A stretch of 64,000 nt of DNA from Dehalococcoidia bacterium. Its GTDB lineage: Bacteria > Chloroflexota > Dehalococcoidia > Bin125. A model generated the notes under the pieces. It made no database searches. It was given only the letters and a program-made list of their open reading frames with translations, and was not told the origin of the DNA. Location: NCBI GenBank assembly GCA_963663895.2, contig CAXXRD010000001.1:192001-256000 (forward strand), given 5' to 3'. Shown here piece after piece: positions 1 through 64,000 of the stretch; within the stretch, counting starts at the first letter, position 1, and every line of letters starts with the position of its first letter. A program made the translations under genes and the position numbers.

Positions 1-777
1 CTGCGCAAACTGCGCCGCGATCTCCTCCCCGACCCAGAAACCGGCGTCGCTCATACCGAAAGGGTCTGGGGCGCCACCGGGTCCTTCACCGTGGACTTCG
101 TCCTCGCCGATATTTGGTCCCGTCCGCAGCTCTCCAGACGCGACCGCAGCATGATCGTTCTCGCAACGCTGATCGCGCTCGGCCAGACGGGCAAGGAGAT
201 GGTGGTGCACACGCAGGGCGCCATCCACCACGGCATGACCCGTGAAGAGGTCGAGGAAGTGGTGACCCACGTCAGCGCGTACGTCGGCTTCCCGAAAACG
301 CTGGGCGCCATCCGCATCGTGCAGGACGGCCTGCGCTCTTTCGAGGAGAACGGAAAGCTTCCTCCACACGAGCCGGCCGCCCGCAAGAGCGACGAAGAGC
401 GCTACCACGACGGCCTGGACGTGCTCCGCACCTTGATGGACTGGTCCGACCCGGCCGGCGAAGCGCCCAAACTTGAAGAGCGGCTCGGCCCGATCGGGCC
501 TCTCGCCATCCGTTACCTCTTCGGCGAAGTCTGGGCACGCACGCAACTCTCCCGCCGCGACCGGAGCCTCATCACGGTGGCGATCCTCACCGCACTCGGC
601 CGGACCGATCAGATGACCACGCATGTCCCCGGCGCACTCAACCACGGCGTGACTCGCGAAGAGATCGAAGAGGTCATGGTGCAGATGCTAGGCTATGCAG
701 GCTGGCCGGCCGCGGTGAGCGGCCTTGCCAAAGCGCGTGAGATCTTCGCCGCGATCGATGCCGAAAGCAGCGAGTAG
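1..777 (+). CDS. Carboxymuconolactone decarboxylase (CMD/AhpD-like) family protein with two repeats; 5' end probably outside the window
   Basis: Two copies of 'W.R.QLSRRDRS...ALG....H..GA..HG.TREE.EEV.....Y.G.P'. Frame 1 is open from base 1 through the GTG at 91. Confidence 0.85.
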   Translation: MRKLRRDLLPDPETGVAHTERVWGATGSFTVDFVLADIWSRPQLSRRDRSMIVLATLIALGQTGKEMVVHTQGAIHHGMTREEVEEVVTHVSAYVGFPKTLGAIRIVQDGLRSFEENGKLPPHEPAARKSDEERYHDGLDVLRTLMDWSDPAGEAPKLEERLGPIGPLAIRYLFGEVWARTQLSRRDRSLITVAILTALGRTDQMTTHVPGALNHGVTREEIEEVMVQMLGYAGWPAAVSGLAKAREIFAAIDAESSE

Positions 778-857
778 CGCGCGCTTACCTCCCACCCGTT
801 CCCGGAAGCGCTGACCGCCACTCACGATCCGCTGGCGATCGCTCTCGCCGGTAGCAA

Positions 858-892
858 AAGCTTGGGGGATTACTTACGTGTGTACCCCTAGA
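858..892 (-). repeat. Site copy A (inverted) of the GGGTACACA..CG...AAT(C/T)CCC repeat
   Basis: Reverse complement reads TCTAGGGGTACACACGTAAGTAATCCCCCAAGCTT and matches copies at 999-1026 and 1494-1523. Confidence 0.8.
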
Positions 893-998
893 AAAACTGG
901 CCTCTTCTCCTGCTCGGAATATCGGGCATGCCGATCTCTCTGCCGACTCATAGAACGCCAACGCTACCTCTACCTAGAAACCATGCCCCCTCAGCGTC

Positions 999-1026
999 TC
1001 TAGGGGTACACACGTCAGCAATTCCC
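999..1026 (+). repeat. Site copy B, directly before the VOC start codon
   Basis: TCTAGGGGTACACACGTCAGCAATTCCC followed by ATG at 1027. Confidence 0.8.
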
Positions 1027-1410
1027 ATGCGCATTACACTCACCAGCGTTTTCGTAAGTAATCAGGACGAAGCTCTGAAGTTCTACACAGAGACCCTCGG
1101 CTTTGTGAAGAAGCATGACGTGCCTGTGGGGGAATTCAAGTGGCTGACGGTCGTCTCGCCCGATGACCCCGATGGGACCGAGCTGCTGCTGGAACCAAAT
1201 GACAACCCGGTATCACAGGCATTTCAGAAAGGGATATTTGACCAAGGCATCCCAGCGGCGTCCTTTGGCGTTACGGACATCCGTGCAGAGTGTGAGAAAC
1301 TGAAGTCACTGGGCGTCGCGTTTACGATGAATCCAACAGCAGTGGCCAACGTCACCATGGCGGTCTTTGACGACACCTGCGGTAATCTGATTCAGATAGT
1401 ACAGACGTAA
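1027..1410 (+). CDS. VOC (glyoxalase/bleomycin resistance) family protein
   Basis: MRITLTSVFVSNQDEALKFYTETLGF...AVFDDTCGNLIQIVQ. Visibly lower GC than flanking genes. The family N-terminus begins at ATG 1027, not 928. Confidence 0.9.
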   Translation: MRITLTSVFVSNQDEALKFYTETLGFVKKHDVPVGEFKWLTVVSPDDPDGTELLLEPNDNPVSQAFQKGIFDQGIPAASFGVTDIRAECEKLKSLGVAFTMNPTAVANVTMAVFDDTCGNLIQIVQT

Positions 1411-1493
1411 CTACGATCGACACACAGGCAGTATTTGGGCTGCGTGATGTTGTCGAATTGATCGCTCCACATCAGGGCATTCGCCGATAGCTT

Positions 1494-1523
1494 GGGTACA
1501 CAGCGATATAATCCCCAAAGCTT
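1494..1523 (+). repeat. Site copy C downstream of the VOC gene
   Basis: GGGTACACAGCGATATAATCCCCAAAGCTT; direct repeat of B and inverted repeat of A. Confidence 0.75.
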
Positions 1524-1587
1524 GCCGCCGCCGAGCCGGTAGAATCGTCCCTGTCGCGCACCGGACAGGCCACGAGAGGAGCGCTAG

Positions 1588-2643
1588 ATGCGTTACAAGC
1601 TGCTGGGCACCAGCGGGCTGCGAGTCTCCGAACTCTCACTCGGGACGATGACCTTTGGAGATGATTGGGGCTGGGGGACTCCGAAGAAGCAGAGCGGCGC
1701 GATCTTCGACGCCTACGTGGAGGCCGGCGGCAACTTCATCGACGGCGCCAATATGTACACCAATGGCACGAGCGAGAAGTACATCGGCGAGTTCATCCAA
1801 GACCGCGCCGCGCTCGTCATCGCGACGAAGTACACCCTCAACAGCTATCCGAGCGCCCCTAACAGCCGTGCCTACGACCCCAATAGCGGCGGCAACCACC
1901 GCAAGAGCATGGTCCAATCACTCGAGGGCAGCCTCCGCCGGCTCGGCACCGATTACGTCGACCTCTTCTGGCTGCACTCCTGGGACAGCACCACCCCCAT
2001 TGAGGAAGTCATGCGCGCCCTGGACGATCTCGTCCGCTCCGGCAAGGTGCTCCATCTCGGCATCTCGAACGCGCCAGCTTGGATCGTGTCGGAGGCTAAT
2101 GCGATCGCGAAGCTGCGCGGCTGGAGCCCGTTCGTCGCCTTGCAGATCCAGTACAGCCTGGTTGAGCGCGCCGCCGAGCGCGACCTCCTGCCAATGGCCC
2201 GCGCCCACGACATCGCGATCCTGCCCTGGGGCATCCTGGGCGCCGGCGTGTTGACCGGCAAGTACACGGACGGGGCCAAGCGGGGACGCCTCTCCGTCGA
2301 TTCCTGGCGCGAGGGCTTTCTCACGGAGCGCAACCTTGCCATCGCCAGCGAGGTCCAGGCCATCGCCGATGAGATCGGACGTTCGCCCACGCAAGTCGCG
2401 ACCAATTGGGTACGCCAGCAGCCGGGCGTCGTCATTCCCATCGTCGGCGCGACTAAGCTGGAGCAACTCGAGGATTCGCTCGCCTCACTCGAGTTCGATC
2501 TCGACGACGCACAGATCGCCCGGCTCGACGCCGCGAGCGCGATCCCGCTCGGCTATCCGCACGATTTCCTCGCCGACCCCTTCAGCCTTGAACTGATCCA
2601 CGGAGCACACGCCGCCGACATCGACAATCACCACGCGCCCTAG
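1588..2643 (+). CDS. Aldo/keto reductase
   Basis: LGTSGLRVSELSLGTMTFG, GGNFIDGANMY, SLRRLGTDYVDLFWLH, IPIVGAT motifs; GAGGAG RBS. Confidence 0.95.
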   Translation: MRYKLLGTSGLRVSELSLGTMTFGDDWGWGTPKKQSGAIFDAYVEAGGNFIDGANMYTNGTSEKYIGEFIQDRAALVIATKYTLNSYPSAPNSRAYDPNSGGNHRKSMVQSLEGSLRRLGTDYVDLFWLHSWDSTTPIEEVMRALDDLVRSGKVLHLGISNAPAWIVSEANAIAKLRGWSPFVALQIQYSLVERAAERDLLPMARAHDIAILPWGILGAGVLTGKYTDGAKRGRLSVDSWREGFLTERNLAIASEVQAIADEIGRSPTQVATNWVRQQPGVVIPIVGATKLEQLEDSLASLEFDLDDAQIARLDAASAIPLGYPHDFLADPFSLELIHGAHAADIDNHHAP

Positions 2644-2705
2644 CCGGGTGCCGGCCGGCACCGAACGCGTGGGGGATCCCGTCTCGCCCGCTTCAATTCG
2701 CCCTC

Positions 2706-4055
2706 TTAGATCATGCCGCGGTCGCGCATCTCCAGGAAAGACTTCGTGAACGCGTCGATCATCGTGTCGATGTCCTCCGGATGGTGCGCGGTCGAGATCA
2801 GCGAGAAATGTACGCCAGGAACAAGCACGCCATTCTTCAGTAGGATCGTGTAGTAGTCACGCGCTCGCTTCTCGATCAGAGTTGAACGCTCGATATCACG
2901 TGCCGAGTCGATCCGGCCGCGCTGGAACTGCAAGTAGAACATCGAAGCGGCGTTCTGTAACTGTGCCGGGAACTCCTCTTCTAGCAGGAAGTCGTTCACC
3001 GCCACGGCCAGGCGCTCGCCCTCGCGCTGAAGGTACGGATAGATCTCAGGATGCTCTTTCATGTGGGTGAGCGCCGCCACCCCCGCCGCCATCGCGAGGG
3101 GGTTTCCGCCGAACGTCCCCCCGGCGAACACCGCCTCTTCGTCCTTGGGCCGCTCGATGTCGATGCGGAAGACCTCCATAACGTCGGCGCGCCCCACCAC
3201 GGCGCCCATCGGCAGCCCGCCTCCCAGCGCTTTCCCGTAGGTCGCTAGATCCGGCTTCACGTCAAAGAATTCCTGCCCGCCGCCGTAACTGAGCCGGAAA
3301 CCGGTTACCACTTCGTCCATCAGGAACAGTACCCCGGCCTCCCGGCAAACGTTGGCCACCCCCCTGACGAAATCCCCACAATCCAGACGGGGGTTGCTGC
3401 TCTGCACCGGCTCTAACATCACCAATGCCAGCTCGTCCTTATGTTCCCAGATCAGTTCATAGGCAGCTTCGTGCCGGTAGGGCAGCATCAATACCTGATC
3501 GACCGTCTCCTGGGGGATCCCCGCCCCACGCGGCACGGCAACCGGCGCCGCGCGCGGACTCTCCGGATCGGCCACCAGCAGCACATAGTCGTGCGAGCCG
3601 TGGTAGCTCCCGTCGAAGATCGCAATCTTCGTTTTTCCGCTGTACGCGCGGGCCGCTCGGATCGCCCACATCGTCGCTTCGGTTCCCGAGTTCCCGAACA
3701 GCGCTTGCTCGCCACAGGGTGACGCCTCGAGCAACAGCCGCCCCAACTCCTCCTGATAGGGATGCTGCAGCCCCCATTGCACGCCGCGAGCTGCCGCCTC
3801 TTGAATCGCGGCAACGATCACATCGGGGGCATGCCCAAGGAGATGCGGTCCGTACCCCATCGTCATGTCTATGTACTCGTTGCCATCCACGTCCCACACC
3901 CGTGAGCCTTTTGACTCCCGGATGAAGAGCGGGTAGTGCATCGCGATCGAGCCTGCCAGCTCCATCGCCAAGATCTCGCTCGACCGTTCCTCCAGTACCT
4001 TCGAGCCGGGAGTGTGCTGCTCCATCTCCGCGCGGACGTTCTCGGTCATGACCAT
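2706..4055 (-). CDS. Class III PLP aminotransferase (glutamate-1-semialdehyde aminomutase-like)
   Basis: WDVDGNEYID, NSGTEA, YHGSHD, DEVVTGFR, YGKALGGGLP, GTFGGNPL. Start placed after the GGAGG at 4062-4066; the ORF-track N-terminal extension is antisense to the next gene. Confidence 0.9.
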   Translation of the reverse strand: MVMTENVRAEMEQHTPGSKVLEERSSEILAMELAGSIAMHYPLFIRESKGSRVWDVDGNEYIDMTMGYGPHLLGHAPDVIVAAIQEAAARGVQWGLQHPYQEELGRLLLEASPCGEQALFGNSGTEATMWAIRAARAYSGKTKIAIFDGSYHGSHDYVLLVADPESPRAAPVAVPRGAGIPQETVDQVLMLPYRHEAAYELIWEHKDELALVMLEPVQSSNPRLDCGDFVRGVANVCREAGVLFLMDEVVTGFRLSYGGGQEFFDVKPDLATYGKALGGGLPMGAVVGRADVMEVFRIDIERPKDEEAVFAGGTFGGNPLAMAAGVAALTHMKEHPEIYPYLQREGERLAVAVNDFLLEEEFPAQLQNAASMFYLQFQRGRIDSARDIERSTLIEKRARDYYTILLKNGVLVPGVHFSLISTAHHPEDIDTMIDAFTKSFLEMRDRGMI

Positions 4056-4208
4056 GGTCATCCTCCGCTGACAGAAAGCGCCGTCCTGACGCATTGGCGG
4101 CCAGGATAGTCCTGCGGGCGCAACCACCGCCACGCGCCCCAGCGCCCCGTGGGTTCTTACTCTATCCTCCCAAGCCATATCCAAGGCATCCCCAACTTCG
4201 GAGCCCGC

Positions 4209-5471
4209 ATGCGCACCCTCGACAACACGACGCTCCTCATCCGCTGCGGCCGGCTCTTCGACGGCACGGGGCGGCCCGTCCAATGTGATCAAGCCGTGTT
4301 CGTCCGAGATCGCCGCATCCAGGCAGTCGGCCCCGCGCCGCGCGTCGCGCACGCCGTGCCCCCACGAACCCCGCGCATTGATCTCGGCGACGCCTGTCTC
4401 CTGCCCGGCCTCATCGACGGCCATACCCACAGTAGTCTCCCCGGCGACGGCCGCCCCTATGCCGCGCAGATCGCCATCCCCGACGCTCTCATGGTCGGCG
4501 TCGCCGCGAAAAACCTGGGCCGGCATCTCGACGCAGGGATCACCACCGTCCGCGATCACGGTGCACGGAACATGGTCGGCTTCACGATTCGCGCCGCCGT
4601 GACGCGCGGCCTGATTCGCGGCCCCCGCATGCTCGTCAGTGGTCGGCCGATCACCCGTCCCGGGGGGCACTTCCATTGGTGCAATGAGACGGCCGCCGGT
4701 CCCAGTGCCGCCCGCGCCGCTGTGCGTCGCCTGATCCGCGACGGCGCCGACTACATCAAGGTCATGGCCACTGGCGGCGGCACCGAAGGGACGAACCCAG
4801 GCGAAGCCTCGTACTCAGTGGAAGAATTGCGGGCGGTCGTGGACGAAGCACACGCGCATGGACGCAGGACCGCCGCGCACGTGCGGGCTACCGAGGGCAT
4901 GCAGCGCGCCGCCGAGGCCGGCTTCGACTTGCTCGAACACGTCGAATTCAACGAACCCGACGGCCGTCCACGCTTCAATCCCGAAGTCGCTGCCAAGATC
5001 GCCGCGGCGGGCGCGTACGTGAGTCCCACGCTGCAGGTCCTCACCGATTACCAGCGCATCGTCGCGCTGCGCGAGCGCGCCGCCCGTCAGGCGATCTCGG
5101 CGGAGGACGAGCGGGAGTTGCTCACGCTCGAGCGGACGCTCGACGGCTACATCGACCGCTTCCGTTGCTTTCTCGAAAGCGGCATCGCGGAGCGCGTCGC
5201 GCCGGGTACCGACTGCGGCCCCTTCGGCACCGCCTTCGGACACCTCGATTATGAGCTCGCGTTACTCGTCCAAGCTGGCTATCGCCCTGCGGACGCCCTC
5301 TGCGCTGTGACCTACCGCGCCGCCGCGGCCGCCGGGTTGGATCACGAGATCGGCACCATTGAGGTCGGCAAGCTCGCCGACCTCCTCGCTGTCGACGGCG
5401 ACCCCACCCACGACATCACGGCCGTAAGCCGCGTCGTGGCGGTCTTCCAAGAGGGCCAACGCGTCCGCTGA
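4209..5471 (+). CDS. Metal-dependent amidohydrolase
   Basis: LPGLIDGHTH, GITTVRDHG, DYIKVMATGG, AAHV, GTDCG, GTIEVGKLADLLAVDGDP. Confidence 0.92.
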   Translation: MRTLDNTTLLIRCGRLFDGTGRPVQCDQAVFVRDRRIQAVGPAPRVAHAVPPRTPRIDLGDACLLPGLIDGHTHSSLPGDGRPYAAQIAIPDALMVGVAAKNLGRHLDAGITTVRDHGARNMVGFTIRAAVTRGLIRGPRMLVSGRPITRPGGHFHWCNETAAGPSAARAAVRRLIRDGADYIKVMATGGGTEGTNPGEASYSVEELRAVVDEAHAHGRRTAAHVRATEGMQRAAEAGFDLLEHVEFNEPDGRPRFNPEVAAKIAAAGAYVSPTLQVLTDYQRIVALRERAARQAISAEDERELLTLERTLDGYIDRFRCFLESGIAERVAPGTDCGPFGTAFGHLDYELALLVQAGYRPADALCAVTYRAAAAAGLDHEIGTIEVGKLADLLAVDGDPTHDITAVSRVVAVFQEGQRVR

Positions 5472-5552
5472 ACGAGCGGCACTTGCATGTCTTGCATGTA
5501 AGGTATCGGCGCGAGCGCGCCGCCACGGGCGACTCCAAGCGTAGGGCATGCG

Positions 5553-6809
5553 ATGGGCGTCGCCGCAGGACTCGGTTCAGCGATCACTTGGGCGATCTCG
5601 AGCACCTTCCTCGGATCGCAGACGGCGCGTATCGACACGATCACACTCGTACTCCTCCGCGCCCTGTTCGCGGCACCGACTTTCGCCGTCGCCCTGTTCA
5701 TTACCGGCGCGCAGGACGAACTCTGGAACATGCCGTGGAACAACATGTGGCAGCTCTCTATGGCAGGCTTCTTTGCCATCGGCAGCGGCGACCTCCTCTT
5801 CGCAGGTGCGTTTTTCCTAATCGGCATGAGCCGTGCGCTCCTGATCGTGATGTCCCTGGCCGTCCTGTTCTCGTTCGTCCTGGCATCGATCTTCCTCGGC
5901 GAAGATCCAACACTCCAAATCGGGATCGGCGCCGTGCTGATCTTGCTCGGCGTCTACACCGCTGCCCTGTACGGGCAGCCGCAGGGCGCCGGCTCCCGTG
6001 CGATGGGAACGGCCGACACTGCAGACGCGACGGCCGCTCCCCGTCCCATCGCCGGGGGAGCGCTTTCCGAACCGTCGAACGACGGCGCAGCAAGAAGGTG
6101 GCTACGCAGGCGCTCCGTCGCGTTCACGATCCTCGGAGCTGCACTCGCGACCGCGATTCTGCTGTACCTCCGTGGGCGCCGCCGGACCGCCCCACCAGAG
6201 CCACCGTCCGACTTTGTCAAACCATCGTCTCCGCTGAGCACCGCCGCAGCGGTGACGGCCCCGCAGACGCACCCACCTCTCTTTACCGCACCATCCGTGG
6301 ACGCCACCCCCGACGATCAGGAGCCGGCCCCTGTGCCTGCGGGCGGGCTGTCGGCGACCGCCTGGGCCTGGATGATCAAACACCGGCTTCCAATCGGGGT
6401 GATCGTCGCCACGCTGGCCGGCCTCAACTGGGCGATCGCGATCGTGTGGCTCCGCGGGGCCTCGTTCGACGTCGACCCGGTCGCCGGCGTCAGCGTGCGG
6501 ATTCCGCTGGTCGTCGGGATCTTTGCGATCGCGGCGATCGCCTATCCCAACTCCAGCCTGCGAAAGTGGAACATCACTTGGCGGGGGTTTATCGCGATCG
6601 CGATCTCGGGCGTGATCGGCAACGGTATTGCCTCCCTGCTGATCTTGGTGTCCATTCAGGAAGTCGGCGCGGGCGAGGCAACGACACTGCTCTCGACCGG
6701 CCCACTATGGGGCCTGCCCCTAGCCGTCATCTTCCTGCGCGAGCGCATCACGCGTTGGGCGGTCGTGGGAGCCGTAACGGCGATCGTCGGGATCGTGCTA
6801 GTCGCCTGA
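5553..6809 (+). CDS. DMT/EamA family transporter with a long central insertion
   Basis: Two 5-TM EamA repeats (FLGE, FLRERIT..GA) separated by a ~120 aa Pro/Ala-rich linker. Confidence 0.85.
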   Translation: MGVAAGLGSAITWAISSTFLGSQTARIDTITLVLLRALFAAPTFAVALFITGAQDELWNMPWNNMWQLSMAGFFAIGSGDLLFAGAFFLIGMSRALLIVMSLAVLFSFVLASIFLGEDPTLQIGIGAVLILLGVYTAALYGQPQGAGSRAMGTADTADATAAPRPIAGGALSEPSNDGAARRWLRRRSVAFTILGAALATAILLYLRGRRRTAPPEPPSDFVKPSSPLSTAAAVTAPQTHPPLFTAPSVDATPDDQEPAPVPAGGLSATAWAWMIKHRLPIGVIVATLAGLNWAIAIVWLRGASFDVDPVAGVSVRIPLVVGIFAIAAIAYPNSSLRKWNITWRGFIAIAISGVIGNGIASLLILVSIQEVGAGEATTLLSTGPLWGLPLAVIFLRERITRWAVVGAVTAIVGIVLVA

Positions 6810-6821
6810 CGAGAAACGCGC

Positions 6822-7643
6822 TTAGCCGGCGGGCCGCACGCTGCTCTCCTCGGCGCTGACACCGGCGAGATGCCCCAAATAGATCGGAACGAGCGGGAGG
6901 AAGCAGGGAGACAGGAACGACAAAAATCCGCCCGCGAAGGCCAACGCGAACCCGAAGAGGCCGGTCACGCTACCTCCGGTGGCCGTCGCATCCTCCGCGG
7001 TGCCCGGTAGAAAGGTGAAAAAGTCGTTCAGCACCACGACCCGGTCCAGGAAGATCAGCACCCCCATAAAGACGAGCAAGATGCCGCTTACGACCGCGAT
7101 CACGGGCAGATACGGACCGATCCGCCGGAGCAGCGCCGAGGACGACCCCAACGCTGCGCCCGCGATGAGGAACGGCAGCCCGAGGCCCATCGCGTAGAAA
7201 ACCAGCAGCACGGTGCCTTGCACGACCGACCCAGAGTCCGCGGCCAAGGCCAGGATCCCGGCCAAAATCGGCCCGACGCACGGCGTCCAGCCGAGCGAGA
7301 ACGCGCCTCCCACCAATAGCGACCGGCTATAGCGACGGATCCCGCGCTTCGGCACGGGAGAACCCGACCCGCCGCCACCACCTGCGCTCATTTGGTAGGT
7401 CCGCATCAACAACGGAATCGTGATCAGTTCGGCCAAATGCAGCCCCAAAACGATGAGCGCCACCCCAGCGACCCGCTGAAACCAAATGATGTTGTCGCGC
7501 AGGGCGAAACCCACAACCCCGAGTGATGCACCCAGCGCGATAAAGATGATCGAGAATCCGATCACGAACGCGAGCGCATGCATAAACGTCGCCCGGCGGA
7601 GCGAACTCAGATCCCAGCTCGCGAGAAGCGCAGCCGCAGTCAT
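6822..7643 (-). CDS. ccdA: Cytochrome c biogenesis protein CcdA (DsbD-beta family), circularly permuted
   Basis: FVIGFSIIFIALGAS, GWTPCVGPILAGIL, YAMGLGLPFL. The usually N-terminal AFAGGFLSFLSPCFLPLVPIYL motif sits at the C-terminus. Confidence 0.88.
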   Translation of the reverse strand: MTAAALLASWDLSSLRRATFMHALAFVIGFSIIFIALGASLGVVGFALRDNIIWFQRVAGVALIVLGLHLAELITIPLLMRTYQMSAGGGGGSGSPVPKRGIRRYSRSLLVGGAFSLGWTPCVGPILAGILALAADSGSVVQGTVLLVFYAMGLGLPFLIAGAALGSSSALLRRIGPYLPVIAVVSGILLVFMGVLIFLDRVVVLNDFFTFLPGTAEDATATGGSVTGLFGFALAFAGGFLSFLSPCFLPLVPIYLGHLAGVSAEESSVRPAG

Positions 7644-7833
7644 CCGCTCTACCTATCCCCTCGCTCCGTGCCGGCGGCGGCGCAGGCTTCTCCGCCCCAC
7701 TACGTCGGCTCGCTTCTGACTACGAGCCCCCATCGATCGCGGTTTGCTTCCGAGCCACACACGATGCTCCGATCGTAACAGTCCTCTGTAAACAGGCCTC
7801 GCGGACGAGCCACGCGCCGCTATTCCCTGCGAC

Positions 7834-8280
7834 CTAGAGGATCTCCAGCAATTCGATGATCGTGCCGTCCGGATCCTTGAGACATACGACCCGCTCCCCA
7901 CCGGCGAGGTTGATCTCCTGTGGCTCGGAGAGAAACTCCACGCCCTTCGACTTGAGATCCTCGTACATCGCGGGCAGGTCCTTCGTGCGTAGCGCGAGCC
8001 GGGGCATCCCCGCCTGATAGAGGTGTGGGGGAGTTCCCTCGGTCTTCGGCTGGATCCACTCGATCAGATCGATCCGCGTGGCGCGGGGATCCTCTCCTAC
8101 CATCAGGAGAGCGACGCGCGCCTCCCCCCCGGGAATCCCTAACGCCACCTCCAATTCCGGACTGAGCTTTTGCTGCGGCAGATCGAGCACCACACGAAAT
8201 CCCAGCAGCTTGTAGAAGGCCAACGAACGCTCAAAGTCGCGGCAATTGACATTGATATGAAACAGTCCCTGAATCGGCAT
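7834..8280 (-). CDS. VOC family protein
   Basis: HINVNCRDFERSLAFYKLLGF...KDPDGTIIELLE. Confidence 0.9.
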   Translation of the reverse strand: MPIQGLFHINVNCRDFERSLAFYKLLGFRVVLDLPQQKLSPELEVALGIPGGEARVALLMVGEDPRATRIDLIEWIQPKTEGTPPHLYQAGMPRLALRTKDLPAMYEDLKSKGVEFLSEPQEINLAGGERVVCLKDPDGTIIELLEIL

Positions 8281-8321
8281 GGTGACTCGCCTTTCTGATC
8301 CGCACGACCGGCTCGGTTACC

Positions 8322-9452
8322 CTAGGCGCGCATCGACTCCGGGTCGATCCCGCGAGCCGTACACCATTCCCGGTACGCGATCGGTGAGATCTCAGACGGC
8401 TTGATCTCACTGCGCCCGCCCCAGAAAACATTGGTGTAGCCAACCTTGATCCCCGCCTCCGCCAAGTGCGCGTCGATCGCCGCCTTGTGCGCCAGCACCG
8501 TCGCCTTCTCGGTCCCATGCGCCACGCCCATCACGTTCACGTTCTGGAACTCCGGTCCGCCTTCGCGCCAGTAGGCATGGGTCATGACGTGATGGCGCCC
8601 GACTTCGCGGCCCGCGTCGATCTCGCGCCCCGGCGGCACTCGCCAATGGAAGAGCGCGTTGTAGCGCGTCACGCGTTGGTTGCCGGCCACCGGCTTGACG
8701 TGCTCCAAGAAGGTCGAGAAGCGGCCGATGATCTTCCGGCGGTCCAGCGCCTCCGCCGCAGCGCAGAACTCCTCGTACGGAAACCCCGCTTCTGCCGCCC
8801 GCGCCCGCCAAGGATCGATCCGGATCTCTTCCGGTGCAAACTCTCGCTTCAACGCGTTGAGCACCCGCCATTCTCGATCGCTGAGCGTCACGAGCTCCGT
8901 GTCCAGAACCGCTCCCGGCTCCTCGGTCCGGCTGCCGGGCTCCAGTCCCCGCCGGCGCGTGTGACCGACGCCCAGCGTGAACAGCCGCTTCGCCGGCATC
9001 AGCCGGTATCGCTCCGCCCCGACCTGCGCAGCGAGAAAGGAAGCGTGCCGCTCCAGGGAGAATCCCTGCGGCACCTTGAGCGTCGTCCAGAGCCGGTAGA
9101 CCGACCCCGGTGATTCGGCATCCGTCGTGCGGATCACCACATGCCCGGAAAACGGATCGCGCTCGAACATGTAGGTGAAAGCGCTATCCAGCCGGTCGGG
9201 CGGTACCGACCAAGCCGCCAGCGTACCTTGTGCGAGATTGGTGGAGAGCAGCGTTTGCCGCACCCGCCGGATCGTCCCGGCGACCAGCATCGCGCGGATC
9301 CGCTCGATCACGGTCCCGGCATCGACCCCGGACTGCCGCACGATCGCGGCGATCGGATCGCGCTGGAAGCCCGCCAAGCGGTCCTCGGAGACCGTGAGGA
9401 TCGCCACGTTGATCGGGTCGTCAATCGTTACCGGAACGGCCGGACACATCAT
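8322..9452 (-). CDS. Lrp/AsnC-fold protein resembling a fused siroheme decarboxylase (AhbAB/NirDL-like)
   Basis: Two tandem HTH+RAM-like halves; second half has NALFHWRVP, THAYWR (HxYxR) and VAHG. Confidence 0.7.
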   Translation of the reverse strand: MMCPAVPVTIDDPINVAILTVSEDRLAGFQRDPIAAIVRQSGVDAGTVIERIRAMLVAGTIRRVRQTLLSTNLAQGTLAAWSVPPDRLDSAFTYMFERDPFSGHVVIRTTDAESPGSVYRLWTTLKVPQGFSLERHASFLAAQVGAERYRLMPAKRLFTLGVGHTRRRGLEPGSRTEEPGAVLDTELVTLSDREWRVLNALKREFAPEEIRIDPWRARAAEAGFPYEEFCAAAEALDRRKIIGRFSTFLEHVKPVAGNQRVTRYNALFHWRVPPGREIDAGREVGRHHVMTHAYWREGGPEFQNVNVMGVAHGTEKATVLAHKAAIDAHLAEAGIKVGYTNVFWGGRSEIKPSEISPIAYREWCTARGIDPESMRA

Positions 9453-9545
9453 GGCTGCATCATCGCCGTGCCGCCGACGGGGGGCAACGTCTCACTTGGC
9501 CCGCCGCGCCGTCCATGCCCCTGCCTGGGCTAGGCTGGTGCGAGC

Positions 9546-10400
9546 ATGCAACTCACCGTCGGCGAGCACACCATCGACTGCACCGACCGTACCGCCGTGA
9601 TGGCGATTCTCAATGTCGACACGGACTCGCCGATCGCCGAATCCGTCGTCAGCGCCGACGCCGCCCTCGATCGCGCGCGGACGCTCCGCGACGACGGCGC
9701 GGAGATTATCGACGTCGGCGCGCACTCGACCCGCAGCGGGGGGGCATTGGTTCCCCCCCATGAAGAGATCGAGCGCGTCTTCCCCGTTGTCGAGATCCTC
9801 GCACGTGAGGGGTTCCTCGTCTCCGTCGACACCTGGACCGGATCGGTCGCGCAAGCCGCCGCCGCGGCAGGCGCGCACATCCTCAACGACGTCACGGCTG
9901 GCAAGGATCCGCAGCTCGTCCGCGTCGCCGCCGAACGTCATCTCCCCCTCATCATCATGCACATGCGTGGCCAGCCGACGCGCCACCGCGAGGTCGACCA
10001 ACACTACGCGGAGGTGGGCCCGGAGGTGCGTGCCTTCCTCATTGAGCGCGCGGAGACGCTCGGCGCGGCCGGCGTGGCCGATCTCTGGCTCGATCCCGGC
10101 TTCCAATTCGGCAAATCCGCAGACGACAACCTGCGCATGCTCGACGACCTCCCCAATCTGCTGGCTTTGGGGCGGCCGGTCGTAGTGTCGGCGTCGCGCA
10201 AGGGCTTTCTCTCCGAGCTGCTCGGCGAAGGCTACGGGCAACAGACGCCGGGCTTGCTTCCCGCCACGCTGGCCTTCAATACCCTGGCCGCGGCCGCCGG
10301 CGCCCACATCGTGCGCGTCCATGATGTCGCCGAGATCGCGGCCGCCTTGCGTGTCGTCGACGCGATCCGAGCACGCCGGCGCCACGACGCCGGCCGGTAG
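9546..10400 (+). CDS. folP: Dihydropteroate synthase
   Basis: VMAILNVDTDS, IIDVGAHSTR, SVDT, ILNDV, MHMRG, DPGFQFGK, SRKGF, IVRVHDV. Confidence 0.95.
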   Translation: MQLTVGEHTIDCTDRTAVMAILNVDTDSPIAESVVSADAALDRARTLRDDGAEIIDVGAHSTRSGGALVPPHEEIERVFPVVEILAREGFLVSVDTWTGSVAQAAAAAGAHILNDVTAGKDPQLVRVAAERHLPLIIMHMRGQPTRHREVDQHYAEVGPEVRAFLIERAETLGAAGVADLWLDPGFQFGKSADDNLRMLDDLPNLLALGRPVVVSASRKGFLSELLGEGYGQQTPGLLPATLAFNTLAAAAGAHIVRVHDVAEIAAALRVVDAIRARRRHDAGR

Positions 10401-10447
10401 CAACCCCGCGCCGAAGAGCGATAAGCTGCACACGGAGCGAGGATCCG

Positions 10448-10648
10448 ATGCCTTTCTATTTCTTCGCATGCAAGAACGGCCACGAATTCGAGCGGCGCCT
10501 AACCATGGAGGCGTTCGAAGCGGGCAAGCAAGTCCGCTGTCCCGAATGCAAGACCAAGGGAACGCCGCGTCCCGCGCACTTCCTGGAGAGGAACAGCACC
10601 CGCATGCCCACGGGGCCTACCAGGCGCTGGAAGTCCACACCCTGGTAA
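10448..10648 (+). CDS. FmdB-like zinc-ribbon protein
   Basis: MPFYFFACKNGHEFE...CPECK pattern. Confidence 0.75.
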   Translation: MPFYFFACKNGHEFERRLTMEAFEAGKQVRCPECKTKGTPRPAHFLERNSTRMPTGPTRRWKSTPW

Positions 10649-10676
10649 AAGATCCCCGGTCCTGAAGAGGCGAACT

Positions 10677-11027
10677 CTAGCGGTTGGGCCGGTACTCGTC
10701 CTCGCGGTCCTCGGGCTTGATCCGCCGGCTCCACGCCCACCAGACAAGCCATACCGTACTCACCATGAAGATCGCCGGGATGAAGATGGAAACGGCCAGC
10801 GTCTCGTCGCTGACGTGGAAGGGATCTTCCTCCGCGCCATCGTCGGCGCTCGCCCACTCGGGCGGCGCGGGATCGTCGGCCTGCCCGGCGAAAACGACGC
10901 CTTGCACCGGATCCGACGAGGCCTGATCCGCAGCAGTGACGGCCCCGGAGGCCAGCGCCAGGGAAACCACAAGCGCGATGGCGACCGGCCATAGACGCGC
11001 GCCAATGATCGCTGCCGCTCGAACCAC
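10677..11027 (-). CDS. Hypothetical membrane protein (signal peptide plus C-terminal TM)
   Basis: GAGGAGG RBS before GTG 11027; hydrophobic N-terminus and a C-terminal TM followed by a basic/acidic tail. Confidence 0.6.
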   Translation of the reverse strand: MVRAAAIIGARLWPVAIALVVSLALASGAVTAADQASSDPVQGVVFAGQADDPAPPEWASADDGAEEDPFHVSDETLAVSIFIPAIFMVSTVWLVWWAWSRRIKPEDREDEYRPNR

Positions 11028-11116
11028 CGTGCCCTCCTCACCGTCCGTTTCGCCAGTGTGTCTCGCACCATCGTTGCGGTCAACCAGCACGCAGAGCAGC
11101 GACGGCATCGCCGCGC

Positions 11117-12013
11117 CTAGTCGAAGATCGCTGCGACCTCTTCAATCGCGTGCGCTTGATCACCGCGCGCCGAGTATGCGGAAAGCGTCAGTTGGGTCAC
11201 GCCGGCCGCGCGCCAGGCCTCGACTTTCTCCCGTACTGCCGCGGCGCTCCCGAACAGCCCGATATCGTCCGCCATCCGCTCCGAGACCGCTTCAGACAGC
11301 GCCCCTTTATCGCCCGCAGCCAGAGCAGCACGCGCTCGCTCCACCTCTTCCGCGTACCCGGCCTCGATGAAGTAATGCTGATAGTTCGGGAGGGCCATGT
11401 AGGTCCGCAGCGCCCGTCGGATCGCCGTCAGGGCCGCGCCGCGGTCGTCCGATACGGAGCACGGCGCCAGGTTCCCCACGACGAATCCCTCTCGCCGCTC
11501 AGGAGGAAGCGCTGCCAAGGAAGCCGGCATGTGCGACAGTGCGGCATTCGCCCACAGGGCGCCATCGGCCACCTCGCCAGCCAGCGCCGTCATCTTGCGC
11601 CGCAGCGTGGCCAACACCACGGGCGGGAATGACGGATCCCCTGTCGCAGCCCTCAGTTGCTCCACGTAGGCGCGCATGTCCGCCACCGGCCCGCCGGGCC
11701 TGATCCCCAGCTTATGCAGCCCCGGCGCGTGCGCCACGCCCAACCCCAGGGTGAACCTCCCGCCCGCCACCTCGTTGATGAAACCCGCCGTCGCCGCCAT
11801 CTCGCTGGCGTGCCGCGTATAGATCACCGCGATCCCGCTCGCGATCTCGATCCGCGCAGTCGACATGGCAACCGCAAGGCAGAGCGACAATCCATCCCCA
11901 AGCGACGGGCAATAAATGTTCGCAAACCCGCGCCGGTCCAACTCCTGCGCAGTCTCAATGACCGCCCGTCGCCGGCCCGGCAGCGCCACTAAAGCGAATC
12001 CTGGCTTTTCCAA
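11117..12013 (-). CDS. LLM-class (luciferase-like, probably F420-dependent) oxidoreductase
   Basis: STARIEIASGIA, GGRFTLGLGVAH, LAGEVADG, AGVT motifs; cofC/cofD nearby. Confidence 0.88.
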   Translation of the reverse strand: MEKPGFALVALPGRRRAVIETAQELDRRGFANIYCPSLGDGLSLCLAVAMSTARIEIASGIAVIYTRHASEMAATAGFINEVAGGRFTLGLGVAHAPGLHKLGIRPGGPVADMRAYVEQLRAATGDPSFPPVVLATLRRKMTALAGEVADGALWANAALSHMPASLAALPPERREGFVVGNLAPCSVSDDRGAALTAIRRALRTYMALPNYQHYFIEAGYAEEVERARAALAAGDKGALSEAVSERMADDIGLFGSAAAVREKVEAWRAAGVTQLTLSAYSARGDQAHAIEEVAAIFD

Positions 12014-12104
12014 GACATCCCTCCCCCGGCCTCTGAACGCGCGGTGATCGTAGCAGCGCGATGCACACCACGTCGTGCTCGCTCAGCGCCGTATACTTCC
12101 GACC

Positions 12105-13676
12105 ATGAAGCCTCCCACCGCTTTCTCCCTTCAGGACGCACAGGGCAACCTCCGCACGTTCCCGACCGCCAACCCCATGCTCCTCGCCTTCGTGAAGGCG
12201 GATTGTGAGACGTGCAACCTCACCCTTCCGCTTTTGGAGACGCTGCACCGCAGCATTGGCACCAAGCTCACCGTATGGGCGCTCGTCCAAGCGCGCAGCG
12301 ACATTCCAGTCCTCCGCACGCGCCATCGTCTTACCCTCCCGTTGCTCGACGACGACGCCCTTCACGTTTCGGCGGACGCCGATATCGACACCGTCCCTTC
12401 CCTTTTCCTTTACGACCGCAAGGGCGCACCCATCGCCGAGACATACGGCTTCGATCGGAAGGCCTGGCGGGACCTCATCGCGCGGGCGGAATCCCTCGTC
12501 GCCGACGGCGACTCGAACCGCGCGACCCCCATCGACTGGGACGCGCTTCCCCCCAGCCAGCCCGGTTGCGGCGCCCGCAACGTAGAGCCCGGCCTCGCCG
12601 AAAAGATCGCGGCACGTCGTAACGGCGGCTTCCATTCACGCCGCTTGGAGATCGCCCCCGCCGACGACATCCACGAGTTCCTGTTCGCGCAAGGTTTCAC
12701 CGACGGCCTCCCCGTCGTGCCGCCCACGCCGGAGCGAGTGGAACGCATGCTGCGCGGTACCAAGCGGGACCGCGCGGACATCGTCGCCGTGGTCCCACCC
12801 AATCTCGCGCCGTGCACCGTCGAGAAGGCCGCGATCAACGCCGTGATGGCCGGCGCGCAGCCAGAGTATCTGCCCGTCATCCTCACGGCCATCGAAGCCG
12901 CTTGCACCGACGAATTCAACATCCACGGCGTGCTCGCCACCACGTGGCTGGCCGGGCCCATCGTCATCGTCAACGGCCCTGTGCGCCAACGACTCGGAAT
13001 GAACATGCAAGGCAATGCCTTGGGACAGGGGAACCGCGCCAATGCAGCGATCGGGAGAGCGCTACAGTTGGTCGTCCGCAATGTCGGCGGCGGCCGCCCC
13101 GGTGAAGTCGACCGCGCCACCCTCGGCGGACCCCACAAGTACACTTGCTGTTTCGCGGAGTACGAGGAGCGCTCCCCCTGGGAGCCACTGCACGTCGAGC
13201 GCGGGTTCCAGCCCGACGACTCGACGGTCACGCTCTTCGCCGGATCGGGCCCCCAGCCGATCGCCGACCAGCTCTCGCGCTCGGCCCAGCCGCTGGTAAC
13301 CAGCATCGCGCTTGGTTTGGAGTCGCTCTGGCACCCGAAAGTGCACAACTTCGGCGAGACGTTCCTCGTCATCTCCCCCGAGCACGTCGATACCATCGCC
13401 GCCAGCGGCTGGAGCAAGGACGACATCCGTCGGCACATCCAGGAGACGACGGCACGGCCGCTCCGCGAGCTGATCCGGGGCGGCGATACCGCAGAGGGCA
13501 TGCCGGTACCCGCAGACCCCGCCAAGCTCGATGAGCGCGTACCAAAGTTCCGCACATCCGAGGAAATCAATATCGTGGTCGCAGGTTCAGAAGCCGGGAA
13601 GTTTAGCCACATCCTCGGCAACTGGGTAAGCGGTCCGATTGGCTCAATCAGCGTGACCCGAAAGATCAGCGACTAG
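12105..13676 (+). CDS. Thioredoxin/TlpA-like domain fused to the domain that usually partners UGSC proteins
   Basis: N-terminal KADCETC (CxxC) and VP motif, PGCGA linker, then TDGLPVVPPTPERV, GNRANAAIGRAL, FAEYEE.SPWEPLH. Confidence 0.8.
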   Translation: MKPPTAFSLQDAQGNLRTFPTANPMLLAFVKADCETCNLTLPLLETLHRSIGTKLTVWALVQARSDIPVLRTRHRLTLPLLDDDALHVSADADIDTVPSLFLYDRKGAPIAETYGFDRKAWRDLIARAESLVADGDSNRATPIDWDALPPSQPGCGARNVEPGLAEKIAARRNGGFHSRRLEIAPADDIHEFLFAQGFTDGLPVVPPTPERVERMLRGTKRDRADIVAVVPPNLAPCTVEKAAINAVMAGAQPEYLPVILTAIEAACTDEFNIHGVLATTWLAGPIVIVNGPVRQRLGMNMQGNALGQGNRANAAIGRALQLVVRNVGGGRPGEVDRATLGGPHKYTCCFAEYEERSPWEPLHVERGFQPDDSTVTLFAGSGPQPIADQLSRSAQPLVTSIALGLESLWHPKVHNFGETFLVISPEHVDTIAASGWSKDDIRRHIQETTARPLRELIRGGDTAEGMPVPADPAKLDERVPKFRTSEEINIVVAGSEAGKFSHILGNWVSGPIGSISVTRKISD

Positions 13677-13686
13677 GAGGCCGACC

Positions 13687-14214
13687 GTGGTGCAGATCCT
13701 CGATCCGACCGACGAGAGCCGCCCGCCACAGCGGCAACTCGCCGCGCGACCAGAAGCCCTCAGCGGCACCGTCGGTTTGCTCGACATCTCCAAGCCTCGC
13801 GGCGATGTCCTCATCGACCGCCTCGCCGAACTCATCACCCACCAAACTCCCGACGTCACCATCAAGCGCTACCGCAAGCCCACCTTCACCAAGCCTGCGC
13901 CCCCCGCGCTTCTCGGCCAGATACAGGAGGAATGCGACTTCGTTATCGAAGCGCTCGCCGACTGAGGATCCTGCACCACGTGCAGTGTGCACGACACGAC
14001 CTGGCTCGAAATCCACGGCACTCCCGCGCTCTTTCTCGCCTCCGCAGCCTTCGAAGATGCGGCCCAAGCACAGGCGGTCCAGCTTGGACTGCCACAGGTA
14101 CGCCGCGCCTTTGTTCCCCATCCCATCCAAGACCAAACCGACGACGAGATGCGTGCCCGCGCCGACGCCGTGATCGACGAGGCGCTCGCGCGACTCCTCA
14201 GTGCAGACGACTAG
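13687..14214 (+). CDS. UGSC-family selenoprotein (in-frame TGA at 13963-13965 read as Sec)
   Basis: ORFs 13687-13965 and 13987-14214 are in one frame and read ...IEALAD-U-GSCTTCSVHDT.... Hairpin CGTGCA-GTG-TGCACG at 13979-13993. AGGAGG RBS. Confidence 0.88.
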
Positions 14215-14226
14215 GAGCAGGCCGGT

Positions 14227-14856
14227 ATCACGAACCACAACGAGAGGGAAGGAGCCCGCGAGCACGCCGCGCTTCGCGCAGCGCTCGCGACGCCGCCGAC
14301 GTTCTCGATCGATATCGATGGAAGCGCGCTCGCCATCACCAGCGCCTGGGGACTCTTCTCTGCCAAGCGCCTTGATGAAGGCTCCGCGCTCCTGCTGGAC
14401 GAATTGGCTCCCCTGCCGCCGCAAGATCGTGTTCTCGACCTCGGCTGCGGCAACGGCGCCGTGGGACTTGCCCTTGCCAAGCGCTGGCCCGCAAGCACCG
14501 TCGAACTTATCGATAAGGACATCGTCGCCATCGAGACTACCCAAGCCAACATTGAGCACAACCGCCTGCCCAACGCGACGGTCCGTCTCAGTGCGGGCTT
14601 TCGCGATCTGGCAACGGATGATTTCGACCTGATCGTTGCGAATCTGCCCGCACAGGCCGGCAACGAAGCGCTTGATGCGCTACTGCTCGGCGCACACGAT
14701 CATTTGCAGCTCGGCGGAACCTTGGTCGTCGTCACGGTACAGGGCCTGAAACGCTATATCAGGCGCCGCCTCCAGCTGATCTTTGGCGACTACCACAAGG
14801 CGCGGGAGACGAAACGACACGTGGTCGCAGAGGCCGCACGGCAACACGCACGCTAA
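14227..14856 (+). CDS. Class I SAM-dependent methyltransferase (RsmC/MTS-like); start uncertain
   Basis: WGLFSAKRLDEGSALLL, VLDLGCGNGAVG, DLIVANLPAQAG. Conserved sequence extends upstream of the first ATG/GTG/TTG (14404). Confidence 0.8.
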   Translation: MTNHNEREGAREHAALRAALATPPTFSIDIDGSALAITSAWGLFSAKRLDEGSALLLDELAPLPPQDRVLDLGCGNGAVGLALAKRWPASTVELIDKDIVAIETTQANIEHNRLPNATVRLSAGFRDLATDDFDLIVANLPAQAGNEALDALLLGAHDHLQLGGTLVVVTVQGLKRYIRRRLQLIFGDYHKARETKRHVVAEAARQHAR

Positions 14857-16154
14857 CGCTCAGGTGCCGGGTCGTTCGCGTCGGACTCCGGCCCCTCCGT
14901 ACCAGAGGCGGATCCAGGCGAGTCGACCGCACGCTCCTTCGCCGTAACGGCGCCCGTCCCACCAGGCGAATCGCGATCGGGCGGCGCTCGCTCTTGCACC
15001 CCGGCCGGTGGCGCGGCTGCTGAAGCGAGCGCCAGCTGCAGTGGGGATGTCGCCGGCGGCGGCAGCTCATTATTCAACCGCCGATAGACGTAGCTGTAGG
15101 CGTCGCGCGCCGCCGCCGCCGCCGGCACGATCAGGAGCGTGCCCGCAAATCCAAAAGCCGCCCCGCCGATCACGACCAGCGCCATGACCGCGGCCGGATG
15201 CATCGTCACGGCACGTCCGTGCACGATCGGCACGAGGATTTGCCCTTCCAGCTGCTGTACAGTCACGTAGAAAATGATGATCCACCACCACTTTTCGGGG
15301 TCGGTCGCAAGCACCACCACGATCGCCGGAATGAAGCCCAGGAACGGTCCGATGAATGGGATCAGCGCCGTCACGCCCGCCGCGAGCGCCAGCGCCGCCG
15401 GGAACCGCACGTCCATGATCCACAGACCGACGCCAGTGGCCAGAGCGATGACGACGGCCAGCAGGAGCTGGGCGCGCAGGTAGGCCGCGAACGTGTGCTG
15501 CACACCGTGGAGCACTATCGCCGCATCGGCCTGAAGAGCCGGCGGGAACAGCCGCAAGAGCCACATACGCAGCCGTCGCCCATCCTTCAACAAGTAGAAA
15601 AGGAAGAACGGAATCACGAGATATCCGATGATCGAAAAAAAACCGCCCACGATGAAATCGACGGTGCTCGCGAACCGATCCAAGACGAACTCGCCGACCC
15701 GCCCGCCGACATCGGACACCCGCTTCTCGATCTCGGCCCGTGCGTCTTCCGGTACATGGTCGCGGTACCACTCGATGAGTCCGTCTACCTGCTCTTCGGC
15801 ACGATCGAGAATGTCCGCTGCCTCATCAATGAATACCTCCACCTCGTCCGCCACCGTCGGCACCACTGCGAACCCGATCGCGACCAGCACACCAAGCACG
15901 GCCACGTACACCACGGCGATCGCCAGGGAGCGGTTGAACTCTGGATGCCGTTCTCGCAACGGGAGGTAAGGCTGCACGCGATCGATCGCCGGCGAGATAA
16001 TCAGTGCCAGGAGAAACGCCAACACGAACGGCAGAATCGCCGTGAAGGCCTTGAGCACCACCCAAACCAGGAAGCCCGCCAGGGCCAGAACCATCACCCA
16101 GCGGACGGGACGGCTGGGAATGGGAGAAGATAGGAAAGGCATAGGCGCTTGCAC
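14853..16154 (-). CDS. AI-2E family transporter
   Basis: PFVLAFLLALIISP, FYLLKDG, YLRAQ, LIPFIGP, QQLEGQILVP, MHP motifs. Confidence 0.92.
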   Translation of the reverse strand: MQAPMPFLSSPIPSRPVRWVMVLALAGFLVWVVLKAFTAILPFVLAFLLALIISPAIDRVQPYLPLRERHPEFNRSLAIAVVYVAVLGVLVAIGFAVVPTVADEVEVFIDEAADILDRAEEQVDGLIEWYRDHVPEDARAEIEKRVSDVGGRVGEFVLDRFASTVDFIVGGFFSIIGYLVIPFFLFYLLKDGRRLRMWLLRLFPPALQADAAIVLHGVQHTFAAYLRAQLLLAVVIALATGVGLWIMDVRFPAALALAAGVTALIPFIGPFLGFIPAIVVVLATDPEKWWWIIIFYVTVQQLEGQILVPIVHGRAVTMHPAAVMALVVIGGAAFGFAGTLLIVPAAAAARDAYSYVYRRLNNELPPPATSPLQLALASAAAPPAGVQERAPPDRDSPGGTGAVTAKERAVDSPGSASGTEGPESDANDPAPER

Positions 16155-16306
16155 TACTTAGCCGATGATCCACCGAGCCACAGTCGCTGTCAACGCAAGC
16201 CAAGCCACGAGGCGTGCTGTGGCGCGGGCTGGAAAATATAACTCGGACGGGTGGGGGCTAGCGTCCGTCGGGCCGCACCCAGCCCAAATCCCCGGCGTCC
16301 TTTTCT

Positions 16307-17020
16307 CTACCTCAAACGCGGGGGAGGGAGCTTCGATCCGCCTGCGCCAGATCGAATCGCAGCGGTAAGCTCGGGGGACCGCAAGTACCAGACGGTTTCC
16401 TTCTCCTGGCCGATGTCCAACGACGCGGCCAGCGCCAGATCCTCCGGTGAATCAATATCCAACGCCCAGCGCACATCCTCAACACGGACGACGGCCGCGC
16501 CCGCCTCCTCGGCGGCCGCAATGTGTCGGGCGGCCGACTCCGCGCCGAACGCCGGCATAATCACCGCCGGAGGGCGCAGCAGCAGCCCATTCGTGCCCCC
16601 ATCCCGCGACGGCGCCACGACAACCCCCGGGGGCGCAGGCGACGCAGCGACCAGCTGCTCAACGTCCGTTCGCGTGATCAAAGGCAGGTCCGCCGGCACA
16701 AGCAACAGCGCATCCGACTCCGCAAGCCGCGTCTGAGCAAAAGCCAGCGCGCGGTTGAGACCGGGCGCACCCGACGGCTCTTGCAAAAAATCCACTTCCA
16801 ACCGCTCCGCCTCCTGCGCCGCCGCCGCATCCCGGCTGAGCACTATCACCCGCGCAACCGCCGGCGCCGACCGCAGCACCCGCACAACATCGCCGAGCAT
16901 CGCGCGCACGAGCTGGTTACGCTGCGCCGGTTGCAGCACCGCAGCCAAGCGCGACTTGCCAGCCGGCAGCCCTCGCACCGGTACCACAACCGTCACGCCT
17001 GCGCCCGGCGCCGCCATCAC
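16307..17020 (-). CDS. cofC: 2-phospho-L-lactate/PEP guanylyltransferase
   Basis: VVVPVRGLPAGKSRL, GLNRAL, PADLP, DGGTNGL, FG..SA..H, LDIDSPEDL; directly downstream of cofD. Confidence 0.92.
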   Translation of the reverse strand: MMAAPGAGVTVVVPVRGLPAGKSRLAAVLQPAQRNQLVRAMLGDVVRVLRSAPAVARVIVLSRDAAAAQEAERLEVDFLQEPSGAPGLNRALAFAQTRLAESDALLLVPADLPLITRTDVEQLVAASPAPPGVVVAPSRDGGTNGLLLRPPAVIMPAFGAESAARHIAAAEEAGAAVVRVEDVRWALDIDSPEDLALAASLDIGQEKETVWYLRSPELTAAIRSGAGGSKLPPPRLR

Positions 17021-17031
17021 GGGAAGATCCT

Positions 17032-18012
17032 CTAGCCCGCCTGCAAGGCCTGCAAGGCCTCCAGTGTCGCGCGGGCCAGCGTTTGCTTCTCCGCCGCCCC
17101 GCTCATGATGGTCTGCGCGACAAGGCATTCAACGCCGACTTCAGTGCGGACGGCATCTGCCAGCGCCGCGTCCCGTTCATCCAGAACGAACAGGTCGATG
17201 AGATCGCCGTAAAGTCGGGCGACGCCGAGTGCGGAGACATCGTGGCCGAGACTCTCGAGAATCGCGGCTGCTGGTCCCTTCACGGCTTCTCCGCCGACGA
17301 TTGGACTAATCGCTGCCTTGGGCGCCCCGCTCGTCAGCAGACAGTCGCGTAGGCCTTTCACCGCGAGCACCGGTTCGATGGAGAGAAAGGGGTTGCTCGG
17401 CGCGATCACGATCGCGCGCGCGTGCAAGATGGCCTGCAACACCCCGGGCGCGGCCCGTGCCTCTGCCAACCCCGCGAACCGCAAACCCAGTACCCGATCC
17501 TCCGACCGCCGCTGCACGAAATACTCCTGAAAGGAGAGTTCGCCCTCCGGCGTCTCCACCATGGTGCACAGGCGCTGATCCGTGACCGGAATCACCCGCA
17601 CTGCGACCCCCAGAGCATCCGTGATCTCAGCGGTCACCGCGCTCAGCGATGCGCTCTCCCGCAAACGATGCGTGCGGAAGAGGTGCGTCGCGAGGTCGCG
17701 GTCTCCGAGCTGAAACCAGGCAGGCCCACCCAACTCCTCGAGTGCAGCCAACGCCGCAAAGCTGTCCCCGCGTAATCCCCAGCCCGTCTCCGGATTCACA
17801 CGCCCCGCCAGCGTGTACGTGACCGTGTCCAGGTCGGGCGATACGTGCAGGCCTCCGACTTCCAGGTCATCGCCGACGTTAACAATGGCGACGACTTCCG
17901 CCGGCGCCACCACTTGCACCACTCCCTCCAGAAAGCGCGCCGCTCCCACGCCACCCGCCAACACAACCACTGGAGCCGCTTCGCTCAAGGAGCCTCCGGT
18001 ACGTACCGTCAT
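17032..18012 (-). CDS. cofD: 2-phospho-L-lactate transferase
   Basis: LAGGVGAARFL, VNVGDD, SPDLDTV, WFQLGDRDLATH, FQEYFV, PSNPFLSI, KGPA. Confidence 0.96.
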   Translation of the reverse strand: MTVRTGGSLSEAAPVVVLAGGVGAARFLEGVVQVVAPAEVVAIVNVGDDLEVGGLHVSPDLDTVTYTLAGRVNPETGWGLRGDSFAALAALEELGGPAWFQLGDRDLATHLFRTHRLRESASLSAVTAEITDALGVAVRVIPVTDQRLCTMVETPEGELSFQEYFVQRRSEDRVLGLRFAGLAEARAAPGVLQAILHARAIVIAPSNPFLSIEPVLAVKGLRDCLLTSGAPKAAISPIVGGEAVKGPAAAILESLGHDVSALGVARLYGDLIDLFVLDERDAALADAVRTEVGVECLVAQTIMSGAAEKQTLARATLEALQALQAG

Positions 18013-18038
18013 CGCCGGGAGCCTAGCATCACGACTCC

Positions 18039-18389
18039 TCAATCGCTTCGCAATGTGACTGCAAACAGGCCCGGCTCATCTCCCTCCATCACCTCCATCC
18101 ATCGCGCCCCCCTCTCCACGTTCGGATCGCCGAAACGCGCGCGCGCGCGCAGCGGGCTATCGGAATCGACTCGGACTTGCCGCAGAAGCCCGCCCGACCA
18201 CGCCTCCCTCCCTCCCTCCATCTCCAACTCCCCCTCCGTCAACGCACCTTCCCTGGATATCACCAAGCGCAGCAGCACGCGCTCGCCCTGTGCTTCGCCG
18301 CCAGCCTCGATCGCAAGGTGACGGCTTCCATCCAACTGTCGTTCGTCAGAGACAGCTTCTCCCTGCAGCAACCATCCCTCAGTGCGCAT
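18039..18389 (-). CDS. Hypothetical protein
   Basis: Acidic globular-looking ORF co-oriented with cofD; TACGAT box 6 nt before the ATG. Confidence 0.5.
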   Translation of the reverse strand: MRTEGWLLQGEAVSDERQLDGSRHLAIEAGGEAQGERVLLRLVISREGALTEGELEMEGGREAWSGGLLRQVRVDSDSPLRARARFGDPNVERGARWMEVMEGDEPGLFAVTLRSD

Positions 18390-18444
18390 ACGCCGATCGT
18401 AGCCGCGCTTGACCACTACCTTGGAATAGGACAGAAAGATCGCT

Positions 18445-19077
18445 ATGCCCAGGACACAGATGCCGCTCGCTTCCGCCGACACGCCGACCCCCAGTTCGGT
18501 GCTCAGCCGGCTCCCCGCCTGCCCCTACTGCCGCGGCCCCCGCGGCCCCGGCCTCTTCTGCACAACCTGCAACCGATTCAACCGCTATCCCAACAGCCCC
18601 ATCGTTGCCGCTTCGCGCCTCCGACGCTTCGGCGGCTACATCCTGGAACTCACCCTCCTCCTCGCCACCCTCGGCATCGGCTGGCTCATCTGGCTGGCCG
18701 TCGTTGCGCCCCGGGCGCAAACGCCCGCCAAATCGTTCCTCGGCATGCACATCGTGGGTGAGGACGGCGCCCCCGTGAGCGCCGGCAAGGTTTGGGTGCG
18801 CGAGATCCTGGTGAAATCGATCTTTTGCGGACTCGTGCCTCTGGCCAACGCGCTCTGGATATTCATCGACCGCGATCGTCAGACTATCCACGACAAGATC
18901 GTCGAGACCGTGATCGTCTACGCGCCTCACGGTCTCGACACGACGGCGCCCTCAAGCAGCTCCTCTCCCAGCGTCCTGCAGGAAGAACTCGACGCCCTCG
19001 CCCAGGCCCGCGATCAGGGCGCCATCACCGTCTACGAGTACGAGGCGCGCCGGCAGCGACTGTTGGGACGCCGCTAA
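18445..19077 (+). CDS. RDD family protein with N-terminal zinc ribbon and C-terminal SHOCT-like domain
   Basis: CPYC...CTTC; RRFGGYILE, QTPAK..LGM.IV, RQTIHDKIVETVI; L...RDQGAIT..EYE..R..LL. Confidence 0.88.
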   Translation: MPRTQMPLASADTPTPSSVLSRLPACPYCRGPRGPGLFCTTCNRFNRYPNSPIVAASRLRRFGGYILELTLLLATLGIGWLIWLAVVAPRAQTPAKSFLGMHIVGEDGAPVSAGKVWVREILVKSIFCGLVPLANALWIFIDRDRQTIHDKIVETVIVYAPHGLDTTAPSSSSSPSVLQEELDALAQARDQGAITVYEYEARRQRLLGRR

Positions 19078-19168
19078 ACTCCCGGAACCGGCGGGGGACG
19101 GTGCAGGGAGGCGCCACGCGGAACAAGACAGCGTCGCGTCCTTTGACGCTATCATTCAGCGGACACGA

Positions 19169-19197
19169 AGAGCCCCGGGATCCGGTCCCGGGGCTCT
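19169..19197. terminator. Strong hairpin between convergent RDD gene and nrdJ
   Basis: AGAGCCCCGGGA-TCCGG-TCCCGGGGCTCT, a perfect 12 bp stem. Confidence 0.7.
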
Positions 19198-19261
19198 GTC
19201 GTCGCCGCGTGAGGGATGAGGGTCGGCGGCTCTACCTCACGCGTATTGCGCTTGTAACGCC

Positions 19262-22120
19262 CTAGCTGCAGCCCGACGTATTGCCGCAGTTAAGGCACGC
19301 GAAACAGCTCCCGTTGCGCACCATCATGTGGCCGCAGTCGGAGCAGGGCGGGGCGTCCAATTCGCTGCGCTCCCGTGCGCTCCCGTTGGCCGATGGATAG
19401 TTGCTCAGGAAATCCGGCACCGCGACGGAGGCCACCGGGCTCGCCTCCGGGGGCGACGGCTCTTCTTGCAACGGCAGCGGCGCCTGTGCCGCCGTCACAT
19501 CCCGCTCATCATTCGGCAGGTAGCGCCGCCCCATCCACCGGAACACGTAGTCCAGGATCGAACTGGCGTGGCCCAGCTCCAGATTGCGCGTCCAGCCGCT
19601 CGGCTCGAAGCGGCTGTGGCTGAACTTGCGCACCAACGTTTCAATCGGCACGCCAGACTGCAACGCCACGCTCGTCAGCGCTCCCACCGCGTCCACGAGC
19701 CCCGACACGGTCGAGCCTTCCTTCGACACGTGCACGAATACCTCACCGGGCTGGCCGTTCGCGTACTCCCCGACCGTCAGGTAGCCCTCGTGCTCGCCGA
19801 TCGTAAACTTGTGCGTCACTGCTCCCCGGTCGTCCGGCAGGCGGTGCCGCCGGTACGCGGGCGGCCCCGTTGCCGCATCAACCACGGTTGGCTCGTCCGC
19901 CGACGAGGACAGCGCCACCGCGTCCGTCTCGCCGACCTTCGTCCCATCCTTCCGCTCCACCGTCTCCAGCGGCTGGATCCGCTTCGAGTTATCGCGATAG
20001 ATCGCGATCGCCTTGACGCCCAACTGCCATGCTTGGACGTACGTCTCCATGATCTCGTCGATCGTGACGTCCTCAGGCACGTTCACCGTCTTGGAGATCG
20101 CGCCGGAGAGGAACGGTTGAGCCGCGCCCATCATCCGCACATGCGCCATCGGCTCAATGCTGCGCTCGCCCTCGGCCGGCTTGAAGGCGCAGTCGAAGAC
20201 GGCCAGGTCCGCCTCGCGCAAGCCGGGCGCGCCCTCGATCGTGCCGTGCTCATCGATATAGGCGACGATCGCATCCGTCGCCGCCGTGTCGTACCCCAAC
20301 CGACGCAAGGCCGCCGGCACTGTGTTGTTGACGATCTTTAGGTAGCCGCCACCCGAGAGGTTCTTGTATTTGATCAGCGCGATATCCGGCTCGATGCCGG
20401 TCGTGTCGCAATCCATCATGAACGCGATCGTGCCAGTGGGCGCCAGGACCGTCGCCTGCGCATTGCGGTAGCCGTAAAGCAATCCCAAGCGAAGCGCCTC
20501 GTCCCAAGTCTCCTGCGCGCCCGCCGCGAGATCGGCGGGAACCGCGTCGAGTGCCTCGATCTGCGCCACCTGCTCGCGATGCTTCTTGATCACTCGCAAG
20601 AACGATTCGCGATTCTCTTGATACCTCGCGAACGCCCCCAACCGCTCCGCAACCCGCGCCGATTGGGCGTACGCCTCGCCGGTCAGCGCCGCCGTGATCG
20701 CCCCCGCCATCGCCCGCCCCTCGGGTGAGTCGTACGGCAGGCCGCGCGCCATCAGCAAGGCGCCCAGATTGGCGTAGCCCAATCCCAAGGGCCGGTAGTG
20801 GTGACTGTTCTCTTCGATCTTCTGCGACGGGTAGGAGGCGTTATCGACCAAGATCTCTTGCGCGGCGATCAGCACCTTGCAGGCCGCGCGGAACGCATCG
20901 ATATCGAAGGTATGCGTATCCAAGTCGTAGAACTTGAGCAGATTGATCGACGCCAGGTTGCAAGCGGTGTCGTCGAGGAACATGTACTCGGAGCAGGGAT
21001 TACTGGCGTAGATCCGGTCGGTGCCGGCGCAGGTGTGCCAGTCGTTGATCGTGGTGTCGAACTGCATGCCCGGGTCGCCGCAGACGTAGGTCGCCTCGGC
21101 GATCGCGCGCAGCACGGCGCGCGCCGACAGATCCTCCACAGGCTCCTTGGTCGTAACCGCCGTCGTCCAGTAGGTGGCGTCCTGCTCCACCGCACGCATG
21201 AAGGCATCGGTCACCCGCACGCTGTGGTTCGCGTTTTGGAAGGAAATGGAGGAGTAGGCCTCACCGTTGAGCGACCCGTCGTAGCCGCTGTCGATCAGCG
21301 CCCATGCCTTCTGCTCTTCCTTCGACTTACAGTGAACGAACTCCATCACGTCGGGGTGATCGGCGTTCAGGATCACCATCTTGGCCGCGCGGCGCGTTTT
21401 CCCGCCGGACTTAATCACGTTGGCGAAGGCGTCGTAGCCGCGCATGAACGAGACGGGGCCTGACGGCGTGCCGCCCCCGGTGAGCTTCTCTCTGCTCGAG
21501 CGCAGCGACGAGAGGTTGCTGCCCGTCCCGCTCCCCCACTTGAAGAGCAACGCCTCGCGCGTCGCCAGGTCCATGATCGACTCCATCGTGTCGTCGACGG
21601 AGTTGATGAAACAAGCGGAGCACTGGGGCCGCTCCACAACCCCCACGTTGAACCACACCGGGCTGTTGAACGCGGCGCACTGGTTGATCAGGAGATGGCG
21701 CAGCTCCTGCTCGAACGTCTCCCGCTCCTCCGACGTCCCGAAGTAGCCGCCCTCCAGCCCCCAGTCGGCGATGGTCACCGCGACGCGATCCACTAACTGC
21801 TTGACCGACCGCTCCCGCTCCGGCGCATCGACATCGCCGTAGAAATACTTCGACACGACGATGTTCGTCGCGTTCACCGACCACGCGGCCGGCACCTCAA
21901 CGTCCTTCTGCTCGAACAGCAGCTTCCCCCCGTCCGAGGTGATCCGGGCCGTCCGCAGCTCCCATGCGACCCCGTCGTAAGAATGGCGATCCGGCGTCGT
22001 GAAGAAGCGCTCGATCAACGGCGGCGTGGCGGGGGAACGCAACTCCTCCTGCAGTGCGACATCCGTAGCCGACTCCTCGGGGGACTCAACAGTGAGAAGA
22101 GCATCGTCGGTCGCGGTCAT
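19262..22120 (-). CDS. nrdJ: Vitamin B12-dependent (class II) ribonucleotide reductase
   Basis: FNSPVWFN, QCSACFI, GGKTRRAAKM, SNPCSEY, ACNLAS, APTGTI, GAISKTVN, C-terminal CxxC..CxxCG.TSGCS. Confidence 0.97.
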   Translation of the reverse strand: MTATDDALLTVESPEESATDVALQEELRSPATPPLIERFFTTPDRHSYDGVAWELRTARITSDGGKLLFEQKDVEVPAAWSVNATNIVVSKYFYGDVDAPERERSVKQLVDRVAVTIADWGLEGGYFGTSEERETFEQELRHLLINQCAAFNSPVWFNVGVVERPQCSACFINSVDDTMESIMDLATREALLFKWGSGTGSNLSSLRSSREKLTGGGTPSGPVSFMRGYDAFANVIKSGGKTRRAAKMVILNADHPDVMEFVHCKSKEEQKAWALIDSGYDGSLNGEAYSSISFQNANHSVRVTDAFMRAVEQDATYWTTAVTTKEPVEDLSARAVLRAIAEATYVCGDPGMQFDTTINDWHTCAGTDRIYASNPCSEYMFLDDTACNLASINLLKFYDLDTHTFDIDAFRAACKVLIAAQEILVDNASYPSQKIEENSHHYRPLGLGYANLGALLMARGLPYDSPEGRAMAGAITAALTGEAYAQSARVAERLGAFARYQENRESFLRVIKKHREQVAQIEALDAVPADLAAGAQETWDEALRLGLLYGYRNAQATVLAPTGTIAFMMDCDTTGIEPDIALIKYKNLSGGGYLKIVNNTVPAALRRLGYDTAATDAIVAYIDEHGTIEGAPGLREADLAVFDCAFKPAEGERSIEPMAHVRMMGAAQPFLSGAISKTVNVPEDVTIDEIMETYVQAWQLGVKAIAIYRDNSKRIQPLETVERKDGTKVGETDAVALSSSADEPTVVDAATGPPAYRRHRLPDDRGAVTHKFTIGEHEGYLTVGEYANGQPGEVFVHVSKEGSTVSGLVDAVGALTSVALQSGVPIETLVRKFSHSRFEPSGWTRNLELGHASSILDYVFRWMGRRYLPNDERDVTAAQAPLPLQEEPSPPEASPVASVAVPDFLSNYPSANGSARERSELDAPPCSDCGHMMVRNGSCFACLNCGNTSGCS

Positions 22121-22283
22121 GGCTGAATCCTTATGCTAGAAGCGCTGGCCTCTCCCGCTGAGACCAGCGAGGTTTACGTCACATTTGCCAGGACAAAGTT
22201 CAATTAATCTTCCGCACATAACTGCTAAGACAGCTAAGCAGCTTATGCAGAGAGCCCCCATGTCAGCACAAGTGGCCATGGAA

Positions 22284-22331
22284 ACACAAGAAGATGGGCA
22301 TAGCCGATCCATAATACACAATATCTAGTCA
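22284..22331. promoter_or_regulatory. Tandem NrdR boxes upstream of nrdJ
   Basis: ACACAATATCTAGTCA (22316-22331) is close to the acaCwAtATaTwGtgt consensus. A weaker ACACAAGAAGATGGGC starts 32 bp earlier, a typical NrdR spacing. Confidence 0.7.
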
Positions 22332-22467
22332 ACTTCCCATCCACACCCGATCCCCAAAAAACTCTCCCGCTACCTTGTTCACCGCCTATCTAGATCGGAA
22401 ATTCGAACAGATGTCTCATCATACTCGAACCGCCAGGCGGCTGACGGCATCGCGCGACCCCGCTTCC

Positions 22468-23451
22468 ATGGCCGACCTGCGCCTCGCTCCTACCGGGATC
22501 GGTTCGACCCATCACCGCGACGCCAGTGCGGCCGTCTCCACCATCCTCGCCGCCTACCCGGAGCTCCCCTTCTGGCCCCAGCTTCCCAACCGCGCGCCCT
22601 CTGAAGCGATGGCGCCACAGGCTGGCCTCGCCCTCCAGGGCGCTCGCTGGGACGGTCGGCGCCTCCACTGGGCGGAAGCGCGCCTTGATGCGCCCCCGCC
22701 TGCCCTGCTGCCGCCTCCCGACCGCGCGGCCGGCCTCCACGCCCTCCTGGCGCGCCTCAAGACGCGTCCACCGGACCAGCGGCCGCCGTTCGCCAAGGGC
22801 CAGATCATTGGCCCGGTAACGCTCAGCGCCTGCATCGCCGATCCCCCCTCGCTCACGGCGCTGGGGCGCTGGCTTGGCGCACTCGCCGCGGCGCAGGTCT
22901 CCACCTTTGGCCGTCTCGGCATGCGCCCGCTCATCACTTTCGACGAGCCGCTCCTAGCTCGCGTCGGCGAGCGCACCCCGTCGTCCGCCACCTGGGACGA
23001 CGCCTTGGCCGCGCTGCACGCCGCTTTCACGCCCGTCAAGCAGGCGGGCGGCCTCGCCGGGCTCCACTGTTGCGCCCCCGCGAACTGGACGCGCGCCCTC
23101 GCCGCCGAACCCGACATCATCCATTTCGACGCGACGCCCTCCGGCCTCGGCCGCTTCCTCGATCACCGCGAGGCGTTGCGCGCGCACCTGGCCCGCGGGG
23201 GCGGCTTCGGTTGGGGGGTCTGGCCCACCGATGCCGCCGCCCCGCCGTTCAACCTCTCCGCCGGGCGTACCGCGCTTCTCGCCGCCGCCAACGCACTCAC
23301 CGATGCGTCGATCGGCGTCGCCGGCCTCCTCCGCCGATCGACACTCAGCGGCGTCTGCGGCACCGCCAGCTTCAGCGGCGAACGCGAGCACCAGTTAGCG
23401 GCGAACTTACAGGCTCTGGCAGCGTCTCTCAGAGAGCAGCTCGACCTGTAG
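22468..23451 (+). CDS. Short methionine synthase-like protein (core-MetE / UROD-MetE fold)
   Basis: TGIGS, PFWPQLP, KGQIIGPVT, DEP, GLHCCA and C-terminal SGVCG (HxC...C zinc ligands); lacks the MetE N-terminal half. Confidence 0.7.
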   Translation: MADLRLAPTGIGSTHHRDASAAVSTILAAYPELPFWPQLPNRAPSEAMAPQAGLALQGARWDGRRLHWAEARLDAPPPALLPPPDRAAGLHALLARLKTRPPDQRPPFAKGQIIGPVTLSACIADPPSLTALGRWLGALAAAQVSTFGRLGMRPLITFDEPLLARVGERTPSSATWDDALAALHAAFTPVKQAGGLAGLHCCAPANWTRALAAEPDIIHFDATPSGLGRFLDHREALRAHLARGGGFGWGVWPTDAAAPPFNLSAGRTALLAAANALTDASIGVAGLLRRSTLSGVCGTASFSGEREHQLAANLQALAASLREQLDL

Positions 23452-23466
23452 GAAGCGGGGCCAGAG

Positions 23467-24651
23467 CTACTCGGCGAGCGCCCGTCCGTTCGCTCGCAAC
23501 AAATCCGTGTAGCTCTCGACTCCGGCTATTGGCTGCGAGTAGATCACTCGCACCTCGGCTCCCGTCTCAGCGGCGATCTGCTCGATGGTCGAGGATTCGA
23601 ACTGCGGCTCTCGATAGACCCGCGTCACGCCTCGATCCCGCATCGCTTCGATCAGGTCGGCTAACTCAGCCGCGCTTGCCTCCTGCTCCGGTCCCTCGAT
23701 CACGAATCCAAAGACCTCCAGGTCGTACCGGCGCGCGAAATAGCCGAAGGCGTCGTGGAACGTGACGAGCACCCGATGCTCGGGCGCAAGACCCACGAGG
23801 AGCGCCTGCACATCGGCGTCCGCGGCTTCGATCTCCGCGATGTAGCGCGACGCGTTTGCCGCGAACTCCTCCGCACCGTCCGGCAGCAGAGCGCTCAGCT
23901 CGTCGCGGATCGCCTGCACCGCTTGAATCGCGCGATCCGGATCGAGCCAGAAATGCGGATCGAAGACGCTGTGGCCCTCTTCCTCATCGTGATGCTCGCC
24001 TTCCTCTTCTTCACCCTCGTCCTCGTCGTGATGCTCACCCTCCTCCTCGTCACCTTCCTCCTCGCCGTGATGCTCGCCTTCCTCTTCTTCACCCTCGTCC
24101 TCGTCGTGATGCTCACCCTCCTCCTCGTCACCCTCGTCCTCGCCGTGATCCTCACCCTCCTCCTCGTCGTGATGCTCGTCCTCATCGTGAGCGAAACCTG
24201 GCGGGAACTCTTCCAACTCGATCCAGTCCGAGAGCTCCACTAGCGGAGTATTCCCCAAGTTCTCCTCGATCGTGCCTTCGTAAGCGCCCTCTAAACCACC
24301 ACCATTCAGCACCACCAAGTCAGCTTCGGTCACGGCGCGCACATTGTCGGGGGTCAACTCGAACGTGTGCGCGTCCGCCCCCGGCGGAACCAGCGCCACT
24401 ACGCGCACGCGCTCGCCGCCAACCTGCGCGACCCACTCCGCCACGATCTCCGTGCTGGCGACCACATCAATGCTCGCCGCGCGCGGCTCCTCGACCGGCG
24501 CCGCTGGTGCTTGAGACGTTGCAGGTGTTTGGGGTGTCTGTGCAACATCCACGTCTTCGTCGCCGCAGGCGGCAACGACAAACACCATCCCCGCCAACAA
24601 GGCCAACGGCAGCGCACGCCGTATCAGACCAGAAGCAACACGTCGATTCAT
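23467..24651 (-). CDS. Zn/Mn ABC transporter substrate-binding lipoprotein (ZnuA-like) with long His/Glu/Asp loop
   Basis: Lipobox VAAC, GADAHTFE, NGGGLE, DPHFWLDP, TFHDAFGYFA. Confidence 0.93.
   Translation of the reverse strand: MNRRVASGLIRRALPLALLAGMVFVVAACGDEDVDVAQTPQTPATSQAPAAPVEEPRAASIDVVASTEIVAEWVAQVGGERVRVVALVPPGADAHTFELTPDNVRAVTEADLVVLNGGGLEGAYEGTIEENLGNTPLVELSDWIELEEFPPGFAHDEDEHHDEEEGEDHGEDEGDEEEGEHHDEDEGEEEEGEHHGEEEGDEEEGEHHDEDEGEEEEGEHHDEEEGHSVFDPHFWLDPDRAIQAVQAIRDELSALLPDGAEEFAANASRYIAEIEAADADVQALLVGLAPEHRVLVTFHDAFGYFARRYDLEVFGFVIEGPEQEASAAELADLIEAMRDRGVTRVYREPQFESSTIEQIAAETGAEVRVIYSQPIAGVESYTDLLRANGRALAE
23988..24190 (-). repeat. Intragenic tandem repeat (39/78 nt period) encoding EGEHHDEDEGEEE-type units
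   Basis: 23988-24053 matches 24066-24131. Confidence 0.9.
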
Positions 24652-24676
24652 GGCATCGAATCCTTATAGACAGAAG

Positions 24677-24691
24677 TGGGAATGACTCTCG
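24677..24691. promoter_or_regulatory. Fur-family (probably Zur) box
   Basis: TGGGAATGACTCTCG, an imperfect 7-1-7 palindrome like TGAGAATNATTCTCA, ~26 nt upstream of the ZnuA-like start. Confidence 0.55.
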
Positions 24692-24792
24692 TAGTCAGCG
24701 GGTAAGAGTAGGGAGAGCGAAGTCAGCGGTCAAGCGCGAGGGTGTTCGAGGAGGGAGGAATGCAAGGAGGAGAAGTCATTGAGTGGGACCGG

Positions 24793-26070
24793 CTAGTTCA
24801 ACCAGGGCAGTGGGTCCACCGGCACGCCGTTCATGATGATCTCGAAGTGCAGGTGCGCCCCGGTCGAATAGCCCGTTGACCCCACGAAGCCGATCAGCGA
24901 CCCCGCGTCAACGTACTCCCCCAGAAACACGTCGATGTAGCTCAAGTGCGCGTACCGCGTCACCACGCCACCGCCATGATCAACGAGCACGTTGAGTCCA
25001 AACGAGCCGGCCGGACCCGCTTGCACCACGACTCCCGGTGCCGCCGACCCTACAAACGTTCCCACCGGCGCCGCGAAATCGACCCCGGTGTGATAGCCAA
25101 AGGAGTTACCACGCGGCGATCCAAAAAAGTCGGTCACCACGCCGCCGATCGGCCAGACGAACTCGGGAATCGCGTAGACCGGCCCCGAGCCGAATCCGAA
25201 GGTCTGCGATGCTGTGCCGCCCACCAACAGGATCGTGCTTCCTTCGATCAGGGAGTGCGCGCTGGCCAGATCGTTCCCGTGATAGGCGACGGTCGCCTCC
25301 AGGTCCGCCTCGAAATTCTCGATGATCTCCGTCAGCGTGTCGCCCAGGTTCACGGTGTAAACGATGCCGTCCGTGGTCGGGATCGTCAGTTGCCCACCGG
25401 GCTCGAGGTGGTCGGGATCCAGGATCTCCCAGTTATTGTTCAAGATAGAACTGGTCTCCAAGCCAAACCGCGCCGCCAACTTAGCCACCGAGTCGCCGCG
25501 CTGCACCTCGTAACCGAAATAGGGCGGCAGCGCCGATCCGGGCGGCAGTTCCAACCACGCCGACAGCACCGTTTCATCCGAGAGATCCGTCGCAAAGACC
25601 GGTCCCGTGTCCCGCAGCAGCTCTGGGGCGGCGGCGAACGTCAGCACCGCCTGGATCTGCTCGGCCGACAGCAGCGGCTGCACCGTTTCGTTCGAGAAGT
25701 GCACGAAGTCAGCGGCGAGGTGGCTCGCATACCGAGCCGCCGTCACAGTGCTGGAGGGATCGTGCTGGTAAATCGCGGCTGCGCTGGTCACGTCGAAGGC
25801 CGGCTGCGGGCCGTGCAGGGAGGCCAGCGCCAACGGCGCCCCACTCCCGAGCCCCGGCAGCGCAACCTGCACCGAGACGCTCCTTGCTTCCTCGACCGAG
25901 ACATCCATTCCCGTCGCGTCCGGCCGGATCAGCGTCACAGCCAGCGCCACTGCGGCCGCCATCAGTACCGAGGCCAGTGAGGCGGCTCGCCACCAGCGCG
26001 ACGAGGCTGGTATCCACACCGCGGGGCGCGCAGCACGAGCGCGGTTCAGTGCAGTCGTTCGAGCCGCCAT
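24793..26070 (-). CDS. LysM domain / M23 family peptidase
   Basis: YEVQRGDSV and YTVNLGDTL LysM repeats; HTGVDF, YAHLS, GSTGYSTGAHLHFE; N-terminal TM. Confidence 0.95.
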   Translation of the reverse strand: MAARTTALNRARAARPAVWIPASSRWWRAASLASVLMAAAVALAVTLIRPDATGMDVSVEEARSVSVQVALPGLGSGAPLALASLHGPQPAFDVTSAAAIYQHDPSSTVTAARYASHLAADFVHFSNETVQPLLSAEQIQAVLTFAAAPELLRDTGPVFATDLSDETVLSAWLELPPGSALPPYFGYEVQRGDSVAKLAARFGLETSSILNNNWEILDPDHLEPGGQLTIPTTDGIVYTVNLGDTLTEIIENFEADLEATVAYHGNDLASAHSLIEGSTILLVGGTASQTFGFGSGPVYAIPEFVWPIGGVVTDFFGSPRGNSFGYHTGVDFAAPVGTFVGSAAPGVVVQAGPAGSFGLNVLVDHGGGVVTRYAHLSYIDVFLGEYVDAGSLIGFVGSTGYSTGAHLHFEIIMNGVPVDPLPWLN

Positions 26071-26137
26071 ATCGGGACGCAGTCTAGAAAAGCCGCCGCG
26101 TAGTATCCAAGCGGTCCCTGTCCACTCTCGCTCCGCC

Positions 26138-26295
26138 AGCCACGCTCGCTTCGGAGTCCGACCGATCGATAGCCGCCTCTTCCCCCCGAGAGGGCAACGT
26201 TCAAGCCAACCGGACCCCTAGCAGCGGGCGCCCTTATTCGTTGGGTTCCAGGTCCGCTTTCAGGCCCACTCAACTCCTTGTCGAGCCATCGACCA
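26138..26295 (-). ncRNA. Candidate structured ncRNA (family unassigned)
   Basis: Intergenic. Nested helices on the minus strand: GCTCG/CGAGC, GGAGT/ACTCC, CGGACC/GGTCCG, GTTGCC.TCT/AGA.GGCGGC with G-U pairs. Confidence 0.35.
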
Positions 26296-26324
26296 TTTCC
26301 TAGGCTGCCCCCACAAGGCGCATC

Positions 26325-27161
26325 GTGACCGAACACGCCCCCAACCGCTCCCCGACTCAGCCTGCGTCCCCCGACAAAGTGCTGGAAGCCGCGCTGGCGC
26401 AGGCCGTCGAGCTCTTACAGCGCGCGCGGTACTGCATCGCCCTCACCGGCGCCGGCATCAGCGCCGAGAGCGGCATTCCCACCTACCGCGGCAAGGATGG
26501 CCTCTGGACCAAAGCCGGCGAACCGCCGCTCAATCAATACCAGCGCTTCTTGGCTGACCCGAACGACTACTGGGAAACGCAGCGCCAACGCCGCGAGAAC
26601 CCCGACGAACTCTTCGCCACGCTGCGCGAAGCCGTTCCCAATGACGGCCACTTCGGCCTCGCGGAACTGGAGCGCCTCGGCATCCTCCAACACACGATCA
26701 CGCAGAACATCGACAACCTGCACCGGCTGGCCGGCAGCGAGCGCCTCACGGAGATCCATGGCAACAGTCACTACACGCGCTGCCTCGCATGCAACGCCCG
26801 TGCCCCTTTCGACGAGATCCTCGAGGCGCTCCCACCGCGCTGCGAGAACTGTGGAGGCCTGCTCAAGTCCGACACGGTGATGTTCGGGGAGCCCATCCCC
26901 CGCGATCACCTCGCGGCCTGCTTCCATGAGGCCCAGCAAGCCGACTGCCTCCTCCTCGTCGGCACCACTGCCGTCGTCACCCCGGCGGCCGACTTCGCTT
27001 GGGACATCTACAGGCGCGGCCATCCGCTTATCGAGATCAACCCTGAGCCGACGGTGATCAGCGACCACTGCACCGTGACGATCCGGACCCCCGCAGGAGA
27101 GGCGCTCCCTCGGATCGTCGATCAGCTCAAGCGATCCGCCGCCCGCTCCCACGACTCATGA
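26325..27161 (+). CDS. cobB: NAD-dependent protein deacylase (sirtuin)
   Basis: TGAGISAESGIPTYRG, TQNIDNLH, EIHGN, two CxxC, VMFGE, VGT, IN. Confidence 0.93.
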   Translation: MTEHAPNRSPTQPASPDKVLEAALAQAVELLQRARYCIALTGAGISAESGIPTYRGKDGLWTKAGEPPLNQYQRFLADPNDYWETQRQRRENPDELFATLREAVPNDGHFGLAELERLGILQHTITQNIDNLHRLAGSERLTEIHGNSHYTRCLACNARAPFDEILEALPPRCENCGGLLKSDTVMFGEPIPRDHLAACFHEAQQADCLLLVGTTAVVTPAADFAWDIYRRGHPLIEINPEPTVISDHCTVTIRTPAGEALPRIVDQLKRSAARSHDS

Positions 27162-28465
27162 ATCGCCCGGTTGCCGTCGACTGGGCGGAGGTACAAGCCG
27201 AAGTCGTCGATACGCTCCAGGCCTACCTCCGCATCGATACGACGAATCCGCCCGGCGGTGAGGAGGCCGCCGCCCGCTTCCTGGGCGCCATCCTCGAGCG
27301 CGAGGGGCTCACCCCCGAGTACTTCGATGCGGGCGCCGGGCGCGTGTCGCTGCGGACCGCGCTGCGCGGCGACGGCTCGCAGGCACCCCTGATGCTGCTC
27401 AACCACACCGACGTTGTGCCCGCGGAAGCCGAACATTGGCAGGTCGGCCCCTTTGACGGCGCCGTTCGCGACGGCTGCCTCTGGGGCCGCGGCGCCCTGG
27501 ATATGAAGGGGATGGGGATCCTCGAACTGCTCGTCCTCTTGGTCGCCAAGCGTGCGCGCCTGCCCCTCAAGCGGGACCTCGTCTTCCTCGCCCTCGCCGA
27601 TGAGGAAACCGGTGGCTCCAAGGGGATCGAGTTTCTCGACCGCGAGCGGCCCGACTTGCTGCGTGAGCCGGAGTACTGTCTGAACGAGGGCGGCATCGCG
27701 ACGCTGGAATTCCTGGGCGTCAAGCCCCCCGTCTTCGCCTGCAGTCCGGCCGAAAAAGGACCGCTCTGGCTCCGGCTGCGGGCCCGCGGCTCCCCGGGCC
27801 ACGGGTCGATCCCGCATGCGCGGAACGCAGCCGCGCGCTTGGTGCGCGCGCTCAACGCGATCGAGGGATGGGAGCGCGCCACGACCGTACTCCCGCTCAC
27901 ACAATCCCTCCTGGAGCAGATCGAACGCGCCGGCGATTGGCCCGGCGGCATGCCCAGCGTCGACACTCTCCGCAGCGCCCATCCCAGTTTCGCCGCCATG
28001 GTGACCAACACCGTCTCCCTCACCACGCTAACCGCCGGGGTGAAACACAACGTCATCCCCGCAAGCGCCGAAGCCACACTGGACTGCCGGCTCCTGCCCG
28101 GCGAGTCGCACGCAACCTTCGTCGACGCCATTCGGACCGTGATCAACGACCCCGATATCGAGACCGAAGTCGTCTTCCAGTCCGAGTCCGGCGTCTCCAA
28201 GTGGGAGACGGAGCTCGTCGCGATCATCCGGGAAGTCGTCCACGAAGAGGTCGCGGAGGCGCTGGTCTTGCCCGTAACCTCGGTGGGATTCACCGACTCT
28301 CGCGTCCTCCGCCGGCACGGCGTGAACACCTACGGCTTCATCCCCACCCTGATACCAAGCGAGTTCGCCAAGGGCATCCACGGCCACGACGAACGCGTGC
28401 CACTCGACAGCCTCGGTCAGGGCTGCAGGATCCTGTTCGAGGTCGTGCGCCGACTCGCCACGTAG
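27158..28465 (+). CDS. M20/M25/M40 family metallopeptidase
   Basis: NHTDVVP, WGRGALDMKG, DEETGG, NEGG, GHGS, NVIP, GFTD, HGHDER. Confidence 0.95.
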   Translation: MNRPVAVDWAEVQAEVVDTLQAYLRIDTTNPPGGEEAAARFLGAILEREGLTPEYFDAGAGRVSLRTALRGDGSQAPLMLLNHTDVVPAEAEHWQVGPFDGAVRDGCLWGRGALDMKGMGILELLVLLVAKRARLPLKRDLVFLALADEETGGSKGIEFLDRERPDLLREPEYCLNEGGIATLEFLGVKPPVFACSPAEKGPLWLRLRARGSPGHGSIPHARNAAARLVRALNAIEGWERATTVLPLTQSLLEQIERAGDWPGGMPSVDTLRSAHPSFAAMVTNTVSLTTLTAGVKHNVIPASAEATLDCRLLPGESHATFVDAIRTVINDPDIETEVVFQSESGVSKWETELVAIIREVVHEEVAEALVLPVTSVGFTDSRVLRRHGVNTYGFIPTLIPSEFAKGIHGHDERVPLDSLGQGCRILFEVVRRLAT

Positions 28466-28506
28466 CCCTTCGCTCCCCCTCTGCGCGATTACTGCGCACA
28501 GCTACT

Positions 28507-30279
28507 TCACGTATCCGCTTCGACCTCGGCCCACTGCCAGCTGTTGTCCAGCACATCCAACCGCCGTCCTCGCACACCCGCCTGCAGCACGGTCGCGTGG
28601 GCCGGATAGAGCAAGGGGACCGACGGCACCAGCTCCAGCAGCCGCCTCTGAAACTGGCGCAACTGCTGCTGCCGCGTCTCCGGGTTCGTCGTCGCGATCA
28701 GCGATGCGATCATCTCGTCCACCTCGGCGTCCACAAAGCCAAACCGGTTCAACGACCCGCGGCTGTGAAAAAGCGGCACGATGAAATCCAGCGGCTCCGG
28801 ACTGGACGGCGCCGACTCCAGGAACCAGCGCAATCGCCCGTCGACGATGGCGGACACCATTTCGGCGTCCTCCAGCGGCATCACCTGCGCCTCTGCGCCG
28901 AGCACCTCCGCGATCCGCGCAACGATCCGCGCGCCCGGCGCGATCTCCCGCTCCTCCCTCGCAGGCACGGCCAGCGCCAACGGCTCCGGCGTCGGAAACC
29001 CGCCAGCCGCCTCCCACAGCGCGGCCGCTGCGCGCAGGTCAGCTTCCGCGGACGAATACCCGGGCAGCAACGCCAGATCGGAGGCGCGCAGCGCCCACGC
29101 AGCGAGCGGCGGCGGCACATACCCGCTGGGCCCAGCGCCCTCCCCGAACCAAGCCGCCGCCAGCGCCGACCGGTCAAGGGCAAGATGGACGGCGAGCCGT
29201 CGCCGGGGATCGTCCCAAGGTGGACGCTGTACCTGGAAGAACAGATGGAAGACGGTCGCCAGACCGGTCACGATCACGGTCGCGTCGGGTCCCGCCACAT
29301 CACGCGCCACCGCCACGGGGACACGCTCCAGCACGTTTTGCTCACCCCGTACGAAGGCTTCCGCCTGCTCGCCCGCGAGCCGGGCCGCGACGTGCAGATC
29401 CGCCAAGCGCGGCGCGCCCAAGTGGTGCGCCGAGTTCGCGCGGAAGCGCCAGCCGTCCGCGCCGACCCGTTCCAAGACGAAGGGCCCGCTGCCGCGCTGC
29501 GCTTCAGGGCCGCTGATCTCCTCATCAAGCAACTCGCTGGGCAGCACCCCCATCCAGGAACTGGCCAGCAGCCCAGGCAGGCGCGCGTCACCGCCCTCCA
29601 CCGCTATCCGCACCGTGCTTGGCCCGGCCGCCTCGACCCGCAAGTCCAACAAGCGATCATGCCGCGCGAAGGTCGGGTCCAGCCGGTCCCGCTGCGACTC
29701 AATGGTCGCCCGCACATCTTCCGCGCTGACAGCCCGGCCCCCGGTCGGCGCGCGCGCGTCCCAGCGCGCCGCTGGGTTGAGCTCAAACACCAACGTCGAC
29801 GCGTCGGTCATCTCTGGCAGCGCTGTCGCGAGATCCGGAGCCAACTCATCGGCGGCCACGTCTTGGAAGCGCAGCAGCTTGCTGTAGACCAACTGTCCGA
29901 GCCAGCGCTCGCTGATCGGCGAGATCGAACGGCGCAGGTCCGCCGTATCGAGGGCGATCAGCTCGTCACCGCTTCGAACATCCTCTAAGGCAGACGGGGT
30001 ATCCCGGGGTGCCGGCGTTCCATCTGGCGCCGGTGCGAGCGTCTCGCTCTGGACCTCGGGCTCCACGGAGGCGTCGGCATCATTGAGGTCCTCGGCGTCC
30101 TCGGCGTCCTCGATCGCCAGCGCCTCGTTCGGCTCCATCCGCGCGGGTGCCGCATCATCGTCATCATCGCCACAACCCACGAGCGCGAGCCCTGTTACTC
30201 CAATCGCCCCACTTCCAGCCGCGCGCAGCACGGCCCGCCGGCTCACCCGCGACGCTCGTCCGCGACAACGACGACTCAT
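28507..30279 (-). CDS. Family 5 ABC transporter substrate-binding lipoprotein with Tat signal
   Basis: SRRAVLR twin-arginine, LVGC lipobox, PDLA..LPE, GSGPF, PPWDDPRRRLA..LALDR. Confidence 0.85.
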   Translation of the reverse strand: MSRRCRGRASRVSRRAVLRAAGSGAIGVTGLALVGCGDDDDDAAPARMEPNEALAIEDAEDAEDLNDADASVEPEVQSETLAPAPDGTPAPRDTPSALEDVRSGDELIALDTADLRRSISPISERWLGQLVYSKLLRFQDVAADELAPDLATALPEMTDASTLVFELNPAARWDARAPTGGRAVSAEDVRATIESQRDRLDPTFARHDRLLDLRVEAAGPSTVRIAVEGGDARLPGLLASSWMGVLPSELLDEEISGPEAQRGSGPFVLERVGADGWRFRANSAHHLGAPRLADLHVAARLAGEQAEAFVRGEQNVLERVPVAVARDVAGPDATVIVTGLATVFHLFFQVQRPPWDDPRRRLAVHLALDRSALAAAWFGEGAGPSGYVPPPLAAWALRASDLALLPGYSSAEADLRAAAALWEAAGGFPTPEPLALAVPAREEREIAPGARIVARIAEVLGAEAQVMPLEDAEMVSAIVDGRLRWFLESAPSSPEPLDFIVPLFHSRGSLNRFGFVDAEVDEMIASLIATTNPETRQQQLRQFQRRLLELVPSVPLLYPAHATVLQAGVRGRRLDVLDNSWQWAEVEADT

Positions 30280-30407
30280 CCTTGCAGGGTCGCCAGCCCA
30301 GGTGCCGTGATCAACCGCTTCCCGCGTCATTTGCCGCGTACGCAGCCACACAAGATAGAATCGACTTGACCGCCTGGTCCCGACTGGCCGCGGTAACGGA
30401 GTTTTTC

Positions 30408-31226
30408 ATGACCGAGTCCGCCCTTGAAGGACAGTGGGCGCTCATTTTGGGCGCATCCAGCGGCTTCGGCGCCGCCACCGCGCTGGCGCTCGCGGAGGCC
30501 GGCATGCACATCGCGGGGGTCCACCTCGACCGGCAGGCAACCATGCCCAACGTCGAACGCTTAGTCCAAACCATTGAGGAGACGCACGGCCGACAGGCAC
30601 TCTTCCGCAACATGAACGCCGCCAACGAAGGGAAGCGGCGTCAATTCCTCGATGACCTATGCAATCACCTCGGAGGATCCGGCGGACCCACCACCGTCCG
30701 TGTGCTCCTGCACTCGCTCGCCTTCGGCACCCTCGGACCCTACATCGCCCGCAACACAGACGACTCCTCCCTCACGCAGCGCCAACTGGAGATGACGCTC
30801 GACGTCATGGCGAACTCCATCGTCTATTGGACCCAAGACATGCTCAACCGGGCGCTGCTGGGCGCGGGCAGCAAAATCTACGGCATGACTTCGGCCGGTG
30901 ACGCGAGGGTGATCCCTAACTACGGCGCCGTCAGCGCCGCCAAAGCCGCCCTCGGCTCCCACATCCGGCAACTCGCCGCCGAACTCGCGCCCATGGGCAT
31001 CGCCGCCAACGCTATCAAAGCCGGCATCACCGACACGCCGGCGCTGGAACGCATCCCCGGCTCCGACCGCCTCATTGAGTTCGCCCGCGCGCACAACCCC
31101 AGCGGGCGAATGACCGAACCTCAAGACGTGGGCCACGCCATCGTTCAGCTCAGCATCAACGATTCCCACTGGCTCACCGGCAATACCATCAACGTCGACG
31201 GCGGCGAAGACATCGCCGCCATTTGA
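30408..31226 (+). CDS. SDR oxidoreductase, enoyl-ACP reductase (FabL/FabI-like)
   Basis: LILGASSGFG, HSLAFG, YGAVSAAK, AGITDTPAL, LTGNTINVDGG. Confidence 0.88.
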   Translation: MTESALEGQWALILGASSGFGAATALALAEAGMHIAGVHLDRQATMPNVERLVQTIEETHGRQALFRNMNAANEGKRRQFLDDLCNHLGGSGGPTTVRVLLHSLAFGTLGPYIARNTDDSSLTQRQLEMTLDVMANSIVYWTQDMLNRALLGAGSKIYGMTSAGDARVIPNYGAVSAAKAALGSHIRQLAAELAPMGIAANAIKAGITDTPALERIPGSDRLIEFARAHNPSGRMTEPQDVGHAIVQLSINDSHWLTGNTINVDGGEDIAAI

Positions 31227-31291
31227 GCCCGCCTCGCCACTCCGTTCCGCACGCAGTCGCCTTGCAACGGCGGACCCCGTAGCATCTGGGC

Positions 31292-32035
31292 ATGGCAGAT
31301 GAGCAGCGCGGCCGCCGACGGCGCCGCCGGGGCGGCCGCGGACGCGGGAGGCCCGGCGCCGAGGCAGCTTCCGCCGATTCCACTCCCAGAGCCACCCCCA
31401 AAGAAGACGCTGCCCGGCGCGATCCCCCGGGGGAGCCTGCTCGCGGCGGCCGACGTGGCAAACAGTCCCCACCGGGCACCATCCTCGGCTTGCCACGCTT
31501 CCTTTTCGTGCTGGTGCTCAGCGTCTTCGTCTCGTTTCTGATCCTGCAGATCATCACCTTGGTCACAGGCGGCGGCGACAACGATGATGATGTTCTGGCC
31601 ACGGTCCAAACTTTCCCGGATCAGGGCCGTCGCCACCTCGACCCCGGAGAAACCTTCAACGGCTACAACAGCACGCCCCCCACCTCCGGACCGCAAGACG
31701 CCACCGGTATCGACCCCGGAATCTACGATACGTCCCAGCGATTCGAGGCAGTGCTGCCGCTCTTGGAACGCGGGGGGGTGGCCCTGTACTACCACCCCGA
31801 TCGCCTGGACCCATCAGAGATCGAGGACATCACGAAGGCCTCTGAAAGTGCCATCCGTGCGGGCCGACGGCTGGCGCTAATACCGCACCAAGGGATCGCT
31901 GACGACGCCCTCGTCGTCAGCGCCTGGCGGCATCAGCTGCGCATCCAAGAGTTTATGCAAGCAACAACCATGGAACAGATCGGCGACTTCGTTACCTTTT
32001 TCGACGGACTCTACGAATTGGAAACGCGCAGGTAG
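31292..32035 (+). CDS. DUF3105-like membrane protein
   Basis: Arg-rich N-terminus, TM, PDQGRRH, YNSTPPTSGP, LERGGV..YY, SAW. Confidence 0.75.
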   Translation: MADEQRGRRRRRRGGRGRGRPGAEAASADSTPRATPKEDAARRDPPGEPARGGRRGKQSPPGTILGLPRFLFVLVLSVFVSFLILQIITLVTGGGDNDDDVLATVQTFPDQGRRHLDPGETFNGYNSTPPTSGPQDATGIDPGIYDTSQRFEAVLPLLERGGVALYYHPDRLDPSEIEDITKASESAIRAGRRLALIPHQGIADDALVVSAWRHQLRIQEFMQATTMEQIGDFVTFFDGLYELETRR

Positions 32036-32086
32036 GTCGATCGCGCGCGAGACTGCGTCATCTGCGAGGGGAGCAAGCGAACCGCG

Positions 32087-32959
32087 ATGAGAAAGCGGCC
32101 GATCTGGCAGATCGCGCACGCCCGGAGCAACTCCGCGGCGATCGCCGCTTGCGCTGCGGCCAGCCTCGTCGCCGCTGCCTGCGGCGGCGGCAGCGGCGAC
32201 GGCACGGACCATCTCGCCGCCCCCTGCACGCCTCCAGCGCTCGCTTCCGATCCCGACGCGCTGCCGATCGTCGACAGCAAGCATCGCGAAACAAGCAACG
32301 GCGAAACCAGCTTCACGATCACCGTCCTCACCGCCGACAGCGAAACGGTCACCTTCTTCACCAGCGCCGAGTGCTGGGAGCGTGCCACCCTCGGAGAAGC
32401 CTCGCCCGACGCGGCCGCTGCCGTCGCACCCGCCCCACCGCCCGGCGATCCGACAGCGGCACCGATCCCCGCAAGCAGCGAGCCGAGCGGGCCCATCGAC
32501 GATCACCCGGGGTTCGAAGACCTCAACGACCAGATCGAGGAACTCGGCAGCGAACACCTCGTCGCCGGTACGAGCTTTTTCTACCCCACCACGCCGCCCG
32601 CCGGCGGGCCGCACTGGGAAATCCCCGCGCGCTGCGGCATCTACGCCGATCCGATCCCGTACGAAGCCCTGGTCCACACCATCGAGCACGGGGCGATCAT
32701 CATGTACTACGACCCCGCAGCCTGGACGCCGACTGCCATTGCACAGTTCGAGGCGCTGGCCCGTGAAATCCTGAGTGACGGCGACCGCTTCGTGCTCGTT
32801 CCCGCTCCGCCCAGCCCCCCGTTCCCTCGACCGATCGTCCTGGCGACATGGGGCTATCTGCTCTTCTTGGACGAGTTCGAACCCGACACCATTCGTGACT
32901 TCGTGGACGAATTCGAGAACGAGGGGCCGGAAGTCCTCCCCCGCCTCAACGCCTGCTAG
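32087..32959 (+). CDS. DUF3105-like lipoprotein
   Basis: AAAC lipobox; H...YPTTPPAGGPHW, CGIY, VHTIEHGAI, ATWG, GPE. Confidence 0.82.
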   Translation: MRKRPIWQIAHARSNSAAIAACAAASLVAAACGGGSGDGTDHLAAPCTPPALASDPDALPIVDSKHRETSNGETSFTITVLTADSETVTFFTSAECWERATLGEASPDAAAAVAPAPPPGDPTAAPIPASSEPSGPIDDHPGFEDLNDQIEELGSEHLVAGTSFFYPTTPPAGGPHWEIPARCGIYADPIPYEALVHTIEHGAIIMYYDPAAWTPTAIAQFEALAREILSDGDRFVLVPAPPSPPFPRPIVLATWGYLLFLDEFEPDTIRDFVDEFENEGPEVLPRLNAC

Positions 32960-32964
32960 CAGCG

Positions 32965-33267
32965 CTACGACGTACCCGCGCCGGGATCATCGGTGCGCAT
33001 ATCATCGACCTTCCAGGATTCCCTCTGTTGCACCCAGCGGGTGACGATCGTCCCGTCGCCGTCGGGTGCGTGGAAGGTGATGCGAACCACGTTCTCCCCC
33101 TGCTCCTCAACCACATAGCCGGTCGCGTCCTGCACGCCGCCGGTTTGTGCCTGCACCGCGAGCGCTTTCACCATCCCCTGGGGAGTGAACGCCTGCATCA
33201 GCGCCATCAGATCGTTCGCGATAATATCTCGCGCCAGTTGCTCCGCCGCTGCGTGCAATGTAGGCAT
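32965..33267 (-). CDS. Hypothetical protein
   Basis: GAAGGAGG RBS; compact ORF ending in a W....WKV.D pattern. Confidence 0.65.
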   Translation of the reverse strand: MPTLHAAAEQLARDIIANDLMALMQAFTPQGMVKALAVQAQTGGVQDATGYVVEEQGENVVRITFHAPDGDGTIVTRWVQQRESWKVDDMRTDDPGAGTS

Positions 33268-33374
33268 CTAGCCCCTCCTTCACCGAGCAGCCATGCTTGC
33301 CAGTGGGCGAGCGGCCGGGAGACTAGAGCGATCCTGGCGTCACCGTCAAAGCCGCTCCGCACGAGGAGGGTTTC

Positions 33375-34118
33375 GTGACCATCATGCCCGCTACCAGCAC
33401 TGCGATCGTCGAAGCACACGACGTACACAAGACCTATCGCTCCGCTGGCGCCGCCGTGCACGCGCTACGGGGGGTTTCCCTCACGGTGCCGCGCGGCGAG
33501 ATGGTCAGCGTTATGGGCCCCTCCGGCTGCGGGAAAACGACGCTGCTTAACACGCTCGCGGGCCTCGACGAGATCGACTCCGGGTCGATCCGTATTGAAG
33601 GTCAAGAGATCCAAGCACTCTCCGATCACGCCAAGACGGACTATCGCGCGCGGCGCATGGGCTTTGTCTTCCAGTTCTACAATCTCTTGCCCGTCCTAAC
33701 CGCTGTCGAAAACGTCGAGATGCCCCTCCTGCTCAGCGGCATCTCGATCCGCGAGGCCCGCCGCCGTGCCCTGGCCGCCCTCGACCAGGTGCATCTCGGC
33801 GAATGGGCGAAGCACCGGCCCGCCCAGCTTTCGGGCGGCCAACGACAGCGCGTCACCATCGCCCGTGCCCTCGTCAACAACCCAGCCATCGTGTGGGCCG
33901 ACGAACCCACGGGCGACCTCGACAGCGCCAACGCCAACGAGATTATGACCCTCATCCAGGAGCTCAACGCGCAAAACGCGCAGACCTTCATCATCGTCAC
34001 GCACGATGAACAGATCGGGGCCCGCTGTCATCGCACGATCCACATGCGCGACGGACAGATCGAGAACGAGACCAGCCACCGGCCCTTTATCCCGCCTGCC
34101 GACGAGCCCCTCGCATGA
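33375..34118 (+). CDS. ABC transporter ATP-binding protein (LolD/MacB-type)
   Basis: [39 protein letters not shown]. Confidence 0.96.
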
Positions 34119-37100
34119 ACGAACTCTTCGGCGTTCCTATGAGCACCATCCTCGCGATCGTGGTGATCGCGCTCATCGTCTGCACAGCAGTCATCGTCGC
34201 GCTCGCCTCCCGGAACTTCCTCCTCTTCAAAATGGGCCTCCGCAACCTCCCCCGGCGTCCAGGCCAAACCCTGCTCATCGTCATCGGCTTGATGCTGAGC
34301 ACGCTGATCATCTCCGCCGCCTTCGCAACCGGCGACACCCTCAGCCGCAGCCTCCGCAACTCCGCCTTCGAGGTCACCGGTCCAATCGACCACCTCATCC
34401 TCTACGACACCGCCGGCGGTCGCGGCGTCGAGCAACGTGACGCCGTCGTTCCCCAGCGGGTCGCCGACGACCTCAGCGCTGCCTTCGCCGATGATCCGGA
34501 CATCGAGCACTTCACGCGCGTCGTCTCGGACACCGTCTCGGCAGAGAACATCACGACGAGCCAGTTCGAGCCACGCGTCTCGCTGCTCGGGATCGATGTG
34601 GCGGAAGTCCAAGCCCTCGGCGGCATCCCCGATCTCGAGAGCGGCGACATCCCACTCCGCGAGCTCGGCGAAGGGAAGATCATCCTCAATGAATCCGCCG
34701 CCGAGCGCCTCGCCGCGAGCGCCGGCGACCGTGTCAGGCTCCGGGTCCTCGGCGGCCTGCACGAGTTCACCGTCCAGGCGATCGCGGCGGATACGCTCCT
34801 CAGCGGCAAGGTCGACATCACCGAGCCACAAGGCGCCGTTATCCCTCTCGCGGACGCGCAAACCATCCTCGACCAGCCCGACCGGCTTAGCAGCATCGGC
34901 GTCTCGGTCCGCGGCGACGGCCTGGCCGGCCCTCTCGAACTCTCCGAAGAGGTCGACCTTCGCCTCAATCGCTTCCTCATGGAACAGGCGGATGCCGAAG
35001 TCGACGCCGGCCTGGCCCCCGCCCAGCGCACCTACGCGGATGCCCAGGGCCGCCCGATCTTCGAATCCGATCCCTTCAAAGCCGACACCGTCGACAACGC
35101 CGAAACCTTCAGCTCCGTCTTCACCACCTTCTTCCTGGTGATGGGATCGTTCTCCATCGTCGCCGGCATCCTGCTCATCTTCTTGATCTTCGTGATGCTC
35201 GCGGAGGAGCGAAAAATGGAGATGGGCATCGCGCGCGCGGTCGGCATGCAGCGCAGTCACCTTGTGCAGTCTTTCTTGGCCGAAGGTCTCGCCTACAACC
35301 TCGGCGCGGCCATCATCGGAACTGCCGCGGGGATCGGTATCTCCTTCGGCATGGTCGCGGTTCTGGGTTCCGTCTTCGGCGCCTTTGGCTTCGCGTTCAC
35401 CCAGCACATCGAGCCGCGCAGCGTCGTCATCGCCGTCGGCATCAGCATCCTCCTCACGTTCATCACCGTCGTCATATCCTCGTTCCGCATCAGCCAGCTC
35501 AACATCGTCGCCGCGATCCGCGACATCTCCGACGACGGGCAGCACGGCCAGCGACCGATCTCCGTGCTGGGAATCCTCCTCACGCTGATCCTCATCCCTC
35601 TCGCGCCCCTCTTGGTGCTTGCTGCACTCTTCGGTCGCAAACCAGGGCACCCAGCACCTCTTCGTTGGCTCCATCACCGCGTCGTCTGGGGTATCTACAC
35701 CACCACTATCGGCCTGATCCTCTTCGCCATCCTCGGACTCACCGTCCTCCTCGCTCTCGTCGGTTGGCTCGCTCTCAGCACACCCAGACTCGGCGCGGCC
35801 ATCCGTCAGCGTGGCTGGGGCGAGTGGGCTGTTCTCCCTACCTGGCGGCTGATGCGCTGGCGCCAGGAATGGTGGTTCGTTCTGCTCCTAACGGGCGTGA
35901 TCGGTGTCGCCAGCGCGCAGGACAGCGAGAGCGCATTCTTTTATCTGGGCGGTCTTTCGCTCTTCGTCATCGGATTGCTGCTACTTGCACGCCGCTTTAA
36001 CCGCGCCGGTCGCGTCGCCTACAGCGCCACGGGGATCCTCATCCTCTTCCTTTGGCTGGCACCCCAGACTTGGCACACTGCCGTTTGGGGGAAGGACTTC
36101 GAGGGCGGCGTCCAGATGTTCTTCCTCTCCGGCGTGGCGATGGTGACCGGCGCCACCATCGCCGTCATCTTCAACCTCGACCTCCTCGTCAGCCCGCTCC
36201 GAATCATCGGACGCGTCTTCGGTCGTTTCGCCCCGGCGGTCCGAACAGCCGTGGCCTATCCAACCACGGCCCGCTACCGAACGGGCATGACCGTCGCCAT
36301 GATCGCCATCATCATGTTCGCACTCGTCGTCTTCACCACCATCAATGCGACCTTCTCGGAAGCCTTCATCAGCGACGAAGCGGCCGGTGGCTACGATCTT
36401 CTCGCCGACTCCACCCTGAACGACGATATCTCTGATCTGCATACCGCCCTTGAAGAAGCCGCCGCGGACGACCTCGCCGCCAATCTCGACACTATCGGCC
36501 GCCTCAGGATCGCGAGCTTCCCCGGAACAGACGTTGTCGTCCTCAACCACGAACGTTGGGATGAACTGAATACGACGCAAGTGCTCGACGCGACCGGCAA
36601 TCCCATCATCGACACGCCAGACCCCGATAGCGACCTCGCCGAAACCCGCCTGCTGTGGCTCACCGGCACCAATGACGCCTTCCTCCAAAATAACGTCATT
36701 CCCCTGCAGGCTCGGGCCGTCGGCTTCGAAACGGACGCCGCCGTCTGGCAGGCCCTCCACGATCCCACTGCCCGCTACGGTGTGATCACCGCCAACGCTA
36801 TCGAGGCCGATGCCTTTGCTCCGCTCGACGATGACGCCTTCGAAATGCCCGCCATCGGTGGCACGGCGGCCGATCGGATCCCGCGCGTCCGTCTCGAACT
36901 GCGCAACAAGGCAGAGACAGCCGACATCACGATCATCGGCGTGATCGATCAGGTCGTGGGGATCACGAACCCTGCGTTCGCCTTCTTCCCCAGTCTGCTC
37001 GTCCGCGACGAGTTCGTCGACGCTATCTACGACGGCGCAGACTTCACCCGCCACCTCGCTACCGTTGGTCCCGGCACCGATCCTCTCGATACCGCGCGCG

Positions 37101-37579
37101 CGATCGAAGCCACGCTCGGCATCGAAACCGTCTCGATCGTCGACGAACTCGAAGAGCAGCAAGAAACCTCCAACGCCATCCTCAACCTCTTCCAAGGCTT
37201 CACGGGACTAGGCCTGGTAGTCGGCATCGCAGCGCTCGGAGTCATCGCCGTACGTGCGGTCGTCGAACGCCGACAACAGATCGGGATGCTCCGCGCAGTC
37301 GGCTACAGCCGTGGGATGGTCCGCCTCGAACTCCTCATGGAGATGAGTTTCATCGCACTCATTGGAATCGGCCTGGGCATCGCGTTGGCCCTCTCCCTCA
37401 CCTGGCGACTCTTCGAGGAAGGCGTCTTCGGCAGCACTGCCGGCACCGGTATGCAGGTCCCCGTCGGGCAGATCGCCATCTTCGCGGCAGCAGCCTTCCT
37501 CGGCGCCCTCATCATGACCTGGCTGCCGGCGCGCCAGGCATCCCGTGCACCCATCGCGGAGGCGCTCCGCTACGAGTAG
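34115..37579 (+). CDS. FtsX/MacB-like ABC transporter permease
   Basis: [39 protein letters not shown]....EALRYE; overlaps the ATPase stop (ATGA). Confidence 0.93.
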
Positions 37580-37810
37580 CGTCCCGTCCGTACTTGGATC
37601 CACCAGCGCTGCTTGCGTCACCATCGATCACGCCGGCCCCGGCGAACTCTGTCGGCAATCCCGTCCGTCTGGCGCGAACACGGTCCTCGACAACACCGTG
37701 GGGCGCCCCACTCCATTCAATGGCCCACGCGCGATCCTCGTGACTCCCATCCGTAGAGACGCACGCCGATCTGGCCGAGCCGCGAGTGGACGCTCTAAGC
37801 TCGGCCTGCG

Positions 37811-38845
37811 ATGAAGGCGACCTATCTCACGGAGCAAGGGCCGCCGGAGGTCCTCGTCTACGGCGACCTCCCCGATCCCGAGCCGGGGCGGGGCCAGGTT
37901 CTCGTGCGCGTGCAGGCCGCGGCCCTCAACCACATGGACATCTGGCTCCGCTCCGGCCTGGGCCGTGCGCGTACATTCACGGAGCCGTTCATCCTCGGCG
38001 GGGACATCGCCGGGACCGTCGCCGCGCTCGGCCCAGGAGTGACCCGAATCGCCTCCGGTGATCGCGTCCTCATCGACCCCGGCCTCTCGGACGGCACCTG
38101 CGACGCTTGCCGTGCCGGCCGCACCAATCTCTGCAACCACTACCAGCTCATGGGCCTCCACGTGAACGGCGGCTACGCCGAGTTCGTCGTCGCGCCCGCA
38201 GTGAACGTGCACCAGATCCCCGACGACCTTCCGATCGAACAAGCCGCCGCCATCCCCCTCACCACCGCTACGGCCTATCACATGCTCGTCACCCGCGCCG
38301 GCCTGCGGCCCGGTCAGCGTGTGCTCGTCCAAGCCGCGGGAAGCGGGGTCGGCAGCGCGGCGATCCAGATCGCCAAGGCGCTCGGCGCCTGGGTCGCCAC
38401 AACCGCCGGCAGCGACGAAAAAGTTGCCAAAGGGATCGAGCTCGGCGCCGACCTCGCCATCAACTACCGGGCCCAGCCAGCTTTCAGCGAGCCCGTCCGC
38501 GAAGCGACCGACGGCGCCGGCGTCGACATCGTCGTCGACCACATCGGCCCCGCGACGTTCGAGGAGAACCTCAAGTCACTGAAGCGGGGCGGCCATCTCG
38601 TCAACTGTGGCCGGACCACCGGCGAAACCGTGCCGCTGAACCTCTTCCAACTCCTGCTCAACCAGCAAACGATTCACGGTACCTTCATGGGCACCGGGGC
38701 CGAGACGATCGAGTGGCTGCAACTCGTCCGGGACGGGCGCATCCGGGGCCTCGTTGGCGAGACCTTCGCGCTCTCGGACGCCGCGGACGCCCACCGGCGC
38801 ATGGAGTCGCGCGACTTCTTCGGCAAACTCGTGCTCGTTCTCTAG
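37811..38845 (+). CDS. Zinc-binding alcohol dehydrogenase / quinone oxidoreductase (MDR family)
   Basis: ALNHMD, CDAC..G..N.C, GGYAE, AAGSGVGSAAIQ, GKLVL. Confidence 0.93.
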   Translation: MKATYLTEQGPPEVLVYGDLPDPEPGRGQVLVRVQAAALNHMDIWLRSGLGRARTFTEPFILGGDIAGTVAALGPGVTRIASGDRVLIDPGLSDGTCDACRAGRTNLCNHYQLMGLHVNGGYAEFVVAPAVNVHQIPDDLPIEQAAAIPLTTATAYHMLVTRAGLRPGQRVLVQAAGSGVGSAAIQIAKALGAWVATTAGSDEKVAKGIELGADLAINYRAQPAFSEPVREATDGAGVDIVVDHIGPATFEENLKSLKRGGHLVNCGRTTGETVPLNLFQLLLNQQTIHGTFMGTGAETIEWLQLVRDGRIRGLVGETFALSDAADAHRRMESRDFFGKLVLVL

Positions 38846-38879
38846 AAACCCCGAGCGGCCGCTGGCCTACACTACTCCC

Positions 38880-39035
38880 GTGCGACGACAGACCAAGCTC
38901 ATTATCGCCGCGGCGCTCTTCGGCCTCATTCTCATCTTCTTCCTCCTGCTCAACAGCAGCCTCGGCGTCGACAGCGACGAAACCATCACGGACCGCAACC
39001 GCCCGCAGATCGTCGGCGAGCACGACGACCGTTAG
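38880..39035 (+). CDS. Small membrane protein
   Basis: MRRQTKLIIAAALFGLILIFFLLL...; TACACT box 6 nt before the GTG. Confidence 0.55.
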   Translation: MRRQTKLIIAAALFGLILIFFLLLNSSLGVDSDETITDRNRPQIVGEHDDR

Positions 39036-39049
39036 TCTGGACGGCGATC

Positions 39050-39367
39050 ATGCCGCGCGTTCGTATCGAGCCGTCCGGCATCGAGATCGACGTGCCCTTG
39101 GGCGAAACAATGATGCGCGCCGCGCGTGATCAAGGCTACTACTGGCCCACGACCTGCGAGATGGCGGGGCGTTGCGCAACCTGCTTCGTCATTTTGCAGG
39201 AGGGCATGGACAATCTTTCTCCAATGCGTCCCAACGAGCAGGAAGCGTTAGTGGAGCAGCGCGGGCGGCGCGCCCTCGATCAGCCGGTCCGGCTCGCCTG
39301 CCAGGCCTCCGTCACCGGGGACCTCGTGGTGCGCAAGCACGGGGTCCGCCGGCACGCATCCGGATAA
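39050..39367 (+). CDS. 2Fe-2S ferredoxin
   Basis: PTTCEMAGRCATC...RLACQ. Confidence 0.92.
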   Translation: MPRVRIEPSGIEIDVPLGETMMRAARDQGYYWPTTCEMAGRCATCFVILQEGMDNLSPMRPNEQEALVEQRGRRALDQPVRLACQASVTGDLVVRKHGVRRHASG

Positions 39368-39434
39368 GGGGCCGCACGGCTCCCCCAGTAAGATAGCCAT
39401 GCGTACACCGAGCGCTGGCGCAGCGAGGAGCAGC

Positions 39435-39782
39435 ATGGCGACCATCACCTTCTTCTGCAAACGCGGCTGAAGCACCTGCACGCGAGCCCGGGCCTGGCTC
39501 GCCGAGCGCGGCATCCCCTACCAAGAGCGAGAATTCTTCCGTGAACCCCTCAGTCGGGCCGAGTTGGATCGGCTCATCGGCACGCAGGACGCCCGCACCT
39601 TCTTCGCGGCGCGCAGTCCCAGCGTACGCAAGCTCGGCCTCGACATCGCGGCCCTCAGCGACTCCGAGATGCGGCGGTGGATGCGGCGGGAGCCTCGGCT
39701 CCTGCGGCGTCCCATCCTCAAAGCGGGCCGGCAGACTCTGCTTGGCTTCAATGAGGCGGAATGGGAAAAAGCGTTGAGCTAG
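39435..39782 (+). CDS. ArsC/Spx-like thioredoxin-fold selenoprotein (TGA 39468-39470 = Sec, UxxC)
   Basis: GAGGAG RBS; reads MATITFFCKRG-U-STCTRARAWLAERGIPYQEREFFREPLSRAEL...PRLLRRPI...LLGF. Hairpin GCGAGCC/GGCTCGC begins after an 11-nt spacer. Confidence 0.85.
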
Positions 39783-39792
39783 TCGGCTCGTG

Positions 39793-40713
39793 CTAGGTCC
39801 GCTCCCGGATCGCTTTCAAGATCGCAACGTTCTCCGCATCGGGTCCCTTGCCTGCGAACCCCGGCACCTCCAATAGAAAGGGCGCCTGCCGGAAAGCGGA
39901 GTGAGCCAGCAGGTTGAGAAATCCCTGCTCCCCGATCGTCCCCTCGCCGATGTTCTCATGACGGTCGCGACCAGACCGCAGCTCGGTCTTGGAATCGTTG
40001 GCGTGCACCGCGACCAGCCGCTCGTAGCCGATCTCCCGATCGAACTCGACCATGAGTCGGTCAAGCGCCTCGGCATCCCGCAGGTCGTAGCCAGACGAGA
40101 ACGCATGACAGGTGTCCAAGCACACTTTGACGCGGTCGCTTCCCACCCCATCGATAATGGCGCCGATCTCATCCCACGTGCTGCCCACGCTATCCCCCGC
40201 CCCCGCGCTGTTCTCGATGCAGAGCGCCGCTTCGTCCGGCGAATCGTCGAGGACTTGCTGCATCGCGTCGATCACCTGAGGCAGCACCTCTTCGAACCCG
40301 ATCCCCTTGTGCGACCCCACATGGAAGATCACTCCCTTGATGCCCAGCCGTGCGGCCAAGCGCAGGTCGGCGATCAGCGACTCGATCCCCTTCTCCATGT
40401 TTCCCTGGCTCTGCGAAGCGAGGTTCGTCAGATAAATTCCGTGGATGAAATTCGGCCCGATCCCGGCTTCCGCTACGCCTCGACGGAATGCCGCCACGGA
40501 CTCCTCGTCGTGCTGCTTCCGGCGCCAACTCTGTGGCGCCGCACCGAAGATCTGCATCGCCTCCGCCCCGATCTCGAGTGCGTTGGCGACCGCCTTCTCG
40601 ATGCTGCCCGCCGCCGAGACGTGCGCGCCGACGCGCGGCAGCTCCAGATCGGTCCGCGCCACACCTTCCTTCGCGGCCTGCCCGTCAGCCACCTGCTTCA
40701 CCGCAACCTTCAC
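39793..40713 (-). CDS. nfo: Endonuclease IV
   Basis: VGAHVS, HGIYLTNL, FHVGSH, IENSAG, CLDTCH, VHANDS, DRHENIG; start approximate. Confidence 0.95.
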   Translation of the reverse strand: MKVAVKQVADGQAAKEGVARTDLELPRVGAHVSAAGSIEKAVANALEIGAEAMQIFGAAPQSWRRKQHDEESVAAFRRGVAEAGIGPNFIHGIYLTNLASQSQGNMEKGIESLIADLRLAARLGIKGVIFHVGSHKGIGFEEVLPQVIDAMQQVLDDSPDEAALCIENSAGAGDSVGSTWDEIGAIIDGVGSDRVKVCLDTCHAFSSGYDLRDAEALDRLMVEFDREIGYERLVAVHANDSKTELRSGRDRHENIGEGTIGEQGFLNLLAHSAFRQAPFLLEVPGFAGKGPDAENVAILKAIRERT

Positions 40714-40778
40714 GATCCCGCATCTGCGCCACACGGTCCCCCGAAACAAGCGCAGTATACGTGCGCGCGATCGCGGGC

Positions 40779-41585
40779 TTAGCCCGCGTTGGCTCCGCCA
40801 CCTAATCGCCCCAACGTCTCGTCCGGGAAGTGCGGAGGCGTCACATCGATCACGCTCCCCGAGACGAACCGCGCCCGTTCCGTGCACAAAAATGCAACAA
40901 CCTCCGCCACATCCTGCGGCTCGGGCCCCTCTCGCCGATCCTGGTCCAAGCCCTTGCCGATCACGCGCGCGTCAATCGCCGCATCATCCGGCACATCCAG
41001 CCACGACGGCGCCACCGCATTCACGGTGATCCCATGCCGGAGCTCCCGCTCTCCCAGATTGCGCGCAATCCAGTGACGGGCCGCCTTCCCGAGCGGGTAG
41101 TCCAGCGGCGCGACGGGCGGCTCCATCGGCCACAGCTCCGCCGCGTGTCCGCCGATCAACACGACCCGGCCCCACTCTTGTGCTCGCATCGACGGCAGGG
41201 CGGCGCGCAGACAGTAGAAAACCGCGTCTTGCTCGAGGCGCAGCACGCGCCGCCAATGATCCGGCTCGATCGCGACGATCTCTTGAGGTTTCCAGTCGCC
41301 TCCCACATTCACGACAACGATATCGACCGTCCCGAACCGCTCCCCGACCACCCCCCACAGTCGCTCCACGTCCGCTGCGTCCCCCGCATCGACGGCGCAC
41401 GCGATCGCCGCTCCGCCCATCGCCTCGATGCGCTTCACCACTTCCTGCGCCGCTGCCGCCCTGCTGCGGTAGGTCACAACGATCGCCGCACCCTCGCGGG
41501 CCAGCGTGAGCGCGATGGCCCGCCCCAGCCCTCGGGATGCGCCCAGCACGAGCGCGGTCCGGCCGGTCAATTCAGCCACGGGCAT
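40779..41585 (-). CDS. SDR family oxidoreductase
   Basis: ALVLGASRGLG, WGRVV, YPLGK, GITVNAVAP, FVSGSVI. Confidence 0.9.
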   Translation of the reverse strand: MPVAELTGRTALVLGASRGLGRAIALTLAREGAAIVVTYRSRAAAAQEVVKRIEAMGGAAIACAVDAGDAADVERLWGVVGERFGTVDIVVVNVGGDWKPQEIVAIEPDHWRRVLRLEQDAVFYCLRAALPSMRAQEWGRVVLIGGHAAELWPMEPPVAPLDYPLGKAARHWIARNLGERELRHGITVNAVAPSWLDVPDDAAIDARVIGKGLDQDRREGPEPQDVAEVVAFLCTERARFVSGSVIDVTPPHFPDETLGRLGGGANAG

Positions 41586-42069
41586 CCAAAATGCGCTCCA
41601 GCTGGCGGACATGAAAAAGCTGGTGATCGGCGATCGTCAGCAGCAGCGTCCGCAGCGAAACGTCCACTCCCTGCGAAGCATCCTCCGTCTCCCCGGCCAC
41701 CTCGACGATTCCAGGCTCCCGCAGCTGCGCGGGCTCCAGCCCCTCCAGCAACCGGCAGGTATCCTCTCGCACCGCGTTGACCGCCCAGCGCAACTCGTTC
41801 ACGTCCGCTGCCGGGTCCGCAGCAGGCAAGCGGGTCGCGTCCGATAGCAGGGCAGGCCGATCCGGCGCCACTGCCTCCCGCAGATCCGCCAACTGCGGTT
41901 GCAGCCAATGCTCCGCGTGGATCACGTGCTGCAGTACCTCACGGACCGACCATTCCCCTGGCGCCAACCGTCGATCCAGGTCAGAAGGAGTGAGCCGTTC
42001 GATCGTCGCGGTGAGTTCCCTCAAGTTCTCGGCCAGCACGGCCGCGATGGCGGCGGGATCGTTCGACAC
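41572..42069 (-). CDS. DinB family protein
   Basis: PGEWSVREVLQHV...HQLFH..QL. Confidence 0.82.
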   Translation of the reverse strand: MSNDPAAIAAVLAENLRELTATIERLTPSDLDRRLAPGEWSVREVLQHVIHAEHWLQPQLADLREAVAPDRPALLSDATRLPAADPAADVNELRWAVNAVREDTCRLLEGLEPAQLREPGIVEVAGETEDASQGVDVSLRTLLLTIADHQLFHVRQLERILDARG

Positions 42070-42391
42070 CACGGCAGTGTCGGCTAGCCTCAGTAGAGAC
42101 GTCAACGCACAGCCGGAGCAGCCGTGGCCATCGTCGACGCGATCCCAGCGCATACCGATCAGCTTCGGCGCTTCCTTATGGCCGCTCCCCCGGCCCCCGC
42201 CAGCCAACCCGCGCCCGCCGGCGGGGCGGGGAACAGGGGAGGGGGTCCAGCCCGCCCCTCCGTCCGCGGTCGGGAGAGGGCGTCACGGCTCGGGCATTCC
42301 CCCAAGGGAAGCGGACGATGGGACCCGCGCGGGGCCTCGCGGGCCCGCGCTACCCTTGCGCAGCCGCTGGAGGCGTGCGCTATGGACCTAC

Positions 42392-43405
42392 CTAGGCCTC
42401 TGCCGCCAGGGCGGCGTTCACGGCCGCTGCGGCTTCCGGCGTCACCCAGCTCTCCCAAATCTTGTTGTTGTTGAGGAACCAGATGGCCGCGTCGGAGGCT
42501 TCGGTGCCCTCGTTGGCGTCGATATACAGGAAGATGCTCTTGTAGAGATCGACCGTGAACTCCCAGTTCTCAAACATTGCGATCACCTCGGGGGCGCGCG
42601 GCGGCAGGCTCTTGTGCACCGCGACTAACACCAACGAATCATCGAAGGCGCAGGCCTTGCCGGTCTCCCAGCATTCCTCGCTGTAGGGCTCTTCTTGCAG
42701 GCGCACGAGGTCGAGCTTCAACCCGGGGTCGCTCGTGCCCCACATGTAGCCCAGCCAGGGCTCCTGCTTCTCGTAGGCGGCGTAGATGTCGGCGTAGAGC
42801 GCGCTCTGATCGCCGGGGCTGATCACGTGCAGGGCGTCGGCCAAGCCGTAGCTCTCGATCTGCTCGGTGTTGACCAGCGAGCAGGACCACGTCGGCACGC
42901 ACGCCACCAGACGCGCCTTGCCGCGGCTGTCGGGGGTGGCGAACAGCTCCTGGTATTCGGGCCGCAGCAGATCCTGGGGGGTCTGCAGGTCCGGGTGCGC
43001 GTCGGCGATGTACTTGGGAATGACGAACGTGCTCTGCCAATCGCCCACGAGGCTGGTCCCGATCTCCACCACGTCGCCCGCTTCGAGAGCCTTCTCCCAG
43101 CCCAGATCCTGGTTCGGCAGCCAGATCTCGAGCGTGACGTGAATGTCGCCGTTCTGCAGCCCCTGGAAGTTGGGCAGCGTGCCGCCGAAGATCACGTCGG
43201 TGGGGTAGCCGTAGCCGTGCTCCACGATGTACTGGGCGACGCGGTTCTGCACCTGCGCGCTCGTCCAGTTCAGATCGGAGAAGATGATCGGCTCCTTGGG
43301 CGCGTCCGCGTCGCCGTCCCCATCGCCCCCACAGGCGGCGGCCGTCAGGGCGAGCGCCGCCGCCAGGGCTATGGCTAGGGATCGGATCAAGGTTCGTGTT
43401 CGCAT
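42392..43405 (-). CDS. Glycine betaine/proline ABC transporter substrate-binding lipoprotein (orphan here)
   Basis: AAAC lipobox; DLNWTSA, HGYGY, EIW, C..W.C, Y.W motifs; GGGAGG RBS. Confidence 0.9.
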   Translation of the reverse strand: MRTRTLIRSLAIALAAALALTAAACGGDGDGDADAPKEPIIFSDLNWTSAQVQNRVAQYIVEHGYGYPTDVIFGGTLPNFQGLQNGDIHVTLEIWLPNQDLGWEKALEAGDVVEIGTSLVGDWQSTFVIPKYIADAHPDLQTPQDLLRPEYQELFATPDSRGKARLVACVPTWSCSLVNTEQIESYGLADALHVISPGDQSALYADIYAAYEKQEPWLGYMWGTSDPGLKLDLVRLQEEPYSEECWETGKACAFDDSLVLVAVHKSLPPRAPEVIAMFENWEFTVDLYKSIFLYIDANEGTEASDAAIWFLNNNKIWESWVTPEAAAAVNAALAAEA

Positions 43406-43506
43406 GGTGCCCTCCCAGGCTCGCTGAGCGTGAAACGCGATCTTAGCAGTGCGCTTAGTCATACAGAGAAGTATCCCTGAAGAGCAAGCATATTTATAGT
43501 TTTGAA

Positions 43507-43701
43507 TTATCCAGTTGGAACCTGGGAATCAACAGTGATCTCTTCTACAGGTTCGCTATCTCTGAGCCATGCAGTGGCCCGCCGAACATTAATCTGGTAC
43601 CGGGTTAGTGCTAGCCTTCGCCGCTGCTCTGCCAGCCTTGCTTGGGTCTCATTGGACACAACCAGTTGCTCCGATGGTTCGTCTTGTGTAGGCGCACTCA
43701 T
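43507..43701 (-). CDS. Small hypothetical protein
   Basis: ATGA overlap with the upstream gene; GAGG RBS. Confidence 0.45.
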   Translation of the reverse strand: MSAPTQDEPSEQLVVSNETQARLAEQRRRLALTRYQINVRRATAWLRDSEPVEEITVDSQVPTG

Positions 43702-44510
43702 GACGTTTCCTCTTCGTTGCTCTCGAATGGCAGATCCTTAATGCTCTTGTCGACTAGTTCCGTTGGCGGTGCCTCTAGCTGGTTGCGAAGGCCATCCAGT
43801 ATGCAAAGCTCATCCGTCGTCACTGACCGCACACTTTCACTACTGATAATGCGTAGTTCGACGCTTTGGCCGACGCCTGGTGCCAGTTCTGCTTGACGCT
43901 TGGCTCGGAATACGTTGAAGGCAGTCTCGTTGATGCTCTTTGACCAATGCTGGCCTGCCGCGACGAGACTCAGAATTGCGTGGCTTTGTCCACTCCCAAT
44001 CGCGTGATAGCCAATGCGATCGTAGGACGTCGATATACCAGGGTCGGAAATACCAAAGATGTGGGCGCCGCCCTGATCAACACCAGCAATGACCAGCGTC
44101 ACGCCGAATTGGGAATGCTGAACCTTGTTATCGAGTTCCACGGCGATCTCTATAGGAATCTGGCGAATGAGGCCTTGGTAGAATGACTTAATCGTTATCC
44201 CGCGCGGCTTAAACACAGCCTCTTCAATGCGCCTTGCTCGCAACTGGCAGTAGGTGTCCTTAATCGTGTCAGCGATCTGTTCTACGGCTGGGTTCTGGAA
44301 CTGTGTAGAAACAGGATATGCTGACGAAAAGAGATCACCAGACGGAAGCGCGTCGCCAGCGCTTAGGCCGACACAAGATGGCCCTAGGATCTCAATCTTT
44401 GAACCTGGGTGATCGAATTCGAGATCGAGGAACCCTGCGCTGATCATTCTGTCTGATGCGACTACAACAGCGGTCCTGTCCGCTGCTGTCGCCGCAATAC
44501 AAATGGTCAT
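43698..44510 (-). CDS. Proteasome beta-subunit-like Ntn hydrolase
   Basis: M-T-ICIAA N-terminal Thr, ASDRMIS, SKI, AGD, LVIAGVD, YHAIGSG. Confidence 0.75.
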   Translation of the reverse strand: MTICIAATAADRTAVVVASDRMISAGFLDLEFDHPGSKIEILGPSCVGLSAGDALPSGDLFSSAYPVSTQFQNPAVEQIADTIKDTYCQLRARRIEEAVFKPRGITIKSFYQGLIRQIPIEIAVELDNKVQHSQFGVTLVIAGVDQGGAHIFGISDPGISTSYDRIGYHAIGSGQSHAILSLVAAGQHWSKSINETAFNVFRAKRQAELAPGVGQSVELRIISSESVRSVTTDELCILDGLRNQLEAPPTELVDKSIKDLPFESNEEETS

Positions 44511-44743
44511 TTCACGTCTCGCCTGCTACCCCACCTCGCCTTCTCAGCACCCTTTTTGGCAATTTCGCGGCGGCGGTCGGCACTCAAGGACGCTGCGCGG
44601 GCCTTACCGCCCTTCTGCCCACCAGTCTGCTTTCTGGTGTTGACGTAGGACTCCTCGGCATCGCCAGTTGCGATCCGCATGCTGAGCACTGCGTTCTCAA
44701 TCACGTCTGTTAGGCGCTTTTCCCCGTCAGGCCCTGTTGGCAT
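44507..44743 (-). CDS. Small basic KGG-motif protein of a type recalled from IS1-like elements
   Basis: MPTGPDGEKR..DVI.NAV..MRIATG...GGQKGGKARAASLS..RRREIAKK.A..RW. Confidence 0.8.
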   Translation of the reverse strand: MPTGPDGEKRLTDVIENAVLSMRIATGDAEESYVNTRKQTGGQKGGKARAASLSADRRREIAKKGAEKARWGSRRDVK

Positions 44744-45027
44744 TCAACTGCCCCTTAGTCTTCACCGGGAACCAAAACCGCGTACGACAACACGGTAACA
44801 TCCTTCATTGATACGTACGGCCTCTGCAACGTTAAGGATGCCTAGCCCCGCGCAGCCCTGATCTGGGCCAAGGCGGTCAGGATCGCGGGGTGAGAGATCG
44901 CTGTCAACCCGTGCACAGGCTTTTCAAACCAAGACACTACCCGGCTCGTTGGAGCCGCCCTCGCTGTGGCGCGCGAGACGAATGAAGCGGTGTGACTAAC
45001 AGCGGTGCGCCCCGCCCGCCCCCGTCC

Positions 45028-46704
45028 CTACTCCGCGTCCCCGTCCTCCTCCTCCTCCGCCCCCTCGGGGACCGTCCAGACGACGGCGGCGCTGGTCGTG
45101 ACGGCCAGCAGGTCGCCGGGGGCGATGGGGAAGTCGACGCCGCGCGCGTCGGCCGGCGCGTAGCTCTGCCAGCCCTGCGATGCGTCGAAGCGCCAGATCG
45201 CCGTGACCTGATCCACGATCGCGGCCACCGCCGCCGAGGCCGCCAGCGCCGGTCCGGGCCAGGTGATCAGGTTCGACCCCTCCGCCAGCGAGATGCTGGC
45301 CGCCTGGCCGCGCTCGGGCAGGGGCGCGCTGGCCCGCACGTCCAGGTCGATGGCGGCCACGTAGGCCCGCACCCGCACCCCGTCCCTGGCGCCGTCCAGG
45401 GTGAAGACGGTGCGCGCCAGGCCGTCCATCGTCTCGGCCGTGACCGGATCGAAGGCGGGCATGGCGCTGGGGGTCGCCCCCACGGCGCTGAAGTGCACCG
45501 TGTAGCCGCTGGGGACGGCCGCGCCGCCGCTGTCGGTGACCAGCGCCGCCACGCCGTAGGCGCCGGCCGTCTCCCGCGGCGTCAGCACGAGCTGCAGCCG
45601 CGCCGCCGGCCCCACGATCCGGATGGCGGCGGTGGCCGAGAGCTCGCCCGCCTGGGCCGTGATCGTCACGGCGCCCGTTTCGGTCGCGTCCGCGGCCGAG
45701 ACGTGGGCCGCCGCGCGCCCGCTGGCGCCGGTGACCCCGGACTCGCCCTCGCCGCTGTGCACCACGGTCACGCCAGCCGCGTCGGTCTGGAAGCGCACGG
45801 GGACGCGCGGCACGGGCCGCCCGCCGGCGTCGAAGAGCGAGGCCACCAGCGTGCCCGGCGGCGCCGCGAAGGGCGTGTCGCCCAGGTTGACGCGCCGCGC
45901 CAGCGCCGTCAGCTCCAGCTGCGCCGGGGGACCGTGCAGGGTCAGCGCGAGGCTGGCCGTGGCGGCGCCGGCGGCGGCGCGCACGCGCACGGCGCCGGGA
46001 TCGGCGTGCAGATAGGCCGAGGCGCGCCCGCCGGCGTCGGTCGCGGCCGTGTAAGAGGCGGGCGCATCGTCCGCCGGGGCCGCGGCGCCGGCCGCCAGGC
46101 GGCCGCGGTCCGTCGTGAAGGCGACGGCGGCGCCGGGCACGGGCACGCCGGCGCGGTCGCGCACCTGCACGATCAGGCGCGGCGGCGCCGCCGCGCTCCG
46201 CACCGCGTCGGCGCTGGGGGTCTCGAAGGTGGTCGTGGCCGGCGCCCCGACGAAGGTGACCGTGGTCGAGCGGGCGCTGGCGCCGGCGCTGGCCGTCAGG
46301 GCCGCGGCGCCCAGCCGTCCGTCGCCCACCAGCGTGGCCGTGGCCACCGCCGTGCCGTCCCCCTGGTCGCGCAGCGAGACGCTGACGCGGCGGGGGCCGG
46401 CGGCGGCGCCGAAGGCGCCCCGCGTGGTCGTGAGCGTCACCTGGGTGACGGCCGCCGCCCCCGTGCCGGGGCTGACCGTGACCGTGATCGTCGATTGGCC
46501 GCCGGCGGCGGCGATCTTGGCGGGCGCCGCCTCCACGGCCCGCACCGTGGGCGGGGCCGCCTCGGCGGCGGCGGGCGCCAGCGCCAGGATCAGCCCGGCC
46601 GCCAGCGCCGCCAGCAGGATCAGGAGGAAGGGCCGCCCCCGTCCCGTGCGGGAAGGCGCCGGCCCGCCGCGCGCGGCGGCGTGCGTCGAGGGGCGCATGG
46701 GCAT
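45028..46704 (-). CDS. Secreted bacterial Ig-like (invasin/Big-type) repeat surface protein
   Basis: Signal peptide, repeated D..G.PV....V.F.T..G and TDA.G.A units, C-terminal L..G.NL..W.G...AIW.FD...W..Y.P domain. Confidence 0.8.
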   Translation of the reverse strand: MPMRPSTHAAARGGPAPSRTGRGRPFLLILLAALAAGLILALAPAAAEAAPPTVRAVEAAPAKIAAAGGQSTITVTVSPGTGAAAVTQVTLTTTRGAFGAAAGPRRVSVSLRDQGDGTAVATATLVGDGRLGAAALTASAGASARSTTVTFVGAPATTTFETPSADAVRSAAAPPRLIVQVRDRAGVPVPGAAVAFTTDRGRLAAGAAAPADDAPASYTAATDAGGRASAYLHADPGAVRVRAAAGAATASLALTLHGPPAQLELTALARRVNLGDTPFAAPPGTLVASLFDAGGRPVPRVPVRFQTDAAGVTVVHSGEGESGVTGASGRAAAHVSAADATETGAVTITAQAGELSATAAIRIVGPAARLQLVLTPRETAGAYGVAALVTDSGGAAVPSGYTVHFSAVGATPSAMPAFDPVTAETMDGLARTVFTLDGARDGVRVRAYVAAIDLDVRASAPLPERGQAASISLAEGSNLITWPGPALAASAAVAAIVDQVTAIWRFDASQGWQSYAPADARGVDFPIAPGDLLAVTTSAAVVWTVPEGAEEEEDGDAE

Positions 46705-46831
46705 GGCTGGGGCCTCCGTGCCTTCCTGCCGCTGGAGCAGTCTCCCGTCAGGGCGCCGGCGCCGTCCGCGGAGCGCGGGGTCCGGCGCGCTGGCGGGAGC
46801 CCTCTCCGGAGGGCCGGGAGAACGGCGGGGG

Positions 46832-46871
46832 AAAAGACGGAGCGGCCTCGCCTGGGCCAGGCCGCTCCGCC
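46832..46871 (-). terminator. Rho-independent terminator-like hairpin
   Basis: Minus strand GGCGGAGCGGCCT...AGGCCGCTCCGTC followed by TTTT. Confidence 0.75.
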
Positions 46872-46929
46872 CTTCCATCCCGTGACCGGGCGATCCCCGC
46901 GGGGACCGTCCGGTCTGCTTTACACGCGC

Positions 46930-47502
46930 CTAGCGCGCGCCGATGCCGGCGCGGCGGGTGACCGCCACGCCGCTCAGCGCGACCAGGGCCGCGACGGCCA
47001 GGGCCACCGGCAGCAGCGGGAAGCCGCCGCCCGTGCCCGCCAGCCCGCCGCTGCCCGTGTTGGGCAGCCCGGACGGCGTCTCGGGCGCGACCGGGGCCGG
47101 CTCGTCCGGCTCGGTGGCCGGCTCTTCCGGCTCTTCCGGCTCCGGCGACGTCAGGTCGAGGGCGACCGCGTCCATGCCGAACTGCTCGACGGCGTAGGCC
47201 ATCGAGGGCGCGCTGCCGTCGACCGTGAAGGTGACGCTGCTGGCGTCGCTGCTCTGCACGAGGATCTCCCACCCAGCATCGCTGATGCTGGAGGATCCGA
47301 CGGCCTCGCCGTCCTGGTTGGTGGCCGTGACCGTGCCGCTGGCGACCGCTTCGCCGTCCAGCGAAACGCTGCCGGCGTCGCCGTAGAAGATGTGCGGGCC
47401 CGGCGGGGGCGCCTGGGCGAAGGCGCTCGTTACGAGCGCGAGGGCCAGGGCGGCGGCGCCGGCAACCGCCAGCAAGCGCCACCCCTTACGAATACGAGCC
47501 AT
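46930..47502 (-). CDS. Secreted protein with sortase-type sorting signal (LPNTG)
   Basis: Signal peptide (AFA), PPPGPHIFYG domain, Pro/Glu linker, LPNTGSGG, hydrophobic helix, RR tail. Confidence 0.85.
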   Translation of the reverse strand: MARIRKGWRLLAVAGAAALALALVTSAFAQAPPPGPHIFYGDAGSVSLDGEAVASGTVTATNQDGEAVGSSSISDAGWEILVQSSDASSVTFTVDGSAPSMAYAVEQFGMDAVALDLTSPEPEEPEEPATEPDEPAPVAPETPSGLPNTGSGGLAGTGGGFPLLPVALAVAALVALSGVAVTRRAGIGAR

Positions 47503-47605
47503 GAGTGTGGCTTTCCTTTTCTATCGCTCTTGTTGCCGCGTCCAGGAGTCCGCGCCGGGGGCCGCCGCGCGGGCGGCCCCCAGACACGGATCCGTTTCGC
47601 TTTCC

Positions 47606-49726
47606 CTAGCCGCCGACCGTCTGGTCGATCGGCGAACTCACGAAGAGGATGTCGCCGGTGGCGATGCTGAAGTTCCCGCTCCGGCCCGGGATGTAGACCA
47701 CGTCCCAAACGCCGGTGTCCTGGTTGTACTTCCAGGCGCTGGTGACGGCGTCGCCGAAGAGGGCGGCTGCCGTCGTCTGCGGACCACTCGCCGTGACCGC
47801 GACGATGCGGCCGCCGGCCCGGAGGTCCAGCGAGATGACCGGCTCGGGCTCCGGCTCGGGCTCCGGCATCACGATGGTCACCCCGCCGGCGCTGGAGTAG
47901 GTCCAAGCGCTGGCGAGCCCATCGGCGACGAAGCGCGCGCGGACGTTGTAGTTGCCCGGGTCGCTCGGGGCCATCTCCGGCCACGCCATCCAGGCGCCGC
48001 TGTTGTGCTGCACCTGGATCTCCAGGGTCGCGCCCTCAGGCGCGTCCGGGGAGACGGCGACCGTGAGTGCGCCGTCCACGACGCTCAGGCTCACGTTGCT
48101 CGGCGCGGCAGGCGGTTCCGGTGCCTCCGAATCACCGATCTGCACCACGATCTCGTGCGTGACCTCGCTGTCGCCCACGGGCACCGAGACCAGGAAGACG
48201 GCCGCGCCGGGGGTGAGCGGGGCGCGGTAGGTGAACGACCGCTGGCCGTCCGCCGTGTCGCCTTTGTCCTCGCCCGCCGTCACCTTGCCGGATCCCTCGA
48301 TCTGGTCGAGCGTGGCGTCGACGACGCCCACGGGCACGCCCCGGTCGTCCAGGACGGTGTAGGTGATCGTGATCGAGCTCAGCGGGTCCACCGAGGCGGG
48401 CGCGTCGCTCGTGATGCTCGCCGGCGGGCCGCCGACGTTGATCGTGAGCGTCACCAGGTCCTCGACATTATCGAGGCTTCCCGCCTTGACCGTGATCATG
48501 TGCGCGCCGCGGGTGGCGTCGTCGCTCGCGTCGTTGGGCGTAGTGTCGCCCGGCGCGCTGACCTTGATCACGCACTTGCCGTCGGCGTTGGTGCCGGCTG
48601 TGAACTTGTCGTAGTCACTCACCGAAGTATCCCGCGGGTTAACCCCAGCCGGCTGGTTGCCGCACGCCGGCAGATCCTTATCCGCGTCGTCCGGGTCGAG
48701 CTGGAAGAAGTCCTTGTCGTTGTCGACGAGGACCTTGACCTGGAGCACGCCCACGGGCGTCTTCGGCGACGTGATGCCGCCGTTCGTCGCCGCGCTGTTG
48801 ACGTCGACCTGCTCGCCCGCCACCGGGTTGCCGCCGCTGTCGAGGATGGTGGCGACGAGGAAGGTGTCGCCGCCGATCTCGATCGCGGAGTTCTGGGCCG
48901 CGACGGTCATGCTGGCCGCGGCGCCGTAGATCGGGACTTTGACGGTCCGGGTGAGTGTCGAATTATCGAGTGTGAACGTCACCTGGGCTGTGCCCGGGGT
49001 ACCGTCGCCGTGCACGCTCACCGTGGCCCGGCCCGCTTCATTGACGCCTGTGGTGCCGGCGTCATCAACAGCGGTGTCAATCTCGCAGGAGCTCTTGCCA
49101 GCGTCGGTGGTGCCACTCGACGACCCGCAGCCGCCCTGGCCGTCCGTGTGAATGTCGCCGAGCGACGTCCGGACTTCCAGTGTTTGGCCGCTGAAGCCCG
49201 TGCCGTCCGCCTTCACGAGCCGCACGGTGATGACGGCGCCGGCGCTGCCGTTTTGCGGGACCGTCTTGGGAACCGGGCCGTTATTCAAGACCTGGATCGT
49301 CGTCGCCGGGTTCGCCGCTATGACCTCGACTGGGTGCTCGCCTACGACCGCGTCCGCGCCGGCGGCCCGGCCGACGGATTGGACGTAGAAGGTGCCCAGG
49401 GGCGAGTCCGCCGCGATCTGGACCCGCAGCGCGACGCCGCTGCTGGTGCCGTTCTCGTCGCACGCCGTGTTATCTGCACACGTGATCTCCGTGCCGTTGT
49501 TGCGGGTGAACGTCGCCTTGATCTTGGTGGCGGGGTCGATCTGATATTTTAGAGCGCCCGAATGGTCGAGCGTCACGACGGTCTGCCCGCCGGCCTCGAC
49601 GGTCCCCGGGTTCGCCTGCGCCAGGGCCGTGCCGGACGAGACCATCGCCCCGGCGACCAGCGCCAGCACCAGCGCGAGCAGGACCGCGACCCGTGCGGGG
49701 CGGGCTGCTCTCATTGCTTCAATCAT
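47606..49726 (-). CDS. Secreted Ig-like repeat surface (S-layer-like) protein
   Basis: Signal peptide, beta-rich Thr/Val/Gly/Asp domains, PEPEPE linker, C-terminal SAWKYN..TG.W..Y.PG...FSI..GD.LFV domain. Confidence 0.8.
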   Translation of the reverse strand: MIEAMRAARPARVAVLLALVLALVAGAMVSSGTALAQANPGTVEAGGQTVVTLDHSGALKYQIDPATKIKATFTRNNGTEITCADNTACDENGTSSGVALRVQIAADSPLGTFYVQSVGRAAGADAVVGEHPVEVIAANPATTIQVLNNGPVPKTVPQNGSAGAVITVRLVKADGTGFSGQTLEVRTSLGDIHTDGQGGCGSSSGTTDAGKSSCEIDTAVDDAGTTGVNEAGRATVSVHGDGTPGTAQVTFTLDNSTLTRTVKVPIYGAAASMTVAAQNSAIEIGGDTFLVATILDSGGNPVAGEQVDVNSAATNGGITSPKTPVGVLQVKVLVDNDKDFFQLDPDDADKDLPACGNQPAGVNPRDTSVSDYDKFTAGTNADGKCVIKVSAPGDTTPNDASDDATRGAHMITVKAGSLDNVEDLVTLTINVGGPPASITSDAPASVDPLSSITITYTVLDDRGVPVGVVDATLDQIEGSGKVTAGEDKGDTADGQRSFTYRAPLTPGAAVFLVSVPVGDSEVTHEIVVQIGDSEAPEPPAAPSNVSLSVVDGALTVAVSPDAPEGATLEIQVQHNSGAWMAWPEMAPSDPGNYNVRARFVADGLASAWTYSSAGGVTIVMPEPEPEPEPVISLDLRAGGRIVAVTASGPQTTAAALFGDAVTSAWKYNQDTGVWDVVYIPGRSGNFSIATGDILFVSSPIDQTVGG

Positions 49727-50072
49727 TGCTGTTCCTTCCTATGCGGCCGGGCCGCGCATTTCCATATGCGGCCCCGCCGTCCTCTTCTGGGATCATTCCG
49801 GGTGAATGGTCGCTCGCCTACTCCCTTCTCCTTCTCACATCAAACGCCGGGCTCCCGCCCGGCTGCGCCAGGTGGAACTGCCCGCCAAGATACCGCCCCT
49901 GCCACGTATGCAGCAGCATTTTTACATCGCGTTGATAAAGGGGAACACCCAGCCGGGGCGGCCCGGCGCCGGCGATCGGTCCGCGCCCGGGCAGGGCCCG
50001 GCTGCTCCCGCGCCGGCAGCCCGGGGCCGCGCGCATTTTCGCACTCTCGACGCGAACGCCGCCGGCGTGCTG

Positions 50073-50390
50073 GCGCTGCATTGCCTGGACCTGGCTCGAG
50101 CGGGATGCTTGACGCGGGCGGCGGGCGGGCGGGAGACTGGCGGAGTGAGCCGGTCGGGTTGCTAGCCCGCAAGCGCTCCGGGGTTCGACACTGGCCTAGT
50201 GCCTTGCGGAGCGCGCCCGGCTCGCATCCATCCTATCCAAGTCCCTCGGGGATCCCTGCTCAAGCGGCGGGGATCGCTCCCAACCGCGTACGCTCTCTTT
50301 AACGATTGGCGCCCATCCCGCGCCGCCCTCCCCGGCCGCCGGCCGCCGCCAGCGCTGCAAACGGGAGCCCGCGCGGCCCGGCGACGCGGA
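50073..50390 (+). repeat. Structured non-coding repeat, copy 1 (complete 318 bp unit with promoter-like motif)
   Basis: TTGACG(50109)-18 nt-GAGACT, long hairpin 50145-50225, conserved core CATCCTATCCAAGT..CTCGGGGA.CCCTGCTCAAGCG.CGGGGA.CGCTCCCAACCGCGTACGCTCT. Confidence 0.85.
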
Positions 50391-50576
50391 GCGCTGCATT
50401 GCCTGGACCTGGCTCGAGCGGGATGCTTGACGCGGGCTGCGGGCGGGAGAGAGACTGAGCGCACGACCGGAGCGACGCCGCGTTGGCCTAGTGCGTAGGG
50501 ACGGCGCCGCATCCGGCCGTGCTCCCGCATCCTAATCCAAGTTCTCCCTCGGGGACCCCTGCTCAAGCGACGGGGA
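50391..50576 (+). repeat. Structured repeat, copy 2 (5' part, tandem to copy 1)
   Basis: First ~47 nt identical to 50073 onward; TTGACG(50427)-18-GAGACT; hairpin 50461-50522; similarity stops at ...CGACGGGGA 50576. Confidence 0.85.
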
Positions 50577-50728
50577 TTATAACCCTAACTTGACGTGACG
50601 CTTGGCATACTCTGGTCTCCCCCGCGCTGAGACCCGCAGTTCGATGCTGAGTGGAGCCATGCTCCCTTGTGGCTCGAACTGTGGAATGGTCTCAGCAATT
50701 ACTCCGCTCACGCGGCAAGGGAGCACCT

Positions 50729-50947
50729 ATGGCCGAGCCGACAGAACAGCAACCGTACCGGCGCGTGACCGTGCGCCAATCTGTCTTTGCGATCGCCGTC
50801 ATGGTGATCGTCGTGGTCGTGCTGATGGGAATCGCGTCGGCGGCCTTCGACTTGCGAAGCGATCTGAGTCTGGTCGTGGTCGCGACCACCTTCACGGCCG
50901 GCGGCGTGTGGGCCCACGTTCTGCTCTCCACCTACGCGCGGCGGTAA
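50729..50947 (+). CDS. Small two-TM membrane protein
   Basis: AAGGGAG RBS; two hydrophobic segments; preceded by a long hairpin at 50626-50696. Confidence 0.7.
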   Translation: MAEPTEQQPYRRVTVRQSVFAIAVMVIVVVVLMGIASAAFDLRSDLSLVVVATTFTAGGVWAHVLLSTYARR

Positions 50948-51014
50948 CCCTTGCGCGCCGGTGTAACATCCCCGGCACGTAACGCTATAATTGCTCCGCA
51001 AGGAGACCACCACG

Positions 51015-51282
51015 ATGACTACCACGCGCGAGACGCTGGAAGCGCACGATCTTGACCATTGAAGCTCTGGCGGCGGAGATGCGTGAGCAGTTCGAGTACG
51101 TCCGATCAGAGTTCGATATCGTCGGCCAACATCTCCGCCGTCTCAACACCAAGATCGACGACACGGAGCACCGGTTGACCGCCAAGATCGACGACACGGA
51201 GCACCGGTTGACCGCCAAGATCGATGATGCGCTGGCGACCATTCAGATGGAGATCAGCGCACTAAGTAGCCAGTTGGACTAA
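51015..51282 (+). pseudogene. Coiled-coil microprotein with 11-aa repeats, apparently frameshifted near 51050
   Basis: TATAAT box, AAGGAG RBS and ATG 51015 give only 15 codons. The body (KIDDTEHRLTA x2.5, 33-nt repeats) is in the +1 frame from 51052. Confidence 0.55.
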
Positions 51283-51354
51283 GTTCACCGGAGGCGACCG
51301 ATGTCCGATCCGGAGCAGCCAGCACCGAGCCCTAACAAAGTCCAAGGCGACGCT

Positions 51355-51524
51355 CGGCCGTGCTCCCTCATCCTCTCCAAGTTCTCCTGCGGGGACCCCT
51401 GCTCAAGCGACGGGGACCGCTCCCAAACCGCGTACGCTCTTTAACGATTGGCGCCCATCCCGCGCCGCCCTCCCCGGCCGCCGGCCGCCGCCAGCGCTGC
51501 AAACGGGCGCCCGCGCGGCCCGGC
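51355..51524 (+). repeat. Structured repeat, copy 3 (3' part)
   Basis: 51355-51416 duplicates 50514-50576; ~51368-51524 matches 50229-50382. Confidence 0.85.
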
Positions 51525-51825
51525 CGCACGACCTGCGCCGCCTGGATGGCAAAGCCCGCTTGACATCCCCCGGCGCCGCTGCGATCGTCCCGGCGCGGTG
51601 GCGCGGCTTCTCTCTCAATGCGGGCGCCGCCCGTCCCCTCGCCGGCTCCGGGCTGGGGCGTACGAGGGGGCCGATCCGCACGCTCCACTTGTGGGCGCGC
51701 CCCCCGCTTGACCGCTTGCGCGTTCCGCGGCGGGAGGGGGGCGCGTCGGGGCGTCCCCGCCGCCGCCACGCGGGCCGCGCAGGTGCTACGCTGCGAGCGG
51801 AGCCGCGACGGGAGGCACGGGAGCG

Positions 51826-52008
51826 ATGGCGGAGCCGCACGATTACGCGACGCAGGCCGATCTGGACGCGCTGCGCGCGGAGGTGGCGCGGATCGCGGCG
51901 GAGGTGCGGGCGGCGATCGCCGAGGCGCATGGGGATACGAAGGCGCAGATCGATGTCGCCATTCTGAGCCTGAGCGAGCTCATCGGGATGCCCGGCGACT
52001 CGGACTGA
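51826..52008 (+). CDS. Coiled-coil microprotein (YATxADL type)
   Basis: GGGAG RBS; MAEPHDYATQADLDALRAEVARIAAEVRAAI heptads. Confidence 0.65.
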   Translation: MAEPHDYATQADLDALRAEVARIAAEVRAAIAEAHGDTKAQIDVAILSLSELIGMPGDSD

Positions 52009-52095
52009 CCGGGCGGGCGGGGGATGCGGCTCCGGGACCGGGAGCTGGCGGCCTAGTAGTTCGGCGAGGGGCGCTGGAACGCGGTCAGCACATCA

Positions 52096-52374
52096 TCACT
52101 TGGCAGCCCGGATCTCCTCCTTGACCTGGGCGACCCCTTCATCCTTCGCTTCCTCGATCTGCACCTCCACCGCGCCAAGTTTCTCGGAGATCTCGATCCG
52201 CAATGCTCGGATGTCCCCGCGGAGCTCCTGGCGCAATGTCTCGATCGAGGCTTCCTGCTGCTCCACGACGGACAGCACGCGAAGAAGGTTGTTGGACAGC
52301 ACGTCAACGAAGGCCGTCTTGTAGGCCTCGATCGCACGATCAAGCTCTTCGCGTGTTACGTACTCTTGCGCCAT
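52096..52374 (-). CDS. Coiled-coil microprotein (YVTREEL type)
   Basis: MAQEYVTREELDRAI...LRQELRGDIRALRIEISEKL; GAGGG RBS and upstream TTGACA. Confidence 0.7.
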   Translation of the reverse strand: MAQEYVTREELDRAIEAYKTAFVDVLSNNLLRVLSVVEQQEASIETLRQELRGDIRALRIEISEKLGAVEVQIEEAKDEGVAQVKEEIRAAK

Positions 52375-52405
52375 CTGTGCCACCCTCGCTCTTAGGCATT
52401 GTCGC

Positions 52406-52430
52406 CTGTCAAGTATCGCTGTCAAGTATC
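52406..52430 (-). promoter_or_regulatory. Tandem 12 bp direct repeat containing TTGACA
   Basis: CTGTCAAGTATC at 52406-52417 and 52419-52430; minus strand gives TTGACA-16 nt-GACAAT. Confidence 0.6.
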
Positions 52431-52571
52431 TGGATACGCGGTGGCGGCCTCCCGGCGCGCCGTCGCTGGGGGATGCGTTTCCGCTACGCTGCGCGCACGA
52501 CCGAGGCGGCGATGCTGCCGCGCGCGACCCGCGTAAAGCGGCCGGAACGATCGTAGGGAGAAAGGAGAAAT

Positions 52572-52749
52572 AGAGCGTACGCGGTTGGGAACGGTCCCGC
52601 GGCGCTTCGTAGGGGTCCCCGAGGCAGAGCTTAGATAGAATGAGGGAGCACGGCCGGATGCGGCGGTCCCTCAGTTGGCCAACTAGCCGCCGCTCCGGTC
52701 GTGCTCTCAGTCTCCCGCCTGGGCCGTGCGCGCGTCAAGCCAGCGCTCG
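52572..52749 (-). repeat. Structured repeat, copy 4 (inverted, diverged)
   Basis: Minus strand: TTGACG-18-GAGACT, hairpin GAGCACGACCGGA...TCCGGCCGTGCTC, core CATTCTATCTAAG..CTCGGGGACCCCT...GGGACCGTTCCCAACCGCGTACGCTCT. Confidence 0.85.
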
Positions 52750-53189
52750 CGCTACGTCCTCCGGGGTCGCCCTCGGTAGCGCGGGTTCACGCTCTCCACG
52801 TCAGGAACCATCTCTTCCTGCATTAGTTGACGCTCTAGGCACGTTTGACAGACCCCCTAGCGTCTTGGACACTGCCGACAGCATCATCCCTGGCGTCCGG
52901 CGCACGTTGCACGTCAGGTTAGGATCCCTCTCTTTCTCGAAAGGACGGCGTTGCTGCCGTCTTTTCTTTGGGTGAGCGCTCTCTCTTCTTTCGCACGGTG
53001 ATTGCTTGGACGCTTCCGCCCAAGATGCAAGGCCGCCGCGACGATACACGCCTCAAGACAGGTAGAACCCGTAGATCGAGAGGTCGGTCCTTCTTTTCTT
53101 TTAACGCTGTTCGACTCTGAGATCGTCGAAGTACGGGGGAGCAAGGGAGATGACCCGGTCGGCTGTATCTCTGAGTTTCCGCGATGAGG

Positions 53190-53471
53190 CTAAGTCAACT
53201 CTCGCACGAGGACGGAAAGCTTTTCTTCGATCGCAGCGAGCCGCTCCTCGACGCCGCTGAGCCGCCCTTCGACGCCGCTGAGCCGCTCCTCGACGCCGCT
53301 GAGCCGCCCTTCGACGCCGCTGAGCCGCCCTTCGACGCCGCTAAGCCGCTCCTCAAAGCCGTCGAACTGCTTTTGGAGACTTTCGATTCGACCTTCCACG
53401 CGACGAATCTCGCCCATCACCGTCGCGAAGGATTCCGTGACTTGTTCTTCGAAGGTCGTCGTGGCGGACAT
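53190..53471 (-). CDS. Coiled-coil microprotein with 7-aa tandem repeats
   Basis: RLSGVE(G/E) x5 encoded by 21-nt tandem repeats (~53238-53352). Confidence 0.75.
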   Translation of the reverse strand: MSATTTFEEQVTESFATVMGEIRRVEGRIESLQKQFDGFEERLSGVEGRLSGVEGRLSGVEERLSGVEGRLSGVEERLAAIEEKLSVLVRELT

Positions 53472-53699
53472 CGTGGTGAGCTCTTTCGCGGCGCCGCGCG
53501 CTTTTCAGCGTTACCTTAGCATGGCGAAGCGCACGAGCCGCGGCGCGCCCGCATCGGCGTCGCCGCCCCTTTTTCGTGGGACAGGGCCAGCTTGATAGCG
53601 TGATAGGGCGCTCCGTCCCGCGCCCCCGCCTCACGGCAGCTCCTCGTACCATCCGGAGCCGAAGAGGAGCCCGTCGTGGCGTACGGCCGGCCCGGCAGC

Positions 53700-53894
53700 C
53701 TACTCCAGAACGAACCACCGCCATACCTCCTCGCGGCGCAGCAGCCGCAGGGCGGTCGACGCCAGCAGCAGGGGCACGGTGACATCGATCACGATCCAGA
53801 GCAGGCCGCTGTCGTTGCCGGGCTCCACCCACTGCACGCCAAACCAGTTCCACAGCAGCGCCAGGAGCAGGGCCGCCGCGCCGTAGAAGGTCAC
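53700..53894 (-). CDS. Small two-TM membrane protein
   Basis: Two hydrophobic segments, 64 aa; no clear RBS. Confidence 0.5.
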   Translation of the reverse strand: MTFYGAAALLLALLWNWFGVQWVEPGNDSGLLWIVIDVTVPLLLASTALRLLRREEVWRWFVLE

Positions 53895-54001
53895 GATAGC
53901 ACGCTAGCAACGGCCCGCCGCTCGCTGCACGCGCACGCGCACGCGCCCGCGCACGATACCATCAGGCAGGGGATCGGCGGGCACGGAAAAGAGGACCTCC
54001 C

Positions 54002-54961
54002 ATGAAACGATGGATCCGGCATCCCCTCGCGGCAGTGGGGCTGAGCGCGGCGGTGGGCCTGCTGGCGGCGGCGGCGCTGGCGGTGGCGGTCGTGGCCCTG
54101 GTCGCGGACGGCGACAAGGATGGTGACAAGAACGGCGATCGGCGCGCGCCGGACGCCCCCGCCGCGCCGGCGGTGCAGATCGATACCGAGGCGCCCGAGA
54201 AGCCCGCGGCGGCCCCCCTCGAACCCGAACCCCGTCCCGCCGCGCAGCTTGAAAGCCTTGAAAACGACGCGCCGGAGACGGCGGCCGGCGTGCGCGAGAG
54301 CGGGGAACCCGGCGACGGGGACGCCCCCTGGGAGGCGCAGCTGGAGGAATGGCGGCCCGGCGAGGACGGGGGCTTTGAGGACGCCACCGAGATATGGGCA
54401 TGGATGGCCTGGCTTGAGGGCGAGGCCGTGGCGGGATCCCTCGAAGCCGATGCGCTGTGGACCTGGCTGACCCTGCTGCTGGCGGGCGGCATGGAGGCTT
54501 GGGGTGACATGGAGGCCTGGAGCGACTGCGACTGCGAGGCGGCGGGCTGGAGCTCGTCGAGCGAGGACGATGATCCGGTGGCGTGGGGGCCGGGGGAGGA
54601 GCCGTGGCCGGACGAGGAGCCGGGCGAAGATTTCGGCGACGAGGAACGCGTGGTGATCGACGCGGAGATCGCGGACGTCACCATCGTGGTGGCGGAATCG
54701 TGGCCGCCGCAGTACTTCGTGCACGTGACCTCGGTGCAGCCGGACGCCTGCCATCAGTTCGCCGGCTATAGCGAAGAGCGGGAGGGGGACGCGATCACGA
54801 TCACGGTGCTCAACAGCGTGCCCGCCGACCTCGCGACGTACGCCTGCGCGATGATGATCTCCATGACGAAGACGAGCATCCCGCTGGGGAGCGACTTCAC
54901 ATCGGGGCGCACCTACACGGTCACGGTCAACGGGGAGGCGCACCTGCTCGAGGCGCAGTAG
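54002..54961 (+). CDS. Secreted/membrane-anchored acidic hypothetical protein
   Basis: GAGGA RBS, N-terminal TM, Trp/Glu-rich low-complexity middle, C-terminal beta domain (ESWPPQY..PDAC..C..IPLG..F.SG.TYTV.VNG). Confidence 0.75.
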   Translation: MKRWIRHPLAAVGLSAAVGLLAAAALAVAVVALVADGDKDGDKNGDRRAPDAPAAPAVQIDTEAPEKPAAAPLEPEPRPAAQLESLENDAPETAAGVRESGEPGDGDAPWEAQLEEWRPGEDGGFEDATEIWAWMAWLEGEAVAGSLEADALWTWLTLLLAGGMEAWGDMEAWSDCDCEAAGWSSSSEDDDPVAWGPGEEPWPDEEPGEDFGDEERVVIDAEIADVTIVVAESWPPQYFVHVTSVQPDACHQFAGYSEEREGDAITITVLNSVPADLATYACAMMISMTKTSIPLGSDFTSGRTYTVTVNGEAHLLEAQ

Positions 54962-55079
54962 CCGCCCGCCGGGGCCTGCCGCCGCGCCCGGGGACCGCCG
55001 GGGGTTGCGGGCGCAACGCAGCGTCCCCAGGGGCGCGGGCCCGGATGTCAGATCGCGCGGCTATCAGTGGCTATTGCTA

Positions 55080-58000
55080 TTAGACGCCGCCATGGGCGGA
55101 GGCTTCCTCTTCTTCCTGGCGCTTCCGGCGGCGGCGCCAGGCGATCAGGAACAGGAAGAGGGGGATCAGTCCCAGCAGGAGCCACGGCCACCAGGCCGTC
55201 GACCCGGACCCATCGCCCGCCCCGATCTGGGTCGCCGGGCCGCGAGTCGTCCGCTCGTCCGCCTCCGCCACCTCTATTGAGGGGACGGGGAACCGGTAGC
55301 TGTAGCCGTAGACGAGGGCGTTCGGGCCCGATTCCGGCGGCAGGTACCACTGCGGCGCGCTGGACACCTGTTTCGAGGGCTGCTGCGACTGCGTGGGCTG
55401 CGGCGACTGCTGCTGCGTGGGCGTGGGCTGGGTCGGTTGCGTGGGCTGCCGCGGCTGCTGTGGCTGCTGCGTGGGCGTGGGCTGGGTCGGCTGCTGCTGC
55501 GTGGGCGTGGGCTGGGTCGGTTGCGTGGGCTGCCGCGGCTGCTGTGGCTGCTGCGTGGGCGTGGGCTGGGTCGGCTGCTGCGGCTGCTGCTGCGTGGGCG
55601 TGGGCCGGGTCGGTTGCGTGGGCGGCGCGCCGGCAGTCGTCAGCCCGGTCTTGGCCGTCGCCGTCGCGGACCAGGGGCCGGCGCCTTCGTCGTTCGCCGC
55701 CCGAACCTGGACCTCGTAGCTGGTGTCCGCCGTGAGGCCCGTGATCGTCGTGCTGGTCCCCGTGCCGGTGAAGGCGTGGCCGGTCCAGGCGGACTCCCCG
55801 CTCTTACGGTACCGCACGTCGTAGTCCGTGATGGGCGGCTTGCCGGTCATGTCCGGGGCCGTCCAGCTTACGTCCAGGGCGCCCGTCGGGTCGGCGCTGT
55901 TGGCGCGCACCTTGGGCGCGGCCGGGGCCGCCGGCGGCTCGTTCACGTCGGTGACGCGGATGGTCACGGCGATGGTGTCGTCGATCGCCGGATCGGCGGT
56001 CCCGTCGGCGGCCTTCCCGTCGCTGACGCTCACGGTGACGCTGTAGGATCGCTTGCTCTCGTAGTCGAGCGCCGCCTTCACCTGGAGCCGGCCCGTGCCC
56101 GCGTCCAGGGCGAAGCTGGCGGCGTCGGTCCCGGCGAGGCTGTAGGCGAGCGCGTCGCCCTCCGGGTCGGTCGCGGTCAACGCCGCGCCGATGGCCGCGC
56201 CGGCGGCCGAGTTCTCCGCGATGGAGCGGGCGGCCGTGTCGGCGGGAAACTCCGCGGGGAGGTTCTCGTCCTGCGTGCTGGCGCTGCCGCTGTCCGACCA
56301 AGGGCTGGCGCCCTCGATGTTCTTCGCCTGGATCTGCACGTCGTAGGTGGTGTCCGCCGCGAGGCCCGTGATCGTCGTGCTGGTCCCCGCGCCGGTGAAG
56401 GCGTGGTCGGTCCAGGTGGAATCCCCGCTCTCGCGGTACCGCACGTCGTAGTCGTTGAGGGGCTGCTTGCCCGTCATGTCCGGGGCCGTCCAGCTCACGT
56501 CCAGGGCGCTCGCCGGGGCGGCGCTGTTGCGGACCACTTTGGGCGCGTCCGGGGCGTCCGGCGGCTCGTGCACGTTGGTGACGCTGATGTCCACCGGGAT
56601 GGTGTAGACCCCCGGGCCGTTGGGGACGAGGCGCTCGGCCTGCGGCGCGTTGGGGTTGGGGCTCTGGATCTGGCCTCCCGCGGCCGCCGTCATCGTGACG
56701 GTCACGCGGTAGGATCGCTTGCTCTCGTAGTCGAGCGTCACGCCCTTCCTGACCGTGATCTGGCCGCTGCCGCCGTCAATGGCGAACTGCGCCGCGTCCG
56801 TCCCGCTCATGCTGTGGGTGAGGGCGTAGCCGTTGGGGTTGGCCGTGGCCGTGACGGCCGCGCCCACGTTGGCCCCGGCGGGGGAGTTCTCCGCCACGTT
56901 CCGCGCCATCGTGCTCGCCCTGGTGATGCCGTTGCCCGAGTTCGACCAGACGCTTTCTCCCTCGTCGTTCTTGCCCTGGATCTGCACGTCGTAGCTGGTG
57001 CCCGCCGCGAGGCCCGTGATCGTCGTGCTGGTCCCCGTGCCGGTGAAGGGGTGGTCGGTCCAGGTGGAATCCCCGCTCTTGCGGTACTGCACGTCGTAGT
57101 CCGTGATGGGCGGCTTGCCGGTCATGTCCGGGGCCGTCCAGGACACGTTCAGCGTACTCGTCGGGTCGGCGCTGTTGGCGCTGTTGGCGCCGAGGGCGGC
57201 GGCGTGGAGATAGCTGCCGCGGGCGCTGGCGACGGAGAGTTGGCCGGCGGAGCCGGAGTTGCCGACGAGGTTGGTCACCGTGGGCGCGGCCGGCTTGTCC
57301 GGCGGCTCGTCCACGTCGGTGACGGTGATGGTCACGGCGACGGCGCCGTCGATCGCCGGGTCGGCGGTCCCGTCGGCGGCCTTCCCGTCGCTGACGTTGA
57401 CGGTGACGCTGTAGGAGGTCGTGCCGGATTCGTAGTCGAGCGCCGTGCCGGCCGCGACCGTGATCTGGCCCGTGGCGGCGCCGATGTCGAACTTGGAGGC
57501 GTCCGCGCCCGTGAGGGTGTAGGTGAGCGCGTCGCCCTCCGGGTCGGTCGCCGTCACCGCCGCGCCCACGTTCGTTCCCGCCGCCGAGTTCTCAGCGACG
57601 CTGCGGGCCAGGGAGGTGTCGCCCGGGTCCAGCTTGGGCAGCTGGGGGACCTCGTTCACGTCGGTGACGGTGATGGTGACGGGGATCGTGTAGCTCCCCG
57701 GCGCGTTGGGGATGAGGCTGAAGCTCTGCGCCTGGACCCCCGCCGCGGCCGCCGTCGCCGTGACGATCACGCTGTAGGATTTCTTGGTCTCGTAGTCGAG
57801 GGCCGTGCCCGCCTTGACCGTGATCTGGCCGCTGCCGCCGTCGATGACGAACTTGGCCGCGTCCGTCCCGCTCATGCTGTGGGTCAGGTCGTAGCCGTTG
57901 GGGTTGGCCGTGGCCGTGACGGGCGCGCCCACGTTGGTCCCGGCCGCCGAGTTCTCGGCGACGCTGCGCGTGACGGCGTCGGCGTCGGTGATGGCCGTGC

Positions 58001-61000
58001 CGGAGCCGGACCAGGCGCCGTCGCCCTCGGCGTTCACCGCCCGCACCTGGACCTCGTAGCTCTTGCCGGTCGTGAGGCCGCTGAGCGTCGTGGAGGTTCC
58101 CGTGCCGCTGAACGAGGCGTCCGTCCAGGCGGAATCGCCCGAGAGCCGGTACTGCACGTCATAGTCGCTGATGGCCGGCTTGCCGGCCATGTCCGGGGCC
58201 GTCCAGGACACGTCCAGCTTCGTGCTCGGCGTGGTGGCGTTGGCGACCACCGTGGGCGCGGCCGGGGCCGGCGGCGGCTCGTCCACGTCGGTGACGGTGA
58301 TGGTGACGGCGATGGTGTCGTCGATCTTCGTGTCGGGGTTGTCGTCGGTGTCCTTCCGGTCGCTGACCTCGACGGTGAGGGTGTAGGAGCTTTTGGCCTC
58401 GTAATCGGGGATGTTGCCGGCCTTGACCGTGATCTGGCCGGTGTTGAGGCCGATGTTGAAGCTGTCCTTGTCGGTTCCGTTCAGCGAGTAGTAGAGGGTG
58501 TGGCCCTCAGTGTCGGTGGCGGTGACCGCCGCGCCGACGTTGGCGCCCGCCGCCGCGTTCTCGGCGATGCTGCGCGTGGCCGTCTGGTCCGGGAACTCGG
58601 CGTGGACGTTCTTGTCCTGGGTGTTGGCGCTGCCGCTGGCCGACCAGGCGCCGTCGCCCTCGTCGTTGACGGCGCGCACCTGCACGTCGTAGCTGGTGCC
58701 TTCGTCGAGGCCGGTGAGGGTCGTGGAGGTGCCCGTGCCGGTGAACCCGTGCGCCGTCCACGTCGAGTCGCTGCTCTTCTTGTACTGCACGTCGTAGTCG
58801 TTGACGGCGGGCTTGCCAGCCATCTGCGTGGTCGTCAGCGCCGTCCAGGACACGTCGAGCTTGGTCTTGGGCGTCGCCGTGTTCTGCGTCACCGTCGGCC
58901 CGTCGGGGGCGGGCGGCGGCTCGTTCACGTCGGTGACGGTGATGGTGACGGGGATCACGTAGTCGCCCGGCGCGTTGGGGGCGAGGCTGAAGCTCTGCAC
59001 CTGGGCCACCGCCGCGGTCACCGTCACGGTGACGCTGTAGGAGGTCGTGCCGGATTCGTAGTCGAGGCTGGTCCCGCTGGCGACCGTGATCTGGCCCGTG
59101 CTGGCGCCGATGGCGAACTTGGAGGCGTCCGTGCCGCTGAGGGCGTGCGTGAGGGCGTAGCCGTTGGGGTTGGACGTGGCCGTCACCGCCGCGCCCACGT
59201 TGGCGTTCGCCGCCGAGTTCTCGGCCACGCTGCGGGTGACGCCGCCCGCCTTCGTGATGGCGCTGCCCGAGCCCGACCAGGCGCCGTCGCCCTCGTCGTT
59301 GACGGCGCGCACCTGGACCTCGTAGCTCTTGCCCTTGGTCAGGCCCGTCAGCGTCGTGCTGGTGGTCGTTCCGGTGAAGGAGGCGTCCGTCCACGTCGAG
59401 CCGCCCGAGAGGCGGTACTGCACGTCGTAGTCCGTGATGGCCGGCTTGCCCGTCATCGCCGGGGCCGTCCAGCTCACGTCCAGCTTCGTGCTCGGCGTCG
59501 TGCTGTTGGCGCTCACCGTGGGCGCGGAGGGCGCGGCCGGCGGCTCGCTCACGTCGGTGACGTTGATGGTCACGGCGATGGTGTCGTCGATGGCCGTGTC
59601 GGCGGTGCCGTCGGCCTTCTTCTTGTCGGTGACGTTGACCGTGACGCTGTAGGAGGTCTTGGCCTCGTAATCGGGGATGTTGCCCGACTTGACCGTGATC
59701 TGCCCTGTCGTCGAGCCGATCTCGAACTTGCTGGCGTCCGTTCCCGTGAGGCTGTAGGTGAGCGTGTCGCCCTCGGGGTCGGCGCCGGCGGCGACCGCCG
59801 CGCCGATGTTCGTCCCCGCGGACGAGTTCTCGGCGATGGAGCGGGTGGCGGTGTCGTCGGAGAACAGCGGCGGCTCGTTCACGTCGGTGACGGTGATGGT
59901 GACGGGGATCACGTAGTCGCCCGGCGCGTTGGGGGCGAGGCTGAAGCTCTGCACCTGGGCCACCGCCGCGGTCACCGTCACGGTGACGCTGTAGGAGGTC
60001 GTGCCGGATTCGTAGTCGAGCGCCGTGCCTGCCTTGACCGTGATCTGGCCCGTGCTGGCGCCGATGGCGAACTTGGAGGCGTCCGTGCCGCTGAGGGCGT
60101 GCGTGAGGGCGTAGCCGTTGGGGTTGGCCGTGGCCGTCACCGCCGCGCCCACGTTGGCGTTCGCCGCCGAGTTCTCGGCCACGCTGCGGGTGACGCCGCC
60201 CGCCTTCGTGATGGCGCTGCCCGAGCCCGACCAGGCGCCGTCGCCCTCGTCGTTGACCGCGCGCACCTGGACCTCGTAGCTCTTGCCCTTGGTGAGGCCC
60301 GTCAGCGTCGTGCTGGTGGTCGTTCCGGTGAAGCTGTGGCTGCTCCAGGTGGAGGTTCCGGTCTGCCGGTACTGCACGTCGTAGTCCGTGATGGCCGGCT
60401 TGCCCGTCATCGCCGGGGCCGTCCAGCTCACGTCCAGCTTCGTGCTCGGCGTCGTGCTGTTGGCGCTCACCGTGGGCGCGGCCGGCGCGGCCGGCGGCTC
60501 GTTCACGTCCGTCACGCTGATGGTGACGGGGACCTTGTAGTCCCCCGGCGCATTGGGATCCACCGACTGCGCGTTCGCGCCCTGCGTCTTCGCCGCCGCC
60601 GTTACGGTCACCGTCACGCTGTAGCTTGTCTTGCTCTCGTAGTCGGGGATGTTGCCCGTCTTCACCGTGATCTGCCCGGTGGACGAGCCGATCTCGAACT
60701 TGCTCGCGTCCGTCCCGCTCAGCGCGTGCGTGTAGGTGTAGGTGGTATTGGTGGACTTTGCCGTCACCGCCGCGCCGATATTGGTTCCCGCCGCCGAGTT
60801 CTCGGCGATGCTGCGCGTGACCGCGTTGGCGTCGGTGATCGCCGTGCCGGAGTCGGACCAGTCGCCGTTGCCCTCGGCGTTGACGGCCCGCACCTGCACC
60901 TCGTAGCTCTTGCCCTTGGTCAGGCCCGTCAGCGTCGTGGAGGTTCCCGTTCCGGTGAAGCTGTGCGAGGTCCAGGCGGAATCGCCGGTCTTGCGGTACT

Positions 61001-63974
61001 GCACGTCGTAGTCGCTGATGGCGGGCTTGCCCGTCATGATCGGGGCCGTCCACGACACGTCCAGCTTGGTCGTCGGCGTGGTGGAGTTGGCGGCCACCGT
61101 CGGCGCGGCCGGCGCGGCCGGCGGCTCGCTCACGTCCGTCACGATGACGAGGACGCTGTAGGTGACGTCGAGGATGTTCCGCTGCAGGTTGTTCTCGACG
61201 GCGCGCAGCGTGAGGCTGTAGCTCGACTTGCTCTCGAAGTCCGGGACGTTGCCCGTCTTGACCTGGATCTGGGCGGACTGGGCCGTCTTGTAGCCCGTGT
61301 CCGTGCTGAGCTTGAACGTGGAGCCGTCCGTCCCGCCCAGGCTGAACTGCAGCGGATAGTAGTCCGTGGCGTTGACGTTGAACTTGCCGCCCACGTTGCC
61401 GTTGACCGCCGTGTTCTCCGCCAGGTAGAGGATGACGGACGACCCGGACCAGTGGCCGTCGCCCTCGTCGTTGATGGAAGCCCGCACCTGCACCTCGTAC
61501 TCCTTGCCCGCGGTCAGGCCGGTGATGGTAGTGCTGGTGGCGGTGCTGTTGGTGGTGTCCGGCATCTCCGTCCAGGAGCTGGTGGTCCACTCCCGGTACC
61601 GCACGTCGTAGTCGTTCAGCGTGGTGCCCGTCATCGGGGTCGGGGCGGTCCAGGACACGTCCAGGGCCGTGGTCGGGTTGGTGGAGTTCTGGGCCAGCGT
61701 CGGCCGGTCCACGTTCGGGGCCCGGACATCGTTCACGTTGATCTGGATGTTGCCGCCCACCGTCGTGTTTTCGACGCTGTAGCGGAAAGTCCCGCTGTAC
61801 GAGGTCTTGGTCTCGTAGTCGAGCGTCGTCCCGTCCTTGACCGTGACCTGGCCGGTGCTGGAGTCGATGTCGAAGTAGGTGGCGGCGTCGCCGTTGAGGG
61901 AGAAGCTGCTGCCATCGGCCCTGTTTGGCCCGCCCACGCTGCCGACCACGGTGTCCTTGGGCTTGTTCTCCTGGACGCTCAACGTTTCCTTGCAGTTGAA
62001 ATGCTTCACATACAGGGCGATCGCGTCGTACAGCCCGTCGGGGTCCGTCGCCGTGTAGTGGAATGAGTACCAGTCCAGGGGCGGATGCCTGAGCGTCGCC
62101 ACGGCGTAGCCGGAGGAATTGATGGTGGTGCTGACGAGCTTGTTCGAACCCGCGGTGAAGGTCAGCGTGTCGTCTTCCGGGTCGTAGAAGTGCTTGGTGT
62201 GGCCGCTGCTGGGGGCATAGGTGACGGAGCCGCTGTAGCAGTGGCCGTATTTCGACCAGAGTTGCCCGATAAGCTGGGACCCGCTGCTCTTGATGCTGGC
62301 GTAGGGCGCGTGGTTTCCGGACGTGTCGGACACCCTGATGCGGATGTTTACGGCCGGGGTGCTCTTGTTGGAGGCGTAGGCGTCGTAGTTGGCTACCCTG
62401 GTGGAGAACCACTTGGTGGGCGTACCGCTCAGGGTGCGGGTGGAGGCGTTCCAGGAAATCCCGGGGGGCAGCTGCGCCCCCTTGTTGCCGCCGCCTTCCG
62501 ACAGCTTGTAAGTGATGTGGGGATCGCCGGTGGCCGCGGGCAGCGTCACGTTCACGGCAACGCCCTGCGTCCACTCCAGCAGGGTGGGCGGCGCGGTGAC
62601 CCAGGAGAGGCCGGACTGGGCGGACGCGCCCTCCGCCGTCAGCACCTCGATGCTGAAGGACAGCGTGGCGGTGTCCGTGCCGTCGCTGGCGCTGTAGCGG
62701 TAGGTGGCGCTGACGGCCTCAGCCGTGGGCGTGCCCGTGATGGTGCGCGCCGCCGCGTCGAAGGTCAGGCCCGCGGGCAGGTCCGGGGAGAGGGCGTAGG
62801 TGAGGCTCCCGGCGCCGCCGGCGGCGGCGGGCAGGGTCAGCGTGTCGATGGCGGTGTCCTTCACCCAGGACTGGTCGGCGACGGTCGCGCCGCCGAAGGA
62901 GAGGCCGGGCGCCGCGACGGCGACGGTGAACGTGAGGCTGGCCGCGTCGTATCCGTCGGCGGCGGCGCTGTAGGTGTAGGTCGCGCTCGCCGCCTCCGCC
63001 GTCGGCGTCCCGCTGATGGTCCGGGCCGCCGCGTCGAAGCTCGCTCCGGCAGGGAGGCTCGGGGAGAGCGTGTAGGTGATCTCAGGGACGACGGTCGCGC
63101 AGATGGCGCCGTTGCAGCTGACAGTGGCCAGGGGCAGGCGCAGCGTGTCGATGGCCGCGTCCTTCGTCCACGACTGGCTCGGGACCGTGTGGCTCCCGAA
63201 GGTGAGGGAGCGGCCCGGCGCGGGCGATGCGAACGGCGCCGCTGCCGGCGAGTTGGTCCAGCCGCTGTCGCCGCCGCCGTTGCGGGCGCGCACGCCCACG
63301 AAGTACGTCTTGCTGTTGTCCACGCTGAAGGTGATGCTGGCGGACGCGTGGTTCAGGGCCGCCAGGCTCCAACTCTGCTTGTCGTCCGAGCTGTAGGTGA
63401 CGTGGTAGCTCGTCGCCCCCGATACGGCGGACCAGCTTGCCGTCAGGGAGCCGTCGGCCCGCGTCACGGAGACGGATCCGACGGGGCCGGGCGGCGGCGT
63501 GGCATTGGGCGGCGTGAACGGCCCCGCGGCCGGGGAGTTGCGCCAGCCGCTGTCGCCGCCGCCGTTGCGGGCGCGCACGCCCACGAGGTAGGTCGCGCTG
63601 TTGGAGACGCTGATGGTGATGCTGGTCCCGCCGTGGTTCAGGGCGGCCAGGCTCCAGCTGCCGCCGCCGTCCGAGCTGTAGGTGACGTGGTAGCTGGTCG
63701 CGCCGTCCACGGCGGCCCACGATGCCGTCAGCGTCCCATCGGCGCGGGTCACGCTGACGGAGGACGGCGTGGCGGGCGGGGTCTCCTCCGACGCCGCTTG
63801 GGCGGGCTGAGCGATCGTGGGGATCAGGAGGGCGGCGGTGAGCGCCAGGAGGGCGAGAGAGCGAAGCCGGCGATGGGAACGCCGCGCGGCCCGCCGGCGC
63901 CGCGGGGGGGTTGATTGTCGTCTAGCAGTGAGGAATCTCAGCTCAGCACCCCTGTCTCCACCGAACCAAGCCAT
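55080..63974 (-). CDS. Giant surface adhesin with fibronectin III, putative Ig and cadherin-like repeats and a C-terminal TM anchor
   Basis: Signal peptide; repeated L.VSWTAP...Y.VQY...TGL..G.SYEVQVRA.N..G.G.WS (FN3); RSIAEN...DYE.K.SY...VTDVNE (cadherin); LP.G.FD...RTI.GTP (Ig); PTQ-rich stalk; WWPWLLL..RRRRKR. Confidence 0.95.
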   Translation of the reverse strand: MAWFGGDRGAELRFLTARRQSTPPRRRRAARRSHRRLRSLALLALTAALLIPTIAQPAQAASEETPPATPSSVSVTRADGTLTASWAAVDGATSYHVTYSSDGGGSWSLAALNHGGTSITISVSNSATYLVGVRARNGGGDSGWRNSPAAGPFTPPNATPPPGPVGSVSVTRADGSLTASWSAVSGATSYHVTYSSDDKQSWSLAALNHASASITFSVDNSKTYFVGVRARNGGGDSGWTNSPAAAPFASPAPGRSLTFGSHTVPSQSWTKDAAIDTLRLPLATVSCNGAICATVVPEITYTLSPSLPAGASFDAAARTISGTPTAEAASATYTYSAAADGYDAASLTFTVAVAAPGLSFGGATVADQSWVKDTAIDTLTLPAAAGGAGSLTYALSPDLPAGLTFDAAARTITGTPTAEAVSATYRYSASDGTDTATLSFSIEVLTAEGASAQSGLSWVTAPPTLLEWTQGVAVNVTLPAATGDPHITYKLSEGGGNKGAQLPPGISWNASTRTLSGTPTKWFSTRVANYDAYASNKSTPAVNIRIRVSDTSGNHAPYASIKSSGSQLIGQLWSKYGHCYSGSVTYAPSSGHTKHFYDPEDDTLTFTAGSNKLVSTTINSSGYAVATLRHPPLDWYSFHYTATDPDGLYDAIALYVKHFNCKETLSVQENKPKDTVVGSVGGPNRADGSSFSLNGDAATYFDIDSSTGQVTVKDGTTLDYETKTSYSGTFRYSVENTTVGGNIQINVNDVRAPNVDRPTLAQNSTNPTTALDVSWTAPTPMTGTTLNDYDVRYREWTTSSWTEMPDTTNSTATSTTITGLTAGKEYEVQVRASINDEGDGHWSGSSVILYLAENTAVNGNVGGKFNVNATDYYPLQFSLGGTDGSTFKLSTDTGYKTAQSAQIQVKTGNVPDFESKSSYSLTLRAVENNLQRNILDVTYSVLVIVTDVSEPPAAPAAPTVAANSTTPTTKLDVSWTAPIMTGKPAISDYDVQYRKTGDSAWTSHSFTGTGTSTTLTGLTKGKSYEVQVRAVNAEGNGDWSDSGTAITDANAVTRSIAENSAAGTNIGAAVTAKSTNTTYTYTHALSGTDASKFEIGSSTGQITVKTGNIPDYESKTSYSVTVTVTAAAKTQGANAQSVDPNAPGDYKVPVTISVTDVNEPPAAPAAPTVSANSTTPSTKLDVSWTAPAMTGKPAITDYDVQYRQTGTSTWSSHSFTGTTTSTTLTGLTKGKSYEVQVRAVNDEGDGAWSGSGSAITKAGGVTRSVAENSAANANVGAAVTATANPNGYALTHALSGTDASKFAIGASTGQITVKAGTALDYESGTTSYSVTVTVTAAVAQVQSFSLAPNAPGDYVIPVTITVTDVNEPPLFSDDTATRSIAENSSAGTNIGAAVAAGADPEGDTLTYSLTGTDASKFEIGSTTGQITVKSGNIPDYEAKTSYSVTVNVTDKKKADGTADTAIDDTIAVTINVTDVSEPPAAPSAPTVSANSTTPSTKLDVSWTAPAMTGKPAITDYDVQYRLSGGSTWTDASFTGTTTSTTLTGLTKGKSYEVQVRAVNDEGDGAWSGSGSAITKAGGVTRSVAENSAANANVGAAVTATSNPNGYALTHALSGTDASKFAIGASTGQITVASGTSLDYESGTTSYSVTVTVTAAVAQVQSFSLAPNAPGDYVIPVTITVTDVNEPPPAPDGPTVTQNTATPKTKLDVSWTALTTTQMAGKPAVNDYDVQYKKSSDSTWTAHGFTGTGTSTTLTGLDEGTSYDVQVRAVNDEGDGAWSASGSANTQDKNVHAEFPDQTATRSIAENAAAGANVGAAVTATDTEGHTLYYSLNGTDKDSFNIGLNTGQITVKAGNIPDYEAKSSYTLTVEVSDRKDTDDNPDTKIDDTIAVTITVTDVDEPPPAPAAPTVVANATTPSTKLDVSWTAPDMAGKPAISDYDVQYRLSGDSAWTDASFSGTGTSTTLSGLTTGKSYEVQVRAVNAEGDGAWSGSGTAITDADAVTRSVAENSAAGTNVGAPVTATANPNGYDLTHSMSGTDAAKFVIDGGSGQITVKAGTALDYETKKSYSVIVTATAAAAGVQAQSFSLIPNAPGSYTIPVTITVTDVNEVPQLPKLDPGDTSLARSVAENSAAGTNVGAAVTATDPEGDALTYTLTGADASKFDIGAATGQITVAAGTALDYESGTTSYSVTVNVSDGKAADGTADPAIDGAVAVTITVTDVDEPPDKPAAPTVTNLVGNSGSAGQLSVASARGSYLHAAALGANSANSADPTSTLNVSWTAPDMTGKPPITDYDVQYRKSGDSTWTDHPFTGTGTSTTITGLAAGTSYDVQIQGKNDEGESVWSNSGNGITRASTMARNVAENSPAGANVGAAVTATANPNGYALTHSMSGTDAAQFAIDGGSGQITVRKGVTLDYESKRSYRVTVTMTAAAGGQIQSPNPNAPQAERLVPNGPGVYTIPVDISVTNVHEPPDAPDAPKVVRNSAAPASALDVSWTAPDMTGKQPLNDYDVRYRESGDSTWTDHAFTGAGTSTTITGLAADTTYDVQIQAKNIEGASPWSDSGSASTQDENLPAEFPADTAARSIAENSAAGAAIGAALTATDPEGDALAYSLAGTDAASFALDAGTGRLQVKAALDYESKRSYSVTVSVSDGKAADGTADPAIDDTIAVTIRVTDVNEPPAAPAAPKVRANSADPTGALDVSWTAPDMTGKPPITDYDVRYRKSGESAWTGHAFTGTGTSTTITGLTADTSYEVQVRAANDEGAGPWSATATAKTGLTTAGAPPTQPTRPTPTQQQPQQPTQPTPTQQPQQPRQPTQPTQPTPTQQQPTQPTPTQQPQQPRQPTQPTQPTPTQQQSPQPTQSQQPSKQVSSAPQWYLPPESGPNALVYGYSYRFPVPSIEVAEADERTTRGPATQIGAGDGSGSTAWWPWLLLGLIPLFLFLIAWRRRRKRQEEEEASAHGGV
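55390..55620 (-). repeat. Pro/Thr/Gln-rich tandem repeats (84 nt period)
   Basis: The same GTGGGCGTGGGCTGGGTCGGTTGC block starts at 55417 and 55501. Confidence 0.85.
58921..60480 (-). repeat. Near-identical ~600 bp intragenic duplication (FN3+cadherin module), offset 954 nt
   Basis: 58921-~59526 aligns to 59875-~60480 with a few block substitutions. Confidence 0.88.
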
Positions 63975-64000
63975 GCGCGTGCGATCCGCAATCGTTGCTA

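Follow-up and report, generated by a model that had tools for sequence, protein, structure and literature searches.

The repeats between positions 50073 and 52738 of the 64-kb window (the whole stretch of DNA analysed) are probably genes, and decayed pieces of genes, of a family of small, structured non-coding RNAs confined to this lineage, a reading given a probability of roughly 0.55. The family is absent from Rfam, and each copy is predicted to yield a separate transcript of 100–160 nt. The sequence-only reading had described four copies of a promoter-bearing element and had taken them for a transcribed RNA under selection. Promoter and hairpin were confirmed in three copies, with the fourth (51355–51440) found to be a fragment of the 3′ core only; constraint on structure, promoter geometry and absence from Rfam all stand, while transcription is a prediction from the sequence. 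The window thus contains the complete copies 1 and 4, a cut-off copy 2 and a 3′ fragment, copy 3, half of them being truncated. A fifth full copy, c5, lies on a different contig, and the genome as a whole holds five copies or fragments with a possible sixth.

The promoter-like sequence reported for three copies, TTGACG and GAGACT separated by 18 nt, was found by exact pattern match at 50109–50138 and 50427–50456 on the forward strand and at 52738–52709 on the reverse strand. These three matches within the window are non-random, with 0.00 expected from 100 shuffles. A relaxed pattern, TTGAC[GA]-N18-GA[GC]AC[TC], has seven sites genome-wide (2.37 Mb), of which four belong to copies 1, 2, 4 and c5, the box of c5 being TTGACG-N18-GAGACC. 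GAGACT is a weak −10 box that is identical to TATAAT at only three of six positions, and a consensus promoter scan omits the promoters of the copies for this reason. Within the same genus, the copy of genome G002 carries TTGACA-N18-GACACT and both copies of genome G001 carry TTGAC(G/A)-N16-TAGCGT. Of 53 units in the sister genus, 52 begin with an extended −10 box, TGnTAnnnT, at a fixed distance from the first helix (P1), compared with 9 of 1639 background windows. All complete copies examined have the promoter-like box at constant spacing ahead of the first helix, and it is expected that each complete gene would have its own promoter, ending approximately 7 nt upstream of this helix.

Copy 1 is preceded by an upstream block (50073–50139, +) with TTGACG at 50109–50114 and GAGACT at 50133–50138, and this 67-nt block is repeated ahead of copy 2 at 50391–50457 (direct repeat D3, 96% identical). 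The structured domain that follows (50145–50225, +) scored 92.9 bits with model R1. The hairpin arms quoted in the sequence-only reading are all present, namely GTGAGCCGG/CCGGCTCGC and GCGCTCCG/CGGAGCGC in copy 1, GCACGACCGGA/TCCGGCCGTGC in copy 2, and GAGCACGACCGGA/TCCGGCCGTGCTC and GCGGCGG/CCGCCGC in copy 4, and they fold as had been described except that copy 1 forms a three-way junction. According to the fold and to RNAalifold on an independent MAFFT alignment, this consists of P1 (50145–50153 with 50217–50225), P2 (50155–50158 with 50166–50169), which is an additional small hairpin of the form CGGG-TTGCTAG-CCCG, and P3 (50173–50180 with 50207–50214), which has the apex GGGTTCGACACTGGCCTAGTG. 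The proposed common apex TGGCC(T/A)A was likewise recovered in an alignment of the copies, as were the core blocks further downstream. The 3′ core of copy 1 (50226–50300, +), delimited by alignment A1, repeats D2, I3 and I4 and the fold, is made up of the C/U-rich CATCCATCCTATCCAAGTCCCTC, a hairpin formed by GGGGATCCCTGC...GGGGATC, and CCGCGTACGCTCTCTTT, at which the 3′ end is presumed to be terminator-like.

An 88-nt tail located 3′ of copy 1 (50295–50382, +) recurs after copy 3 at 51437–51524 (direct repeat D1, 99% identical). Copy 2 (50391–50578, +) comprises the upstream block, the promoter-like sequence, a long hairpin at approximately 50459–50524 without P2, and the beginning of the core, with similarity stopping at 50578. 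A 62-nt stretch of this copy (50514–50576) was found again at 51355–51416, and copies 2 and 3 therefore look like a single copy divided by approximately 780 bp. The intervening DNA between the 62-nt repeats (50579–51354, +; repeats D2 and D10, ORF and Pfam analysis) contains a 72-aa membrane ORF (50729–50947) and a frameshifted coiled-coil ORF (51015–51062 plus 51052–51282). Copy 3 (51355–51440, +) has the core and terminator-like end only, with neither promoter nor 5′ domain, and is followed by the second 88-nt tail. Copies 1 and 2 lie within a tandem duplication, and local duplication and recombination would have given rise to the present layout. Among sequencing runs, the locus was found in three DNA runs, all from one study, and in no RNA run, and joints were sought in the contigs of the three. 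In one contig (X3, depth 4.19), 50294 was joined to 51437 with the 1142 nt between the 88-nt repeats skipped, which may reflect recombination between these repeats or collapse of the assembly. The remaining joints, in which the short side measured 20–31 nt, were disregarded.

Copy 4 is complete and lies on the reverse strand (52562–52738), its promoter-like box being followed by a long hairpin at 52706–52646 (without P2; z-score −5.2), the core and a U-rich end near 52572–52562. A possible degenerate 5′ fragment of another copy was placed, with low confidence, tail to tail with copy 4 at 52483–52545 (+) on the basis of repeat D9 (83% to 50455–50477) and inverted repeat I10.

Support for the structure came from comparison of the copies with one another. 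The stem bases of all copies read GGAGCCGG and CCGGC(C/U)CC, and P1, P2 and P3 were recovered by RNAalifold from an unfitted MAFFT alignment of five copies from the genus of the window. In an alignment of eight sequences from this genus (A6), 94.6% of cells were paired compared with 35.9–48.4% when slid, with both-sided change in 7 of 19 pairs; in an alignment of 53 units from the sister genus (A9), the figures were 90.0% compared with 47.1–65.7%, with both-sided change in 15 of 26 pairs, both alignments having been fitted to the models, a procedure biased towards pairing. The observed values were reached in 0 of 500 shuffles for either alignment, a test that overstates significance because the sequences are drawn from a small number of related genomes. 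Compensatory change of the kind noted in the window was found to preserve the structure in the genome itself, in both congeneric genomes and in the sister genus. Fold energies of the 5′ domains gave z-scores of −0.43 to −5.24 against shuffles, and those of full-length copies 1 and 4 were −0.47 and −1.22, not all being better than shuffles. Pairing between the P2 loop and the P3 apex, and anti-terminator pairing of G5 and C5 tracts, were also looked for by eye and nothing consistent was detected.

The RNA is accordingly modelled as a closed junction followed by a terminator-like 3′ module. P1 would be the closing stem of 9–12 bp, built on GGAGCC.../...GGC(C/U)CC and usually containing one A.C mismatch; P2 would be a small G/C hairpin; P3 would be a long arm varying strongly from copy to copy; and P4, present in the sister genus, would be a short hairpin with a GNRA-like apical loop. 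The sister-genus unit is an approximately 100-nt four-way-junction RNA with a conserved 3′ hairpin. This hairpin has almost no U-tract and six of the nine pairs of its main stem are invariant, which looks like sequence constraint rather than a plain terminator. With 15–17 occurrences per genome it is roughly as frequent as the units themselves, which indicates that it is a part of the unit and not a general terminator.

Further copies were found in the same genome, the genus and the sister genus. Both other genomes of the genus hold the element, with their copies at unrelated loci, and of the 65 genomes of the order searched with model R1, 4 gave matches. Model R3, built from one genome of the sister genus (g9), detected 14–19 units per genome in six of the seven genomes of that genus; matches were clear in these six and in genome G006, with none in the rest apart from weak matches (E 0.003–0.035; uninspected and uncounted) in six further genomes of genus g6. 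Model R2 matched only the genome of the window among 151 genomes sampled across the class, a sample with only six other genomes of the family and stricter filters, R2 being blind to the sister-genus type. More than 100 natural variants were detected over 10 genomes, of which 53 were aligned. Units of the sister genus occupy the same positions across species and often form tandem arrays of two to five units with a period of 147–186 nt, no ORF between units and a promoter and 3′ hairpin for each unit. The pattern GAGCCGGN{0,3}GGGKTGYNAGCCC gave 89 stretches in the genome-contig collection, and the 80 of these scored with R1 reached at most 26.6 bits. The four true copies that scored highest reached 62–93 bits, so all of these stretches are ascribed to chance. 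The same pattern gave three stretches in viral contigs and a stricter GGAGCCGG... pattern gave 39 in metagenome contigs; none was accepted, the best score being 24.7 bits.

The patchy distribution given by R1 and R3 and the unrelated loci within one genus would also suit repeats that act as DNA, as folded single-stranded or cruciform sites of a recombinase or transposase (attC-, REP- or MITE-like) with promoter boxes that are incidental or read outward. Copy 3 and the possible fragment at 52483–52545 would then be partial copies, the X3 joint a recombination product, and the duplications of gene ends next to copies (in G001 a phosphonate-binding-protein gene whose 3′ end is present three times, in genome G023 a 115-nt start region of uvrD) traces of mobility. 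Integron attC sites resemble the units in having a conserved hairpin base with a fixed mismatch, a variable and possibly branched distal part, a length of 60–140 nt and an arrangement in arrays. However, reading of the copies revealed no GTTRRRY/RYYYAAC core, the arrays carry no cassette ORFs between units, orientation in the window is mixed, a promoter is conserved ahead of each unit and no integron integrase is nearby. The genome gave seven tyrosine-recombinase matches, the nearest on the contig at 72 kb with the locus at 242–245 kb, leaving no integrase within approximately 170 kb, and among the neighbouring ORFs that were compared with Pfam and PHROGs, none matched a family of transposases, integrases or phage proteins. 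Changes in one arm of the hairpin are compensated in the other, whereas a MITE or REP would have arms of conserved sequence, and no fixed-length short target-site duplication was seen on reading the copies. The −10 box of 52 of 53 units keeps a constant distance to P1, the palindrome is broken by P2 so that the structure is strand-specific, the conserved positions across sister-genus species argue for stable genes, and the X3 joint, at depth 4, is possibly an assembly collapse. A role at the DNA level is regarded as unlikely, and the small mobile unit that the first reading offered as an alternative is retained in this weak form.

The position of the units relative to genes raises a further explanation, that each is a portable 5′ leader or attenuator acting in cis on the next gene, with the hairpin as a regulated terminator or the junction as a stabiliser of the mRNA. 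This is considered possible, if doubtful. At 27 of 36 sister-genus loci a same-strand ORF starts 11–206 nt beyond the last unit, an orientation bias that is weaker than the raw count as the 36 loci make up approximately 16 orthologous sets. One copy in G001 continues directly into a 36-aa coiled-coil ORF, the gap at locus L215 is 12 nt plus GGAG before the ATG, into which no −10 box or other promoter would fit, and copies 4 and 2 are directed towards small ORFs lying ahead of them. The downstream genes are, however, unrelated (uvrD, sortase, ClpS-like, FabF-like, glyoxalase-type and nitroreductase-like), and most of them have their own TGnTAnnnT box 6–20 nt ahead of the ATG, which marks the units as separate transcription units. 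The same applies to the 92-aa coiled-coil ORF downstream of copy 4 (52096–52374, −), which has a promoter-like site of its own at 52425–52398 (TTGACA-16-GACAAT), and the promoter of every unit within an array also speaks against a leader. The G002 copy stands opposite a convergent gene. Riboswitches and attenuators occupy the 5′ UTR of functionally related genes without an intervening promoter; this arrangement was not observed, L215 being the exception on the promoter. A paralogue of the 60-aa ORF (65% identical; contig 1, 760845–761024) has no element upstream, and a link to the small coiled-coil ORFs was rejected on the same ground.

Comparison with 4227 Rfam 15 models identified no known family, in agreement with the sequence-only reading. 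The scan of the whole window at the gathering threshold gave 0 matches, a cmscan of 49900–52900 at E≤10 gave only four weak microRNA/snoRNA matches, regarded as noise, and a scan of 18 sister-genus loci at E≤1 gave nothing on the units. The loose resemblance to phage antisense-immunity RNAs of the P1 c4 and P4 CI kind, noted earlier, did not hold up, and such an identity is now scarcely credible. What the two have in common is the loose layout of a small folded RNA that has a promoter to itself, a leader hairpin and C-rich tracts, but the copies have no match to the Rfam C4 model at E≤10 and no complementary target boxes, blastn of 50060–51540 against 50,697 phage records found no similarity, and the neighbours encode surface proteins and small coiled-coil proteins that gave weak coiled-coil matches only in PHROGs.

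The P1 c4 and P4 CI RNAs are processed as tRNA-like substrates, and T-loop- or D-loop-like words are present in some of the units. It is very unlikely that the units are remnants of tRNA genes or of integrative elements that target them. At its apex, copy 2 shares 14 nt with the D-loop of tRNA-Ser(GCT) from the same genome (1 of 100 shuffles as high) and copy G023a shares 14 nt with the variable/T arm of tRNA-Gly(CCC) (0 of 100 shuffles); GGTTCG occurs in 6 of 53 units compared with 31 of 1639 background windows, [CT]TAG[AC]GGCC in 5 of 53 compared with 0 of 1639, and copy 3 is similar to a partial 3′ duplicate left by integration. Against this, for 11 of 13 copies no match to a tRNA was better than shuffles, the T-like word precedes the D-like word, reversing the order in tRNA, and no integrase is nearby. 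ARAGORN predicted 0 tRNAs in the window and in loci L008, L009, L011 and L022, and the Rfam tRNA model matched only two true tRNAs, upstream of the array at locus L231 (978–1179). Y RNA and YrlA are similar in length (approximately 100 nt), in a long closing stem formed from both ends and in a T-loop-like element in some copies, but differ in that no Rfam match was found and the copy number here is far higher; the Ro/Rsr (TROVE) domain PF05731 had 0 matches in the genome, which is 91% complete, while control genomes responded.

The copies were confirmed to have no conserved ORF, there being no frame in common, and a small peptide of the type I toxin kind was rejected after no hydrophobic or conserved frame was found in 13 copies. 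A search for antisense targets with copies 1, 2, 4 and c5 (blastn-short against the genome) gave matches of 14–21 nt outside the copies with E≥0.018, and none of these predicted targets is beyond chance.

Sibling multicopy sRNAs are known in bacteria, among them Listeria LhrC1-5, Vibrio Qrr1-5 and the alphaproteobacterial “cuckoo”/CcsR tandem sRNAs. Like these, the family has several paralogues per genome, often in tandem and with a separate promoter and terminator-like hairpin for each, a length of approximately 100–160 nt and a conserved scaffold with variable parts, and the window copies have C/U-rich single-stranded stretches. It differs in its closed three- or four-way junction in place of a row of hairpins and in having no sequence or Rfam kinship. 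We infer that the copies act as candidate sibling small RNAs. P1, P2, P4 and the 3′ hairpin would together form a conserved scaffold that binds a partner shared by all copies, and the specificity of each copy would be set by its variable P3 arm. Candidate structured-RNA motifs reported from comparative genomics (Weinberg et al. 2010, PMC2864571) are similarly lineage-restricted, intergenic and defined by covariation, and unlike them the present family has a clear promoter, a unit-specific 3′ hairpin and multiple tandem copies, with no fitting Rfam model. No description of such an RNA appears in literature listings and abstract openings.

A more specific and unlikely proposal is that the units are a new class of tRNA-sized junction RNAs serving as interchangeable adaptors of a previously undescribed programmable RNA–protein system, in which a common protein would read the scaffold and P3 would give each unit its own nucleic-acid or protein target. 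The invariant scaffold would then comprise the A.C-mismatched GGAGCC stem, P4 with its GNRA cap and the 3′ hairpin of conserved sequence, and the T-loop- and D-loop-like words of some arms could mimic the tRNA elbow.

If the units are instead DNA-level repeats or portable leaders, they would represent promoter-carrying repeats placed ahead of unrelated genes. As the small-RNA family favoured here, and if expressed, they would constitute a new structured RNA family from uncultured Chloroflexota, a group in which RNA regulation is almost undescribed, with enough variants to probe the structure and look for the partner protein. The combination of a conserved scaffold with one hypervariable arm, amplification in tandem and rapid turnover at fixed chromosomal positions is unusual among bacterial small RNAs and hints at a diversifying use of the units.

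In the repeated unit the promoter geometry is conserved and the helices covary; the unit also has a 3′ hairpin specific to it and is amplified in tandem, and it has neither coding capacity nor a known family. A probability of roughly 0.55 is given to the reading that these units are genes for a family of structured non-coding RNAs. The genome (2.37 Mb in five contigs, 66.5% G+C) carries several of them in a region (50073–52749) flanked by genes for surface-type proteins, all on the minus strand: a 616-aa protein with Big_1 domains (45028–46878), a 706-aa protein (47606–49726) and a 2964-aa fibronectin/cadherin-repeat protein (55080–63974). The latter contains approximately ten fibronectin-III and nine cadherin-type repeats, with a G+C content at third position of 0.96 in its gene. 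The copy in G002, one of the other two genomes of the genus, likewise adjoins a giant surface protein, a 3060-aa frame sharing a C-terminal domain of approximately 80 aa with the 706-aa protein.

The motif TTGACG-18 nt-GAGACT occurs at the three positions where the sequence-only reading had placed it (50109 and 50427 on the plus strand, 52738 on the minus strand), against 0.00 occurrences expected from 100 shuffles of the window. That reading had described four promoter-bearing copies. Repeat finding and alignment uphold three of these and reduce the fourth to a 3′ fragment, the layout therefore comprising two genes in full, a truncated one and a fragment. Copy 1 (50073–50300, plus strand) is complete and is followed by an 88-nt tail (50295–50382, plus strand) that recurs at 51437–51524 with 99% identity. 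Copy 2 (50391–50578, plus strand) has the same 67-nt upstream block as copy 1 (96% identity) and ends inside the core. Copy 3 (51355–51440, plus strand), some 780 bp further on, consists of the 3′ part of the core only, and a 62-nt stretch of copy 2 (50514–50576) was found again within it (51355–51416). Copy 4 (52738–52562, minus strand) is complete, and a short stretch at 52483–52545 (plus strand) may represent a further 5′ fragment. Judging by these repeats, the copies are set in a local tandem duplication. A 313-nt contig of the public DNA run X3 joins 50294 in copy 1 to 51437 in the tail after copy 3, skipping 1142 nt; this form may be a true recombinant or a strain in which the second unit is missing, or the assembly may have collapsed at the 88-nt repeat.

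No reading frame is common to the copies, in agreement with the sequence-only reading. A cluster of small ORFs lies at 50729–53471, encoding a 72-aa membrane protein (50729–50947) and coiled-coil proteins of 60 aa (51826–52008), 92 aa (52096–52374, minus strand) and 93 aa (53190–53471, minus strand), the last with 21-nt repeats giving GVEGRLS-type heptads and a sub-threshold match to DUF7310. A further coiled-coil gene (51015–51282) appears frameshifted, with a 15-codon ORF (51015–51062; MTTTRETLEAHDLDH) overlapping a 76-aa frame (51052–51282) that holds three 33-nt tandem repeats (51138–51236). Small 'ATRxDL' ORFs of a similar coiled-coil or membrane type are found close to copies in G001 and G002 and in G023, a genome of the sister genus.

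The 5′ domain of copy 1 folds as a three-way junction comprising the closing stem P1 (GTGAGCCGG/CCGGCTCGC), the small hairpin P2 (CGGG-TTGCTAG-CCCG) and the long arm P3 (GCGCTCCG/CGGAGCGC, apex GGGTTCGACACTGGCCTAGTG). P1 and P3 are present and P2 is absent in copies 2 and 4, giving a single long hairpin, which in copy 4 has a folding z-score of −5.2 against shuffles. The 3′ half is common to copies 1, 3 and 4, and partly to copy 2; it contains a stretch rich in C and U, a G4/C4 hairpin and CCGCGTACGCTCT, after which comes a short U-rich run; we read this end as terminator-like. For the complete RNAs, the folding energy was no better than that of shuffles (z −0.47 for copy 1, −1.22 for copy 4), and the argument for structure is therefore comparative, not energetic.

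A fifth copy was located on contig 2 (602033–602190, minus strand). Its box reads TTGACG-N18-GAGACC, and its three-way junction shares 77% identity with that of copy 1. Approximately 2.5 kb from it (locus L182, 10548–11496), translation suggests a putative pair of VapC-like (139 aa) and AbrB/SpoVT-like (82 aa) proteins, together with a 92-aa 'ATKEDL' ORF that would encode a coiled coil. Among 65 genomes of the order, a covariance model (R1) built on copies 1 and 5 and the G002 copy detected the element in four, with two matches each in the genome under study and G001 and one each in G002 and G023, which belongs to another genus. A promoter-like box is present in each of these copies, reading TTGACA-N18-GACACT in G002 and TTGAC(G/A)-N16-TAGCGT in both G001 copies. 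From a simple MAFFT alignment of the five copies in the window's genus that form three-way junctions, RNAalifold predicted P1, P2 and P3 unguided. When eight sequences were fitted to R1, 94.6% of cells paired, against 35.9–48.4% in slid controls, and both sides had changed in 7 of 19 pairs; none of 500 shuffles reached the observed values.

G023 contains tandem arrays of units, and a model built on six of these (R3) gave 14–19 matches per genome in six of the seven sister-genus genomes and two in G006, of a different genus; these seven genomes together hold roughly 100 units. Weak matches only were obtained in six genomes of a further genus, which were left out of the counts. No R3 match was found in the window's own genus, where the 3′ module differs. 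The window copies are joined to the sister-genus family because of a near-identical 5′ word of 20–22 nt (GGAGCCGG(N)GGGTTGCTAGCCC), an identical helix order and scores of 33 and 21 bits for G023 units under R1. For the sister genus, 53 units drawn from 36 loci were aligned, and 52 of them carry an extended −10 box, TGnTAnnnT, compared with 9 of 1639 background windows. P1 (10–12 bp, on GGAGCC/GGCCCC and in most cases with an A.C mismatch) begins 3–8 nt past this box; P2 is GGGG-loop-CCCC, P3 is strongly variable and the short P4 is capped by GNRA-like loops (AUAA, GAAA, GCAA, GUGA). Immediately past P1 stands a 3′ hairpin, GCGCCCCCGA...UCGGGGGCGC (also given as GCGCCCCCG...CGGGGGCGC), and then CUUCGCGUCCG. 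In this alignment 90.0% of cells pair, against 47.1–65.7% when slid, with both-sided change in 15 of 26 pairs (0/500 shuffles reaching the observed values). Six of the nine pairs in the main stem of the 3′ hairpin are invariant. The hairpin is about as frequent as the units (15–17 per genome), so that it is taken as part of the unit and not as a general terminator.

In the sister genus the positions of the arrays are conserved between species. The arrays immediately precede, in the same orientation, genes that are unrelated to one another (nitroreductase-like of 152 aa, uvrD, sortase, ClpS-like, FabF-like and glyoxalase-type). By a crude ORF caller, a same-strand ORF begins 11–206 nt past the last unit in 27 of 36 loci (approximately 16 orthologous sets), is more distant at two and absent at seven. 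This orientation bias favours the main rival explanation, in which the unit serves as a portable promoter and leader controlling the downstream gene, as does locus L215, where there is no space for a second promoter between unit and gene. It is considered unlikely, however, since the downstream genes are unrelated and have their own promoters: most carry a TGnTAnnnT box 6–20 nt ahead of the ATG, and the 92-aa ORF after copy 4 has a promoter-like TTGACA-16-GACAAT. Such boxes precede the ATG by only 6–7 nt (uvrD) or some 20 nt, for example in L201 (1647–1675), L212, L200 and L183 (1653–1695). Some genes downstream of units would be leaderless, and because the boxes are so close to the ATG, leaderless or very short-leader mRNAs with extended −10 promoters lacking a −35 box are suggested for the sister-genus group.

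Copy number and unit type vary between species at one position in the sister genus, and turnover is therefore fast. Within the genus of the window, the loci that carry copies are unrelated. Terminal parts of adjacent genes are duplicated beside copies in G001, where the 3′ end of a phosphonate-binding-protein gene is present as three partial copies, and in G023, where 115 nt from the start region of uvrD are repeated next to units. The G001 locus (L114, contig 9, 1287–2630) contains three versions of the last 110–180 nt of the gene (in-register identities of 89% and 62%), with one RNA copy between the first two ends and a glyoxalase-type gene, a 36-aa coiled-coil ORF and an inverted RNA copy between the last two. 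It should also be noted that in G023 (L231, contig 3, 978–1179) a tandem unit pair is immediately preceded, on the same strand, by two true tRNA genes. A DNA-level repeat or recombination site would account for the duplicated gene ends, the fragments and the patchy distribution, but it leaves the conserved −10 box and the strand-specific P2 unexplained and is regarded as improbable. No integrase lies near the window copies (the nearest on the contig is approximately 170 kb away), and no transposase, integrase or phage families were detected with Pfam and PHROGs in the ORFs tested around copies.

The search against Rfam that had been proposed gave no match in Rfam 15. ARAGORN detected no tRNA, the phage collection held no match to the element, and the genome has no Ro/TROVE gene. 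Pattern scans of species-representative genomes, viral contigs and JGI metagenomes returned only chance matches by R1 score among the matches listed, and a further model (R2), which is poorly sensitive to units of the sister-genus type, yielded no match among 150 further genomes of the class. The apex of copy 2 is identical to a 14-nt stretch in the D-loop of tRNA-Ser(GCT) from the same genome, and G023a likewise matches 14 nt in the variable/T arm of tRNA-Gly(CCC). None of the remaining 11 copies scored better than shuffles for tRNA likeness, and just 6 of 53 units contain GGTTCG; the tRNA-like words are taken as a sub-family feature and not as evidence of tRNA ancestry. Full-text searches of the literature gave no description of such an RNA.

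The element is best filed as a new family of putative structured non-coding RNA genes, the nearest kind for now being multicopy small RNAs. Each unit would be transcribed separately into a compact junction RNA of 100–160 nt, and the resulting sibling small RNAs may bind a common partner through their conserved scaffold, with the variable P3 arm giving them differing specificity. Such a scaffold-plus-specificity mechanism is much less probable than the RNA gene reading itself.
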